Assembly (NCBI GenBank): GCA_944381155.1
Contig: CALWKA010000004.1
Coordinates: 246 to 64,245 of the forward strand
Reading direction: 5' to 3'
DNA length: 64,000 nucleotides
DNA from: an uncultured Clostridia bacterium
GTDB taxonomy: Bacteria > Bacillota > Clostridia > Christensenellales > UBA1242
The notes under the pieces are model-generated. The model was given only the letters and a program-made list of their open reading frames with translations, ran no database searches and had not been told where the DNA came from. Shown here one piece after another: positions 1-64,000 of this stretch (the first letter of the stretch is position 1; each line of letters begins with the position of its first letter). A program made the position numbers and the translations under genes.

Positions 1-190
<190 letters not shown>

Positions 191-451
191 AATTCGTTTA
201 TATTGATTTAAAACAAGTTTCAAATTTCAATAGATGCTAGATAGCATCAACGAATAGATTTATAAAATAACCTTCGCTCATTCGCTTGGCTAATTTCGTT
301 GTCTAAAAAACTTGGAATTGATAAGAACTTTGTTCATTGAACATTGCCATAAGCAATTGCTTGCTTATTGTCTTACCATTGTACCTATTAAGATATAAAT
401 TGTCCTAACGAACCATTGGTTCGGCACCCTGCTTATGCTGAATGCAATATA

Positions 452-480
452 AAGATAACACATATCAAAAACTTTGTCAA
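452..480 (-). promoter_or_regulatory. sigma-A promoter of the rRNA operon
   Basis: TTGACA (480-475), 17 nt, TATCTT (457-452), with A/T-tract UP-element-like DNA upstream. Confidence 0.7.
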
Positions 481-971
481 CAGTTTTTTCAAAAAAAATT
501 TAAAAAATTTTAAACTTTTTTTATTTTTTTATTAATTTTACGAAAATTTCCAATAATTTGTGCGTTTTAGGCATAAAATGGGCATAAAATACGCCAATTT
601 TGATCAAATTTTAGACAAATCAAGTTTATTTTTTGCTCTTTTGACTTCTAAATTTTCTAAAATTTTTCTTGATTTTTCATAAATTTTTAAAATTGATTGA
701 TAAAACTCGACCAATTTTTACTTATCCCATTACCCATTTTTGTGCACATTCAATCAAAATTGACCTTAAAAATTGGAAATTTGAAAAGAAAAAATGCCTA
801 GTTGACTTTCATAACAAATACAATATCATTTTAAGGTTAAAGCAGAACGACTTATTTTAAAATATACTCGTCAAATTCTACTATTTGAAGCATCTTAAAA
901 TATGATATAAGTTTTTTGTTTTTTATTATTACTAATGAAAGCCAATAGGCATTTTCTAAAATTGTATAGTG

Positions 972-2249
972 CTACGCGCTGGGAATTTCATCTAATAGCA
1001 CTCCACTGTCTTCTAATATTTCCATTAAATTGCTAAAATCTGACAAAATTAAATCTTTGACTTGTTTATAATCTGGACTATCCGTGCTACCAACATTGAT
1101 ATATTTATCTTTTATACCTGTGCCATCGTCTATCGTTCCGCCCATAGATGAATAATATCTAGCGGACGGCTCAATCAAACCTGCGTTTATAAGTTCGTCC
1201 ATACTGCTCTCTTCAAAAGCGGTTGACAATGCTTGAGCTAAATTTGTAAGCGTCACGCCATCATCAATCAATGATAACGCGCCTACAGACAATTCTTCGC
1301 TTGTGAATATGTCAGATATCTTCAAATTGGTTACGCTTTCGGATAGTTCTCCAATCTTGAAATCTGCAAGTGTATTCATCAATTTGCTGACTTCATTTCC
1401 GTTTTTATCTTCGTAAATACCATCGCTGTCTTGATCTTCATAAGTCAATAGTTGCGCCACCGTCAATCCTTCAATTGCCTGACCTAATCCGCTAATTTGT
1501 GTCGAATCGGATATATTGTCAAAGAATGCTGGCAAGGCGATGTTGTATTCATCTCTCAACTCACCTATCGTGATTTTGGAATCAATATGAACTGAAATTG
1601 AACTGATAGCCTCGTTCAATGGAATATATCGCAACGCAACTTTTACTTGATTCGATGATAGCGGAAAATCATAATCTTTGATGATTACACGCGATCTTGC
1701 TAAATCTATTGAATAATCAAATTCCACTGCTTCATTGAAGTCCGCGTCTTTATACAGTTTCATATCTACCATATTAAAATAGTAAGTGTTAGTTTCATTA
1801 AGAATACTATCAATTTCAGTCATATCAATCACATTCTTTAATTCTTCTGCACTGATATTTGATAGTTTATTTTGAAGTGCGTCCACAAGTTTTGGTAAAG
1901 GAACATCTTTCAAATCAGTTATATTTATGCCCACTATCTCGTCTTTGATCTCTATATCAAAATCTGATTGCAAATCATTCAGAGTATAACTATCAATATT
2001 TTGTGACAAATTGATTGCGTGCGTGACAAATTTATTCAATGTCAGATTGTTCAAATCATCATTGCCTAAATCTAACTCGGTGTGAAATTTGTCATTTATC
2101 CAGTTTGGTGACGCTTTATAATAAAATAATGCCACGATTCCCGCTATCGCCGCTATGCCAAATAGCAAGCCTATCAGCGCACCAAAGAAAAACGAACCAA
2201 TTGATCCATTTCTGGACTTTCTTTCAATTTTCCCTATTTGTCTACTCAT
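972..2249 (-). CDS. hypothetical protein with N-terminal TM anchor and acidic, helical-repeat-like C-terminal domain (425 aa)
   Basis: Long ORF; GGGG SD-like motif; hydrophobic segment FFFGALIGLLFGIAAIAGIVALFYY; recurring L-x-I-x-E/D-L motifs. Confidence 0.85.
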   Translation of the reverse strand: MSRQIGKIERKSRNGSIGSFFFGALIGLLFGIAAIAGIVALFYYKASPNWINDKFHTELDLGNDDLNNLTLNKFVTHAINLSQNIDSYTLNDLQSDFDIEIKDEIVGINITDLKDVPLPKLVDALQNKLSNISAEELKNVIDMTEIDSILNETNTYYFNMVDMKLYKDADFNEAVEFDYSIDLARSRVIIKDYDFPLSSNQVKVALRYIPLNEAISSISVHIDSKITIGELRDEYNIALPAFFDNISDSTQISGLGQAIEGLTVAQLLTYEDQDSDGIYEDKNGNEVSKLMNTLADFKIGELSESVTNLKISDIFTSEELSVGALSLIDDGVTLTNLAQALSTAFEESSMDELINAGLIEPSARYYSSMGGTIDDGTGIKDKYINVGSTDSPDYKQVKDLILSDFSNLMEILEDSGVLLDEIPSA

Positions 2250-2423
2250 ATTTACCCCGTTTATAGTATTATGGCATAAATTACATTAAAAATAAAACGA
2301 TTTCTTATGAATTTTTAAAAATATTGATGAATTTTGTTGTTTTAAGTATCAATTGACACTCAAAAATTGTTGTGATTGATTATATGATTATTTTGCTGTG
2401 AAGTCTATTTTTTTAATATAAAA

Positions 2424-2496
2424 GGCGGAAGTGCGTTTTCAACGCCAACCGCCCGTCTGGGCGGTTCAAACGCTCGTTCGAGCGTTTACTTCCGCC
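2424..2496. other. GC-rich perfect four-way-junction (cloverleaf) element
   Basis: GGCGGAAGT/ACTTCCGCC closing stem enclosing GCGTT-ttc-AACGC, AACCGCCC-gtct-GGGCGGTT and AAACGCTC-gttc-GAGCGTTT. Confidence 0.8.
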
Positions 2497-2557
2497 ACCC
2501 CTTCCCTGTCAATTTAAACAAAAAAATAAATTATTGCCAAGCAAACAATGAACAATA

Positions 2558-3547
2558 TTAATTCAGCAAAAGTGAATTATTAAGAGGCTTATAAAACTCC
2601 TCTAATATCTTCGGAAAATATTTTCTTAAAGGCACATCCTGTTTTTCATATTCTTTCAATGCCTGTAAAACTGCGCGTGTGTGGATAAATCCTATATCCT
2701 CCTCTTGCTTTATTAGAGTCTCTTCATATTCCTCACCATAGAGATTATTTGAATATAAAATTGTCGTACAACGAATAATTTGTTCATTGACATAAGTTGA
2801 TATGGATCCATAGGCTAAATTTCGCATTTTTTCTTTCACTTCATCGGGGAGTGGAGGCATACGCCTAGCATCGAAATACTTGTCAGTGAGCGGATTGATC
2901 AATGGATGAGAAAATTCGTGTTGAATAAGGTCTAAATTTTTTTGTGACAGAAAGTATGGCTCCAGTTTGTTTTCAGAAAATTTTGCACCCAAATTGCAAA
3001 TACTCTGATCGCCATTTTCCACTGCATAATTGCAGTGTGTTTGAAGAGGCATAAGGTTTATAATATAATCACGTTCCAATTTTTCTTTGTAGAAATTATC
3101 CATATAATCAAGCAAATTTTCATCTACTTTGCTCTTCGTGTCTTCAATCCATTTTTGATACACCCGTGTATGTTTTTTATAAAATTCATCATACTTGGAG
3201 TCGATTGTAAAATTTCTAATTTCTTTTATGAATTCAAGGACTTTAGGACTCCTACCTAAACGAGTTTCAAAAGGATATTTCAACAACTCATTGATACTAA
3301 AATCAGAGTTTAATTGCCACATTAACGCAATAGGTGCATCATAATTAAAACTCAATTCGTGGATAATTTCAGTTAATAGTTTCACAGCCCTATGATTTTT
3401 GTACTGTGAAAAATAATTCTTCACATCCACAGCATAATCAAACTCGGTTGGCACCCTTAATTTCGGAATGCGGTCAAAATAATCTGTCAATGTGAGCATT
3501 ATCTCCATAATCTCGGTACGTTTGTCTAAAGTATATTTGATTTTCAT
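2558..3547 (-). CDS. DUF4932-like protein, putative HEXXH metallopeptidase
   Basis: N-terminal LDKRTEIMEI, YF..YKNHRAV and HEFSH-PLINP motifs, downstream NEQIIR. Confidence 0.7.
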   Translation of the reverse strand: MKIKYTLDKRTEIMEIMLTLTDYFDRIPKLRVPTEFDYAVDVKNYFSQYKNHRAVKLLTEIIHELSFNYDAPIALMWQLNSDFSINELLKYPFETRLGRSPKVLEFIKEIRNFTIDSKYDEFYKKHTRVYQKWIEDTKSKVDENLLDYMDNFYKEKLERDYIINLMPLQTHCNYAVENGDQSICNLGAKFSENKLEPYFLSQKNLDLIQHEFSHPLINPLTDKYFDARRMPPLPDEVKEKMRNLAYGSISTYVNEQIIRCTTILYSNNLYGEEYEETLIKQEEDIGFIHTRAVLQALKEYEKQDVPLRKYFPKILEEFYKPLNNSLLLN

Positions 3548-3632
3548 ATTGTTATTATATCTCCTAATAATTTTAATGTCTTAAACGTTAAATTTGTAGA
3601 ATTTGAAACTAAATTCAATTAAACTAATATTT

Positions 3633-3974
3633 TCATAAAATTACAATCGTGCAACCGGAATTTAACAAATACAAATCTCTATCCGCAAGTAAATCTGGGC
3701 AATAATTTATAGCGATTTTTCTAACCACATTGTTTGGTGTCCATCTATCGCAACAAGTGTAATCCTCAATTTTTCCTCTACGCTTCAATTCTTCACATTT
3801 TTTTAGGAAATTTACTTTGATCGCTCCGCCAACTCCGTGACTGCCATATCCGTGAATGACTTTCATTACCTTGTATCCGCCTCTTTTATAACTCTCTACT
3901 TCTAACAAAAATTGAGCGATTGCCTCACTAACTGTCTGCCTATCAGATTTGATATCAATAGTAATTAGTTCCAT
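3633..3974 (-). CDS. stand-alone Smr/MutS2-C domain protein
   Basis: KVIHGYGSHGVGGAIK and C-terminal NSGCTIV motifs; ATG at 3974 preferred over GTG at 4001. Confidence 0.85.
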   Translation of the reverse strand: MELITIDIKSDRQTVSEAIAQFLLEVESYKRGGYKVMKVIHGYGSHGVGGAIKVNFLKKCEELKRRGKIEDYTCCDRWTPNNVVRKIAINYCPDLLADRDLYLLNSGCTIVIL

Positions 3975-4200
3975 ATTGTAATTATTATATATGAAATTCA
4001 CAAATATTGCAAATCAATTAGGACTTAATTGAATACAAAATGTAAGATTTTAAATTAATATAATCTTCTTAATTTAAAAGCTATTCCCTTCCTGAATAAT
4101 TGAGTGAATCGTTAGCGGGCAAGTTTTGATTGGCATAAATTTTACAACTCAGTTCTATTTGGGCAAAATTTTATCTCCAAACTAATAATGTGGTATATTA

Positions 4201-4770
4201 TTACTTCAAAATCTCAGCTTGCAATCTTTCCATAATATGTGGAAAATGTCTTTCGCAAAACCCATAAATACCTGTTTCTTTTTTGTCCAAAATGCCTAAT
4301 TCGATAATCATATTAGAGATATATTCGTCAATCATTTTATTATATTCTTCTGTGTCGCAAAAATAATGTAGTTTGATTTTCGATTGGCTATTTAGTTCTT
4401 GTATGTAATTATATACATTATTAACCTTTTTGCAATTCAAGATTTTGACAGGACTCTCGCTTACAAGTTCACCACTGAATGTAGTCTTGCCTGCTACAAA
4501 TGTTGAGGGATCTACTTCGTAAATATAGCATACGGCATTATCAAATATTCTTTTGAGGGCACCTTTGTAAGCCTCGTAGAAGAATGGTATATTATCTTTT
4601 ATGCCATAAATCCCATCGAAACCGCCCGCCATTTCCTTTCCGCCAAAAAATAAAGAAAATTCCAAACTTGGTGTAGCATATACATAAGATTTTCCGTGCG
4701 TTGAAATACGAGGTTCTATGATTTTCAGATTTGGAATAGTTGATGTGTGATATAACTTCATCTTTTTCAT
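4201..4770 (-). CDS. hypothetical protein, ADP-ribosyltransferase-like (Arr-like) fold
   Basis: LYHTS...VYAT...YIYEVDP...ELVSESPVKI pattern; function inferred. Confidence 0.6.
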   Translation of the reverse strand: MKKMKLYHTSTIPNLKIIEPRISTHGKSYVYATPSLEFSLFFGGKEMAGGFDGIYGIKDNIPFFYEAYKGALKRIFDNAVCYIYEVDPSTFVAGKTTFSGELVSESPVKILNCKKVNNVYNYIQELNSQSKIKLHYFCDTEEYNKMIDEYISNMIIELGILDKKETGIYGFCERHFPHIMERLQAEILK

Positions 4771-5025
4771 ATAATTTGATTATAACACAAAATTACAAAT
4801 TTATATCAATATTTTAAATAAAATTCAAATAAAAAATAGATAACTTGAAGTTCATATCATCAATTTCTCTTGTTGTACTTCTAAGATAAAATACCAAAAC
4901 TCAATATTGTGTTATTCTCTATTGATAATGAAATGATATATCTCATTTCATCGGCAATGTTCCTAATTTAGATGTAAGTATCATCAAATAATTTGAAAAA
5001 ATATTATTTTTTTATTTTCTAAAAT

Positions 5026-5062
5026 AATAAAAAGGAACTTCATCATTTAGCAAAGTCCCTTT
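5026..5062 (-). terminator. intrinsic terminator after clpX
   Basis: Minus strand AAAGGGACTT-N12-AAGTTCCTTT followed by TTATT. Confidence 0.65.
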
Positions 5063-5088
5063 ACTTTTTTCCTCAAAACTTATTAACT

Positions 5089-6363
5089 TTATGCTGTTTG
5101 CTTTTTCTCTTTGAGTTTCGGTTTGGCTTTGATGATTTTTGCTTTTGCGTTCTTGTTAATAAAATCAGCAGTTATGACAATTCGTTCAATATTGTCTTCA
5201 AAATGATAACTATACATAACATCAAGCATACGCTCTTCAAGAATAGTCCTCAATCCTCTAGCACCGGTCTTCAGTTCTATAGCTTTCTTGGCTACAGCAG
5301 TAATTGCCTCAGGCTCGAAAGACAAATCAATTCCGTCCATTTTGAACATTTGAATATATTGTTTCGTGATGGCATTCTTTGGTTCTACCAAAATTCGCTC
5401 CAACGCTTTTTCATCTAGACTGTCAAGACAAGCAACGATAGGAAGCCTACCAACAAATTCTGGAATCATACCATATTTTATCAAATCTTGTGGTTGAATA
5501 TTTTCGAATTTGTTTAAAGATTCTTCCATCTCTTTTTTCTTGACACTAGCTCCAAAGCCTAAAGAAGATGCACCATTTCGTTCACTGATTATTTTATCAA
5601 GTCCAACAAACGCACCGCCACAAATAAACAAAATATTGGTCGTATCAATTTTAATATTTTCTTGTTGCGGATGTTTTCTTCCGCCCTGTGGTGGAACGGA
5701 AGCAATCGTTCCTTCCAAAATTTTCAATAAAGCCTGTTGCACTCCTTCCCCGCTCACATCGCGTGTGATGGATACATTTTGAGTCTTTCTTGCAATTTTA
5801 TCTATCTCATCAATATAGATTATGCCACGCTGTGCCTTTTCAATGTCGTAATCAGCATTTTGAATAAGTTTCAACAAAATATTTTCAACATCGTCACCAA
5901 CATAACCCGCTTCTGTCAGCGCCGTGGCATCGCTTGAAGCAAACGGCACTTTCAGCGTCTTGGCAAGCGTTTTTGCAAGCAAAGTTTTCCCGCTTCCTGT
6001 AGGACCAACCAACAACACATTAGATTTTTCCAATTCCACTTCATCTTGCGAATTGTCGCGTTTGATAGTGTTGTAATTTATGCGCTTATAATGATTATAT
6101 ACAGACACGGCAAGGATCTTCTTCACTTCGTCCTGCCCAATAATGAATTCGTCTAACTTTTGCTTGATTTCTTGCGGTTTAATCAGATCTATAAATTCAT
6201 TTTTTTCGCTCTGTCGTGTGCGGTGATTAAAATCCATAAGATCTTTGCAAATGTTCAAACAATCTTTGCAAATGAAACAATCACCTTCCGGATTGCTAAT
6301 GATATCCGTCAATTCGCGTGCAGGACGCCCACAGAATGAGCAAATAGTTTCTATCTCTTTCAT
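5089..6363 (-). CDS. clpX: ATP-dependent Clp protease ATP-binding subunit ClpX
   Basis: C4 zinc finger CSFCG..ICKDC, Walker [28 protein letters not shown] loop; GGAG SD before ATG 6363. Confidence 0.98.
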
Positions 6364-6416
6364 ACTCTCCTTTATTTGCAAAATACAGACGAAAACATCA
6401 GTCTGTATCTTTATTT

Positions 6417-6998
6417 TTAATTTTTTCGTTTATCGTATATCTTGTCCACCAAGCCATATTTCAATGCTTGTTTAGCGTCCAAGAAATTGTCTCTATCCGT
6501 ATCTTTTGTAATCGTTTCAAGGCTTTTGCCCGTGTTGTCTGCTAAAATTTTGTTCAAACTCTCTCGTGTCTTTTGAATGTGACGGGCGTGAATCTCAATG
6601 TCTGATGCTTGACCTTGCGCTCCGCCAAGTGGTTGATGAATCATCACTTCGCTATGAGGAAGACAAATTCGTTTACCCTTCGTACCGCTAGACAAAATCA
6701 CCGCTGCCATACTTGCTGCCATACCAATGCAAATGGTAGATATATCGCATTTTATATATTGCATAGTGTCATAGATTGCAAGCCCAGCTGTCACACTGCC
6801 ACCCGGACTATTGATGTACATAAAGATGTCTTTGTCCGGATTTTTGCCTTCCAAATAAAGCAATTGAGCGACAACTGTATTAGCAGTTTGGTCATCAATC
6901 TCGCCAGATAGGAAAACGATTCTGTCTTCCAAAAGTCGCGAATAGATATCATAACTGCGCTCAACATTGCCAACCTGATCAATAACCATAGGTATCAT
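6417..6998 (-). CDS. clpP: ATP-dependent Clp protease proteolytic subunit
   Basis: [37 protein letters not shown]. Confidence 0.98.
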
Positions 6999-7076
6999 AA
7001 TCTTCTCTCCTTATATTTATTTGAATTGTTTGTAAATTTATTACAGAAAATCAATTTTTATCAAAAATTCTTAATA

Positions 7077-8360
7077 TTAGATAATTTCATTGTTGTTTCT
7101 CAAAAATTCTACCAATTTCTTCATAAGAATTTCATTTGCAATATGATTTATCATATCATTATTAACTTGCTTCTTGAATTCTTCCACCGTCTTTCCGGTA
7201 TTTTTTGCCATTTCTTCGATTTTTTCGTCGATATCTTTTTCTATCAAGTCTAGATGCTCATCTCGAATAAGTTTTTCCAATACCAAACGCCCTTTCACTT
7301 GTCTACGCGAATTTGCTTTCACTTCTTCTTTGAATTGATCCATTGTCTTGCCAATATATTTCACATAGTCTTCAAGTTTCAAGCCTTGATATTGCATTTG
7401 AGCGTTCAGCCCATTCATTTGGCGATCAAACTCTTCATCCACCATCGCTTCAGGCACATTCAATTCGGTGTCGTCAATGACTTTGTCTAGAATATCGTTG
7501 TCCAACTCCAATTCATTTCGCTCGTCCGCTTCTTTTTCAAGGCGGGTGCGAATGCTCTCTTTGTATTTGTCTACCGAGTCAAATTCCGTAGAATTGGAAA
7601 CAAATTCTTCATTAAGTATTGGCATTACGCGCTCGCGTATATTTTTAATTTCAACTTTAAATGTGGCAGGTTTGCCTGCTAAATCTTTTGCGTGATAATC
7701 TTTTGGGAAAGTGACGACCACATCTTTTTTGTCCCCAATATTGAGCCCAACCAATTGATCTTCAAAATTGTCGATAAAAGATTTGCTACCAATCTTTAAT
7801 TGATAATTGTCCGCCTTGCCACCTTCAAACTGCTTGCCGTCAATATATCCATCAAAGTCTAGCGTAACAAAATCGCCTTCTTTCACTGGCTTTTTCGTTT
7901 CGACCAATCGAGAGGCGCGCAACAACTCCTTATTGATTTCTTCTTCAACATCTTTATCTGTTATCTCCGTCTTTTTCTTTTCGAACTTCAATCCCTTGTA
8001 TGGAGCGAGTGTGAAATCTGGCACACATACAATAGTCATCAATAGTTCGACTCCAGATTTGTCCAATTTTTTAATATCAAGTTTTGGCGCGTCAACCGGC
8101 TTGATATCTTCATTTTCACGCAAAACTTGCGTATACGCTTTGTAATACACTTCATCTAGCGCTTCGTTTACAAATGCGCCTTCACCATAACTTTTTTCAA
8201 TAATATTCCTAGGTGCGTGACCTTTCCTGAACCCTGGAATATTGAATTTCCCCTTATTTTTTTCATACGCGGAATTAAGGCTATCCTGCCAATCTTTTTC
8301 ATCAAGGCTCACTTTTGCCTCATAAATTCCATTTTCTTTCTTCTCTACTTTCAGTACCAT
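7077..8360 (-). CDS. tig: trigger factor
   Basis: IPGFRKGHAP ribosome-binding motif, FKBP domain (FEGGKA, TFPKDYHAKDLAGK); upstream of clpP. Confidence 0.97.
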   Translation of the reverse strand: MVLKVEKKENGIYEAKVSLDEKDWQDSLNSAYEKNKGKFNIPGFRKGHAPRNIIEKSYGEGAFVNEALDEVYYKAYTQVLRENEDIKPVDAPKLDIKKLDKSGVELLMTIVCVPDFTLAPYKGLKFEKKKTEITDKDVEEEINKELLRASRLVETKKPVKEGDFVTLDFDGYIDGKQFEGGKADNYQLKIGSKSFIDNFEDQLVGLNIGDKKDVVVTFPKDYHAKDLAGKPATFKVEIKNIRERVMPILNEEFVSNSTEFDSVDKYKESIRTRLEKEADERNELELDNDILDKVIDDTELNVPEAMVDEEFDRQMNGLNAQMQYQGLKLEDYVKYIGKTMDQFKEEVKANSRRQVKGRLVLEKLIRDEHLDLIEKDIDEKIEEMAKNTGKTVEEFKKQVNNDMINHIANEILMKKLVEFLRNNNEII

Positions 8361-8419
8361 ACTAATCTCCTTATAAATATAGACTTGTGTATTTTATCAT
8401 ACAATTAAAATTAAATCAA

Positions 8420-8770
8420 TCAAATTAGCACAAAAATTCCTACGATTATGAAAAGTATCGCGCATATGTAGGACACAATATTTATACGCTTTTTTTGCTT
8501 GTATAATGTGGAAAATTCAGCATTTATCTCTATAGATTGTTCATCATTCAATTCATTTTCTTTATCCAAAATTTTGTCGATTTCCATTTGTCTTTTGACG
8601 ATTTTGTCCGTTCTATCTATGGCAAAAAAGACTATGCCAACTGACAAAAAGAAAAAACCAAAAGACTGGCAATACTTATTTTGATTGCCCACAATCAAGA
8701 GTATAAATCCTACAAACAAACTCACCAAACAAATGGTGAGTTTTAAGTTAAACTTAAATTTCATAATCAA
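8420..8770 (-). CDS. hypothetical membrane protein (3 TM)
   Basis: Three hydrophobic stretches; abuts upstream gene; start TTG 8770 or ATG 8764. Confidence 0.75.
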   Translation of the reverse strand: MIMKFKFNLKLTICLVSLFVGFILLIVGNQNKYCQSFGFFFLSVGIVFFAIDRTDKIVKRQMEIDKILDKENELNDEQSIEINAEFSTLYKQKKRINIVSYICAILFIIVGIFVLI

Positions 8771-9037
8771 TTAAAATGTCAAGAACAAGAATACAATTAT
8801 CAAAATAACTGCTATAACATAAGCAATCATAAAGGCAATACTTCTTCTAGACTTGGCAAAATAAAATGCAAATACTGCCGTGATAGCATACGCAATAAAT
8901 TGTGCAATTGTGCTCATAGCGGATACAACGGTCGAACTAACCCCTACCGCACCCAAAATGTATTGCACGATCAAAGCAATGGCAACGAGCATAATAGCAA
9001 GATACGCTAAAAAGTTTACAAAACCCTTACCTTTCAT
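8771..9037 (-). CDS. hypothetical membrane protein (3 TM, 88 aa)
   Basis: GGAGG SD; almost entirely hydrophobic. Confidence 0.8.
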   Translation of the reverse strand: MKGKGFVNFLAYLAIMLVAIALIVQYILGAVGVSSTVVSAMSTIAQFIAYAITAVFAFYFAKSRRSIAFMIAYVIAVILIIVFLFLTF

Positions 9038-9198
9038 ACATCCTCCAATAGTCGTATTATAACATAACTATTCAGTTTTTACAAATAAATTACAAAATTT
9101 GTCAAAAATATCAAAAAAATTTGTCAAAATTACACTTTTCTATATGATTTTTTCTATATTTGTATGAAGTTGAATCAATTTTAAATAAATCGTTTGAA

Positions 9199-10104
9199 TC
9201 AATCGGATATTTTTTTGATGACATCTAAAAAATAATCGGGCAAACCAATTTCAAATTGGAGCTTTTCTTTGCTGGTCGGGTGAACGAAATTGATTTTATA
9301 GGCAAATAACAGTTGACCATTTGTGGCAATATTTTTGTCTTCACCCCCATACAATTTGTCACCCACGATAGGATGATTGATTGATTTTAGATGGGCGCGT
9401 ATTTGATGCGTCCTACCTGTCGTCAACTTGCAATTCAATAATGTATAATGATCATACACTGCATCTATACTAAAAATTGTTTTGCTATACTTGCCTTTTT
9501 CAGATTTGGTGAGCATCATTTGCTCTCTATTCTTCGGATTTCGAATCAAATATCCCTCTATAACAAAATCTTCTTTTATCCTTCCTTTTATCAATGCTTT
9601 GTATTCCCTATTTAGCGTTTTATCCTTTAGTTGCTCGCTCAAAATCTTGTGCGAATTGTCGTTTTTCGCAACTATCATCAATCCCCCTGTGTCTTTGTCT
9701 AATCTATGCACAATACCTGGGCGCAACACGCCATTGATTGTAGATAAATTTTTGATATGATACATCAATGCGTTGACAAGAGTGTGCGATTTTGTGCTGG
9801 CGCACGGATGGACCACTAGCCCTGCTTGTTTGTTTATTACTAGCAAATCGTCATCTTCATACACTATATCAAGCGGTATATTTTCAGGTGAAGCGTCAAT
9901 GGTGCTGATTGGTTTTTCATCTATCTCTATCTGATCGGATAGTTTCAATTTATAACCCGATTTTTTCTTTTCATTGTTCACCAAAATTCTTCCTTCATCA
10001 TTCAATGTTTTCAAATAACTGCGTGAAAAATTCGTGTGTTGCACCAAAAAAATGTCCAATCTAATATCTACACCATCTTCGTTTACTTTAAGAATTGTTT
10101 TCAT
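9199..10104 (-). CDS. rluD: RluA/RluD family 23S rRNA pseudouridine synthase
   Basis: S4 domain RLD.FL, INKQAGLVVHP, GIVHRLDKDT, TGRTHQIR; overlaps lspA. Confidence 0.92.
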   Translation of the reverse strand: MKTILKVNEDGVDIRLDIFLVQHTNFSRSYLKTLNDEGRILVNNEKKKSGYKLKLSDQIEIDEKPISTIDASPENIPLDIVYEDDDLLVINKQAGLVVHPCASTKSHTLVNALMYHIKNLSTINGVLRPGIVHRLDKDTGGLMIVAKNDNSHKILSEQLKDKTLNREYKALIKGRIKEDFVIEGYLIRNPKNREQMMLTKSEKGKYSKTIFSIDAVYDHYTLLNCKLTTGRTHQIRAHLKSINHPIVGDKLYGGEDKNIATNGQLLFAYKINFVHPTSKEKLQFEIGLPDYFLDVIKKISD

Positions 10105-10570
10105 TTTCCTGCCTCAAATTTTTCTTCCCCATAAAAAATAGTATGAATATTGCCATCATCACCGCTCCTACACACAAAAAACTATCCGCAAAATTAAATA
10201 CAGGGAACGCTTGCCAAAAATCTAGGAATATAAAATCTCTGACATATCCTAAAAATAATCTATCCACCAAATTGCCTATTGCTCCGCCCACAATGAATCC
10301 AAATGAAATGGAATAGAAAATTGAATTTGTCTTCACAAAATAATTGAATATAAATAGTGCGATTATCATAATTATGCTGACGATTATAAGGGCGATTGTA
10401 TTGTCGCTAAATAGTCCAAAGGCAGCACCTGTATTGCCGTTGTTTGTGGCAATGGAGATCACATTTGGTATCAAATTGAAATATTCGACCTCAAATAAAA
10501 AATGTTTGGTAACAAGATCTATTACCAAAACACCAATTATTGAACAAATGATAGTTATCCATTTTTTCAT
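10088..10570 (-). CDS. lspA: signal peptidase II
   Basis: DLVTK, NTGAAFG, GGAIGNLVDR, VRDFI, FNFADS. Confidence 0.96.
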   Translation of the reverse strand: MKKWITIICSIIGVLVIDLVTKHFLFEVEYFNLIPNVISIATNNGNTGAAFGLFSDNTIALIIVSIIMIIALFIFNYFVKTNSIFYSISFGFIVGGAIGNLVDRLFLGYVRDFIFLDFWQAFPVFNFADSFLCVGAVMMAIFILFFMGKKNLRQENENNS

Positions 10571-10782
10571 TAAAAATATTTTCCCTTATTAAAATAAAGT
10601 ATGTTTTAATTAGATAGTTTAATTATTTTCTATAAAATATTTTTATTTTTTGTTTATTTATATATTTTTATTGTTTATTTTTTTATTATAATCTTTTACT
10701 ATTAATTAATAATGAGTACTAATTTCTATTATTTAGTTTAAATAGAGTTAATCTACTAAATTAATATTAAATTTTATGTATC

Positions 10783-11226
10783 TTATTTTTTGTCTGAATT
10801 TTCAGGGCGCAAAATCTTATGCCCTTCTGGCGTTAGCAAAAACAAATCTCCGTGCCAACGAAGTATGCTACCATTCAGCCCATATATTGCGCCAGACAAA
10901 AAATCTAGGATACGCATCCTATCCTCGTCCGCAATTCCTTCTAAATTCACTGCGATAGATTGTCCCTGCTTCAAATAATCAATGACTTGCTGAATCTCTT
11001 TGTGTGTCGTAGGTTCTACCATAATTATATTAGATTCTGGCTGAAGCCCAAACGCATTGAAGTTCGCTCCCGTAGAAAAAGATGGCTGACTCGTCTCCCC
11101 TTCTATGCGTTCGTGAAGGTTAAAATTGGAATATTTGTCATCTTGGACGATCGTTTTAGCCTTCTTGTCTTTTTTGTTCTTGTCATCAAAGCCCAATCCA
11201 CGCATTACCCAATCAAAAAACCCCAT
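10783..11226 (-). CDS. sepF: cell division protein SepF
   Basis: MGFFDW amphipathic N-terminus; VNLE...RILDFLSGAIYGLNG...FLLTP; AGGAG SD before ATG 11226. Confidence 0.9.
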   Translation of the reverse strand: MGFFDWVMRGLGFDDKNKKDKKAKTIVQDDKYSNFNLHERIEGETSQPSFSTGANFNAFGLQPESNIIMVEPTTHKEIQQVIDYLKQGQSIAVNLEGIADEDRMRILDFLSGAIYGLNGSILRWHGDLFLLTPEGHKILRPENSDKK

Positions 11227-11233
11227 ATCTCTC

Positions 11234-11479
11234 CTATGAACCAAAAATTTGTTTCTTCAACATTTCATATTCTGCATCTGTGGCGATATTGAATTCTTTC
11301 ACTACGCGTTCATAAATTGAAATCACTTGTTTGTTGCTCGTCTTGCCTTTTGCTTTTTCCAGCATTTTTTCCGCCACCTTGATAGCGCCTTTTCTGTCCA
11401 TACGATTGTCTATGCCAACAATTGTTTCAATCACATCCATACATTTATTTTCAAATTCTTCTGTTGTCAGTCCTGCCAT
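11234..11479 (-). CDS. hypothetical protein (81 aa) upstream of sepF
   Basis: GAGGTG SD before ATG 11479; ends 7 nt before sepF start. Confidence 0.75.
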   Translation of the reverse strand: MAGLTTEEFENKCMDVIETIVGIDNRMDRKGAIKVAEKMLEKAKGKTSNKQVISIYERVVKEFNIATDAEYEMLKKQIFGS

Positions 11480-11701
11480 ATTCACCTCTACTTTATATAT
11501 TTTAATAAAGAGTTGCAATTTTGTCAACAATTTCAATAATTTTATAATTATTATTTGATATAAAAAATTGCCAATTTAAACCATTTATTTACACAGCAAA
11601 ATAATAATTTCATAAAAAAAAGCTGATTAAATTATATCATAATAATACTATGTATTATATAGTAGCGCACTAGTCTATCAGTAATGTATTTTAATTTTTA
11701 A

Positions 11702-11817
11702 TATATATTATTAAAATACTTCTATATATATTATACAAACTAATTTTAATATATATTATGATAAAACATTTTATATTTATTGTGTAAAACATTTCTATAT
11801 ATTATTAAAACACTTTT
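11702..11817. repeat. five degenerate ~23-bp AT-rich direct repeats
   Basis: Units start at 11702, 11725, 11750, 11772, 11796; consensus TATATATTAT(N0-3)TAAAACATTT. Confidence 0.5.
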
Positions 11818-11909
11818 ATTGATTCACTGATTATATATAGTTTATATCATATATAATAATATTTATAATTTTAATGCACAATTTATTTATTCTATCAGTA
11901 TTTCAAGCC

Positions 11910-11941
11910 AAAAAAGAATTCGCATAATGCGAATTCTTTTT
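11910..11941 (-). terminator. intrinsic terminator of giant gene
   Basis: AAAAAGAATTCGCAT-aa-TGCGAATTCTTTTT-type inverted repeat overlapping the stop codon. Confidence 0.85.
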
Positions 11942-14900
11942 AAACACTGCGATTTACTATAATGCTAAATTGCAGTTCGTGTTGAGTTCCAAACGCGTTT
12001 CCCGTGGTTAGAGTGAGCACAATTTCAAGATGATTTTCACTAGGATAATCTGCAAAATACTGCTCCACTTCCGCTCGATTCAATACAATCTCTCCTGTAT
12101 AGACATTGTTGTTCGATTTAATTTCGCTAATATAATTAGTGTTATTCTCGACTATAGAAGATATTATTTCTTTATTGTCATCAGTCAATGCGACCAACAC
12201 ACCATCAGAATCATATACATTCAAATAGTCCCCTAATATGTTGACAGGAATTTCTCCGTCCGCTGTTAGCGTAGTTTCAACATAAGGATATTCAGGAAGC
12301 TGGAAGTCCACTCTGAAAGTTAAGTCAACACCTTTATATTTAACATTATAATTCAAAGTCAATGCTGTTTTGGTTGGATTGTCACGCTTGTATTTTCTTA
12401 ATGTCTCTTTTGTTACAGTAATTGCCAAAGAATTTTCATCACTATAACTTTTTCCTTCTGCTTCCACTTCTTGTATACTACCCAAAACATCCGAACCCGA
12501 ACCTGTATATGGAATCTTTGTAAATGCTCCACCAACATTTTGATATGTGGCAAATTTTCCAATTAAATCCAATACAGCAGGGTCTGAATTGTGGGTGTAG
12601 TTTACTTGGAAGAAGTATGATTGAATATTCGTGCCATAGTCTACTGTAACTATTGGACTTGATGTTATTGCATAGTATTTATCAGTAGTCAAATTGTATA
12701 ATAGATCAGATGAACCACCTGTAAAGGTTAATTGTTGTAAATTGTATTTTTTGCCATTTACATCGATTGCACCAACTGAATCACCAAGTTCATCAACACT
12801 ATTAGCATTGTTTGCCCAATTAGAATTTGGAGTTCCCGCTCCTACCACAATATAGTCTAGGTATGAAGTACTATCGCATTGAGTAGGCAGGAATATATCT
12901 CGCACTCTGAATTGTCCTTTTGGAACTATAGCTTCAGTAGTGGTCAATTTGAATCCAAGATTTGTATCCGCGTCATATTTTTCAATATGGACAATTGGAT
13001 TTCCACTAGCCATTACATCGAGATCTGCAATCAATTCATTGTTAAACAATTTACTATTAGGATAGTCCGAACCCAAACCTGAATTGATTTTCGGATCTGA
13101 TAGATCAATTCCAAACCCGCCATCGCCAATATAAATCAATTGATAATATATTTCAGAATAATCAGTGCTAGTAAATCCTGTCATATCAGACAATCTCACG
13201 CTTTCCACTGAATTTATAAATGTATAGAAATTGTCTATATTTGAATATTCACTGCTGAACACCGAACCATTAATAATGCTTCCAGTTACATCAAACTCTG
13301 CGTTATAAGTGGTAGTTGATCTATTCGCTGTAAATGATGTGCCACCAGGAAGCGTGATTGTATACACATAGTTGTTTGAAGTGATGGTCATTCCATTTTT
13401 ATAATTAGTCGTACTATTTCCGTCTCTTTCATATGGACCATTCCCATTCAGATATGCCACGATTTCCTTATCTTCATTTAGACGCAAAATGACTTCATCA
13501 TCACCACTAGTGGATTCATATCTTTCTTCATAATAGAATAAATCTAACAGATATTCACCAGACAGATCATTGTCAACATCCACAATGGTGAAATCGCTAT
13601 TCACATTCACGCTAGCGCTATTGTACACTTTGTATGTGACATAATAATTATCTGTGGTTTGACCTAAATAGGTGAAAGACAATCTGTATATGACATTATA
13701 ATAATCATAATTTGGTCCGCTAGACTGCGCCACGCTTGGCAAGGTTAAGCTAGCAATATTTGCAGTAAGGATAGCATTGATAACATCATTAGCAAGCGTT
13801 ACACTATATGCGCTACCAGCATTAAACAATTGATCCGCATCAATAGTTTCTGTGAATGGCACCACTACATAATCTACCGTTATCTCGCCCATAGCAAAGT
13901 TGTTGGCAATTGATGGTGTTTCAAGCAATGTTCCATTAGTGTCTGACATAATTATACCGGTACCATCCCCTGAAGAAGAATAAATAATATCCACACTTTC
14001 TCCAGACGCGAACGCTTCACCGCTAGTGTGAGTCAAGATTCCATTTTCGCCTGTAGCCGATCTATATTGTAAAGTTACGAAGCCCAACACATTGATATTC
14101 CAATAAATCGTATATACGCCATTTTCACGCAAATTGATATTAAGGCGAAGGATGATCAAGCCTGAAAGATCTTTTTTGAAAGTGAGATTTAATCCGTCAA
14201 TCGTGAAATAACCTGTACCCCAACTAGACGATTCTGTGATAGACACATTGTTTGTATCCGTAATTTTCCTATTTGAGCCATCCGCACTATACAATTCAAG
14301 CATCAAATCAGTATTGTAGTTTTCTGCGTTGTATGGAATGATCGTGTTTCTAGTTTCAAATCTAGACAAATCTTCACTGTATGGGAAGTCTCCAGAATTA
14401 AGTTTTTCTGAAGTCAAGAAGATATAATTTGTATAGAAATCGTCATATCCGCTAGAAATTGGACTGCCATTCACCCTAAATTCAAAGTTTGGACGCAGGG
14501 TGAAGTTGTATTGAATGTACCCTATGAAATATCCTCCTACTGCCACATTGAATATTAGATTGACATTGATGTTTACCCCAACCGCTTTGGTCATAATAAG
14601 GTTGGAACTAGCGTTTTCACCATAGTCGAAAATGTTGTTGTTTGTATTCTGAATATAATGCCTATTTCCAGAAATCATATAGCTACTTGCGCCTTCGCTA
14701 TTTCCTGTCACAAGTGTAGCATTGCTCAACGAGATAGATGCGTTCTTTGCATTTGATGTGATAGCTATCTTTTGAGAAAGGTCTATATAATTTCCTGCAT
14801 ATATAGAATCATAATTCGTATCAAATTCGCTTTCAAGTGAATAGTTGAAAAATTTGATTTCTAGATTCCTTGAACTAAATCCGCCACCCTCGTATCTTGT

Positions 14901-17900
14901 AATCAAATTTCCACTATCTCCAAATAGCGTGAGCGTGATTGTCATTTCGTCAAATAAACTTCCGTTATTGCGCTGTAGCCCAACATATAATTGTCTACCC
15001 GCACCTAGTCTAATGGTCAAAGTCATATTTGCACCATTAATACCCGATATAATATAAACTATATCATCCGGATAATTGCTAGATTCCACTCTATCTGATT
15101 TGTAAATATCATAGTCTCTCACTGTAGAGTCATCAATTGTAATATTTATACTTGTTATATAAAATGCGCTATTATTTCCGTCAGAGAGAGTGGCAATATG
15201 ATTGCCTAGCATCACAGTCTGTCCATTGTCTGTGGTGGTTTCCCCATATACTAATGGCGTACCTTCTACTTTGTCTTCAATGAGAAGTGAAACATATTCG
15301 TTTTCGTTAATGTCATCTTCACCATTTGTGTCTAGCTGATAATCTAATCTATCCCTATATTCAGTGCTACTCATTATCTGGTATGCATATACGACATTTG
15401 CTACACCTGCGCTGTTCGCTAAATATAAATTAGACAAAGTGTTTGTGCTTACTGTTGAGAAATTCAATGAATTCCCAGTTGCCGGCATACTCGCTCCCTC
15501 GCTTGCTGTGAAAGTGATGTAATTTGGATTGTCCGGTGTGGTAAAGCCCATATCTGCTGCTGAATAACTTAAAGTAGAATTATTCTCCAAATCAATGAGT
15601 GCTATACGCTTTTGATTGATTATATTATCTTTATTAACTTTCGCATCTCCAACATCGTATGCTGCTGGATCTGAAATATCATTAAATAGTTGCGTACGGA
15701 TATCAGAAATGCTATATCCACTCACCACATTTTCGTGAGTAGCTCCCACTGTGTAATACGAAGCAACGAGTCCTGCGTACGATCTTTGAACATTTACATA
15801 ATAATTGATAGTGACTGGTGCTCCACCCCTTTGGTAATAATCACCGCCCGAGAGTACATTTATATTCAAAGTCAAAACTTTGTCTTGTGCTGTATGAGTA
15901 AAGTTAATTGTTCCTTGGGTACTAATATTTAATTTTCCGCTATCTAGCAAATTCGTGACATAACTATTGTCCGAGAATGTAATCTCAAGTGAACTAGCCA
16001 CATTCGTATAAATGTTCAAACCACCAAAATAATATCTGGTCACTTCTGCATTACTGCTAGAATTGATTGTTATCTGGCTACCTATGGAACTATGATATTG
16101 ATTATCTACTATCAAATCAGAAAGTTGTGGATTGTCTTCACTATATCCGCTACCTGATTGCGGTTGAGAGTAATACAGCCCGCTCAAAACATTTGCCGTG
16201 ATCGTCTTTGAATATCTTGAATTATTTTCGTCAAACACATCGTTGAATATTATCTCAAATTGCCCAACATAATCTGAAGTAGTTTGCTCAAACTCTAAAT
16301 AATGATTTCCGTTCTCATAAACATATCTCATATCACAACCATTGGTAAATGTAATAATATCTTTCGTAGTAAGTTGCGTATTGCTTAAGTCTATTTCTGC
16401 TTTGTCTGTACCATCCTGCGCAATAATAATTTTTTTCTTGTAATTTCCTACGATTGTGGACAAATCTAGACGATTATTGAAGTAACTATCTCCACCGCTT
16501 GCTCCGCTAGATACAAAATTTCCGACTGTGACAGTTTGCGGATTTGTGTTGATTCCTATCTGCTCGTAAGTGTAATGCACTTTCAATACGAATTGATTTT
16601 CCCCATAAGAAAATATGTATCTTACCACAAATTCCAAATCTTCATAATTTACATAACTTTCTAAATTAATTGTCGTGTTATTAATAATGCTTACTATAGT
16701 CTTGCCATTAAGACTGATTGAATTTGATTCGTAAACAAATTTACCCTCACCTGCTTCAATCTCCGCCGTCCAAGAGCCACCAATGTCTCTTTGATCATCA
16801 GTAACATTCGATCTTGGTGTAACTCCTACAAATGGAATATCGAATTTAGACATATCCGTGGTCAAAGTCTTGGTATACTCGCCCGTTTCAATTCCATTGA
16901 TCTTTTCAGATATACCACTATCAGTATTCACACTCTCTTTGTATGCTGGCAAAACATATGCTTCAATTGTGCCGATGTAGAATTTGACTGTACCCGAATT
17001 GAAGATCATTCCTATCTTCAAATGTGTGTAATTTGATATGGCTGGTATAAATTTATCGTCAATTTTTGAATATCTGCCATATCCAAAATTCGCTTTATCT
17101 GTTTCGTTATCCGCGGTTTCAGATAGGACTGATATCATACCAAAATAATCTCCGTCCAACATCTCTGCATCAAGCAAATAGAAGTCCACGCTTGAATAAT
17201 TAATGCTTGCATCAAAATGATCATTGAAGAAATCTTGGTCTATCGTCACGCCCAAAAGTGTATTCGCATTCAAGAACTGATTTTCATCATTTGTATCAAA
17301 ATTTTCGCCCGAATTCAAAGTATACACATTGGTATAATCAACATTGTTGTACGCTGTATTAGTTTGATTGTATAGATACACAAAATAATACGCCACCGCA
17401 CCCGAATTTGAAGTCAGTTTGAATATGAAATATCCATAGGTGTTGCTACCAAAACTTGAATGTTGATTGAATATAACTGATTTATCATCATTGTTTATGA
17501 CAATTTGATTGTTGTTGTAATAATTGCTAGTGTTAGCATTGTTTTGACGCGCCACAAGTTCAATGGTGAAGTCCGCGTCAGTTGCAACGCTTCTATCAGC
17601 AGAATTAAATATACTTACTCGCCCAACAGACTGAATTTCATCATATCTAAAGTTTATCGTTTGACCGATATTTACTGGCTCAAAATAATAGTCTATTAAG
17701 CCAATTTTCTGAATAGTGATTTGATATATATTCTCATTTTGACGCGTACCTAATAGATTTTCAGCATCTTGCGCGGGGTCGTCTCCCACAAACACGAATG
17801 ATGTCGTAGTGCCCGTTAGGGTGTCGTCCTTAAACGGCGTTGTGATAGTGAGATATTGCCTATTCTTTATCTGTAAATCGCGCTTAAATTCATAACTTTT

Positions 17901-20900
17901 CCCGTCATTGTAAGTGATAGTATATGTGATAGTAATAGTGGCACTATTCCCATCAATTTCATTAATCACTGCGTACGCTCCGTTGTTCTCGCCATTCATA
18001 TATCCGCTACCCAAAAATGCTGTATCTGCAAATATAGAATCGTCGCTCACCCCTGTCACTAAAATGGAAGTTATAATAGTATTGTCTTCCAAATCATTTA
18101 GTAAATCTTTCACATTGTACAGTTTATTCAACAGATCAAACGCATTTGAAGAATTCCCGGAATATGCCTCTACATTATTTTCTTCATCTGGGGCTAATGG
18201 CAAAAGTCTAACACTGAACTGCGTATCCGAAGCGGTTGAATAAATTAGTTTCTTTCCACTTCCTTCATCTTCAAATGTGAAAATCAGCACTACATTATCA
18301 TAAATTTGCTCCAAATTGGTGATTAATTTGAATGTGTTTTCATTTGTATTAAATTCTACCCCTTCAATATCCGTTTGTAACGAAATAAGTTTAAATTGCG
18401 TATTATCTGCGATATTTATAAATGAATTATATCTGATATTAGACATTATATTATAAATATTATCCACATAGTTCGGAATGCCTGTATCTTCTGTACCTCT
18501 AGAAATTTCGTAGGCATTTTTCAATGTAACCTGTGTTTCGAGCAAGTCTATGCTTCTATCCGCATTATTTACTTGATAACTATAACTAATTCTAATATTT
18601 TCAGTCAAGCTTTCGCCTATGTTCTCTATCCAACCAATGCTGAATTTATTTTCATCCAAACTGATGATAGTGCCAGATTGTAGAGTTAAGTCAAGATTGG
18701 TATAATCAGTATAGTCTACAAGATAGGTGTCTGTCTGGGGATATATCCCCACACCGGATAAACCATAAACTACACCCGTTTTGAAACTCTTTAAGCTAAC
18801 AAATTCGCTATAATCATAAGTTTCTCCGCCTTCAAATTCGCTGGCAACAATTTGCGCTATCACATTAGGCAAAACGGTTATTGTGTATGACGCGAGTTCA
18901 GAGTCATTATATAGGAAACTAAATCTATATGTTCCTACTTCACTAAATGTATAATTTATATTTGTAGGAGATTGGCTATTATTTATATCTACCTGGCAAG
19001 TTATGGAGCCTTCATCGGTTGAATTTTTTATCCCAAACACAGGATTATTCTTTGAAGTTTCTGTATCGCTATATTCTTCGTATAGCAACACGGTAGTACC
19101 CGCGTAGAATTTTTCCCAGTCTGAATTGAAATTAATTTCAATACTTGAAGTGAATGTCAATTCAAAACTAATAGTTTCATTCGTCTTCACATTGATATCA
19201 AAACTTATTACTAGCACAGCATACAGATAATTTACGCGTGTAAACTTCCAAGAGTTGTCCACATTCTCAATTTTTAGCACTATATATTCGTCTGTGATAG
19301 AGCCGTCACCCGTGATGTTATAATCTGGTTCCATTATATAGATATTGCCTTCATTTTCGACAACTTCTAATTCGCTATTTCCCCCAAACTGAACTACATC
19401 AACATTTTCTAATGAAACAAATTGTGAATTCGTAATCAAATCAATGTTTGTACCGCTATCATTATATGTGTATGTTATATAGTCACTTAAATTCACACTC
19501 AGTTCTTCCGTTTCACCCGTGCCTAATCTAGTTATGTCTGTTAGGGTGAAAGCACTTTCTTCATTGTATTGTTTAGACACCACTGATATAGCAAAATATC
19601 TAATGATATCATCGCAACTAACAGTCGCTACCGCTTTGCCTATTTTCTTGATTATCAAATTGTTATTTTCTTCATCAAAGTCCACTATGCTAGGAGAATT
19701 TGACGAATATGATATATTTTTTTCAATGCCTGTTATGGCTGGCAAAACTTGGAAACCTTCTTCAATCGCCCCGCTTGAAGATGAGTTGAAAAGTTTGTCG
19801 CTTAACTCGGTTGCCAAGATTTCTTTTCTAATATTTTCGTCAACTATAAAATATGTATAAACATACCCACCATCTTGTGTTGAATATGAAATTTCTACTT
19901 CAATATAGAATGATGAACTCTTTGCATCATCTGGAGTTTGTGCTAATGAAATTGTTCTCACTTGATCCGTATCGTCAATTTTATATTTGAATTGTATATT
20001 TGTTGCCATCGTGCTCTCAATGTAAATTTTGCTATCTGTAATGATTTGCAAATCATTATATTCTAGCACAATTTTTAAATATGAATCTCTATTTGATAAT
20101 GCACTATTGCTATTATATCTCAAAATTAAACTATCCGCACTAAAATCTAGACCTTGGACATCTAATGCGTTTGAATTCTCTGAAACTAATGTGTCTGATG
20201 AATTGTACATATTGATATGCACATTTTCAATGTCAAATCCGCCAGCATTAAATATATTCTTCAGCATATTTGGCACATTTGAACTTATTATTAGTAAGTG
20301 CTCGGCAGTATTTTCCACCACATATACATCTCCGTCACTGATACTTATAAACTGATCTCCTTCTGGATCGTTATCCCCATTCTCAGATCCTGGATTGTAA
20401 TTGAACGATATTTCATCTGTGATCAAAGCGTAATCCACATTGATTGTCACGCGCCTAGCGTCAGTTATGTAGCTATTGACCACATCTGCTATCTCTTCCA
20501 CATCTTCATATCTATTGGCAAGACAAACATCCCCGTTATTTTTTGAAACCGATTCAAAAGTACAAATATAATCTTCATTGCCAATTGTCACCACCAATTC
20601 ATTATTGACCACTGCTACATTGCTAATGTTCGCACTGCCATCTGTTAATGTTGCATTCAACCCTTCATCGTCTATTGTAACATTCAGATATCTTCTATTG
20701 ACTTCTCCTTCAACTTCTGTCATTTGAATAGAATATCTCAAAACAATATTGTTTGATTCGTTTTCCAAAACTGATTGAATGTATTCATCTGTTGTTTGAT
20801 TATATTCATTTCGCAACTGCAACATGTATATAGGAGTACCCGAATTTTTTGCACCTTGTCTAACTCGAACTTTATTCACATATTGTGTCCCCTGCATATA

Positions 20901-22856
20901 TCCTACTAGCACATATTCGTTGCCCATCGCATCTACGAAAATCATTCCGTCAATGACATCAATATCATACACTCCGCCCTCTTCTGCATCAACTCTAGGA
21001 GTGACGAATACGCACGCATCATAACTTCCATTAGTAATATTTACAACATCACTAAAATCTAGCGCTTCATATACAGTTTGATAAACTTGATTTTCATCTC
21101 GTTCGTATTCCACCTTTAAATTGTGAGTTTGATCTTCATCCACAAATTCAAAAGCGAGTTCTACCGGGTTGACTGTCACACCCGTGGAAGCAAAGTATGC
21201 TCCGCCATTATTGTTCACCACGAGTATTCCCAAAACTAAACTCTGAGTATCTGTCAAATTCGGAATGTTTTTAGCAATGATATTCCAAGACTTTGTCTCT
21301 CCACTTCCAATTGCACTTGCTGAATAATTAAAATCATTAGCTTTTGTGTATGATGCTGTCTGTGTGTCATAAATATAAAATTCTAGATAACTACCGCTCT
21401 TAACTGCTTGTATGCTATATGATTCGTCTGCCGAACCGACCAGGAAAGCCACACCTGTAGTACAATAGAATGTTAAGGGTTCGCCCTCAATTTCGCATGT
21501 GATAGCATTAATCATAGTCTTATTGTCGTATTTAATATTACTGAAATTACATTCAAATTCAAAAAATCTAGTTATTCCATTTGTTAAAGTTATGCTATTA
21601 TCACTAATATTAAAGTTATATGTGCCATCAAACTTTTGTTCATCAGTATCGAATCCGTCTATAGTCGCTGAATCTTGATTGAATCTGATCGTGCGAGAGC
21701 CGTCATCTGAAGTGAATACAATATCTTCCTGTATCCAATTATCAGATTCGTTCAAACCAAAATCTACTTCATTAAAACGAATTGTCGTAGATTGCCCGTC
21801 TTTTATCATATACAATTCAAGGTCGTTGTCATTTGCACCTTGCACGCCAGATTCGCCAGAGAGCGTGATATAGTTGTTGTCCGAATATAGATTGAGTCCC
21901 ACACCCGCTGAATTCATTCCAACATTTGATATCTCTGAATTGACAACATCTAAAATTAGTGTGGTGTTCACCATTTTCGACACGCGTTCAAAATATGAAT
22001 CTGTCTGGGCAGATTCGCTATTCAAATAATCTATGCGCGCTTGATATGTAGGGAAAACTGCGATCTTAAATTCATAACTGTCCGCAATTTCAGACGAAAA
22101 AGTATATATCTGCCTATCATTATCATAGTTGATAAACGGCAAACTTGAATATGTATCCTGATTGACAGGAATATAGTCAGATTCATTTGGATCATAATAA
22201 TATAGTTCCACAATCTTGCCCTCTTCCCTGCTGATAGGGTCAAGCGAATGGAGCGGTTTTGAATCAAATACGAAATCTAGTGATACATCAATGCCGATCG
22301 TAAATTCCTGCTCGCCATCGTATGCGTCAGAATCATCGTAGTCTAGATATACATTTGAAATTTCTCTATCAATCCAAATTGTCAAGTTGTTGTCAGACTG
22401 AATCTGATCGCGTGCGTCACGCGCCTGCAAAATTACTTGCCCATAGTTTTCTTGAGAAAAATCAGATTCGCTCACTGGCTTGATTGTATAATAAACATAT
22501 TCATTACATTCAATGCTATAACGATTGTTTTGAGATTGCAGTGGCTCACCTTTTTCATTGCACAAAGTGATCAAATCTGCGCCAATGTTATCCACAAAAT
22601 AAATATAACAATCTTTTTGATTGACTTCATATTCTTGATTATCTGAAAAACCATTCAAGACGAATGAATAAATCTTTTCCGAATCTTGCTCGCGATAAAC
22701 GATAGTTTGTTCATTGTCTACGAATGTCAATCTGTCTGGACGGACTTCTGGCGTTTTAAATTTACCCATCAGCGCCATAACGCCAAAAACAGCACCCACG
22801 AAAACTAGGACGCTGGCGACGACTATTCCGATTACACTAAAAATTTTTTTTGTCAT
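11940..22856 (-). CDS. giant (3638 aa) N-terminally membrane-anchored, acidic, beta-rich surface protein
   Basis: Uninterrupted 10.9 kb ORF; AGGGG SD; N-terminal TM IFSVIGIVVASVLVFVGAVFGVMALM; N/D/E/T/Y-rich; Big_2-like segment ISYSSNSPSIVDFD...IGKAVATVS. Confidence 0.9.
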   Translation of the reverse strand: MTKKIFSVIGIVVASVLVFVGAVFGVMALMGKFKTPEVRPDRLTFVDNEQTIVYREQDSEKIYSFVLNGFSDNQEYEVNQKDCYIYFVDNIGADLITLCNEKGEPLQSQNNRYSIECNEYVYYTIKPVSESDFSQENYGQVILQARDARDQIQSDNNLTIWIDREISNVYLDYDDSDAYDGEQEFTIGIDVSLDFVFDSKPLHSLDPISREEGKIVELYYYDPNESDYIPVNQDTYSSLPFINYDNDRQIYTFSSEIADSYEFKIAVFPTYQARIDYLNSESAQTDSYFERVSKMVNTTLILDVVNSEISNVGMNSAGVGLNLYSDNNYITLSGESGVQGANDNDLELYMIKDGQSTTIRFNEVDFGLNESDNWIQEDIVFTSDDGSRTIRFNQDSATIDGFDTDEQKFDGTYNFNISDNSITLTNGITRFFEFECNFSNIKYDNKTMINAITCEIEGEPLTFYCTTGVAFLVGSADESYSIQAVKSGSYLEFYIYDTQTASYTKANDFNYSASAIGSGETKSWNIIAKNIPNLTDTQSLVLGILVVNNNGGAYFASTGVTVNPVELAFEFVDEDQTHNLKVEYERDENQVYQTVYEALDFSDVVNITNGSYDACVFVTPRVDAEEGGVYDIDVIDGMIFVDAMGNEYVLVGYMQGTQYVNKVRVRQGAKNSGTPIYMLQLRNEYNQTTDEYIQSVLENESNNIVLRYSIQMTEVEGEVNRRYLNVTIDDEGLNATLTDGSANISNVAVVNNELVVTIGNEDYICTFESVSKNNGDVCLANRYEDVEEIADVVNSYITDARRVTINVDYALITDEISFNYNPGSENGDNDPEGDQFISISDGDVYVVENTAEHLLIISSNVPNMLKNIFNAGGFDIENVHINMYNSSDTLVSENSNALDVQGLDFSADSLILRYNSNSALSNRDSYLKIVLEYNDLQIITDSKIYIESTMATNIQFKYKIDDTDQVRTISLAQTPDDAKSSSFYIEVEISYSTQDGGYVYTYFIVDENIRKEILATELSDKLFNSSSSGAIEEGFQVLPAITGIEKNISYSSNSPSIVDFDEENNNLIIKKIGKAVATVSCDDIIRYFAISVVSKQYNEESAFTLTDITRLGTGETEELSVNLSDYITYTYNDSGTNIDLITNSQFVSLENVDVVQFGGNSELEVVENEGNIYIMEPDYNITGDGSITDEYIVLKIENVDNSWKFTRVNYLYAVLVISFDINVKTNETISFELTFTSSIEINFNSDWEKFYAGTTVLLYEEYSDTETSKNNPVFGIKNSTDEGSITCQVDINNSQSPTNINYTFSEVGTYRFSFLYNDSELASYTITVLPNVIAQIVASEFEGGETYDYSEFVSLKSFKTGVVYGLSGVGIYPQTDTYLVDYTDYTNLDLTLQSGTIISLDENKFSIGWIENIGESLTENIRISYSYQVNNADRSIDLLETQVTLKNAYEISRGTEDTGIPNYVDNIYNIMSNIRYNSFINIADNTQFKLISLQTDIEGVEFNTNENTFKLITNLEQIYDNVVLIFTFEDEGSGKKLIYSTASDTQFSVRLLPLAPDEENNVEAYSGNSSNAFDLLNKLYNVKDLLNDLEDNTIITSILVTGVSDDSIFADTAFLGSGYMNGENNGAYAVINEIDGNSATITITYTITYNDGKSYEFKRDLQIKNRQYLTITTPFKDDTLTGTTTSFVFVGDDPAQDAENLLGTRQNENIYQITIQKIGLIDYYFEPVNIGQTINFRYDEIQSVGRVSIFNSADRSVATDADFTIELVARQNNANTSNYYNNNQIVINNDDKSVIFNQHSSFGSNTYGYFIFKLTSNSGAVAYYFVYLYNQTNTAYNNVDYTNVYTLNSGENFDTNDENQFLNANTLLGVTIDQDFFNDHFDASINYSSVDFYLLDAEMLDGDYFGMISVLSETADNETDKANFGYGRYSKIDDKFIPAISNYTHLKIGMIFNSGTVKFYIGTIEAYVLPAYKESVNTDSGISEKINGIETGEYTKTLTTDMSKFDIPFVGVTPRSNVTDDQRDIGGSWTAEIEAGEGKFVYESNSISLNGKTIVSIINNTTINLESYVNYEDLEFVVRYIFSYGENQFVLKVHYTYEQIGINTNPQTVTVGNFVSSGASGGDSYFNNRLDLSTIVGNYKKKIIIAQDGTDKAEIDLSNTQLTTKDIITFTNGCDMRYVYENGNHYLEFEQTTSDYVGQFEIIFNDVFDENNSRYSKTITANVLSGLYYSQPQSGSGYSEDNPQLSDLIVDNQYHSSIGSQITINSSSNAEVTRYYFGGLNIYTNVASSLEITFSDNSYVTNLLDSGKLNISTQGTINFTHTAQDKVLTLNINVLSGGDYYQRGGAPVTINYYVNVQRSYAGLVASYYTVGATHENVVSGYSISDIRTQLFNDISDPAAYDVGDAKVNKDNIINQKRIALIDLENNSTLSYSAADMGFTTPDNPNYITFTASEGASMPATGNSLNFSTVSTNTLSNLYLANSAGVANVVYAYQIMSSTEYRDRLDYQLDTNGEDDINENEYVSLLIEDKVEGTPLVYGETTTDNGQTVMLGNHIATLSDGNNSAFYITSINITIDDSTVRDYDIYKSDRVESSNYPDDIVYIISGINGANMTLTIRLGAGRQLYVGLQRNNGSLFDEMTITLTLFGDSGNLITRYEGGGFSSRNLEIKFFNYSLESEFDTNYDSIYAGNYIDLSQKIAITSNAKNASISLSNATLVTGNSEGASSYMISGNRHYIQNTNNNIFDYGENASSNLIMTKAVGVNINVNLIFNVAVGGYFIGYIQYNFTLRPNFEFRVNGSPISSGYDDFYTNYIFLTSEKLNSGDFPYSEDLSRFETRNTIIPYNAENYNTDLMLELYSADGSNRKITDTNNVSITESSSWGTGYFTIDGLNLTFKKDLSGLIILRLNINLRENGVYTIYWNINVLGFVTLQYRSATGENGILTHTSGEAFASGESVDIIYSSSGDGTGIIMSDTNGTLLETPSIANNFAMGEITVDYVVVPFTETIDADQLFNAGSAYSVTLANDVINAILTANIASLTLPSVAQSSGPNYDYYNVIYRLSFTYLGQTTDNYYVTYKVYNSASVNVNSDFTIVDVDNDLSGEYLLDLFYYEERYESTSGDDEVILRLNEDKEIVAYLNGNGPYERDGNSTTNYKNGMTITSNNYVYTITLPGGTSFTANRSTTTYNAEFDVTGSIINGSVFSSEYSNIDNFYTFINSVESVRLSDMTGFTSTDYSEIYYQLIYIGDGGFGIDLSDPKINSGLGSDYPNSKLFNNELIADLDVMASGNPIVHIEKYDADTNLGFKLTTTEAIVPKGQFRVRDIFLPTQCDSTSYLDYIVVGAGTPNSNWANNANSVDELGDSVGAIDVNGKKYNLQQLTFTGGSSDLLYNLTTDKYYAITSSPIVTVDYGTNIQSYFFQVNYTHNSDPAVLDLIGKFATYQNVGGAFTKIPYTGSGSDVLGSIQEVEAEGKSYSDENSLAITVTKETLRKYKRDNPTKTALTLNYNVKYKGVDLTFRVDFQLPEYPYVETTLTADGEIPVNILGDYLNVYDSDGVLVALTDDNKEIISSIVENNTNYISEIKSNNNVYTGEIVLNRAEVEQYFADYPSENHLEIVLTLTTGNAFGTQHELQFSIIVNRSV

Positions 22857-22953
22857 TTTCCCCTACCTAAATACTTTTTCTTTGGATAACTGATGTAAAG
22901 TTGTGAAAATTTCACTCACTTCAATCTTATTATCTACAAATTCCTACAAAATA

Positions 22954-22982
22954 ATTATATATTTTTAAATCAATGCTGTCAA
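22954..22982 (-). promoter_or_regulatory. perfect consensus sigma-A promoter of giant gene
   Basis: TTGACA (22982-22977), 17 nt, TATAAT (22959-22954). Confidence 0.85.
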
Positions 22983-23451
22983 ATGAAACAAAATAAATTA
23001 TTATTTATTTCTAAACATAAATTTTTGCATAAACATTCAAAATAATATAATGCAAACAAATACTAAACTAATTTGAATCTTTTATAATATCAAATCATTA
23101 ACGCGCCAAAAATATAAACTAACAAAATTATAAATCAAAAAAATTTTAAATTAAAAACCCGAGCCACCTAAAAATTTTTACACTTAAAAACATTTTTACT
23201 TCATTATTATCGCAAACAAAATAAGTTTATGTTTTGTTCATTCAAATTTATCCATCCATAATAAATGATGCCTTCACACAGATTGATAAAAAAAGGAAGA
23301 CTATTTTTTAGTTTCCCATTTTAAAATAAAAAATTAAAAAAATATGTTTATTAAAAAAGACAATGAAAACATTATAAAAATATTATCCTTCATTCAAAAA
23401 AATTAAAAAATTTATAAAAATTAATAAAAAACTCGAAAAAACTTTAATTTT

Positions 23452-24303
23452 TTAGTGATTTTTATCAATTTTTTCCAAAATATTGAAAATTTTTATGAAA
23501 TTGTCCACGCCAATTTGTTCAGGTCGCACCATTTGAGAATACCCTAATTCATCCAAAATTGAATAAATTATTTCTTTTGAATATTCAGTTTTCAAATTGT
23601 TAACAAATGTTTTTCTTCGCATCGAAAATGCAAGGTGAACAAATTTTTTGAAGCCTTCAAAATTTTTAATATTATATCTATTATGCGGACGGAGTTTGCA
23701 TAGCGCACTATCCACTTTTGGTTGCGGAGTGAAGCACTCTTTTTTCACTATGCGCGGAATTGATACATCAAAAATCGACTGCAATATCACGCTAGTAATT
23801 CCATAATCTTTGCTGTCACATTTGCTAGCGAATCTAACCGCCACTTCTTTTTGGACAAGCAACAAAATGCTATCGAATTTTTCAATATGATCCAATAGTT
23901 TAAACACTATCGGAGTCGTGATATAGTATGGAATATTCGCCACTATCTTTGCCTTGCCTTCAAATAGATTGTCAATATCACACTCCATAAAGTCTGAAAA
24001 ATGAAATTCAATATTTTTGCGTTCACCTGCCAAATCGTTTAATGTTGGAATTAGCGACTTGTCTACTTCAAATGAGATAACCTTTTTTGCCACTATAGAC
24101 AATTGCCTTGTTAAGCTCCCCGCGCCCGCACCAATCTCTATGACTAAATCATCTTTTGTCACTTCACCGTCTGAAACAATTGCTTTCAACAAATTGGTAT
24201 CAAAAAGAAAATTTTGACCTAAACTTTTTTTGAAATTGAAGTTAGAATCGTCAATTTTTTGTATTTTTTTCACTTTTTTCTCTGTTTTTTCGATATTTTT
24301 CAA
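23452..24303 (-). CDS. rsmA: 16S rRNA m6(2)A1518/1519 dimethyltransferase
   Basis: KKSLGQNFL, EIGAGAG, VANIPYYITTP, QKEVA, FTPQPKVDSA, RRKT; TTG start with AGGAG SD. Confidence 0.96.
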   Translation of the reverse strand: MKNIEKTEKKVKKIQKIDDSNFNFKKSLGQNFLFDTNLLKAIVSDGEVTKDDLVIEIGAGAGSLTRQLSIVAKKVISFEVDKSLIPTLNDLAGERKNIEFHFSDFMECDIDNLFEGKAKIVANIPYYITTPIVFKLLDHIEKFDSILLLVQKEVAVRFASKCDSKDYGITSVILQSIFDVSIPRIVKKECFTPQPKVDSALCKLRPHNRYNIKNFEGFKKFVHLAFSMRRKTFVNNLKTEYSKEIIYSILDELGYSQMVRPEQIGVDNFIKIFNILEKIDKNH

Positions 24304-24366
24304 CTTTTTTCTCCTATTTTTTGTTTTTTTATTGACTTTAACTACATTTTATGCTATCATAATAAT

Positions 24367-24414
24367 ATACAAAAGAAGTTCAAATGACAAGGCTGGCGTT
24401 TGCCAGTTTTTTTT
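24367..24414 (+). ncRNA. candidate ~45-nt small RNA (promoter-to-terminator unit)
   Basis: TTGACT (24332), 17 nt, TGcTATCAT (-10 at 24355-24360); CTGGC-gttt-GCCAG hairpin plus T8. Confidence 0.4.
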
Positions 24415-24644
24415 ATTCAAATGCTTTTTATCATAACTTTATAAAAATATATATTGATTAATCTTGATATTGTAATATTTAGTTTTTTAATAAAAAATAT
24501 AATAAAAAATATGAATATATATTGATCTTGTATACGACCATTATTGAAATTTAGTTGTAAAAAAAATTGATTTTTACTATGTTTTATTCTATCATAATCG
24601 TTGCTCATTGTCAAATATTGATATCATCTTATACTTTCAAATAG

Positions 24645-24997
24645 TTGACAAAAAATTTGAAATATGCTAGCATCACTATGAGAAACGCTATATAAGTTTG
24701 AGGAGTAGCTAACAAACGCCTTTCAGAGAGAATTGCATTTGCTGGAAGCAATTTAGGAAAGTTATTAGCGAAGGTAGCAAACGAGTTCAGACGAAGAAGA
24801 ATAGTAGATCGTCTGCGTAGTTGAAAAGATACGTCAGTTTGAAATGAGAAGTGCATACAAATTAAAATCATATTAAATATTTTGCTTTAAAATAAGTTTA
24901 CATTATACGGCTTTTAATCATAATTAAATATCTATATGCACTTGAAGTAAGGTGGTACCACGATAAATTCGTCCTTGCATTTTGCAAGATTTTTTTA
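24645..24997 (+). promoter_or_regulatory. sigma-A promoter and Val T-box riboswitch leader
   Basis: TTGACA-17-TAGCAT; AGAGA and GCTGGAA stem-I motifs; putative specifier GTA (Val) at 24774-24776; T-box AAGGTGGTACCACG at 24949-24962; terminator CTTGCA-ttt-TGCAAG plus T-run; precedes valS. Confidence 0.92.
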
Positions 24998-25013
24998 TTT
25001 TTAAGGAGATTTT

Positions 25014-27641
25014 ATGTTAGACAAAACTTACGAACCTCAAAACAAAGAAAATAAAATTTACAAAAAATGGGAAGAAAATCATTGTTTCAAACCTTTTTCA
25101 GATTTTTCAAAAGATTCAAGCAAAGAAAATTTTTCAATCATTATGCCCCCACCAAACATCACAGGTCAACTCCACATTGGGCACGCGCTCAACAACACCA
25201 CGCAAGATTTTTTGATTAGATTTAAGCGTATGAAAGGATTCAACACCCTTTGGATCCCAGGCACTGATCACGCTTCAATCGCTACCGAAGTAAAAATAAT
25301 TGAAGCCTTGAAAAAAGAAGGACTTTCAAAAGAAAAATTGGGTAGAGATGAATTTTTGAAACGCGCTTGGGAATGGAATGATAAATTTGGTGGACGCATA
25401 AAATTGCAGTTGAAGACATTGGGTTGCAGTTGCGACTGGGACAGATGTGCATTTACTATGGATGAAAAAAGGCAAAAATCTGTTTTGTATGTTTTCAAAA
25501 AATTGTACGACGAAGGACTGATTTATCGCGGAGAAAAATTGATCAACTGGTGCCCTACTTGCAAAACCGCTCTATCCGATGCAGAAGTTGAACATATTGA
25601 TGAAAATTCTAGCTTGTGGTATATCAGATATCCGTATGCTGACAATAGCGGTTATTTGGTCGTTGCCACCACCCGTCCTGAAACGATTTTTGGCGATGTT
25701 TGCGTCGCTGTCAATCCGAATGACGATAGGTACAAAGACAAGATTGGAAAAGAAGTCATCCTTCCTATTATTAACAAAAAAATTCGCGTCATTTCAGACG
25801 ACTATGTGGAAAAAGATTTTGGTACAGGCGTTGTGAAAATCACTCCTGCGCACGATTTTAACGATTATGAAGTGGGCAAGCGCCACGGCTTTGATCCGAT
25901 TAAAATTATGAATTTGGATGGCACAATGAATGAAAATTGTGGAAAATATGCCAATTTAGATAGATATGCTTGTAGAAAGCAATTGGTTGAAGATTTAAAA
26001 GCTGTTGGCTTAATCGAAAAAATTGAACCGTACAATCTCCCAAAAGCCACTTGTTATAGATGCCATAATGCGGTTGAACCTATGATGAGCAAACAATGGT
26101 TTATGAATATGCAAGATATGGCAAAATCTGGCTTGGAAGCAATTGACAATGACGAACTTGAAATCGTGCCAAACAGAGTGCAAAAAATATATAGAAATTG
26201 GCTTGAAAATATCAAAGATTGGTGCATCTCGCGTCAATTGTGGTGGGGACACAGAATCCCCGCATACTATTGCAAAGATTGTGGCAACACTATGGTAGAA
26301 ATAAATACTCCGCTAGTTTGCAACAAATGTGGTGGCAAAAATATTGAGCAAGATCCGGATGTGTTGGATACCTGGTTCAGTTCTGCCCTGTGGCCATTCT
26401 CCACAATGGGATATCCAGATGAAACTGACGATTTGAAAACTTTCTTCCCTACTTCAATTTTGGTGACTGCTCAAGATATTATATTCTTCTGGGTTGCTCG
26501 TATGGTGATGTTGTCAAAAAAGATTATGGGCAAGACGCCATTTAGCAAAGTGTTAATCAATGGAATTGTCCGTGATGACGAAGGCAAGAAAATGAGCAAG
26601 TCTTCAAACAATGGCGTGGATCCTATAGAGATTATTGAAAAATACGGTGCAGATTCTTTGCGACTATCGCTAATGTTTGGTAATGGCACGGGCAACGATT
26701 TCAGATTCAGTGAAGAAAAAATATTGGAGGACAGAAAATTCATCAACAAAGTATTCAATTCTGGCAAATTCTTGGAATTAGTTTTGAGTCAAACGACAGA
26801 GTCAAAATTAGACACTTCTAAATTGAACATTTTTGACAAATGGATATATTCAAAATTGTATGAAACAATCGATGAGATAAATAAACTTGTCGACAATTTG
26901 GATGTATGTCAAGCGGTGAATAAAATGTACTCGTTCGTATGGGACGAATTCTGCAATTATTATCTCGAATTTTCAAAACCTTATGTGTATAGCGAAGATC
27001 TAAAAATTCGTAGCAGTGCGTGTGCAATTTTGAAAGATGTTTATTTGAATATTTTAAAATTGTTGCACCCTATCATCCCTTTCATTACCGAAGATATATA
27101 TTCGAATTTTACAAATGAATTGTTGATCAATCAAAGCTATGCTTCTTCTATTGGATATTTCAAAAAAGAAAGCGAAGATGTAGAAAAAATTATTTCACTA
27201 ATTCAAAAAATAAGAGAAACAAGATTAAGTTTCAATGTCACTCCTTCAAAAAGAATTACGCTAGTTGTAGACAAAAATAATATTTCAGAAAATAGTTTGA
27301 ATATTATAAACGAGGCAAAATTAGTTTTATCAAAAATGACCAATATCGAAAAGATTGATATTTCAGAAAATATTGATAATGACGACATAAAATTTGTAAG
27401 CGAATTGGGAGAATTTTATTTCTACAAAAATGAAATTGTTGACACAGAAAAAGAACGCGAAAAAATTAATAAAGATATTGAAAAAATCAATTCCGAATTG
27501 AAGATTTTGGAAACTAGAATTCTCAATCCAAATTTTGTATCGCGTGCTCCTAAAGCTCTAGTAGAAAAAGAAAAGTCAAGATATGATTATTTATTGAATA
27601 GCAAAAATTCATTATTGGAAAAATTAAAAAATTTAAAATAA
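25014..27641 (+). CDS. valS: valine--tRNA ligase
   Basis: PPPNITGQLHIGH, GTDHASIAT, DWCISRQLWWGHRIP, KMSKS, C-terminal coiled coil; Val T-box upstream. Confidence 0.98.
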   Translation: MLDKTYEPQNKENKIYKKWEENHCFKPFSDFSKDSSKENFSIIMPPPNITGQLHIGHALNNTTQDFLIRFKRMKGFNTLWIPGTDHASIATEVKIIEALKKEGLSKEKLGRDEFLKRAWEWNDKFGGRIKLQLKTLGCSCDWDRCAFTMDEKRQKSVLYVFKKLYDEGLIYRGEKLINWCPTCKTALSDAEVEHIDENSSLWYIRYPYADNSGYLVVATTRPETIFGDVCVAVNPNDDRYKDKIGKEVILPIINKKIRVISDDYVEKDFGTGVVKITPAHDFNDYEVGKRHGFDPIKIMNLDGTMNENCGKYANLDRYACRKQLVEDLKAVGLIEKIEPYNLPKATCYRCHNAVEPMMSKQWFMNMQDMAKSGLEAIDNDELEIVPNRVQKIYRNWLENIKDWCISRQLWWGHRIPAYYCKDCGNTMVEINTPLVCNKCGGKNIEQDPDVLDTWFSSALWPFSTMGYPDETDDLKTFFPTSILVTAQDIIFFWVARMVMLSKKIMGKTPFSKVLINGIVRDDEGKKMSKSSNNGVDPIEIIEKYGADSLRLSLMFGNGTGNDFRFSEEKILEDRKFINKVFNSGKFLELVLSQTTESKLDTSKLNIFDKWIYSKLYETIDEINKLVDNLDVCQAVNKMYSFVWDEFCNYYLEFSKPYVYSEDLKIRSSACAILKDVYLNILKLLHPIIPFITEDIYSNFTNELLINQSYASSIGYFKKESEDVEKIISLIQKIRETRLSFNVTPSKRITLVVDKNNISENSLNIINEAKLVLSKMTNIEKIDISENIDNDDIKFVSELGEFYFYKNEIVDTEKEREKINKDIEKINSELKILETRILNPNFVSRAPKALVEKEKSRYDYLLNSKNSLLEKLKNLK

Positions 27642-27655
27642 TTTTAAAATTTATC

Positions 27656-27686
27656 AAAAAAATGTGCAAAATTTGCACATTTTTTT
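27656..27686. terminator. bidirectional intrinsic terminator after valS
   Basis: AAAAAAATGTGCAAA-a-TTTGCACATTTTTTT. Confidence 0.85.
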
Positions 27687-28024
27687 CATTTTTTTTGATA
27701 TTTTTTATGTTTTTTATAATTTTTAATTTTTTTGTTTTTATTCCATTTTTCAATTTTTATTATAGTTTTAGTTTTTTATTTTTTGTATATTTTTATTTTA
27801 ATTTGTTCTTGCATCTTTTTTATATTTTACTATTTTAATATTTTTATTTTTTTCAATTTTTTATAATTTATTTTTTTAATTTTTTATAATCTTTATATTT
27901 ATAATTTATTTTTTATTTTCTATAATTTTTTTTAATTTAATTTTTTTATTTCAAAATTAATAAAACAATTAAAAAATTTGTAAATTTTATTTTTAATTTT
28001 TATTAGATAAGATCAAAATATTTT

Positions 28025-29907
<1,883 letters not shown>

Positions 29908-30001
29908 TTTCCCTCCTCGTTCAATTATACGCGCCGATGTCAATATTTTTTCACATAACTGACATTTTTCATAAAATTTATTTTTTCATAATAAAATAAG
30001 T

Positions 30002-30745
30002 ATGCAATCGTACGAATTTGATTATTACCAATATAGGAAAAAGATAAACACACCAAAAAAAACAAATTTCTTTTTGCTATCCTTTTTTATTCTGATATTG
30101 CTGGGCGTAGCAATGTTTTTTTATCCTAATGCAAGTGCAAAAAACGAATATTATTTCGTAGAGATAAATTCATTTTTGTCGTACAGCGAAGCGAACGATT
30201 TAGCAAATACTATCAGTGCGCTCAATGGTGCAGGCTATGTTTATTATGACGGAACATACCGCGTCTTTGCATCCTTTTATCCCCGCAAAAAAGACGCAGA
30301 GAGCGTATGCGAAAATTTGAAATCTGACTACCCAACAGTGACTATATACACGCTTGAATGCAACAAATTTTATAAATTAAACGATCTATCAAACGATCAA
30401 AATAAGTGCGTAGAAAATTTACTATCTGCCAATCATAATTTGATAAATGCAGTGTATAAATGTATTATAAATTTTGATACTAATGAAATAAATGTTAATG
30501 AACTATTACTGAATTTGAAAAATTTGAAATCAGATTATCAAAAATTTAGTGACGATTTTTTTGAACAATTCAACACGAATTCAAAATATAATAAAGCGAA
30601 AAAATATGTTGCAAAAATCGAAAGTGCAACCAACTTTTTTGACGAATTAAAAAAAGAAGAAAACGATCATATCGTATCTCAAAAATTGAAGTACACGCTA
30701 ATTGACATTGTAATCAATCACTCCATACTATTAAATTCTTTTTAA
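30002..30745 (+). CDS. hypothetical membrane-anchored protein with SPOR-like segment
   Basis: N-terminal TM; F.S..EA..LA...GAGYV..DG.YRV...Y....DAE.V pattern. Confidence 0.65.
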   Translation: MQSYEFDYYQYRKKINTPKKTNFFLLSFFILILLGVAMFFYPNASAKNEYYFVEINSFLSYSEANDLANTISALNGAGYVYYDGTYRVFASFYPRKKDAESVCENLKSDYPTVTIYTLECNKFYKLNDLSNDQNKCVENLLSANHNLINAVYKCIINFDTNEINVNELLLNLKNLKSDYQKFSDDFFEQFNTNSKYNKAKKYVAKIESATNFFDELKKEENDHIVSQKLKYTLIDIVINHSILLNSF

Positions 30746-30937
30746 AAATAGCATAATTGTTTTTTACTAAAAGAAAATAAAAATCTACAAAATAATTTAT
30801 AAAATCAATATTTTTTATAAAAATTTTTGTTTTTTTCAAAGAAAAACGCGAAAAATTGCATATTTTTTATCAATTTTACAAATTTTTTTATTTTTTATAT
30901 CCTTTTCATTTTAAAATCTGCACACCTAATTTCATCT

Positions 30938-31351
30938 TTAATTTGAATTGATGTTTTCTTTTTGATTTTCTGTCTCTTTCGATTTTTCTTTCTTTGCTTT
31001 TATCATCTCCACAATTTGCCAAATAGCAAGCCCTATTAAAAATATGGCAAACAATTTTTTCAATAGAGAATTTGATATATGATTGGCAAGCAGTGCTCCG
31101 CCCAAAGAAAATATACACCCAACTAGCGCAAGCAACCACGCCTGTTTAAAAGCCACTAAATGATTTTTTATATGTATGACGAGCGCGATTATTGACATTG
31201 GTAAAAACGCTATCAAATTTATTCCTTGTGCGGTAAGTTGCTCATACTTCAAAAAAATGGTGAGAATGGGTATAGTCAGTGTTCCGCCACCCATTCCCAT
31301 TCCGCCAATAATTCCACCTAAAATTCCTGCTATTATTTCCCAAAAAATCAT
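30938..31351 (-). CDS. TauE/SafE family membrane protein (half-size)
   Basis: GGMGMGGGTL.IP motif, AQGINL; 4 TM. Confidence 0.85.
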   Translation of the reverse strand: MIFWEIIAGILGGIIGGMGMGGGTLTIPILTIFLKYEQLTAQGINLIAFLPMSIIALVIHIKNHLVAFKQAWLLALVGCIFSLGGALLANHISNSLLKKLFAIFLIGLAIWQIVEMIKAKKEKSKETENQKENINSN

Positions 31352-31355
31352 ATGT

Positions 31356-31757
31356 TCACCATATCAACATACCTATGCCACCAAGCAACATAAAAAATAT
31401 GAAGATTCCTTTTATAATATTGTTTTTTATCTTATTTAATAGAAGTGCGCCAACCACTCCGCCCAAAATTATGCCCACAATCACTGGCCAACCCTGTGAA
31501 AAATCAATTGAGTGATAACACATATAAACAATAGTGCTGACCAAACTGATTGGCAATATTACAAACAGTGCGGTAGCTTGCGCTTTTTTCTGCTCCAAGC
31601 CAAACATTTTATTGAGTAATGGCACGACCACCATTCCACCACCACCGCCAAAAAAGCCGTTGATTATGCCTATTAGCGCGCCAAAAACGAATATGTAGAC
31701 TTTCTTTACTTTTTTCATATATTTATATTGCTCTTTTTGCTTAAATTTATTTGCCAA
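31356..31757 (-). CDS. TauE/SafE family membrane protein (half-size)
   Basis: GIINGFFGGGGGMVVVP, KAQATAL; start uncertain (TTG 31757 or a later ATG). Confidence 0.85.
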   Translation of the reverse strand: MANKFKQKEQYKYMKKVKKVYIFVFGALIGIINGFFGGGGGMVVVPLLNKMFGLEQKKAQATALFVILPISLVSTIVYMCYHSIDFSQGWPVIVGIILGGVVGALLLNKIKNNIIKGIFIFFMLLGGIGMLIW

Positions 31758-31816
31758 TTTTTTAAATTTATATTATAATAAATTAGTTTATAGCAATAAT
31801 TATTAAAGAGGTTAGA

Positions 31817-34800
31817 ATGAAAACTAGAAGAAAATTATTAAAAAACATTATTTGTTACATCACAGCATTGGCACTAATTTTGTTTGCTAATGTCGGGCTA
31901 TTAAATCTCATTGATTTTGATAGCATTGCCTATGCGGTGAACAACAAGAATCAAAATGAAATTACTATCACCAATCAAGATTTTGACGACGATCCTGATA
32001 GTGATTATCCTTTTGATCCTACCGGATTTACTCCTAGTATGGATACTGAAACTGCAGGAGTCAGTGCGGGCGTCATCAATGTAGATGAGGAAGAATATTC
32101 AAAATATAAGACGGACGAATCTTTCCGTGACGAGTATGTTTTGATGATAGACAGCACCATCTCTAGCGATGATGAAAATACAGATAGCGCGCCGAGTGAA
32201 GATGCTAGCACGGGCAGTGAGATCGGTCACAACGCAAATTTTGGATTCACCACAAATGACGCAATTTCTCTTAAAGCCAATAAAAATTATTCGATATCAG
32301 TGGATGTTTATACTTCAAATTCGAATGGCATTGGCGCACTATATCTATTGGATTCGGAAGATAACGATTCAATTTACGCTAGTATCACAAACATTAGTTC
32401 GCTCAATCATTACACCACTTATACTTTCTTTGTTACCACAAATGACATTGAAAATATTGAAGTGAAACTTGCTATGTATTTGCACGGATCTGGAGTGGTA
32501 TTATTTGATAATATATCTGCCTTTGAATTGAATTCAAAGACTTTGAATAAGAATATAGACAATTTAAATTCGTCTTCTCTATCTAATGCCTATATATATA
32601 TTGACGAACGCGACAACTTAATCAACGAATTTGATATGAGCACGAATCCATTTACTATATCAAATTTCGAATCGGGCAAAAACTCGCCAGATTACACCGT
32701 CGCAGACTTAATTCAAAATTCTCAAGATGCAGAAGCAAACGATGGCAACACAGATTTTGCATTTAGAATCACAAACAATTTAGCAACCTTTGTAGAATAC
32801 GAAACGAATGACAATTTCTTTGAATTTGATCACAATTCTGTATACAAAGTGAGCATATTTGTAAAAACTAAAGATTTGGACGGCAACGCAACTTTAAAAT
32901 TGGTCCAAACGAACATTGACAGCAATGAAGATAGCGATGATAGCAGTAGCGAAGATGATACTAGTGAGAGCGAACCTGAAATTTCAATCAGTTCGAATAC
33001 GGGCGAAAGTGGAAATATTATAAACGATTACCAAGAATATTCATTCTATGTGCGCACTAGCCCTATCAAATCTACCACATTCAAATTGGTGGTAAGTTTA
33101 GGAGATAGCGACAACCCAACAACAGGTAAAATGTATATCGCATCTATCATTACGACGAAAGTTGACTACACCACATTTGACAATGTATCAACGGGAACTT
33201 ATGCTCAAACTATTGATCTAGCTGAAGAATATATTTGGTCAGATGACGATCTATATATAGATAACGGAAATTTCAATGATGTGCAAATCGTGGACTACTC
33301 TACTCCATACCCTGCCACTCCTACTGATTGGACAAGAGTTGACACGGGTGATTATGATCAAATCTACGGCGTGATAAACACTCTTGATAGCGAATTTGCA
33401 AAATTAGATAGTTCAAAATTCTCTAATTTGCATAATCCTGGCGATCCTTATGGCGTCAATGGAAGCAATAATGTGTTGATGATGTACAACTCCACTGCAG
33501 ATATTCAAAGCTATAGAAGTGAAACAAAACCTTTAACCGCAAGATCTTATTACAAATTTACTTTGCAGGTTCAAACGCAAAATGCTCCAGCTCAAATCCA
33601 ATTGGTAACCACAATTAATGATAGCGAAGTTGTGTTGTCTTCTATCACTGTGAACACGCTCGATATGAATTGGCATACTGTAAATATGTATCTATACACA
33701 GGACATCAAGCTTTGGATGTCGCCGTAAAAGTTGTATTGGATACCACTAATTCGGCTTACGGATATGTCTATATAGACAATGTGACCTTCAATAATCCTG
33801 TTCAGCCAAGTGCAGACGAATTTAATCAAGCGGTAAACTCAACCTACCTAATCAAAACCGATTTGGAAAACTTAATTAGTTCGGATAGCGACTCTGCGTT
33901 TTCTACCCCTAATTATTTTGAAGGTTCTGACGATGAAAATGTGACTTTCGGTGTAGTTGATTTAAACAATCGCGAATCATATGGTTCAGTCATAGCAAAT
34001 GAAGATAATTATTCTAGTTTTGAAAATCTGCCATCTGATAATAAAAATGTTTTGGCAATCAGAGCACAGGAAGACTCATATTATACCCTTTCATCAAAAT
34101 TAGGCTTTGATCTAACGAGTGGAAATTATTATAAAATTAGCGTTTATGTCTATACTCAAAATCTGCAAATATTAGATGAAAATGTTGATGATGATCTAAT
34201 GGGTGCTAGTATAAAATTGTCTGCATTCGATGAAACTTTCACTCAAATAGTATCTGACGGTCATTGGACAAATTACACTTTCTATATCCAACCTAATTCT
34301 GACACGACAACATATTTAGAATTGTCACTTGGCTCTAGTTCAGCATCTGTTGCGGGCGATGTGTTCTTCGGGGGAATTGAATTTATAGACTATGAAGATG
34401 ACAGCACCGAATTTGACAAAGCTAATGAAAATTCAGTTACAAAAATCGTCACTCAAACGACCACAGATAACGATGAAAACGAAGAAGAAACTGAAACAGA
34501 CGATACCAACAATAAATTTGATTACAACACAATTTTATATTATGTATCAAGTATACTATTCGCATTGGCAATAATTATTGCAATAGTTGGCGTTTTGATG
34601 CGAAAAGTAAAATGGAAAAAACCAGTTAAGAAATCAAAGAATGAGTATGATAGAAATCGTACCGTTTCAAAACAATTGTATCAAAGAAAAGCCACATCTC
34701 AAAGAGAGGCAAAATTAAGAGAATTGAATAAAGAACTTGCTTCTATGAATGAAGAACGCAATCAATATGAAGAAGAATACAAATCTGATCTTTCAAAATT

Positions 34801-35131
34801 AAGAGATATGAAGATTAAACGCGCAAATCAAGCCGAGATCAACAAATTGCAAAAAGAAATGAAAAAGAAACAAAAATTGTCTGCAACTATCGGACTATCA
34901 ATTGCCAAGTTGGAATCTGAAATTGATTATACAAAATCAGATCAATATCTGAATAGTTTGATGAAAAAATTAGAGCGCGAACAATTGGAAGCTAGTAGAA
35001 ATGCAGAAAATAACAGCGAAGATGACCAAGCTGAAAATGTTGATAATAAACAATCAAATTCAAAAAATAAAATTGACTCAAACTCTAATACCAAGAAAAA
35101 AACTTCTAAAACAAAATCGGATAACAATTAA
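31817..35131 (+). CDS. type I membrane protein: four CBM4/9-like repeats, TM helix, cytoplasmic coiled coil (1104 aa)
   Basis: GAGG SD; signal peptide ending AYA; four L..N/S.Y.(I/V/F)(S/T)(V/I/L).V.T modules; TM ILYYVSSILFALAIIIAIVGVLM; K/E-rich tail. Confidence 0.85.
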   Translation: MKTRRKLLKNIICYITALALILFANVGLLNLIDFDSIAYAVNNKNQNEITITNQDFDDDPDSDYPFDPTGFTPSMDTETAGVSAGVINVDEEEYSKYKTDESFRDEYVLMIDSTISSDDENTDSAPSEDASTGSEIGHNANFGFTTNDAISLKANKNYSISVDVYTSNSNGIGALYLLDSEDNDSIYASITNISSLNHYTTYTFFVTTNDIENIEVKLAMYLHGSGVVLFDNISAFELNSKTLNKNIDNLNSSSLSNAYIYIDERDNLINEFDMSTNPFTISNFESGKNSPDYTVADLIQNSQDAEANDGNTDFAFRITNNLATFVEYETNDNFFEFDHNSVYKVSIFVKTKDLDGNATLKLVQTNIDSNEDSDDSSSEDDTSESEPEISISSNTGESGNIINDYQEYSFYVRTSPIKSTTFKLVVSLGDSDNPTTGKMYIASIITTKVDYTTFDNVSTGTYAQTIDLAEEYIWSDDDLYIDNGNFNDVQIVDYSTPYPATPTDWTRVDTGDYDQIYGVINTLDSEFAKLDSSKFSNLHNPGDPYGVNGSNNVLMMYNSTADIQSYRSETKPLTARSYYKFTLQVQTQNAPAQIQLVTTINDSEVVLSSITVNTLDMNWHTVNMYLYTGHQALDVAVKVVLDTTNSAYGYVYIDNVTFNNPVQPSADEFNQAVNSTYLIKTDLENLISSDSDSAFSTPNYFEGSDDENVTFGVVDLNNRESYGSVIANEDNYSSFENLPSDNKNVLAIRAQEDSYYTLSSKLGFDLTSGNYYKISVYVYTQNLQILDENVDDDLMGASIKLSAFDETFTQIVSDGHWTNYTFYIQPNSDTTTYLELSLGSSSASVAGDVFFGGIEFIDYEDDSTEFDKANENSVTKIVTQTTTDNDENEEETETDDTNNKFDYNTILYYVSSILFALAIIIAIVGVLMRKVKWKKPVKKSKNEYDRNRTVSKQLYQRKATSQREAKLRELNKELASMNEERNQYEEEYKSDLSKLRDMKIKRANQAEINKLQKEMKKKQKLSATIGLSIAKLESEIDYTKSDQYLNSLMKKLEREQLEASRNAENNSEDDQAENVDNKQSNSKNKIDSNSNTKKKTSKTKSDNN

Positions 35132-35139
35132 AAATAACG

Positions 35140-35177
35140 AAAAACACGGATGACAAATATAAACATCCGTGTTTTTT
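35140..35177. terminator. bidirectional intrinsic terminator
   Basis: AAAACACGGATG-N11-CATCCGTGTTTT between convergent genes. Confidence 0.85.
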
Positions 35178-35267
35178 CAATTTCAAAATTTATAAAAATA
35201 ATGTTTAATATAAATTAATCAAAATAAAATCTATTTTGTATCAATTTTTATCAAAACAAAATTTTAT

Positions 35268-36005
35268 TTAATTTGCTTGAGTTTGGGTATTCGTCAAGTC
35301 TAAATTTTTCAACCTATTTCTCAAATTAAACTCTAAAAGATAACTCAAAGGAACTAATGATTTTGATTCAGAAAGTCGTAAATAGGACAAATTTATATAT
35401 GGATATTCCAATCTTGTCCTATCCAAAGCATCCGAATCTTTCAATAACTTAAACAAAATTTTACATTTTTCATAGCAGTCTGAACACTCTTTTTCTGCCA
35501 TAACTGGAAAACGATCGTCTGGCAAAGAATGACAAGTTATTATTGTTTTTAAAATCTTTTTATCCATGTCGGATATCTTTAAATCTAGTTTGTCTATAAG
35601 TTTTGCGCTCCTTGCCCCGTGCGACATATCTTCATCGTCATTAACTCTGCCTATGTCGTGATACATACAAGCATATAACAAATTTTTTGTGTCTGCCCTA
35701 GTTAGATTCAATCTGTTTGCCAGAAAAAATGCATACAGCGCCACTCGTATGTTGTGCTTGATTCCGTGCTTTTGACTTTTATATATCAAATTCAAATCGA
35801 CATTTTCAAACGCGTCTATTAATAGGTCCAAATTTTCTGATGTTTGAATGGTTTGAATAAAATCATCAAGCGCAGTTATCTCAATGTTCAGATCTTCCAC
35901 TTCGTCTAATTGTTTTTGAAAAAAATAATAATTAAAATCTTTTTCGGGCATAGGTTTGAATTTTTTATAATCTTTGATATCTTCTAAAATTTTTTTCGCA
36001 TTCAT
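35268..36005 (-). CDS. HD-domain phosphohydrolase
   Basis: HGIKHNIRV, YHDIGR, HGARSA, KDSDALDR. Confidence 0.85.
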   Translation of the reverse strand: MNAKKILEDIKDYKKFKPMPEKDFNYYFFQKQLDEVEDLNIEITALDDFIQTIQTSENLDLLIDAFENVDLNLIYKSQKHGIKHNIRVALYAFFLANRLNLTRADTKNLLYACMYHDIGRVNDDEDMSHGARSAKLIDKLDLKISDMDKKILKTIITCHSLPDDRFPVMAEKECSDCYEKCKILFKLLKDSDALDRTRLEYPYINLSYLRLSESKSLVPLSYLLEFNLRNRLKNLDLTNTQTQAN

Positions 36006-36237
36006 TTGTACTCCATTTGATCTAAAAATTATATCGTATTTTTATTCAATTTGCAACATCTTTTGTATTGATATCAAATCTTTGTCGTTTATATTATTAT
36101 GACTTGAAAATATTTTAATATGAAAACTTATATGACTTCAAAATATAAAAATGTCCTATAATATTTTAGCAATAATCACACTTTATATCTGATTGTGATA
36201 CTAGATTTAATACCCTAATTAATATTTACTTTACCTT

Positions 36238-36543
36238 TTACTTATATATCTTTATCAATTGACCAATATATAGTCGATTTTCTTTTAGATTATTATCCGC
36301 TTTTAACTTTTCTATCGATAAATTGTATTGCTTTGCTATTTTTGATACTGTTTCCATAGGCTTTACAAAATGCGACAAATAATCATTGACTTTGATCTTG
36401 ATCCACTCGCCCGTGTATAAATCAATCTTGTTGTTATTCCTTATTATATTTGATTTGCTGGTATTGAATTTCATACAAAGATCAAGTATATTGTCATTCT
36501 CTTTTACTCTATATAAAAATTCTTTGGCTAAAACTATTTTCAT
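36238..36543 (-). CDS. tandem LysM domain protein
   Basis: YRVKENDNI...LYTGEWIKI and HFVKPMETVSKIAKQY...LYIGQLIKI. Confidence 0.85.
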   Translation of the reverse strand: MKIVLAKEFLYRVKENDNILDLCMKFNTSKSNIIRNNNKIDLYTGEWIKIKVNDYLSHFVKPMETVSKIAKQYNLSIEKLKADNNLKENRLYIGQLIKIYK

Positions 36544-36803
36544 AACTATTTATATATATTCGAAATGAACCATTTTGTGAATGTATGTTTTATATTTAAT
36601 ACCTAAATATCTTTTAAACATAATAATTTCATTTTTTTAATAAAAATATTTTATACTTTGGACAATTATTATCTATAAAATCAGTTCTGCCCCCACTATC
36701 TAAATAAAAAATTCAAAATAAGTTGCAACCTATCTTGCTTTTAAAATTTTTATCTTGGTATATATTTTTGCTTGTTTTTATATATTTATATAGGATATTT
36801 TAT

Positions 36804-38315
36804 ATGAAATCATTTTTTAAAGCAGTAGCGATAGTAACAATATTTTCAGTGATCACGCGTTTTTTAGGCTTCTTTTTTAGAATTTATCTCACTCGAAAAC
36901 TTGGTGCGGAAGGTATTGGACTTTTTCAAATGGCAACTTCTATCTTGGGCATTTTTACCACATTAATATCTAGTGGACTACCTTTGACTACAGCAAAATT
37001 AGTATCTAAATATGAAACTAATTCCGAATTGAAAAAAAGAAACAAAGTGGTCAGTTCTGCTCTCATCATCGCTCTTATGATAGCGGTCATATCTTCTCTG
37101 ATCGTCTATCTATTAAAATCGCTATGGGGAATCATTTTAACAGACAGTAGAGCGGTTGAATTATTAATCATTCTTCTGCCGTCCATAATTTGCAGTGCCG
37201 TATATGCCATTTTTCGCGGGGCTATGTGGGGACAAAATGATTATTTCAACTGCGGGCTAACTGAATTGATTGAACAAATCATTCGCTTTGCTCTCACTTT
37301 CATTATGCTTTTTACAATTACAGATTATTTCGTAGCAACAAAATATTCAGCAATTGCCTTTAATTTTACTTGTCTGCTTTCTGCCCTGATCACCGCCTTC
37401 ATCTATTTTAGAAAAGGAAAATTGAATTTCAAAAAAGGTGAATACAAAAACATTATAAAAAGTGCTACACCAATCACGGGCATTCGTCTAGCGAACTCGC
37501 TTGTCCATCCTTTGACCACGCTTATTATTCCTAATATGTTGATTTTGTCTGGATACTCAACGAGCGAAGCGATATCAAGTTTTGGCGTTATTATGGGGAT
37601 GACCTTCCCTATGCTGTTTGTGCCAATGGCAATAATTAGCAGTATCAGTATGGTACTGATCCCTTCTATCAGTTCAATGATGACTAAAAATCAATACGAT
37701 TCCATTCAAGAAAATGTCACGAAATCTCTCGATGTCTCTATCTTTATTAGTATGATTTTCATTCCACTCTATCTATCTGTAGGCGACCTGATAGGAATCG
37801 TATTATATGATAACACTCTATCCGGCGTGTTGCTCCAGCTCTCTGCCGTGTGCGTCCTTCCTATCACACTTACCAACCTAACTGGTAGCATCCTCAACGC
37901 TTTGAACAAAGAAGTAAAGTCATTTTTGAATTACATTTTAGGCTCTGTGGTGTTGTTTATTTCTTTGATAGCATTCACTCCGCTGGTTGGCATAAATTCA
38001 ATAATAATATCCTTCTTCCTATCAATGTTGACCACCACGGCATTAAACATTAGAATAATAAAAAAATCTATACCAAATATCAAATTCAATTTGTTTAATT
38101 TGACATTCAAATATTCTTTGATTATAATACCCACTAGTTTATTAGGGCATTTTATATCAAATATCTGTTTGAACATCTTTAACAATTTTATCTCCGCGTG
38201 TATCGGTGGCGGAATAAGCATTTTATTCACCCTACTATTGTGTAAAATGTTTAATCTATATGATATTTCAAAATTATTGCATTTAATCAAGAAAAAACGC
38301 AAAAATTCCGTTTAA
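36804..38315 (+). CDS. spoVB: SpoVB/MurJ-like MOP-family polysaccharide flippase
   Basis: ITRFLGFFFRIYLTRKLGAEGIGLFQ, SGLP..TAKLVS, EQIIR; many TM helices; ATG 36804 preferred. Confidence 0.8.
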   Translation: MKSFFKAVAIVTIFSVITRFLGFFFRIYLTRKLGAEGIGLFQMATSILGIFTTLISSGLPLTTAKLVSKYETNSELKKRNKVVSSALIIALMIAVISSLIVYLLKSLWGIILTDSRAVELLIILLPSIICSAVYAIFRGAMWGQNDYFNCGLTELIEQIIRFALTFIMLFTITDYFVATKYSAIAFNFTCLLSALITAFIYFRKGKLNFKKGEYKNIIKSATPITGIRLANSLVHPLTTLIIPNMLILSGYSTSEAISSFGVIMGMTFPMLFVPMAIISSISMVLIPSISSMMTKNQYDSIQENVTKSLDVSIFISMIFIPLYLSVGDLIGIVLYDNTLSGVLLQLSAVCVLPITLTNLTGSILNALNKEVKSFLNYILGSVVLFISLIAFTPLVGINSIIISFFLSMLTTTALNIRIIKKSIPNIKFNLFNLTFKYSLIIIPTSLLGHFISNICLNIFNNFISACIGGGISILFTLLLCKMFNLYDISKLLHLIKKKRKNSV

Positions 38316-38704
38316 AACAATAAATTTTTAAAAATTTTTATATTTTTTCTAAATTATTACTTTAACATTCAAAATTATAAAGAATAAAAAATGGTTAATT
38401 AATTAATATAAATTAATTCTTTCAAAACTTGATATAATTTTTTAAACATATAAAAACATTTGTAATCTGCTTTTTATTATATTTTCACCCATCATTTTTA
38501 TTAGAAAATAATGCAAAATTATTTTTTGAATTTATATATCTTTCATTGCCTAAACTAAACGATTTTCATCTAAAAAATTTTTTTTTATAAAATTAAAAAA
38601 ATAAGCATAGTCAAATTTACTTTCGCTAAAAATTTTAAATATAAATTGCTTTTTTAATTCTATTCTTTCAAAACTATCCCATAACTATAATATTAAAATA
38701 TAAA

Positions 38705-38734
38705 GTATAAATTTGTTTTCTCTGAACATACTTA
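38705..38734 (+). promoter_or_regulatory. sigma-G-like promoter of DUF421 gene
   Basis: GTATA-N17-CATACTTA immediately before the ATG. Confidence 0.5.
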
Positions 38735-38738
38735 TTGT

Positions 38739-39455
38739 ATGTTTATAATTTTTATGCGAGTCGTGATAATTTATGTTACAGTTTTAGTATTTTTAAGATT
38801 GATGGGCAAGCGACAGATCGGCGAAATGCAACCATACGAAGTGGTCATCACGCTAATCATTGCTGACTTGGCAACCGTGCCAATGAGTGATACAAATATC
38901 CCTTTGATAAATGGTATTTTGCCACTTGCAATCTTGGTGCTAATACATTTTTTAATCACAATTTTGACACGAAAAAATATTAAGATCAGAAGACTGATGA
39001 GTGGACGACCTGTCCTTGTGATAACCCCTAAAGGAATTGAATATAAAGCACTCAAAGATCTAAATATGAATATTGACGATTTGCTAGAATCAATTAGACA
39101 GGCGGGATATTATAGTTTTGATCAAATATTGTACGCGATCATTGAAACAAATGGAAAAATGAGCGTCATACCCACAAGTGACAATTCGCCCGCCACTGCA
39201 AAAGATGTTAGCGTTTCAAACCCGCCAGCAGTGCTACCGCACATTATCATTTCGGACGGGAAAATTATAAAAGAAGAAATGGAACAACTTAATATTAATG
39301 AAGATGATTTAGATAAAATTTTAAAATATCTAAAAATAAAAAATATAAAAGATTTGATCATACTTTCACTAGACAGCGAAGGAAAAACTTATTATCAAAA
39401 AAAAGGTGAGAATTTTAAATTGATTGCTGATATAAAAAAGGAAGTGAAATTATGA
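38739..39455 (+). CDS. DUF421 / YetF family membrane protein
   Basis: RLMGKRQIGEMQP, G.P.LVI, AIIETNGKMSV, IISDGKI. Confidence 0.92.
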   Translation: MFIIFMRVVIIYVTVLVFLRLMGKRQIGEMQPYEVVITLIIADLATVPMSDTNIPLINGILPLAILVLIHFLITILTRKNIKIRRLMSGRPVLVITPKGIEYKALKDLNMNIDDLLESIRQAGYYSFDQILYAIIETNGKMSVIPTSDNSPATAKDVSVSNPPAVLPHIIISDGKIIKEEMEQLNINEDDLDKILKYLKIKNIKDLIILSLDSEGKTYYQKKGENFKLIADIKKEVKL

Positions 39456-39838
39456 AAGTTTATGTGCCTATAATAATTTTGTTTCTTGCTGTCACCGCCC
39501 TATGCATTTGGGATGGAATCTATACTCAAAAAGTGTTTGAAAAATTAGAATTAGATAGCGAAAAAATCTATATCTCACTACAAACGAATCAAATTACTGA
39601 TCCAGAAATTCAAAACGATATCATAGATTTGAACGAATATTGGACAGAACAAATGGATATTTTATGCATATCAATTTCACGAAAAGATTTGCAACCAATA
39701 TCAGATTATCTGCAATATTTATGCTCATCAATAATTAACGAAAATCAAGAGGATGCGCTGACATATTCGCGCCTATTGAATTACAACATCATTGGGCTAA
39801 ATCAAACCACAGGAATTAATATTTTGAATTTAGTCTGA
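39452..39838 (+). CDS. DUF4363-like protein
   Basis: ATGA overlap with DUF421 gene; N-terminal TM; C-terminal NILNLV; usual partner of DUF421 in Clostridia. Confidence 0.65.
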   Translation: MKVYVPIIILFLAVTALCIWDGIYTQKVFEKLELDSEKIYISLQTNQITDPEIQNDIIDLNEYWTEQMDILCISISRKDLQPISDYLQYLCSSIINENQEDALTYSRLLNYNIIGLNQTTGINILNLV

Positions 39839-39979
39839 ATTTTAATTTAAAATATTAAACTAAAAAATTCAAAATTAAAACTTTAAAAAATTATACATAA
39901 GAAGTTATCCAAATTTAAGTTATAATTTTATTTAAAAATGTAAAATTCTCAAAATAAATTTTCGAATAATTTTATTAAA

Positions 39980-40026
39980 AAAAGGACTTAATTAATATAG
40001 AATAAATCTAAATCAAAAGTCCTTTT
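39980..40026. terminator. probable bidirectional terminator
   Basis: AAAAGGACTT...AAGTCCTTTT inverted repeat between convergent genes; long loop. Confidence 0.5.
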
Positions 40027-40126
40027 CACTAATTTTAAAAAATAAATTAAAAATATTATAGTAATATCAAAAATTTTTTAGTTATTTATAGATTTTTGTA
40101 GAATTTTTATGCAATTTTTAAAAATT

Positions 40127-40444
40127 TTACAACAAAGTTAAAAATGTGACAGTACAAATAATCACCATAATTATCAACACAAAAGTGAGCGTCGCCACTT
40201 CGTTGATCGTGGAAGAAAAATTAAAAAGGCTCGCCTTCGGTATGCCATTTACTTTAATATAATCTAAAATTTTGCTTGTTGAACTATTCACTTTTGCAAT
40301 CTGATTTTTATATGATTTTCCACTATTTATGCTTTTCGCACGAAAAATTTTAATCATAATTTTTTGCCTTGATTTGATTTCGTCAATTGTGGAATCATAT
40401 TTTAGATCCATATAATGATAGCAACGCTTTATTTCTTTATCCAT
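40127..40444 (-). CDS. hypothetical protein, degenerate J-domain-like N-terminus and C-terminal TM
   Basis: GGGAAG SD 7 nt after the uvrA stop; Y..MDL..DSTIDEIK pattern; hydrophobic C-terminus. Confidence 0.7.
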   Translation of the reverse strand: MDKEIKRCYHYMDLKYDSTIDEIKSRQKIMIKIFRAKSINSGKSYKNQIAKVNSSTSKILDYIKVNGIPKASLFNFSSTINEVATLTFVLIIMVIICTVTFLTLL

Positions 40445-40451
40445 ACTTCCC

Positions 40452-43274
40452 CTATTTATTCAACATTTTCTTTAAATATGTGCCGGTATAACTTGATTTC
40501 ACTTTTGCAACTTCTTCAGGCGTACCAGTCGCTACTATTTTCCCGCCACCTTCTCCGCCTTCTGGTCCCATATCTATGATATAATCGGCTGTCTTGACTA
40601 TGTCCAAATTGTGCTCTATCACCACGACTGTATTTCCGTTGCCAACCAATCTTTGCAATATGTCAACCAATCTTTTCACATCGTATGAATGCAATCCTGT
40701 GGTAGGTTCGTCCAAAATGTAGACTGTGTTTCCTGTGTCGCGTTTTGTTAGTTCGGTTGCCAATTTCAATCTTTGCGCTTCCCCACCAGACAATGTGGTT
40801 GCACTTTGCCCCAATTTTATATACCCTAATCCGACATCAACCAATGTCTGCAATTTGCTTTTTATTTGAGGAAGTGCATCGAAAAATTCGTACGCTTCAT
40901 CAATTGTCATTTCTAGCACATCATAAATAGATTTTCCTTTGTATAGCACATCCAAAACTTCGCGCGAATATCGTTTTCCGCCACACACTTCGCACGGCAC
41001 AAAAACATCCGGCATAAAGTACATTCTCAATCGCTTTACTCCATCACCTGAACAGGCTTCACATCGCCCACCTTCCACATTGAAACTAAATTTCCCCAGG
41101 TCAAAACCTTTTTCTTTTGCTTGTGGAGTGGACGCAAAAAGTTCCCTAATTTTTGTGAACACTCCCGAATAAGTGGCAGGATTGCTTCTAGGCGTACGAC
41201 CAATAGGCGTCTGATCAATTTGTATTACTTTATCTATTCCTTCAATGCCTAAAATATCCATTAAATTTTTATCTTGATCGCGCCTGTTGAGTTTGTTGAA
41301 CAACGCTTGATAAAAAATGTCATTGACTAGCGTAGATTTTCCGCTACCGCTCACCCCTGTTATACAAGTGAGCACCCCGCGCGGAATAGCGACATCTAAA
41401 TCTTCAATATTGTGTTCCCTACAGCCAAGCAATCTAATGAATCCTTTGTCTGTGCTTCGTCTTTTTTCAGGAACTTCTATCTTCATTTCACCCGACAAAA
41501 ATTTACCTGTGATAGATCGTGAATTATCGATAAGGTCCTGCACGCTTCCATATGCCACCACTTCACCACCATTAGTGCCTGCAAATGGCCCAATATCTAC
41601 TAGATAATCTGCCTGCCTAATCGTATCTTCGTCGTGCTCTACCACAATAAGCGTGTTGCCCAAATCGCGTAAATTTTTCAGAGTGTCAATCAATCGATCG
41701 TTATCTCGCTGATGCAATCCAATGCTTGGTTCGTCCAATATATACAGCACTCCGCTCAATCCGCTTCCAATCTGTGTGGCCAAACGAATACGCTGTGACT
41801 CTCCGCCCGAAAGCGTGCCTGCACGCCTAGACAAAGTCAAATATGTCAATCCAACATTTATAAGAAATGAGAGTCTAGCGCTGATCTCTTTGATAATGCT
41901 TTCTGCAATCATTTGATCAGTTTTGCTCAATTCCAACGAAGTGATGAATCTATATAATTTTGTTATAGACATATCGCACAATTCTGCAATATTTTTTTGG
42001 TTTATTTTGATTGATAATGCGCTCGGATTTAGCCTTTTGCCTAAACATTCAGGGCAAGTATCTTCACTCATCAATTTATATATTTCTTCCTTGACATACT
42101 CACTCTGCGATTCTTGGAATCTTCTCAAAAGGTCAGGAATAATTCCCATAAACAAAGCATCTTTTTGTGTGCAATATTGATGCAAATTAGGTGCGATTGC
42201 TTCTTTGTCACCACTTTCACCATTTATCAGCACATTCCTAGCCTCTTTAGGAATTTTATAATATGGCATATCCAATGTGAAATTGTATTTTTTGCCCAAT
42301 TTTTGCAATGCGCGTTTCGTCATTCCTGTGGTGTCAATATTAAATCCCATCACTGCCAATGCACCTTCGTTTATTGACAGTCTATCATTTTTAACTATAG
42401 AACTTTCGCCAATTTTGATCACATACCCCAACCCGCCACATTTTGGACAAGCTCCTGCGTGATTGTTGAAACTAAATAGCGTAGGTTCAATGTCTGGAAT
42501 GGAAATTCCGCAGTCTACACAACTATATTTTACGCTATATAATTTATCTTCGCCATCGTCATTGATGACCGCCAATCCATCCGCCATCTGCAAACATTTC
42601 TCAACAGATTCAGTAAGACGCGAGATTATCCCGTCTTTTTTCACCAATCTATCTACAACGACATAAATATCGTGGCGTTTGTTTTTGTCCAGGACAATAG
42701 AATCATCTAGTGAATATATTTGCTTGTCTACCATAACGCGCACAAATCCGTCTTTTCGCAATCCGTCCAGCGTCTTTTCGTGACTGCCTTTTTGCGCTCT
42801 GATTATCGGTGCCATCACAAGCAATTTGCTCCCGTCTTCTGCTTCCAAGATTCTATCCACTATCTGATCAATTGTTTGAACGCTGATCGGTTTGCCACAT
42901 TTTGGGCAATATGGTTTGCCAATTCGTGCAAACAAAAGTCTCAAATAATCATATATTTCCGTGATGGTTCCCACAGTTGAACGCGGATTGTTGTTTGTGC
43001 TCTTTTGATCAATCGAGATTGTGGGGCTCAATCCGTCTATGCTCTCCACATCGGGCTTGTTCATCTGACCTAAAAACTGCCTAGCATAACTAGACAAACT
43101 TTCCATATATCGTCTTTGTCCTTCAGCAAAGATTGTGTCAAATGCGAGAGTAGATTTCCCGCACCCGCTCACTCCACAAAAAACTACCAATTTATTTTTA
43201 GGAATAATGACATCTACATTTTTTAGATTGTTTTCTTTTGCACCTTTTACAACTATATTTTCTAACATATCCAC
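40452..43274 (-). CDS. uvrA: excinuclease ABC subunit A
   Basis: GVSGCGKST and GVSGSGKST Walker A motifs, LSGGESQRI and LSGGEAQRL, zinc fingers. Confidence 0.99.
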   Translation of the reverse strand: MDMLENIVVKGAKENNLKNVDVIIPKNKLVVFCGVSGCGKSTLAFDTIFAEGQRRYMESLSSYARQFLGQMNKPDVESIDGLSPTISIDQKSTNNNPRSTVGTITEIYDYLRLLFARIGKPYCPKCGKPISVQTIDQIVDRILEAEDGSKLLVMAPIIRAQKGSHEKTLDGLRKDGFVRVMVDKQIYSLDDSIVLDKNKRHDIYVVVDRLVKKDGIISRLTESVEKCLQMADGLAVINDDGEDKLYSVKYSCVDCGISIPDIEPTLFSFNNHAGACPKCGGLGYVIKIGESSIVKNDRLSINEGALAVMGFNIDTTGMTKRALQKLGKKYNFTLDMPYYKIPKEARNVLINGESGDKEAIAPNLHQYCTQKDALFMGIIPDLLRRFQESQSEYVKEEIYKLMSEDTCPECLGKRLNPSALSIKINQKNIAELCDMSITKLYRFITSLELSKTDQMIAESIIKEISARLSFLINVGLTYLTLSRRAGTLSGGESQRIRLATQIGSGLSGVLYILDEPSIGLHQRDNDRLIDTLKNLRDLGNTLIVVEHDEDTIRQADYLVDIGPFAGTNGGEVVAYGSVQDLIDNSRSITGKFLSGEMKIEVPEKRRSTDKGFIRLLGCREHNIEDLDVAIPRGVLTCITGVSGSGKSTLVNDIFYQALFNKLNRRDQDKNLMDILGIEGIDKVIQIDQTPIGRTPRSNPATYSGVFTKIRELFASTPQAKEKGFDLGKFSFNVEGGRCEACSGDGVKRLRMYFMPDVFVPCEVCGGKRYSREVLDVLYKGKSIYDVLEMTIDEAYEFFDALPQIKSKLQTLVDVGLGYIKLGQSATTLSGGEAQRLKLATELTKRDTGNTVYILDEPTTGLHSYDVKRLVDILQRLVGNGNTVVVIEHNLDIVKTADYIIDMGPEGGEGGGKIVATGTPEEVAKVKSSYTGTYLKKMLNK

Positions 43275-43305
43275 CTTCTAATTTTTCTCAATTAAAACAT
43301 TTAAT

Positions 43306-43334
43306 ATTATACCACAATTATCGTCAATTTTCAA
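43306..43334 (-). promoter_or_regulatory. sigma-A promoter of uvrA
   Basis: TTGAAA-17-TATAAT with extended TG; no GAAC-N4-GTTC box seen. Confidence 0.7.
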
Positions 43335-43502
43335 GTGGAATTTTCTACTAATTTATATCAAGTCTGAAAATGCAAGACAATTTCAAATTAATTATAACCA
43401 AATTTATAAAATAAAATGAATTTGATAAATTTATCTAATAAAAAAAATTTATTTTGCTATCAAAATTGATACAAATATCTAAATTTAATGCTATAAAATG
43501 CA

Positions 43503-43549
43503 AAAAGGGACTTTCAATTTTGTGTTTATCCAAAATTCAAGTCCCTTTT
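43503..43549 (-). terminator. intrinsic terminator
   Basis: AAAAGGGACTT...AAGTCCCTTTT inverted repeat after the 128-aa gene. Confidence 0.7.
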
Positions 43550-43582
43550 CGTTTATTATCTAACTAAAACTCCTATCTAGAA

Positions 43583-43969
43583 CTAATTTCTCCTTGGAAT
43601 TGTAATGATCAATACCAATGCCAAAATGCCGACGCCAATCGCTATATAATATCCCACTTGATTGAAAAATCCATTGCCAATATTATATAATGAATTGATG
43701 CTGATAACATCGTCTGCTTCTTCAAAATCTTCATCAATGCTCAACCAAACTTCGTTGCCTTTCAATTTATAATAATATTTAGTCGTGATGCCCAATTCGT
43801 TTTCTGCTGTGACAGTGCCATCCCAGTCAAAATTGTATGTTGCTTCTATCTTCGTATTTCCAATTTCTGTAGAGCGCACATATTCGCCAAATGGAAGAAT
43901 AAAACAAGGATAGCCATAACATACTACAACAAATGCCACACATAAAATCATAACAATTTTTCTCAACAT
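43583..43969 (-). CDS. hypothetical membrane protein (2 TM flanking a small beta domain)
   Basis: GGTGG SD; perfect TTGACA-17-TATAAT promoter at 44026-43998. Confidence 0.8.
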   Translation of the reverse strand: MLRKIVMILCVAFVVVCYGYPCFILPFGEYVRSTEIGNTKIEATYNFDWDGTVTAENELGITTKYYYKLKGNEVWLSIDEDFEEADDVISINSLYNIGNGFFNQVGYYIAIGVGILALVLIITIPRRN

Positions 43970-44134
43970 AATCTACCACCCTTTTATAAACATTTTAATT
44001 ATACACCATAATGAGCAAACTGTCAAGACATCTATGCTACAAAATGATTACAATATTATTCAATTTCAAGATTAAAAACTTATTGCTTGACAAAAATAAT
44101 AATAAAATTAAAATAATTGATAAAGGAGAATAAA

Positions 44135-45904
44135 ATGAAAAAACGAAATCAAATACCAGCAGAATACAAATGGGACTTGTCAAGTTATATACAAAATGAT
44201 GCAGAAATTGACGAAATTTTTAAAAAAATGGAAAAATTGACTAAAATTTTACCAAAATATAGCGGAAAATTGCAAAATCCCAATATTTTATACGAGCGCC
44301 TAAATAATTACAAAGACGATTTTATTGCCATAGCAAAATTGGCTCATTTCATATCACACAATTTAAACACAGATTCATCAAACACAAAGATGCTTTTATT
44401 AGATCAAAAATTTAACAATTTATATGGCCAAATGAGCGAAGCAAATTCGTATTTTGTTCCACAACTATACGAACTGCCCGAAGAATATTTAAAATCACTA
44501 TTAGCAAATAAAAAGTTTTCAAATTATGACAATTTAATCAAAGAAATAATAAAATTAAAGCCACATAAAATAGACGAGAAAACAAATGAATTGTTGTCTA
44601 AAATGAGTAATTTTTTAGGCAATAATGAGAACATTCACAGCATAATCGTAGACTCCGAAATCAAATTCGATGACGCTATGGACAAGACGGGAAAATTGAA
44701 AAAAGTAGACAACTCCACTTATCCAAAATATTTGCGCGGAAATGATGCAATCCTTCGAAAAAATGCGTTTGATTCACGAATGACCGCTTTTTCTAGACTG
44801 AACAAAACATTTTCAGAATTGTATCTAAAAGATATTGAATATGACAAATTTTTGTCTAAACTCACCAATTATTCGAATTTATTGGAAAGTGTTTTGCTAG
44901 AAGATGATATCCCAAAAGCAGTATTTGATAATATAATAAAATTTACAGAAAAATACATTCCATTATTGCAAGATTATTGCAAAACGCGTGCAAAAATATC
45001 AAAAAATAAAAAATTTGCATATTATGACCTTTTTGAAGACGCAAAAAACAACTCAAAAATTTCGCTTGAACAAGCAAAGGATATGATAACAAACGCCTTA
45101 AAGCCATTGGGAGAAGAATATCTAGCCAACTTAAATAGAAAGTTGAATGACAACTCTATTGATTATTTCCCTAATGAAAACAAAAATTCGGGCGCATACT
45201 GCTCACACTGTTATGGCGCGAAGACGGTCGTTTTGACAAATTATCTGTTCAATTATAATTCTGTATCAACTTTATGTCACGAACTAGGACATTGTATTAA
45301 TGCTGAATATTTTTTGCATTCTCAACCATACGAAAAGGCTGATATCACTATCTTTGCAGCTGAAATTGCAAGCACAACGAACGAAATATTGTTGAATCAA
45401 TATATGTTGAATCATTCAAAAGGCAAGGATAGGTCGTATTATCTTCACCATTTCCTAGATGATGTTAGGAGCACTATTTTTAGACAGATTATTTTCACAG
45501 AATTTGAATTGTACGCTCATCAAAAAATTGAAAACAATGAGCCTATAACTTATGAAGATCTAAACAATTGTTATCTAAATCTAAATAAAAAATTCTATGG
45601 AAAATCTTTGATTATTCCTGAAAAATTGCAGTACGAATGGATGTGTGTACCGCATTTCTACTCGCCTTACTATGTGTTCACTTATGCCACTGGATTAGTT
45701 ACAGCCATTGCAATAGTGGACAAAATATTGTCTGATAGCAATTTTTACAAATCTTATATCAACTTTTTAAAAAATGGCACAAACAGACCTGCTGTCGAAG
45801 TTTTGAAAGAAATTGGAATTGATCTAACTAGTGATCAACCATACGAAACGGCGTTTAATTTTATAAAAAAACAATTAGAATTATATAAATCGTTAAATAA
45901 ATAA
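44135..45904 (+). CDS. pepF: oligoendopeptidase F (M3B)
   Basis: KWDLS N-terminus, SGAYCS, HELGH, AEIASTTNE, HFYSPYYVFTYATG; AAGGAG SD before ATG 44135. Confidence 0.93.
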   Translation: MKKRNQIPAEYKWDLSSYIQNDAEIDEIFKKMEKLTKILPKYSGKLQNPNILYERLNNYKDDFIAIAKLAHFISHNLNTDSSNTKMLLLDQKFNNLYGQMSEANSYFVPQLYELPEEYLKSLLANKKFSNYDNLIKEIIKLKPHKIDEKTNELLSKMSNFLGNNENIHSIIVDSEIKFDDAMDKTGKLKKVDNSTYPKYLRGNDAILRKNAFDSRMTAFSRLNKTFSELYLKDIEYDKFLSKLTNYSNLLESVLLEDDIPKAVFDNIIKFTEKYIPLLQDYCKTRAKISKNKKFAYYDLFEDAKNNSKISLEQAKDMITNALKPLGEEYLANLNRKLNDNSIDYFPNENKNSGAYCSHCYGAKTVVLTNYLFNYNSVSTLCHELGHCINAEYFLHSQPYEKADITIFAAEIASTTNEILLNQYMLNHSKGKDRSYYLHHFLDDVRSTIFRQIIFTEFELYAHQKIENNEPITYEDLNNCYLNLNKKFYGKSLIIPEKLQYEWMCVPHFYSPYYVFTYATGLVTAIAIVDKILSDSNFYKSYINFLKNGTNRPAVEVLKEIGIDLTSDQPYETAFNFIKKQLELYKSLNK

Positions 45905-45954
45905 TTTAGAAAAGATTGCAAAAGATAATTATAAATGTTATAATAAAGGGTGAT

Positions 45955-46326
45955 ATGTTAGACAAAAAATCAATATCCGTATTAAAAGCAATGAATAAGT
46001 TGGCATTAGGTAGTGCGTACAAAGTGGTCACTACAGATGAAATTATGTCTATTCTTGCTCAAAAGGCACAATATGATAATGACAGTTTGAAAGATATAAT
46101 CAGTTTTTTGGAAAAACAAGAATATATCAATGTCAAATTCAGCGAAGACAATACTTATTGTTATTCAATCACTCCAAAAGGCAATATCTATTTGGAGCAA
46201 ACTGACGGAAAAACTAAATCTCATACCACTAAACAAAATAAATTTTTGCCATATTTGTTTGTGGCTGTTGCCTCATTTGTTGGCACAATACTGGCATTGA
46301 TTATTTTCTTCTTATTAACATTATAA
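45955..46326 (+). CDS. hypothetical protein, winged-helix-like domain and C-terminal TM
   Basis: AAGGGTG SD; L..IISFLEKQEYI.V...Y.ITPKG pattern; hydrophobic C-terminus. Confidence 0.75.
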   Translation: MLDKKSISVLKAMNKLALGSAYKVVTTDEIMSILAQKAQYDNDSLKDIISFLEKQEYINVKFSEDNTYCYSITPKGNIYLEQTDGKTKSHTTKQNKFLPYLFVAVASFVGTILALIIFFLLTL

Positions 46327-46341
46327 ACAAGGGAATCAAAA

Positions 46342-46698
46342 ATGTTAACATTCAAAGAAAAATATGTAATGGAATATGTTTATCAAAAATGTCAAGGCAA
46401 AAAATCTTGCCTTATTTCTCCGCGCGAAATTATTTCATTTGCAGCAGATAGATATGTCATTTATCCTGACGAATTGGAAAAAATAATGACAAATTTAAGT
46501 TATGACAACTACATTGAACTTTTCAAATCGGACAAAAAAGGTAGCCCTGTATTTTGTGTTTCTCTCAAGATAAAGGGAGAGGGATTCCATCGCGAACTCA
46601 CAAACAACAAACGCAATCTCCTATTATTGCTCGGGCGCACTTGCATACTGGCAGTGATAAGCGCATTGATAGGTGTGTTTATACGATTTATGTTCTAG
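46342..46698 (+). CDS. hypothetical protein, winged-helix-like domain and C-terminal TM
   Basis: AAGGGA SD; [15 protein letters not shown]...V.L..KG pattern; hydrophobic C-terminus. Confidence 0.75.
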
Positions 46699-46705
46699 GA
46701 CGATT

Positions 46706-48664
46706 ATGGAATATCGAAATTTTGAATTAGTATCAAAATATAAGCCAACAGGTGATCAGCCTGAAGCAATTCAATCTCTAGTTGAAGGAATAAACGACGG
46801 ACTGCAAGCCCAAGTTTTGAAGGGCGTCACAGGTAGCGGAAAGACATTTACTATGGCAAATGTTATAGCACAAGTCAATCGCCCTACCCTTGTGCTTGCT
46901 CACAACAAGACTCTTGCGGCTCAACTTTGCAACGAGTTTAGAGAATTTTTCCCTAATAATAGAGTTGAATTTTTTGTGTCTTACTACGACTATTATCAGC
47001 CAGAAGCGTATATCGTTTCTAGTGATACATATATTGAAAAAGATATGAGCGTCAATGACGAGATAGACAAATTGCGCCACAGCGCCACAAGCAGTCTGCT
47101 TGAAAGGTCGGACACAATCGTAGTCGCTTCCGTCTCCTGTATCTATGGGTTGGGTGCGCCGAAAGAATATTATGATTTGCACATTTCGTTGCGTGCTGGC
47201 GACAAGATGACCAGAGAAGAATTGATATCTAGACTAATTAGCATTCAATACACGCGAAATGACATAGATTTTACTCGTTCTACCTTCCGCGCGCGTGGCG
47301 ATGTGGTGGATATCTTCCCCGCTGACAGCAGTGAACGCGCAATTAGGGTTGAATTTTTTGATGATGAAATTGAACAAATTAGCGAATTTGAAGCAGTCAC
47401 AGGTAAGGTTATAGACAAATTAAAGCACGCATCTATTTTCCCTGCTAGCCACTACGCTGTAGGAAGTGAACGCCTAAACAATGCGCTTGAACAAATAAAA
47501 TTGGACGCAAAAGAACGCGAAGAATATTTTACCAAAGAAGGAAAATATATAGAAGCGCAACGCATTCGCGAACGCACAAACTATGATATTGAAATGATGC
47601 AAGAAATGGGTTATTGCTCTGGCATCGAAAATTATTCGAGATATTTTGACGGCAGGAAACCGGGTGAACCGCCATATACATTATTAGATTATTTTCCTAA
47701 TGGATTTTTACTATTTGTGGACGAAAGTCATATTACCCTGCCACAAGTGCGCGGTATGTACAATGGAGATAGAGCAAGAAAAACAAGTCTAGTAGATTAT
47801 GGTTTTCGTTTGCCTAGTGCTTTTGACAACCGCCCACTAAATTTTGACGAATTCAATTCACGAATTGGTCAGACAATATATGTTTCTGCCACTCCTAATG
47901 AATATGAACTTTCTCTAGCAGGTCAGGTGGTGGAACAAGTCATCCGTCCTACATATCTATTAGATCCCGAAATTGAAGTGCGCCCGAGCCTTGGACAAGT
48001 TGATGATCTGGCGGACGAAATCAAGAAAAACATCGCCAAAAAAGGCAAAATATTGGTCACAACACTTACAAAAAAGATGGCAGAAGATTTATCATCATAT
48101 TTTGGGGAAAATGGTATAAGAGTCAAATATCTGCATAGTGATATTGATACTTTGGAACGCGTGAAAATTATCAATGAGTTGCGTGCGGACGAATTCGATG
48201 TTTTGATAGGTATCAACCTGCTTCGTGAAGGTCTTGATCTACCCGAAGTTAGTTTGGTGGCAATTCTAGATACGGACAAAGAAGGATTTTTGCGTAGCGC
48301 CACTTCGCTTATTCAGATTGTAGGTCGAGCAGCGCGCAATAGTGAAAGTAAAGTGATAATGTACGCAGATAGAATCACGGATAGTATGCGACAAGCAATA
48401 GATGAAACGAACAGACGCCGTGAAAAGCAGATGAAATACAATATAGAGCACAATGTCAAGCCTATGACTATCAAAAAGGATATAGTAGACACATTAAAAA
48501 TTAGAATGGACAAAGATGAAGAACAGATGTCTAAAACTGACATTTCTAAAAAAATCGAACAATTGAAAGGAATGATGAACACTGCTGCATCTCAACTTGA
48601 TTTTGAAACAGCTATCACACTCCGAGAAGAGATTGCAAAACTAAAAAGAAAACTGCGAAAATAA
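46706..48664 (+). CDS. uvrB: excinuclease ABC subunit B
   Basis: [38 protein letters not shown]-terminal UVR domain; ATG 46706. Confidence 0.99.
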
Positions 48665-48780
48665 TATATAAATTAAAACACCAAAACATAAAATTATATT
48701 TAAACAATAAACTGTTGATCATAAAGACTGAAAAGCATACTACTGCTATCATAAATGTGAAAATGATAATAAACTAAATA

Positions 48781-48812
48781 AAAAAATCTCTTAATTGCTT
48801 AAGAGATTTTTT
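48781..48812. terminator. bidirectional intrinsic terminator
   Basis: AAAAAATCTCTTAA-ttgc-TTAAGAGATTTTTT. Confidence 0.85.
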
Positions 48813-48816
48813 CATA

Positions 48817-51800
48817 TTATTCAGCATCTTTATTAGTTTCGTCGTCTGATGATTCATTAGACTTCTTATCTTCAGAATCTTCTATGACAATTTCGTCGTC
48901 TTTTTCTTCACTCGCTGCTACTTTTTCGTCTGCGTTCTTTGAAGATTTAGTTGATTTTGAAGATTTTTCTGCTGAATCTTTTTTGCTTGATTTATTCTTT
49001 GAACTTCCACCCTTTTTACCTGTGAATGTGAAGAATAGAATTACACCTGCAAGAATTACTAGAGATACTATGATCAAAATAATTCCTAAATATGAATCAT
49101 TTTCTTCTTCTGGTTGTGTTTCACTGACTACATTAAATTCAATAGTCTTTGTGCCTACATTGTCATAGTTATCTTCAATCGTCAAAGTCAATTTACATTT
49201 TCCTGTACCAGATATGATATATTGTCCATCTTCTTCGCCGTCTGATACAATGTTTGAATCGCTAGTTAATTCTACAGTCAAAGAGTTCCAATTCGTGATA
49301 GTAGATTCGGTACCGCTATCATTTTTATCTTTGATTACCAAACCTGTATCATAAGAATAAATTCTGTTTCCGTTGCTAATAACTTCGATTACTAATGTTC
49401 TATCGCTCTTGTCTAGATTGATATTGTATTCAATTTGATTCGTTCCGTCGTATACGATTTCTTGTGACAACTCATTTTCATAATTCATACTGAAGGTTGG
49501 AGCAACATTATCCCCTACTTTAATATTGAATGTTTCAGAAATCGTGCCATAATCTGTCTTTGCTGTATAAGTTACTTTATATGTTCCGCGAGTATTTTCA
49601 TTCGTCTTGAATGTCCATACCATAGCATCTCCATTTTGAGTCTTGACAGCATTGCCTGCTTCTGGAACTAGTCCGTCTGGATCTTTGACAGACACTGTAA
49701 CTTCTGCCTTCAAATTGCCCTGACTAGCAGTCCAATCTGGCAATATAATTGTTTCATTTTGTTTTGCATATTCAGGAACATCAATATCAAAATCCCAATC
49801 TAATTCTGGCATAGTGATATTAACATTGTATACGCGTTCTATTGGCGTACCATCTTCAGTATATCTTGCTGTGAATGTGATAGTATAATTACCTTCACTA
49901 TTGAAGCGGTATTCCATATAGTTACCCGTTTTTTCATAACTTAAACTTTGACTACCTGTATCAACAGTAGGTGTGTCAAATATAGTTTGAGCATCATTTG
50001 TGATATCATCTCCGCTGGATGAGAACAAACTAGGGTCAAATGATATAGTGGCGCCAACTTCGGCAGTGATAGTGTTTCCACTGATGCTAACTTCTGAACC
50101 ATCTACATTTGTACCTTCCGCATTGACAGACATATAAGGATCAGACGAATCATTGACAACAAATGAGAAATACACAGTCGTCATATTGCCCGCATCGTCT
50201 GTAGCGGTATAAACAACATAATATGTGCCAACTTTGCTAGTAGTAATAGTGCCACCCGTGATAGTATCATCGCTCATTTGCTTTCCGTTTGGAGATAGGA
50301 ACTGCAAACCTGTGCCAACACTATCTGGAGTGCCAATATAATAATTTACATTCAAAGCAAGATATTTATCTTCTTCGTCTGTAAATTGAACTGTAGGAAG
50401 AGTAACTGTTTCAACTTGGTCAAATTCTAATGTTTGCAAAATATCTGTGCTATTCGTACTAAAATCGCCTGCGTTAATTATGCTATATTCAGGTGCATTA
50501 GTTTCGTCAGTAATTTTGATATTCAACACGCGAGTAGCAGTAGCAATGTTACCCTCGTCATTGAGCGCAATAGCAACTAAATTCAACACATTGCCATTAG
50601 TCTCTGAATTATAGTTTTCCAATTTGATATCAAAACTATTTTCATTGTCTGCATCCATTGTAGCTATACCAAATCCGCTATACAATTTTTGCATTTCTTC
50701 AATAAATTCTTTTGAATCTAGCACATTGCAAAGATTCTTTGAAACTTCTGAATCTGGATTGCTAGTAACCGTTCTAATAGCATTCAAAATGTCAGTATTC
50801 AAATCATTTTCTGAACTTTCAGAATAATAATAGAAAACTGCATTCTTTAAACGCGTATCAATTTCATCACTAGAAGTAATATTAACATTGATATTATCAT
50901 CAGAAGAAATTGTAGCATTGTTCTTTACATTATTAATTTGGATAGTAGGAGTTGAACTATTTTCCTTATCCTCGCCTTCTGCTGCTGTAGCATCTGCCAC
51001 TGTAGGTCGTGACAATACTGTGATTGTGTATCTAGTTGTGCCCGTTCTATAAACATAACTTTCTTGTTTTGAAATTGTATTTGCTAATACATAATAACCA
51101 ACGGTGTATTCACCAGCATAGTCAGAAATGTTTGAATCATCTTGAGAGAATTTGAATTCAACAGCCTTGCTAGGATCTCCAATATTATCATCTCCTGAAT
51201 AGTTGTAACCCTGATCGCCTTCGTTTACATCGGTTAATACTCCATCAACCATCTTCTTATTGTCTATATAAAACATTTCGTGAGTGCTCGTGTTTTGAAT
51301 ATAACGGATGAATGTAAAATCTTTATATTCGGTCACTTTATCTGTAGCATAGATTGCTGGGAGCCTCAATTCGCTGTATCCATATCTAGTTTTCAAATCA
51401 ACTGCATAATTTGTGTTGACATCGTCCACTAATTCGCCGTCATCATTCTCAACTTGAACAGGATTTTCGGTCAATTCGTCTATCTCATAATCGTATGCCA
51501 TATACACGCTAGGACGAGTGTTGTCTGTAACATTTCTTATTACTACGCTAATTGATTTCGTATTGCCATAGGCGTCAACTATGTTGTATGTCACTCTATA
51601 ATCGCCAACCATATCAGCATAACTATCAGCATTGAAGTCTTCTTTTGTGAAATTAAATTCAAAGGTGTTGTTTGTCAAAGTTTGTGTGATATTTTCATTG
51701 TTTCTCTTTGTGATAGTGATAGAAGTAACATTGTGATCTACATTTGAATTGTCTTCATAACTAACTGTAAGTTTTGGCAAAGTCACGCCTTTGTCACCCA

Positions 51801-52680
51801 ATTCAACGCTAGGCATTGAAGGAGTGGTGATAGTGATGTCGTCGCTAGTAGGCACTTCGAAATCGTCAGACACATTGATTGTATATGTCACGGTAGGTGG
51901 ATTGCTACCTTGCTTGTATGTGTATTCCAAAGTGATAGTACCGCTCTCGCTAGGAGTGATATAATATTTACCTTCAGATTCGTAAATATAATCACTGCTT
52001 GACCATTCTTGAGGCGCACCATTTACTGTCACATTAGGGATAACGGTTGTAACAGATTCGTCATTGTCGCTATCTGCAACCTTAACATTGGCAACCGGCA
52101 CTTCAAACGCTTCATTGCTAGTACGCATAGAAAGAGGAACTAGATCTTTCAAACCAGTTTCTGCATCTACAAAATCTAATTCATAAGAGATATTTTTGAC
52201 TGTAACTTTGTAAGTGTTTGAATAATAAGTCTTGCCACCACTTGTAATGATATAAAGGATATCATATTGCCCGTTGTTGAGCGCATTGATTCCTAAATAA
52301 CCACTAGTACCAGAGATTTTCGTTTCGTCAAAATATTCTGTGTCGTTATTGCTTCCGCCCACGACATAGTCATAAGATTTGCCAGAAGGATCAACTACTC
52401 TAATGGTATAATTGGTTGCGGTATCTGCAAACAAACCAGAAGTCTTACCGCCAGACAAAGCGGTATCTAAAAGCGGAATTTCCACCTTTTCGCCCTTGGA
52501 CACATCCACTGTGCTCTTAGGCATTTTGATTGAATTAATAGCTGCATTATAAGTTTCAAATGTATAAGACATTTCAGCCGCATAAGTGGTCAATACTGGG
52601 CTGAAAGCAAAAACAATACTCATTACTGCAAAAGCTAAAAAACAAAATGTAAGTTTAAAGTATTTTTTTAACTGTTTCAT
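48817..52680 (-). CDS. surface protein with tandem Ig-like (DUF5011/HYR-like) repeats and C-terminal TM (1287 aa)
   Basis: AAGGAG SD; signal peptide; repeated G.Y.V.Y...D..GN motifs (YRVTYNIVDAYGN, YYVVYTATDDAGN); TM LGIILIIVSLVILAGVILFF; promoter TTGACA-17-TAAAAT at 52737-52709. Confidence 0.87.
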   Translation of the reverse strand: MKQLKKYFKLTFCFLAFAVMSIVFAFSPVLTTYAAEMSYTFETYNAAINSIKMPKSTVDVSKGEKVEIPLLDTALSGGKTSGLFADTATNYTIRVVDPSGKSYDYVVGGSNNDTEYFDETKISGTSGYLGINALNNGQYDILYIITSGGKTYYSNTYKVTVKNISYELDFVDAETGLKDLVPLSMRTSNEAFEVPVANVKVADSDNDESVTTVIPNVTVNGAPQEWSSSDYIYESEGKYYITPSESGTITLEYTYKQGSNPPTVTYTINVSDDFEVPTSDDITITTPSMPSVELGDKGVTLPKLTVSYEDNSNVDHNVTSITITKRNNENITQTLTNNTFEFNFTKEDFNADSYADMVGDYRVTYNIVDAYGNTKSISVVIRNVTDNTRPSVYMAYDYEIDELTENPVQVENDDGELVDDVNTNYAVDLKTRYGYSELRLPAIYATDKVTEYKDFTFIRYIQNTSTHEMFYIDNKKMVDGVLTDVNEGDQGYNYSGDDNIGDPSKAVEFKFSQDDSNISDYAGEYTVGYYVLANTISKQESYVYRTGTTRYTITVLSRPTVADATAAEGEDKENSSTPTIQINNVKNNATISSDDNINVNITSSDEIDTRLKNAVFYYYSESSENDLNTDILNAIRTVTSNPDSEVSKNLCNVLDSKEFIEEMQKLYSGFGIATMDADNENSFDIKLENYNSETNGNVLNLVAIALNDEGNIATATRVLNIKITDETNAPEYSIINAGDFSTNSTDILQTLEFDQVETVTLPTVQFTDEEDKYLALNVNYYIGTPDSVGTGLQFLSPNGKQMSDDTITGGTITTSKVGTYYVVYTATDDAGNMTTVYFSFVVNDSSDPYMSVNAEGTNVDGSEVSISGNTITAEVGATISFDPSLFSSSGDDITNDAQTIFDTPTVDTGSQSLSYEKTGNYMEYRFNSEGNYTITFTARYTEDGTPIERVYNVNITMPELDWDFDIDVPEYAKQNETIILPDWTASQGNLKAEVTVSVKDPDGLVPEAGNAVKTQNGDAMVWTFKTNENTRGTYKVTYTAKTDYGTISETFNIKVGDNVAPTFSMNYENELSQEIVYDGTNQIEYNINLDKSDRTLVIEVISNGNRIYSYDTGLVIKDKNDSGTESTITNWNSLTVELTSDSNIVSDGEEDGQYIISGTGKCKLTLTIEDNYDNVGTKTIEFNVVSETQPEEENDSYLGIILIIVSLVILAGVILFFTFTGKKGGSSKNKSSKKDSAEKSSKSTKSSKNADEKVAASEEKDDEIVIEDSEDKKSNESSDDETNKDAE

Positions 52681-53024
52681 TACTGTCTCCTTAATTTTCG
52701 TCTAATTAATTTTAATAAATATAGAGAAATTTGTCAATCAAAATAACTAATATTTAATAAGATTTACATAATTAGTTTAATATTTTAAACATTTTTTATT
52801 GCAAGAAAAAAGACTTGTTCTGTCGAATAATGAAATAAAATGAAAAATATGAAATTGAAAAATTTTTATTTTCTGAAATTCTATCAATGTTTGCATTATT
52901 TATGATGTAAAATTGAAGTTCAATTCATAATGATTTTTGAAAAAAAATAAAACTGAAATACAATTTTAATTAGAGTTATTTGCTAGCAATTATATTAAAA
53001 TTATTGATGTTAAAATTAATAAAA

Positions 53025-53049
53025 ATAAAAACGCAAATTGCGTTTTTAT
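53025..53049 (-). terminator. intrinsic terminator
   Basis: ATAAAAACGCAA-a-TTGCGTTTTTAT just after the 175-aa gene. Confidence 0.75.
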
Positions 53050-53055
53050 CCTTAA

Positions 53056-53583
53056 CTATAATCGACTAATCTGCTGATTTGCATAACTTTTTGTGATAAA
53101 ATTAAACTCATCACTGCTAGCTAAAAAATATTGTTTTTCCCTATGCTTGTTCAGTTTGCTAATAAAATCACTATTCAACATTTTATATCTGTCCAACAAA
53201 ATATTGTTCAATTCTTCAAAATTCAAATTATTTGAATCTATCAACAATCTCTTTGTTTCCACCGCCCATTCGCTGGGTTCTACCCCATTCGATTTGTCAA
53301 AATCGCATAAGACATTCATATCTTCAGGGCTGGTCGTGAATCGCGTAATTATTTTGATTTTTTCTTGAATGGTGCGTGGCAATTCTTTCACTGCGTTTGC
53401 ATCCATATAATAGAATGAATACAATCTATCTGCTTCATTGAAAATAGCTTCTGCGCGTCTAGGGCGTTTCAATACAACTCTATCCCCGTATATGCCTCGA
53501 CCGCGCTTGTATTCTACAATCTCATAAAAATTGTTTATCAAAAAGTCTAACTGCGCCCAGTTCAATTTGTTAACTTTAGTCAT
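53056..53583 (-). CDS. hypothetical protein (175 aa)
   Basis: AAGGTG SD; starts 9 nt after the HicB-like gene; no recognised motif. Confidence 0.75.
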   Translation of the reverse strand: MTKVNKLNWAQLDFLINNFYEIVEYKRGRGIYGDRVVLKRPRRAEAIFNEADRLYSFYYMDANAVKELPRTIQEKIKIITRFTTSPEDMNVLCDFDKSNGVEPSEWAVETKRLLIDSNNLNFEELNNILLDRYKMLNSDFISKLNKHREKQYFLASSDEFNFITKSYANQQISRL

Positions 53584-53592
53584 ACGCTCACC

Positions 53593-53862
53593 TTATGCAA
53601 GTGCATCTACCAACAAAACTATGTTTTTCTTGTTCGCCTTGTAGACTTCTTCAAAATCGCGTGGTGCTTCTAATTCGCAATTGAATTTAATTGCACAGTC
53701 TACCATAGCGCACAAATCTTCTTTCGCCTTGATATATGCGTCAACAACGGTTTCACCTTCTTTGACAATATCCAATTCCTTAATATGAATAGTATACCAA
53801 CCAGTGTTGGAACCCTTTTCATCATCCTTATATAAAACTGCTGGATAAACTAATTCTTTCAT
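53593..53862 (-). CDS. HicB-like antitoxin N-terminal domain protein
   Basis: YPAVL...GWYTIHIKEL...EGETV.DA...AKE.L pattern; GAGGGTG SD; TTTACA-17-TATAAT promoter. Confidence 0.7.
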   Translation of the reverse strand: MKELVYPAVLYKDDEKGSNTGWYTIHIKELDIVKEGETVVDAYIKAKEDLCAMVDCAIKFNCELEAPRDFEEVYKANKKNIVLLVDALA

Positions 53863-54105
53863 AATCACCCTCTCTGCTTGTAAACAATTATACCACAAAA
53901 AAAATGATATGTAAAATAAAATGTTTTAATAAATATAAAAATTTCATCAAAAAAAACTCCTAAAAGGAGTTTAGTGATAAAAACAAATATATTACTATCT
54001 AACTACTTTAACTATAATTATAACAGCAATATTTATATAATTCGAATATTTATAATTTTTAATTTGAAAGTTTTATTTGAAAATTTCATTAATTAAAAGT
54101 TTGAA

Positions 54106-54492
54106 TTACACTCCGCTTAATAAAATTTCTTCTTCATTATGCGTCATATCGTTTTCCAATTTTCTTTCTTCGCTTTCTAATGATTTAATATAATCTTCAA
54201 TTTTTTTATGGTCAATCGTACTTCCTGAAACTTGACTTCCCATTAAAAAAGCTTGTCTATTCACATTTTCATTGAATATTTCTCTACCTACTTCTAAAGT
54301 GGTAGGAGAATTGGTATTCCCATTGTTCACCACCGCGGTAGCCTTCATTTTTCTCAATTTTTCCAACCTGGCACGAATAAATGCAAGTCTACCAGCAATG
54401 AGCACTTTTACAGGAGTTTTTGGAGTTTTTTTGGATACATTATTATTCTTTTTTGAGGACGATTTTTTACTAATTAAAGTCTGTGTTTTCAT
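54106..54492 (-). CDS. hypothetical protein, basic N-terminus, coiled-coil-like
   Basis: AGGAGG SD before ATG 54492; hairpin AAACTCC-N5-GGAGTTT at 53954-53972 downstream. Confidence 0.7.
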   Translation of the reverse strand: MKTQTLISKKSSSKKNNNVSKKTPKTPVKVLIAGRLAFIRARLEKLRKMKATAVVNNGNTNSPTTLEVGREIFNENVNRQAFLMGSQVSGSTIDHKKIEDYIKSLESEERKLENDMTHNEEEILLSGV

Positions 54493-54732
54493 AATTCCTC
54501 CTAATTTATGACTACATAATACCACAAAATTTTTTATTTGTAAATAGTTTTATAAAAATTTTTAATAAATAATAAAATTAAATAAAATACTATAAAATAG
54601 AGGATTTTTACGAATTTTAATTTGTTATTATAAATTTTTTTTAATATAATGTCAATATTTTTTTTAATAATTTTAATATATTTATTATCTTTTAATTTCT
54701 AACTCTAAAATTAATCACTACAAAATTAAAAT

Positions 54733-54774
54733 AAAAAAAATCTCACAAAATTGTTGATTTTATTTGTGAGATTT
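54733..54774 (-). terminator. intrinsic terminator after rpoC
   Basis: AAATCTCACAAA...TTTGTGAGATTT plus T-run on the minus strand. Confidence 0.8.
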
Positions 54775-54785
54775 CAGTATTAATA

Positions 54786-57700
54786 TTAGTCTTCAATATC
54801 GCTAAATTTGATATCCACATCTTGACTAGAAAGAGATGAATTGTCTTCCTTGATTTGCTTTGGAAGAAGATTTCTATAGATTGGAGCGCCTGTTCCTGCT
54901 GGAATCATCTTACCAATCAAGATATTTTCTTTCAAGCCTACAAGGTGGTCAACTTTGCCCTTCAATGCAGCTTCTGTCAACACATTGCTTGATTCCTGGA
55001 ACGAAGCAGCGGACAAGAAACTTTCTGTCGTCAAAGATGCTTTTGTGATACCTTGCAATTCGCGTTTTGCTGTGGCAGGAATTCCGCCTTCTTGCAATGT
55101 TTTCAATTTAGCTTCTTCGAACACCTTTATATCAACTATATCGCCAGGCAACAAGTCTGTATCTCCTGAATTTTCAATCTTAACTTTTCTAAGCATCTGT
55201 TTGATGATGACTTCAAGGTGTTTAGCATTGATAGAAACAGATTGAGATTTATAGACTTCAAGCACTTCGTTCAACAAATATTCCTGAACTGCTTTCACAC
55301 CACGCGTACGCAACACATCTTTTGGATTCAAAGGTCCTTCAGTGAGCGCTGTACCCGGAGTGACCACATCGCCATTTTTCACTTTCAAAACTGAACCAAA
55401 TGGCAATAGATAACTTTCATCAATAGTGCTTCCTTTGATAACCACTTCATAACGCTTATCCACTTGATTGATGCTGACTTTACCGCCAATGTCACATATT
55501 ACTGCCGCACCTTTTGGATTGCGGGCTTCGAAAATTTCTTCCACCCTAGGAAGACCAGTGGTTATATCAGCGGATGCAGTACCACCGCTATGGAAGGTAC
55601 GAAGCACCAACTGTGTACCAGGTTCACCGATTGATTGAGCGGCGATAACTCCGACTGCTTCACCAACATGGACGATATCATTAGTAGACATATCTCTACC
55701 ATAACATTTAGCACACACGCCTGATTTTGCTTTACAAGTGAGCAAACTTCTGATTTGAACTTTTTGAATGCCGGCATCAACAATAGTTTGAGCAAGTTCA
55801 TTAGTGATGAACACATCCTCGCCACAAATTTCCTTTTTAGTTTTAGGATGGATCACAGGCGCTGAAGTAAATCTACCAACAATACGATTGAACAAAGATT
55901 CAACTTCTGCACCATTGCTAATGATTGCTGTCACTTCAATACCTTTCACAGGTTCGCCAAGATTAGCAAAGCAATCTTCTTCTGTGACTGTAGTATCTTG
56001 AGCAATATCCACAAGTCTTCTCGTCAAATAACCTGAATCGGCTGTCTTCAATGCGGTATCCATCAATTGTTTACGACTACCACGCGCCGCGCTATAATAT
56101 TCAAGCGAACTCAAACCGCGTCTGAAATTTGACTTAACAGGCACATCACTATCTCCACCGCTCGCGGACGCCATATTACCCAACATACCGCTCAATTGTT
56201 TCAAAGAGTCTTCGCCACCACGCGCCTTTGATGTAATGATCACTTTCAATGGATTGAATTTATCAAATTCGTTGCTGGTTACTTTCATAACCTTGTTTGC
56301 AGTTTCTTCCCAAATTGCAATATTTTTTGATTTTTTATCATTATAACTGATGAAACCTTGCATATACATAGCATCGTTTTGTTTTACAACTTTGTCTGCT
56401 TCTTCAATCATTTGATCTTTCTCTTTTGCTTCAAGAATATCAAATATTGAGAATGATATACTAGCAAGAGTTGAATATTTGAATCCCATATTTTTGATAT
56501 CATCTATCATTGTAACAGTAGGATTGGTGCCGTGCTTTCTATAGCAAGTTTCAATAAGGCTTGAATAATCTCCCTTTTTGAACTCTTTTTCAATTTCATA
56601 ATGGAAAATATTTTCTTTCTTCGTCCTATCCACGAATCCTAAATCTTGTGGAATGACGCTATTGAAGATGATTCTTCCTAAAGTTGTTTCAATTCTGCCG
56701 GTATATTGCTTTCCTTCAAATTCAACCGTCCTACGAAGATTGATTTTTGCTTGCAAGCTCAACTCGCCGTTTTCATACGCCAACATTGCCTCATCTTCGC
56801 TACCAAAGGTCATTCCTTCACCTTTTGCGCCATCGCGAATTGCAGTGATATAATAATTTCCCAATATCATATCTTGGCTAGGTACCATATTTGGACTGCC
56901 GTCACTTGGCTTCAATACATTGTTTGAAGCAAGCAACAACATTCTAGCTTCTGTCCTTGCCTCTACAGACAAAGGTACATGGATACTCATCTGGTCACCA
57001 TCGAAGTCCGCGTTGAATCCACCGCACGCCAAAGGTGGCAATCTGATAGCCTTTCCTTCTACTAGTATTGGTTCAAACGCCTGCACGCTCAATTTGTGCA
57101 AAGTAGGTGCACGGTTCAAAAGCACAGGATGCCCTTGCACAACTTCTGCCAATATATCAAACACAACAGGACGCTCCTGATCGATCATACGAGTAGCTTT
57201 CTTTAGATTGTTGGTTGCATTAAGTTCAAGCAAACGCTTTATTATAAATGGTCTAAACAACTCCAAAGCCATTGATTTTGGAAGTCCGCATTGATATATT
57301 TTCAATTCAGGACCAACCACGATAACGCTACGCCCAGAATAATCGACACGCTTTCCTAGCAAGTTTTGACGGAAACGGCCGTGTTTACCCTTTAAAGATG
57401 CAGTGAGAGATTTTAAGTCACGCTGTCTGCTTCCTTGCACTGCTCTACCGCGTTTTCCGTTATCAAATAGGGCGTCAACCGCTTCTTGCAACATTCTTTT
57501 TTCATTTCTAATAATGATCTCTGGTGCGCCCAATTCGATCAATTTCTTCAATCTGTTATTTCTATTTATTACTCTACGATACAAATCATTCAAATCTGAT
57601 GCCGCAAACTTTCCGCCATCAATTTGAACAAGTGGACGCAAATCTGGTGGGATGACTGGAATCACATCTAGTATCATCCAACTAGGCTTGTTTCCGCTCT

Positions 57701-58355
57701 TGATGAAGGCTTCCACAATTTCAAGACGCTTGGTAGCCTTCAATTTCTTTTGACCTTTGCTCGTGCGCATAATTTCAGTCAATTCATCGCGCTCTTTTTC
57801 CAAGTCTATATTGTTCAAAAGCTCTTTGATTGCCTCTGCTCCCATACCAGCTCTAAATCCGTTAGGTCCGTATTTTTCAAGAGCTTCACGATATTCTCTA
57901 TCTCTGATAATCTGTTTGTAAGTAAACTCTGTATTCTTCGGATCAAGCACAACATAGCTGACATAGTATAACACTTCATCCAATTGCTTTGGAGACATAT
58001 CAAGAATAATGCCTATACGAGATGGCACCGCTTTGAAAAACCAAATATGGCTTACAGGAGTAGCGAGTTCAATATGTCCCATTCGTTCGCGTCTAACCTT
58101 GCTACGAGTGACTTCCACACCGCACTTGTCGCAGACAACACCTTTGTATCTCACTCTCTTGTATTTTCCGCAATGACATTCCCAATCTTTTTTAGGTCCA
58201 AAAATACGCTCGCAAAACAATCCGTCCTTTTCGGGCTTTTGTGTACGATAATTGATTGTTTCGGGTTTTGTCACCTCTCCCCTTGACCAACTTCTGATCG
58301 TTTCGGGAGAAGCGATTCCTACACGAATTGAGTCAAAATTGTTTAATTCAAACAT
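54786..58355 (-). CDS. rpoC: DNA-directed RNA polymerase subunit beta' (divergent)
   Basis: [10 protein letters not shown], zinc finger, [46 protein letters not shown]. Confidence 0.99.
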
Positions 58356-58467
58356 TTTATTTCTCCTAAAATTGTATATTTCAATTAAGTAAACTTCTCG
58401 AATATATTTCTCTCAATTTGTTCACTTTCATAAGGTTAAATTCTATAATGAAGTCCAACCTTAAATT

Positions 58468-61400
58468 TTATTCATCCGAATCATCCAAATCGTCAAACAA
58501 TGCAGACTCATCAAATGTGCTACTATTGATATCACACTCATAATTCTTTTGAATATCATCAAATTCAACTGTGACATCTTCAAGCGCTTGCTTGTTGACA
58601 GGTTCGATTGCACTGACTTCATCGCCTTCTTCGCTGACTTCATTGATTGAAAGTTCGTGATTGTCTGCCGTCAATATCTTCACATCTAGGCATAATCCTT
58701 GCATTTCCTTAACCAAAACTTTGAACGACTCTGGCATACCAGGTTCTGGAATAGGTTCACCTTTCACGATCGCTTCATAAGTCTTGATTCTTCCTTCCAC
58801 ATCATCCGATTTGATAGTGAGCATTTCTTGAAGAAGTCGTGATGCTCCATACGCTTCGAGCGCCCACACTTCCATTTCACCGAACCTTTGACCACCTAGT
58901 TGACCACGACCGCCAAGAGGTTGCTGAGTGATAAGTGCGTATGTTCCAATTCCACGCGCGTGAATTTTATCATCTACCATATGGATAAGTTTCAACATAT
59001 ACATCACGCCCACTGTCGTTTTATTTTCAAATGGAAGTCCTGTCCTTCCGTCATACAATTGCATCTTTCCATCTTCTGGAAGATTGTTTGCACGCAACAA
59101 TTCTCTAATATCTTCTTCTTTTGCTCCGTCAAACGCAGGGCTAGCAACTTTCCAATCTAGCGATTTAGCAGCAAGCCCTAGATGCATTTCAAGCAACTGT
59201 CCTAAATTCATACGAGATGGTATTCCCAATGGATTCAACACGATGTCCACCGTTTCGCCATTTGGCATATATGGCATATCTGATTCTGGAAGGACTACTG
59301 ATATAACGCCTTTGTTACCATAACGACCTGCAAGTTTATCTCCGACTTGCAAAATTCGTTTTTGTGCAATGTAAACTTTTACCATTACATTCACGCCTGC
59401 ATCTAGTTCGTCTTTGTTCTTCCTAGACAGGATCTCTACGCCCACGACCACACCTTCTTCGCCGTGTTTTACTTTCAAAGAAGTGTTTTTAACTTCTTTC
59501 GTCTTTTCACCAAAGATTGCTTTTAATAGTCTTTCTTCAGGGGTAAGATCGGTTTCTCCTTTAGGAGTGACCTTTCCTACCAATATATCTCCCACCTTAA
59601 CTTCGGTACCAATTCGAACAATACCATTTTCGTCAAGGTTCTTCAATGCGTCTTCGCCCACGCCGGCTATATCACGAGTGATTTCTTCATCGCCTAGTTT
59701 GGTAGTGCGCGCTTCGGTACGCACTTGTTGAATACTAATAGAAGTAAACACATCATCGCGCACGATTCTTTCGTTCACCAATATAGCATCCTCGAAGTTG
59801 TATCCTTCCCAGTTCATAAACGCTACTGTCAAGTTCTTGCCTAGCGCCAACTCACCATTTTCAGTGGATGCACCATCTACTAGCACATCACCCTTTTTCA
59901 CTCTTTCGCCCTTTTTCACAATAGGTTTTTGATTGAAACAAGCTTTTTCGTTCGTGCGTTCAAACTTACGCAATTTGTGATTTACGATTGAGCCGTCATC
60001 ATATTCCATAGTGATATAGTCACTTGAAACATATTTACAAACGCCGTCTTGCTCTGCCATTATGAGTGCGCCCGAGTCAACTGCAATTTTATGCTCAATA
60101 CCTGTACCCACAATAGGGCTTTCAGATCTAATTAATGGAACGGACTGACATTGCATATTACATCCCATCAATGCACGGTTCGCCGCGCAGTGTTCAACGA
60201 ATGGAATCAAGTCTGCACCGACAGACAGTAATTGTCTTGGTGACAAGTCCACCAAATCAATCATATTGGAATCTACTCGCGCAGTCTGACCATTGTGCCT
60301 ACAATCAATATATCCTGATTGAAGAATATTTTTATCATCCACATCAACTGTTGCCTGTGCGATATAGTGACCGCGTTCTTCATCTGCCATCAAGAACACG
60401 ATTTCATCAGTCAATTTGTGTGTGTTTGGATCCACCTTTCTATAAGGTGTTTCAATAAATCCATATCTATTTACGCGCGCATAAGCGGCAAGTGAGGTCA
60501 TAAGTCCGATAGGTTGTCCTTCTGGGGTCTCAACCACACATATACGCCCATAGTGAGATGGGTTGATATCACGAACTTCCACTGTTGCACGCTCTTTCTT
60601 GACACCACCCTTACCAAATGATGACAAACGCCTCTTGTTTCTCAAACTAGCGGCTGGATTAGTTTGATCCATCAACGCGCTCAACTGGTTAGTCGCCATA
60701 AATTCTTTGAAGATTTTATTTATCTGTCTAGCATTGACTATCTGACTAGGTGTCACATCTGTCAAATCACGACTTTGCAACGCTTCTCTCACTTGTGTTT
60801 GAAGTTTTACCATACCGCTACGGAATTGATTCTTTAACAATTCACCGCTGGTAGCCACTCTACGCATAGACAAGTTATCAATTTCATCCGTCTCGCCCAA
60901 GCCGTCTATCAAATTCAAATGATAACTAACTGTGGCAAGAATATCGTCCAATGTCACTTGATAATCTTCAAGTTTCCTAGCATTTGCCTTGATTGTAGCG
61001 CGAAGTGCATTTTCGTCATCTTTATTCTCTTTCATTATCTGTTGAAGCAAAGGCAAATAAACTAGTTCGGTGATGCCAAATTCTTCAGGATTGAGTTTAG
61101 CATAGGCAAACAAGTCCACGCGTTTGTTGCCTACCACATGCACCACTTTCTCATCCACCAAAACATCTGCACTATTAATTCCTGCATTTTGAATGGCATT
61201 AGCCTGTTCAATAGAGATTATTTCACCCTTTGAAACAAACAATTTTTTGCCCAACTTTATATCTTCTGCTGCCACTTGATTTGCAATACGATTTGCTAGC
61301 GACAACTTTTTATTCAATTTAAAACGCCCAACCTTTTCCAAATTGTATTGTTGGATGTTAAAGAATCTGTCATTTATATATGACAAAGTGTTTTCAGGGT

Positions 61401-62151
61401 TAGGGATTTCGCCTGGACGCGTCCTTCTACCAAATTCAATCAAAGCATCTTCTTGAGTGATTTGTTGCTCTTTGTCCAAAGTGTTGACAATGAATGGATG
61501 ATGCGCAAAAATTTCCAACAATTCTTCGTTGGTATATCCAAAACATTTGAGCAAAACGCCCAAACTCATTTTGAATTTTCTTTCCACAATCACGCGGAGT
61601 GAATCACCTGTCACCTGTTCAGTCTGTATCCACATACCGTGACTTGGTTGAATAGAACCAAAATAGTCCATACGACCATACTTGTTCAATTCCCCTGTGA
61701 ACACCACGCCAGGAGATTTGATGAGTTGATTCAAAACAACACGTTCAACGCCGTTGCAAATAAATCCACCATCATTAGACATATATGGAATATCGCCCAA
61801 AAAGACTTCCTGATCCATAATTTGACCAGTTTCTTTCACCAAAAGACGAACATTCACTTTGAGCGGAACGGTGTAACTAGTCTGCCTGCGCTTGCATTCT
61901 GCCCACGAAAATTTTGGTGTTTTGTCCACTGTATAACCCAAAAAAGACAACTCGGCTCTGTTCGAGTAGTCTATGATAGGATTAAATTCGTTCAAAACCT
62001 CTCCAATGTCTTCTTCTAAAAACTTTTTATACGATTCAATTTGAATGTTGAGTAGGTTTGGCATCGTGTATGGGACATCTTTCTTGGCAAAACTGTATCT
62101 TTCCGCCTTACCATTTTTAATTTTTTTGATGTTGAGTGTGTTTGAATTCAT
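58468..62151 (-). CDS. rpoB: DNA-directed RNA polymerase subunit beta (divergent)
   Basis: MDQTNP, HYGRIC..ETPEG, GYNFEDA, GKVTPKGE, PSRMN, GGQRFGEMEVWALEAYGA. Confidence 0.99.
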   Translation of the reverse strand: MNSNTLNIKKIKNGKAERYSFAKKDVPYTMPNLLNIQIESYKKFLEEDIGEVLNEFNPIIDYSNRAELSFLGYTVDKTPKFSWAECKRRQTSYTVPLKVNVRLLVKETGQIMDQEVFLGDIPYMSNDGGFICNGVERVVLNQLIKSPGVVFTGELNKYGRMDYFGSIQPSHGMWIQTEQVTGDSLRVIVERKFKMSLGVLLKCFGYTNEELLEIFAHHPFIVNTLDKEQQITQEDALIEFGRRTRPGEIPNPENTLSYINDRFFNIQQYNLEKVGRFKLNKKLSLANRIANQVAAEDIKLGKKLFVSKGEIISIEQANAIQNAGINSADVLVDEKVVHVVGNKRVDLFAYAKLNPEEFGITELVYLPLLQQIMKENKDDENALRATIKANARKLEDYQVTLDDILATVSYHLNLIDGLGETDEIDNLSMRRVATSGELLKNQFRSGMVKLQTQVREALQSRDLTDVTPSQIVNARQINKIFKEFMATNQLSALMDQTNPAASLRNKRRLSSFGKGGVKKERATVEVRDINPSHYGRICVVETPEGQPIGLMTSLAAYARVNRYGFIETPYRKVDPNTHKLTDEIVFLMADEERGHYIAQATVDVDDKNILQSGYIDCRHNGQTARVDSNMIDLVDLSPRQLLSVGADLIPFVEHCAANRALMGCNMQCQSVPLIRSESPIVGTGIEHKIAVDSGALIMAEQDGVCKYVSSDYITMEYDDGSIVNHKLRKFERTNEKACFNQKPIVKKGERVKKGDVLVDGASTENGELALGKNLTVAFMNWEGYNFEDAILVNERIVRDDVFTSISIQQVRTEARTTKLGDEEITRDIAGVGEDALKNLDENGIVRIGTEVKVGDILVGKVTPKGETDLTPEERLLKAIFGEKTKEVKNTSLKVKHGEEGVVVGVEILSRKNKDELDAGVNVMVKVYIAQKRILQVGDKLAGRYGNKGVISVVLPESDMPYMPNGETVDIVLNPLGIPSRMNLGQLLEMHLGLAAKSLDWKVASPAFDGAKEEDIRELLRANNLPEDGKMQLYDGRTGLPFENKTTVGVMYMLKLIHMVDDKIHARGIGTYALITQQPLGGRGQLGGQRFGEMEVWALEAYGASRLLQEMLTIKSDDVEGRIKTYEAIVKGEPIPEPGMPESFKVLVKEMQGLCLDVKILTADNHELSINEVSEEGDEVSAIEPVNKQALEDVTVEFDDIQKNYECDINSSTFDESALFDDLDDSDE

Positions 62152-62266
62152 TCATTAACTCCTTATTCAGATGTTTTCCCTATATTTATATAAGTAAATT
62201 ACATATTAATAACTATATCATATATAAAATACATTTTCTACTAGGGACAATCGTTCAATCTAGTCA

Positions 62267-62295
62267 ATCATAGCATAATCCACAATTAATGTCAA
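62267..62295 (-). promoter_or_regulatory. sigma-A promoter of rpoBC
   Basis: TTGACA-17-TATGAT with extended TG. Confidence 0.8.
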
Positions 62296-62526
62296 TAGAA
62301 TTTAACAAATATTTTTATAATTTTGTTATTTTATAACTGAATGCCATTCTTTGTGTCATAAAAATGAAACTGCACTCACCCAACTTTTCTCATACCTTAA
62401 TTATAATCGTGTAGTTTTGTCTTAACTTCACGAATTTTTTAATAAAATATATAATAAGATTAAATAATTTTAGATTTTCTAATAAAACTAGAAAACAAAT
62501 AAAAAATATAAACAAAAAATATAAAT

Positions 62527-62590
62527 AAAAAAATTCAACCCGTGTAGCGTTACCGCTTAATAATTCGCCTTTTGGGGTTGGTTGAATTTC
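62527..62590 (-). ncRNA. candidate ~60-nt structured small RNA
   Basis: CTGACA-16-TATAAT (62622-62595) upstream; AAAUUCAACC/GGUUGAAUUU closing stem, AGCG-GUAA-CGCU hairpin, U-tract end. Confidence 0.45.
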
Positions 62591-63035
62591 TTATATTATA
62601 TTTTAAAAATTTTGTATGTCAGCCATTTTTAAAAATTTATCCTAAAATTTTAAGTGATTAAGCGATTGCTTGATTGCGTTTGAAGGTTTTTTAGATGAGT
62701 TGAGATGTCGCAAAAATTGACTATATTCATTTTTGTATCTTTTCTTTCATAAAGATTGTGCTTTCAATAAAAAATGGGCGTACACCCATTCAGATTGCGG
62801 ATACATTTTTAAATTCATATAAATTTCTATATTATTTTACACTATATAATTATTATAGAATTTTATTTTATATCTTTCTGTCTAAATGAATATATGTCCA
62901 TTTTGATTAAACCACTTCTATTTTATTTGATATCAAAAAATGATTATACAATATCTCATTTGATTTGACTTTTTTCTTTTGAGTTGCAGTTAAATTATTT
63001 CATCATTAATCGACTTGGCGATTTCTTAAAACCTT

Positions 63036-63245
63036 TTAGCAACCGCAGTTATCTTTCTTTCCGCCACCACAGCCACATAAAATTAGCAAAATTATTATAA
63101 GTAGGCAAGGATCAACTTTACAACCACAATTGCATAAGATCAATATCAAGATAATAATCCAAGTGCAATCATTACAGCCACATCCTGAATTGTTGCCACA
63201 ATCGTTGCAACAGTCAGTTCCGCCAGCAAAGAATTTATTAAACAT
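63036..63245 (-). CDS. small Cys/Gly-rich hydrophobic protein, probable spore coat/exosporium component
   Basis: AGGAGG SD; CGC repeats around two IIIL(I/L)(L/I) segments; sigma-K-like AC-N16-CATATTAG at 63299-63274. Confidence 0.8.
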   Translation of the reverse strand: MFNKFFAGGTDCCNDCGNNSGCGCNDCTWIIILILILCNCGCKVDPCLLIIILLILCGCGGGKKDNCGC

Positions 63246-63550
63246 AATTCCTCCTATCGTATTTTAAAAATTTCTAATATGTACTACAAAAGTCTTTGTC
63301 TTTGGTACCTAAAAACTTCCTTTGTATAATACATACTATTTGACGATAGGAAAAAATGTTCCAGCAAATTCAAAATTCCAATTTGAAAAGCATACTAGGA
63401 CGAAATAGAATTTTCGTTCGTCACCGATTCAAACGAAGCCATTATTTCAAATATCAGTTATATATAATAAAATATCTAAAACATATACTGATACTGATCA
63501 TTTGCAATTTAGTTTATTATTTTATTATATTGCTTGATTGAATCAATATA

Positions 63551-64000
63551 TTAAGAAAATGATTCAAGTTTTTGTCTTATCATTTGTTTTAGTTGAACAA
63601 TATTTTTCCCACTCTTCGCGCCCACATAACAAGTGTCATACGGATATGATCTCAATTTTGAAATCTCGCCGTCATTTAGTTTGTCAATCTTGTTGTAAAC
63701 TAAAATCACCTTGTTGCTATCTGTGCCCACTCGCTTTAACTCTTTTTCTACCACTTCAATTTGATCATATTTATTCGGATCGCTAGCATCCACCACCAAT
63801 ATCAATACATTTGCATCTATCGTTTCTTCTAGGGTGGCGGAAAAAGCATACACCAATTCGTGCGGAAGATTGCTCACAAATCCAACGGTATCAATTAGCA
63901 CATATTCCATTCCATTATCCCAAACTTTTTTTGACAGCACATCAAGCGTCGCAAAGAGTCTGTCATCTGCGTATGTGCCTGCTTTTGTGATTGCATTCAT
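63551..64000 (-). CDS. hflX: GTPase HflX, 3' portion (5' end outside window)
   Basis: DRLFATLD, DTVGFVSNLPHELV.AF.ATLEE, VVDAS, NKID. Confidence 0.95.
   Translation of the reverse strand: MNAITKAGTYADDRLFATLDVLSKKVWDNGMEYVLIDTVGFVSNLPHELVYAFSATLEETIDANVLILVVDASDPNKYDQIEVVEKELKRVGTDSNKVILVYNKIDKLNDGEISKLRSYPYDTCYVGAKSGKNIVQLKQMIRQKLESFS

Follow-up and report, generated by a model that had tools for sequence, protein, structure and literature searches.

The rpoB and rpoC genes of the window, the whole stretch of 64,000 nucleotides that we analysed, very probably encode the beta and beta-prime subunits of the sole housekeeping RNA polymerase core of a fast-evolving Candidatus Onthoplasma lineage, in which altered motifs have been inherited. 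The source organism is a Candidatus Onthoplasma species of the family UBA1242, order Christensenellales; the main text of PMC12306168 places Onthoplasma in this gut family, with genomes under 1 Mb. Members of UBA1242 carry genomes of roughly 1 Mb and are probably partner-dependent. The polymerase would work like any bacterial one, with one core expressed from its own rpoBC transcription unit and programmed by SigA and the retained sporulation-type sigma factors. Its altered motifs would have gathered stepwise along the long branch to the Onthoplasma clade, as one element of a speeding-up of protein evolution across the genome that accompanied genome reduction, and strong purifying selection would later have frozen them.

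Both genes lie on the minus strand as intact, single-copy open reading frames: rpoB at 58468..62151 (1227 aa) and rpoC at 54786..58355 (1189 aa), with a 112-nt spacer between them (58356..58467, minus strand) that is predicted to fold into three hairpins (-19.7 kcal/mol). RpoB contains the Pfam domains Rpb2_1, 2, 3, 45, 6 and 7, all in order, and matches NCBIfam NF001616/TIGR02013 at 1428.2 bits (cut-off 896) over model positions 2-1095 of 1096; RpoC contains all five Rpb1 Pfam domains and matches TIGR02386 at 1642 bits (cut-off 963.5) over positions 1-1145 of 1147. A promoter-like site, TTGACA-17-TATGAT with a TG extension (62267..62295, minus strand), lies some 115 nt ahead of the rpoB start and is a consensus match only, at 11 of 12 positions; because 49 sites this good were seen against 41.6 expected by chance from shuffles, it is weak evidence. 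Directly after the rpoC stop, at about 54728..54775 (minus strand), a predicted terminator-like hairpin (13-bp stem, 13-nt loop; -13.7 kcal/mol) leads into a U run; the terminator scan missed it because of the length of its loop.

On the 5' side of rpoB are a Cys-rich ORF of 69 aa and the end of an HflX gene (63551..64000); on the 3' side of rpoC are a surface protein of 1287 aa and three small ORFs that matched no family. The genes are thus apart from rplL and rpsL, as the original prediction had noted: rplL is on a different contig, and the S12 family (rpsL) had no match in the source assembly, which is 92% complete. This arrangement had been taken to point to a second polymerase. Three relatives (L141, L102 and L115) also carry rpoBC without adjoining rplL and rpsL, and their motifs are mostly or fully canonical, so the stand-alone gene order lends a second polymerase no support.

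A second core with a specialised role would mean that a canonical partner copy was missed through incomplete assembly. The position of rpoBC away from ribosomal protein genes would fit such a reading, as would the state of the source genome (1.0 Mb, metagenome-assembled, 18 contigs, just 92% complete), but that genome gave one match each for rpoB (Rpb2_6 family) and rpoC (Rpb1_1 family). No second rpoB or rpoC was found in 24 genomes of the same genus, four of which (G008, G009, G010 and G014) are about 98-99% complete, and all 24 carry only the altered type; multiple matches within a genus genome were non-overlapping pieces of one gene, split at contig ends. Of 41 related genomes, 39 gave an RpoB and 40 an RpoC, and all 28 high-quality ones gave both. 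The canonical form of the pattern, present in 73 of 81 Clostridia, had no match in the source genome. Having found single copies in the source and only the altered type in the genus, we rejected a second specialised core; a missed partner copy is highly improbable, and the second-polymerase reading is close to refuted.

Still less credible is an artefact of assembly or binning, in which the contig would be foreign or chimeric or the genes decaying. The source is indeed a metagenome-assembled genome in 18 contigs; against this, the order rpoB, rpoC, uvrB, uvrA, groEL, valS, clpX recurs on contigs of independent genus genomes (for example G007:C5 and G008:C7), both ORFs are intact, and dN/dS is about 0.01-0.02. 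The source genome encodes SigA together with SigE-, SigF-, SigG-, SigK- and SigH-like factors; with these present, the usual route for specialised transcription is sigma switching on one core. The omega subunit scores only 20-25 bits in the genus, below the cut-off, which it exceeds in 14 of the 16 other families.

All six variants of near-invariant motifs that the original prediction quoted are present in the translations, and the quoted regions differ from solved polymerases in five of the five alignments listed per region. In RpoB, Y944 (59320..59322, minus strand) replaces the His of the GR(H/Y)GNKG motif (E. coli H1070Y), with the flanking K1065 and K1073 equivalents kept; residues 1064-1085 (E. 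coli 1244-1265; 58897..58962, minus strand) carry S1247G, T1248I, 1250T, S1252A, K1262R, A1263G and F1265L. In RpoC, the alignment places H325 (57381..57383, minus strand) at the Gln of the GK(Q/H)GRF motif (E. coli Q335H). Residues 421-457 of the same subunit (E. coli 431-467; 56985..57095, minus strand) carry R431K, G433S, I434V, H450P, V453A, A455G, A456G, Y457F and A467S; R425, N458 and the Asp triad 460/462/464 (E. coli numbering) are kept. The bridge-helix start (RpoC 754-765, E. coli 773-784; 56061..56096, minus strand) shows F773Y, I774S, S775A, T776A, H777R, A779S, G782Q and A784M, and the trigger-loop start (RpoC 915-922; 55590..55613, minus strand) shows E. coli T931V and M932L, with Q929, R933 and H936 kept.

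The catalytic residues are retained throughout. Gapless alignment ranges to the E. coli chain equate RpoB K939, K947 and H1057 with K1065, K1073 and H1237, the active-centre Lys and His residues of beta. As had been claimed, RpoC has NADFDGD and candidate zinc ligands: four N-terminal Cys and four Cys of the second site were read by eye in the translation, and the zinc sites themselves are predicted. NADFDGD and the equivalents of R425, N458 and Q929, beta-prime residues described as substrate-contacting in the part of PMC7862312 that deals with their roles, are all at aligned positions. Across the catalytic beta-prime segment the source genome keeps 46 of 46 strictly invariant columns. Of the 83 columns there with conservation of 95% or more, it departs at 6, a number above the 95th percentile (3) and below the maximum (7) among 118 library representatives. 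The motif changes are mostly conservative (R/K, I/V, A/S, M/L).

Comparison with the solved enzymes PDB 8i23, 7l7b, 6wvj and 8x6f, housekeeping polymerases of Clostridia and Bacilli, gave full-length collinear matches with the same domain set and the same catalytic residues (respectively 1378, 1319, 1224 and 1190 bits for RpoB and 1577, 1543, 1458 and 1363 bits for RpoC). The difference is that the solved enzymes are canonical at every motif position quoted, whereas Onthoplasma is altered. Nocardia, Nonomuraea and Actinomadura, with their duplicated rpoB, also have an RpoB that is divergent and altered in its rifampicin region, but there two copies are present and in Onthoplasma one; a survey reports 90 species with two rpoB copies (PMC12337354). 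In the Mollicutes, too, the sole polymerase serves a lineage of roughly 1-Mb genomes and has Asn at E. coli position 526; Onthoplasma differs in belonging to the Clostridia (Christensenellales), in having His or Asn at 526 within the genus and in keeping sporulation-type sigma factors. Plant Pol IV and Pol V are multisubunit polymerases in which conservation of the active site is relaxed: according to the abstract of bioRxiv 10.1101/117184 they still make RNA with many ultra-conserved positions changed relative to related enzymes. Unlike these extra paralogues, which exist beside Pol II, the Onthoplasma enzyme is the sole polymerase and keeps the strictly invariant positions.

The substitutions are fixed genus-wide and nested in a wider clade: most occur in neighbouring genera as well, and about one third are common to a wider sister group. 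All 22 genus sequences have the Tyr of GRYGNKG, where all 7 other families have His; all 21 genus sequences have HKLSVQ as well as His in the GKH motif, where all 9 other families are canonical. The new residues are fixed, each in 29-32 of the 32 sequences from Onthoplasma. RpoB is fixed-different at 87 of 559 order-invariant columns (29 common with the sister group, 51 with just the nearest genera and 7 present in Onthoplasma alone) and RpoC at 53 of 537 (17, 26 and 10, respectively). The aligned beta-prime Lys state was found in 2 of 401 Clostridia genomes, both in UBA1242. The proposal of a lineage-wide rewiring of the catalytic centre thus stands in a weaker form, in so far as the changes are fixed in the genus and nested in a clade and the beta-prime Lys state is rare in Clostridia; it falls short in that the invariant columns are intact, the changes are mostly conservative and acceleration extends to further core proteins of this genome.

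To place this divergence in context, we compared RpoB and RpoC with five control proteins and seven outgroup genomes, taking as the measure of acceleration the ratio of the maximum-likelihood distance between the source genome and other families to that among other families. The ratio was 1.82 for RpoB and 1.62 for RpoC, and 2.60 for GroEL, 1.52 for ValS, 1.44 for UvrA, 1.41 for ClpX and 1.00 for UvrB; the fraction of order-invariant sites changed in the source genome was 0.32 for GroEL, 0.26 for RpoB, 0.19 for ValS, 0.15 for RpoC, 0.11 for UvrA, 0.10 for ClpX and 0.06 for UvrB. The view that ClpX, UvrA and UvrB look conventional therefore holds for UvrB, which is not accelerated, and not for the other two. 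Divergence is high but not peculiar to the polymerase, GroEL being more accelerated; RpoB and RpoC nevertheless rank above the median of the accelerated proteins, in the upper half.

The two genes are now under strong purifying selection: against the three closest genomes, with dS near saturation, dN/dS is 0.010-0.017 for rpoB and 0.019-0.022 for rpoC. AT mutational bias accounts for little of the change; RpoB has 18 losses and 13 gains of GARP residues and 25 gains and 13 losses of FYMINK residues, and RpoC shows no AT-type residue bias. The ratio of stem to crown branch was 2.43 for RpoB and 1.52 for RpoC, against 0.92 for UvrA and 0.33 for GroEL, the only two controls in this comparison, indicating that change in the polymerase was disproportionate on the stem and slower thereafter. 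Such a stem burst is not predicted by a uniform genome-wide rate increase.

We infer that the cause was mainly relaxed selection or drift with compensatory change, and not a new function; the stem burst, together with a remodelled rifampicin pocket, leaves modest room for an adaptive reading. It is possible, if unlikely, that a polymerase-specific episode on the stem re-tuned the active centre of the sole polymerase under selection for partner-dependent life, giving measurably different kinetics, substrate affinity or inhibitor sensitivity. UBA1242 genomes are reported in the abstract of PMC12306168 to be without nucleotide biosynthesis, and their NTP pools would then be scavenged and possibly low or unbalanced; alternatively, growth may be slow. 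The sites concerned would be the bridge-helix start (G782Q, F773Y), the trigger-loop start (T931V, M932L), the loops flanking the catalytic Asp triad (R431K, H450P, A467S) and, in beta, the segments beside K1065/K1073 and downstream of H1237, with H1070Y and the rebuilt rifampicin pocket.

Consistent with such selection are the stem excess of both subunits, the fixation of the post-burst residues under a dN/dS of about 0.01-0.02, and the location of several changes in elements that set catalytic rate and substrate choice, including those in the bridge helix and M932L at a sugar-selectivity position, where Ala in E. coli beta-prime shifted sugar selectivity about 3-fold (PMC7862312). However, the changes are mostly conservative and leave the invariant columns intact, GroEL, which is unrelated to NTPs, is even more accelerated overall, about one third of the changes are older than the split from the sister group, and the stem excess was measured against two control proteins only. 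If true, the re-tuned enzyme would suit a partner-dependent cell unable to make its own nucleotides.

The rifampicin-resistance-determining region (RpoB 484-516, E. coli 504-534; 60604..60702, minus strand) carries 513A, 514L, 526N (RpoB N505), 532S and 533F and keeps D516, R529 and S531 in E. coli numbering. Positions 513, 526 and 533 vary inside the genus, which is unusual for these sites, and 526 is Gln in 37 of 37 sister-group sequences. Both 526N and 526Q belong to a published panel for predicted intrinsic rifampicin resistance, 526N being reported for nearly all Mollicutes and 526Q for 25 species (PMC12337354). From these residues it could be supposed, though we consider it doubtful and somewhat less likely than re-tuning of the active centre, that natural polymerase inhibitors of the gut remodelled the pocket, and perhaps other inhibitor sites, leaving the lineage intrinsically rifamycin-insensitive, as in Mollicutes. 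Yet 526 is His in many species of the genus, so that the genus has no uniform resistant state; relaxed constraint predicts the same variation equally, and the pocket changes accompany about 140 other fixed changes across both subunits. Epistasis can also silence such resistance residues, a caveat raised in PMC12337354 itself.

Inheritance by a sole, fast-evolving housekeeping polymerase removes a false lead, as the genes represent neither a second polymerase nor a new system. The main text of the paper characterising UBA1242 (PMC12306168) does not contain 'RNA polymerase', 'transcription' or 'sigma', and among the papers listed for UBA1242 (18 of 20) and Onthoplasma (3) no title or abstract opening is about the polymerase. 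For enzymologists, the lineage offers a natural set of substitutions that purifying selection maintains at sites with 95% or higher conservation elsewhere, among them beta-prime 431, 450 and 467, position 782 of the bridge helix and position 932 of the trigger loop; the enzyme that carries them must be fully functional. A widespread group of uncultured gut Clostridia is predicted to carry the rifampicin-pocket variants 526N or 526Q, which would bear on the effects of rifamycins on gut communities. In this reduced-genome family, the polymerase changed mostly on the stem and then froze, while GroEL continued changing.

The two genes at issue lie on the minus strand of the window, which comes from a Candidatus Onthoplasma genome (here G000): rpoB (58468..62151, 1227 aa) and rpoC (54786..58355, 1189 aa) are both intact and stand 112 nt apart. 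The predicted fold of this spacer (58356..58467, minus strand) has three hairpins, at -19.7 kcal/mol. RpoB carries six Rpb2 and RpoC five Rpb1 Pfam domains; against the NCBI equivalog models they scored 1428 bits (cut-off 896) and 1642 bits (cut-off 963.5), respectively, both at full length, and their closest solved relatives are chains of 8i23, 7l7b, 6wvj and 8x6f. As an observation, the original prediction of intact reading frames with altered motifs holds: every altered motif that it named is present in the translations, and each region is unlike the solved enzymes in five of five alignments.

To describe the changes in E. coli numbering (canonical residue first), alignments to the E. coli chains were treated as gapless because query and target ranges were equal in length. 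The changes in beta-prime are Q335H, R431K, G433S, I434V, H450P, V453A, A455G, A456G, Y457F and A467S, with F773Y, I774S, S775A, T776A, H777R, A779S, G782Q and A784M in the bridge helix and T931V and M932L in the trigger loop; those in beta are H1070Y, S1247G, T1248I, S1252A, K1262R, A1263G and F1265L. The rifampicin region of beta is also altered (G507A, S508T, S509N, Q513A, F514L, L521A, S522A, E523S, T525R, H526N, A532S, L533F and P535K). Retained are R425, N458, D460/462/464, Q929, R933 and H936 of beta-prime, and K1065, K1073, H1237, D516, R529 and S531 of beta. A reading of the Arg-to-Lys change in HRLGIQ as E. coli R425K was dropped: the gapless ranges give R431K, and R425, described as a sugar-selectivity residue of E. 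coli beta-prime (PMC7862312), sits in NRAPTLH and is retained.

The altered motifs had been taken to mark either a paralogous second polymerase or a lineage-wide rewiring of the catalytic centre. The G000 assembly (1,015,321 bases in 18 contigs, 92.24% complete) gave a single match for each of the RpoB and RpoC families. Of 41 related genomes, 39 yielded RpoB and 40 yielded RpoC, and both subunits were present in 28 of 28 of high quality; several RpoB or RpoC entries from a single genome among the 41 proved to be successive parts of one gene, broken at contig ends. With one rpoB and one rpoC per genome, the idea of a paralogue is therefore refuted, as far as draft genomes allow. G000 has seven sigma-70 region-2 matches (loci L233-L239 on its contigs C10, C13, C3, C17 and C12), namely SigA, five sporulation-type best matches and one 175-aa fragment-like ORF; the best matches to SigE, SigF, SigG, SigK and SigH all fall below the equivalog cut-offs. 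GreA was found in 41 of 41 genomes. Omega was above its cut-off in 14 of 16 other families, and in the genus was seen only under the cut-off, at 20-25 bits in 13 of 24 genomes and in G000, whose 65-aa candidate (contig C6, 17600-17797, plus strand) scored 21.5 bits against PF01192 (cut-off 26).

The closest loci are those of Candidatus Onthoplasma, placed by NCBI in Christensenellales and assigned to GTDB family UBA1242 (PMC12306168). The same source describes this family as gut bacteria with genomes below 1 Mb, lacking biosynthesis of amino acids, nucleotides and lipids, calls them probably symbiotic or parasitic, and remarks on their sporulation genes as unexpected. Our draw from UBA1242 covered 58 genera, with genome sizes of 0.7-1.6 Mb.

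On the 5' side of rpoB lie about 0.9 kb devoid of any family-bearing ORF of at least 25 aa, a 69-aa Cys-rich ORF and the end of hflX; on the 3' side of rpoC, ORFs of 139, 101 and 175 aa belonging to no family precede a 1287-aa surface protein. The rplL gene of G000 is on a separate contig from rpoBC, and no S12 family was found in the assembly (92% complete). By consensus match, there is a promoter-like site upstream of rpoB (62295..62267) and a 13-bp hairpin with a U run after the rpoC stop, which would be compatible with an independent rpoBC unit; the hairpin, missed by a terminator scan with a loop limit of 8 nt, came to light when the sequence was read and folded. There is nothing special in the detached position of rpoBC. 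Both rplL and rpsL are also absent beside it in three relatives (L141, L102 and L115) whose motifs are mostly or fully canonical; at the locus of a close relative (L094), rpoBC is accompanied by three small ORFs, followed by rpsL, rpsG and fusA.

The 69-aa ORF (63036..63245, minus strand) has a hydrophobic core and tblastn matches at the equivalent position in 15 of 80 loci; Pfam at E <= 5 gave no match. The surface-type protein (48817..52680, minus strand) has a weak Ig-like match and follows the small ORFs in 24 loci, across which its identity is just 27-85%, so that it diverges far faster than its neighbours. Elsewhere, an ORF of 3638 aa (11940..22856, minus strand) has no NCBIfam match, and positions 1..190 (minus strand), at the edge of the window, carry the 5' end of a 16S rRNA gene. 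No tRNA genes were found in the window.

Of 80 RpoC loci, 30 and 28, respectively, retain the adjoining 101-aa (53593..53898) and 175-aa (53056..53583) ORFs, both on the minus strand of the window, at a distance of 0.5-2.5 kb downstream of rpoC, and all of these loci are in the clade with Lys at beta-prime 431; in the draw from UBA1242, the 175-aa gene was detected in 9 of 61 genomes. Over 16 sequences the 175-aa protein has a mean column identity of 75%, which marks it as strongly conserved, and every one of its 364 cluster matches is unnamed or 'hypothetical'; it showed no Pfam domain even at E <= 5, and a protein atlas search gave no usable match. Its predicted fold is confident (pLDDT 88); Foldseek against the PDB returned nothing at E <= 0.001, and a wide structural search found no clear relative, reaching Z 3.8 at best. 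Its N-terminal 80 residues bear a weak likeness to HicA toxin (Z 2.7-3.8), and the 101-aa protein has an antitoxin-like Pfam match below threshold (E 0.12). One guess is that a toxin-antitoxin-like pair may have been domesticated here; another is a factor linked to the polymerase.

Identity to the G000 polymerase is 77-99% (RpoB) and 77-97% (RpoC) within the genus, and 50-56% and 58-61%, respectively, in other families of the order. All 22 genus sequences compared have the Tyr of GRYGNKG, and all 21 have HKLSVQ and the GKH motif; HARGIGTYA is present in 19 of 21, with an intermediate form in the two most divergent members, G003 and G022; the listed substitutions are absent from the seven (RpoB) and nine (RpoC) other families compared. 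Across 80 loci, position 431 is Lys in 40 and Arg in 40. A DNA pattern for NRAPTLH followed by Lys occurred in 2 of 401 Clostridia genomes, G000 and one from another genus of the same family (reversed-pattern controls, 0); the Arg form occurred once each in 73 of 81 genomes, and G000 lacks it.

We then grouped 73 of the 80 loci for RpoB and 76 for RpoC, leaving out sequences shorter than 1150 aa, into Onthoplasma (31 loci plus G000), the nearest genera (6 RpoB, 7 RpoC), a sister group at 61-65% RpoC identity (37 and 39) and canonical families (8 and 11). Of 559 RpoB columns invariant in the canonical families, 87 are fixed for a different residue in Onthoplasma: 29 are common to at least half of the sister group, 51 to the nearest genera and not the sister group, and 7 are confined to Onthoplasma. 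For RpoC the count is 53 of 537 columns, divided in the same order into 17, 26 and 10. Separate changes are seen in the sister group, among them Pro after DFDGDQM, Ser in LHPS, Leu or Met for the Gln of GGKAQFGG, and Gln at beta position 526 (37 of 37 sequences).

RpoC residues 300-480 were searched against 1.84 billion representatives, and the result was used solely as conservation background; the Onthoplasma clade is unrepresented in that library, having been absorbed by clusters at 50% identity, so the search is silent on whether the full set of motifs also occurs in other lineages. Measured on the 118 full-coverage representatives of the 150 best library matches, a sample biased towards query-like sequences, G000 deviates at 6 of 83 columns conserved at 95% or more (R431K, I434V, H450P, A467S, V468I and M484L); the representatives themselves deviate at a median of 0, with a 95th percentile of 3 and a maximum of 7. 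None of the 46 columns invariant among the 118 is altered. Among the 150 best matches, Lys at 431 was present in 2 of 148 readable motifs, Pro at 450 in one representative, and Ala at 467 in 145 of 145 readable sequences. The proposed lineage-wide rewiring survives only as accelerated, mostly conservative change, with the catalytic residues and the examined invariant columns (beta-prime 300-480) intact.

Using the identical seven outgroup genomes for every protein, we found that the ML distance from G000 to the outgroups, relative to that among the outgroups, was 2.60 for GroEL, 1.82 for RpoB, 1.62 for RpoC, 1.52 for ValS, 1.44 for UvrA, 1.41 for ClpX and 1.00 for UvrB. The shares of outgroup-invariant sites changed in G000 were 0.32 for GroEL, 0.26 for RpoB, 0.19 for ValS, 0.15 for RpoC, 0.11 for UvrA, 0.10 for ClpX and 0.06 for UvrB; together with the distance ratios, they indicate that acceleration of the polymerase is strong and not unique. 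In trees that combined G000 with 18 genus and 7 outgroup genomes, the ratio of stem branch to genus crown depth was 2.43 for RpoB, 1.52 for RpoC, 0.92 for UvrA and 0.33 for GroEL: most of the change in the polymerase came before the radiation of the genus, and its pace then fell, whereas GroEL changed on. Present constraint on both genes is strong, dN/dS against the three closest genomes being 0.010-0.017 for rpoB and 0.019-0.022 for rpoC, at a dS of about 1-1.5, near saturation. AT mutational pressure was rejected as the chief driver of the changes; RpoB shows only a weak bias and RpoC none, and low-GC canonical relatives retain the canonical residues.

The valyl-tRNA synthetase of G000 (25014..27641, plus strand) is of the bacterial type. 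Eight of 24 same-genus genomes have this ValS at 62-92% identity; in the other 16, the place adjacent to groEL is occupied by an ORF of roughly 685-850 aa with just 29-35% identity, and both types occur together in two genomes of other families. It looks as though one ValS type was replaced by another within the genus.

Positions of the rifampicin pocket vary, unusually, inside the genus, with A, Q, S, G or V at 513, H or N at 526, and F, A, L or T at 533. Both 526N, carried by almost all Mollicutes, and 526Q are given among the residues that predict intrinsic rifampicin resistance (PMC12337354), a property predicted there for 8% of 18,127 species, including 144 Clostridia species. Judged from these residues, rifampicin insensitivity here would be a prediction of a known kind. 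The surplus of stem change, together with the alterations in bridge helix, trigger loop and rifampicin pocket, may have affected how the enzyme behaves; rpoBC itself encodes the one, ordinary housekeeping polymerase of a lineage that evolves fast and has a reduced genome.
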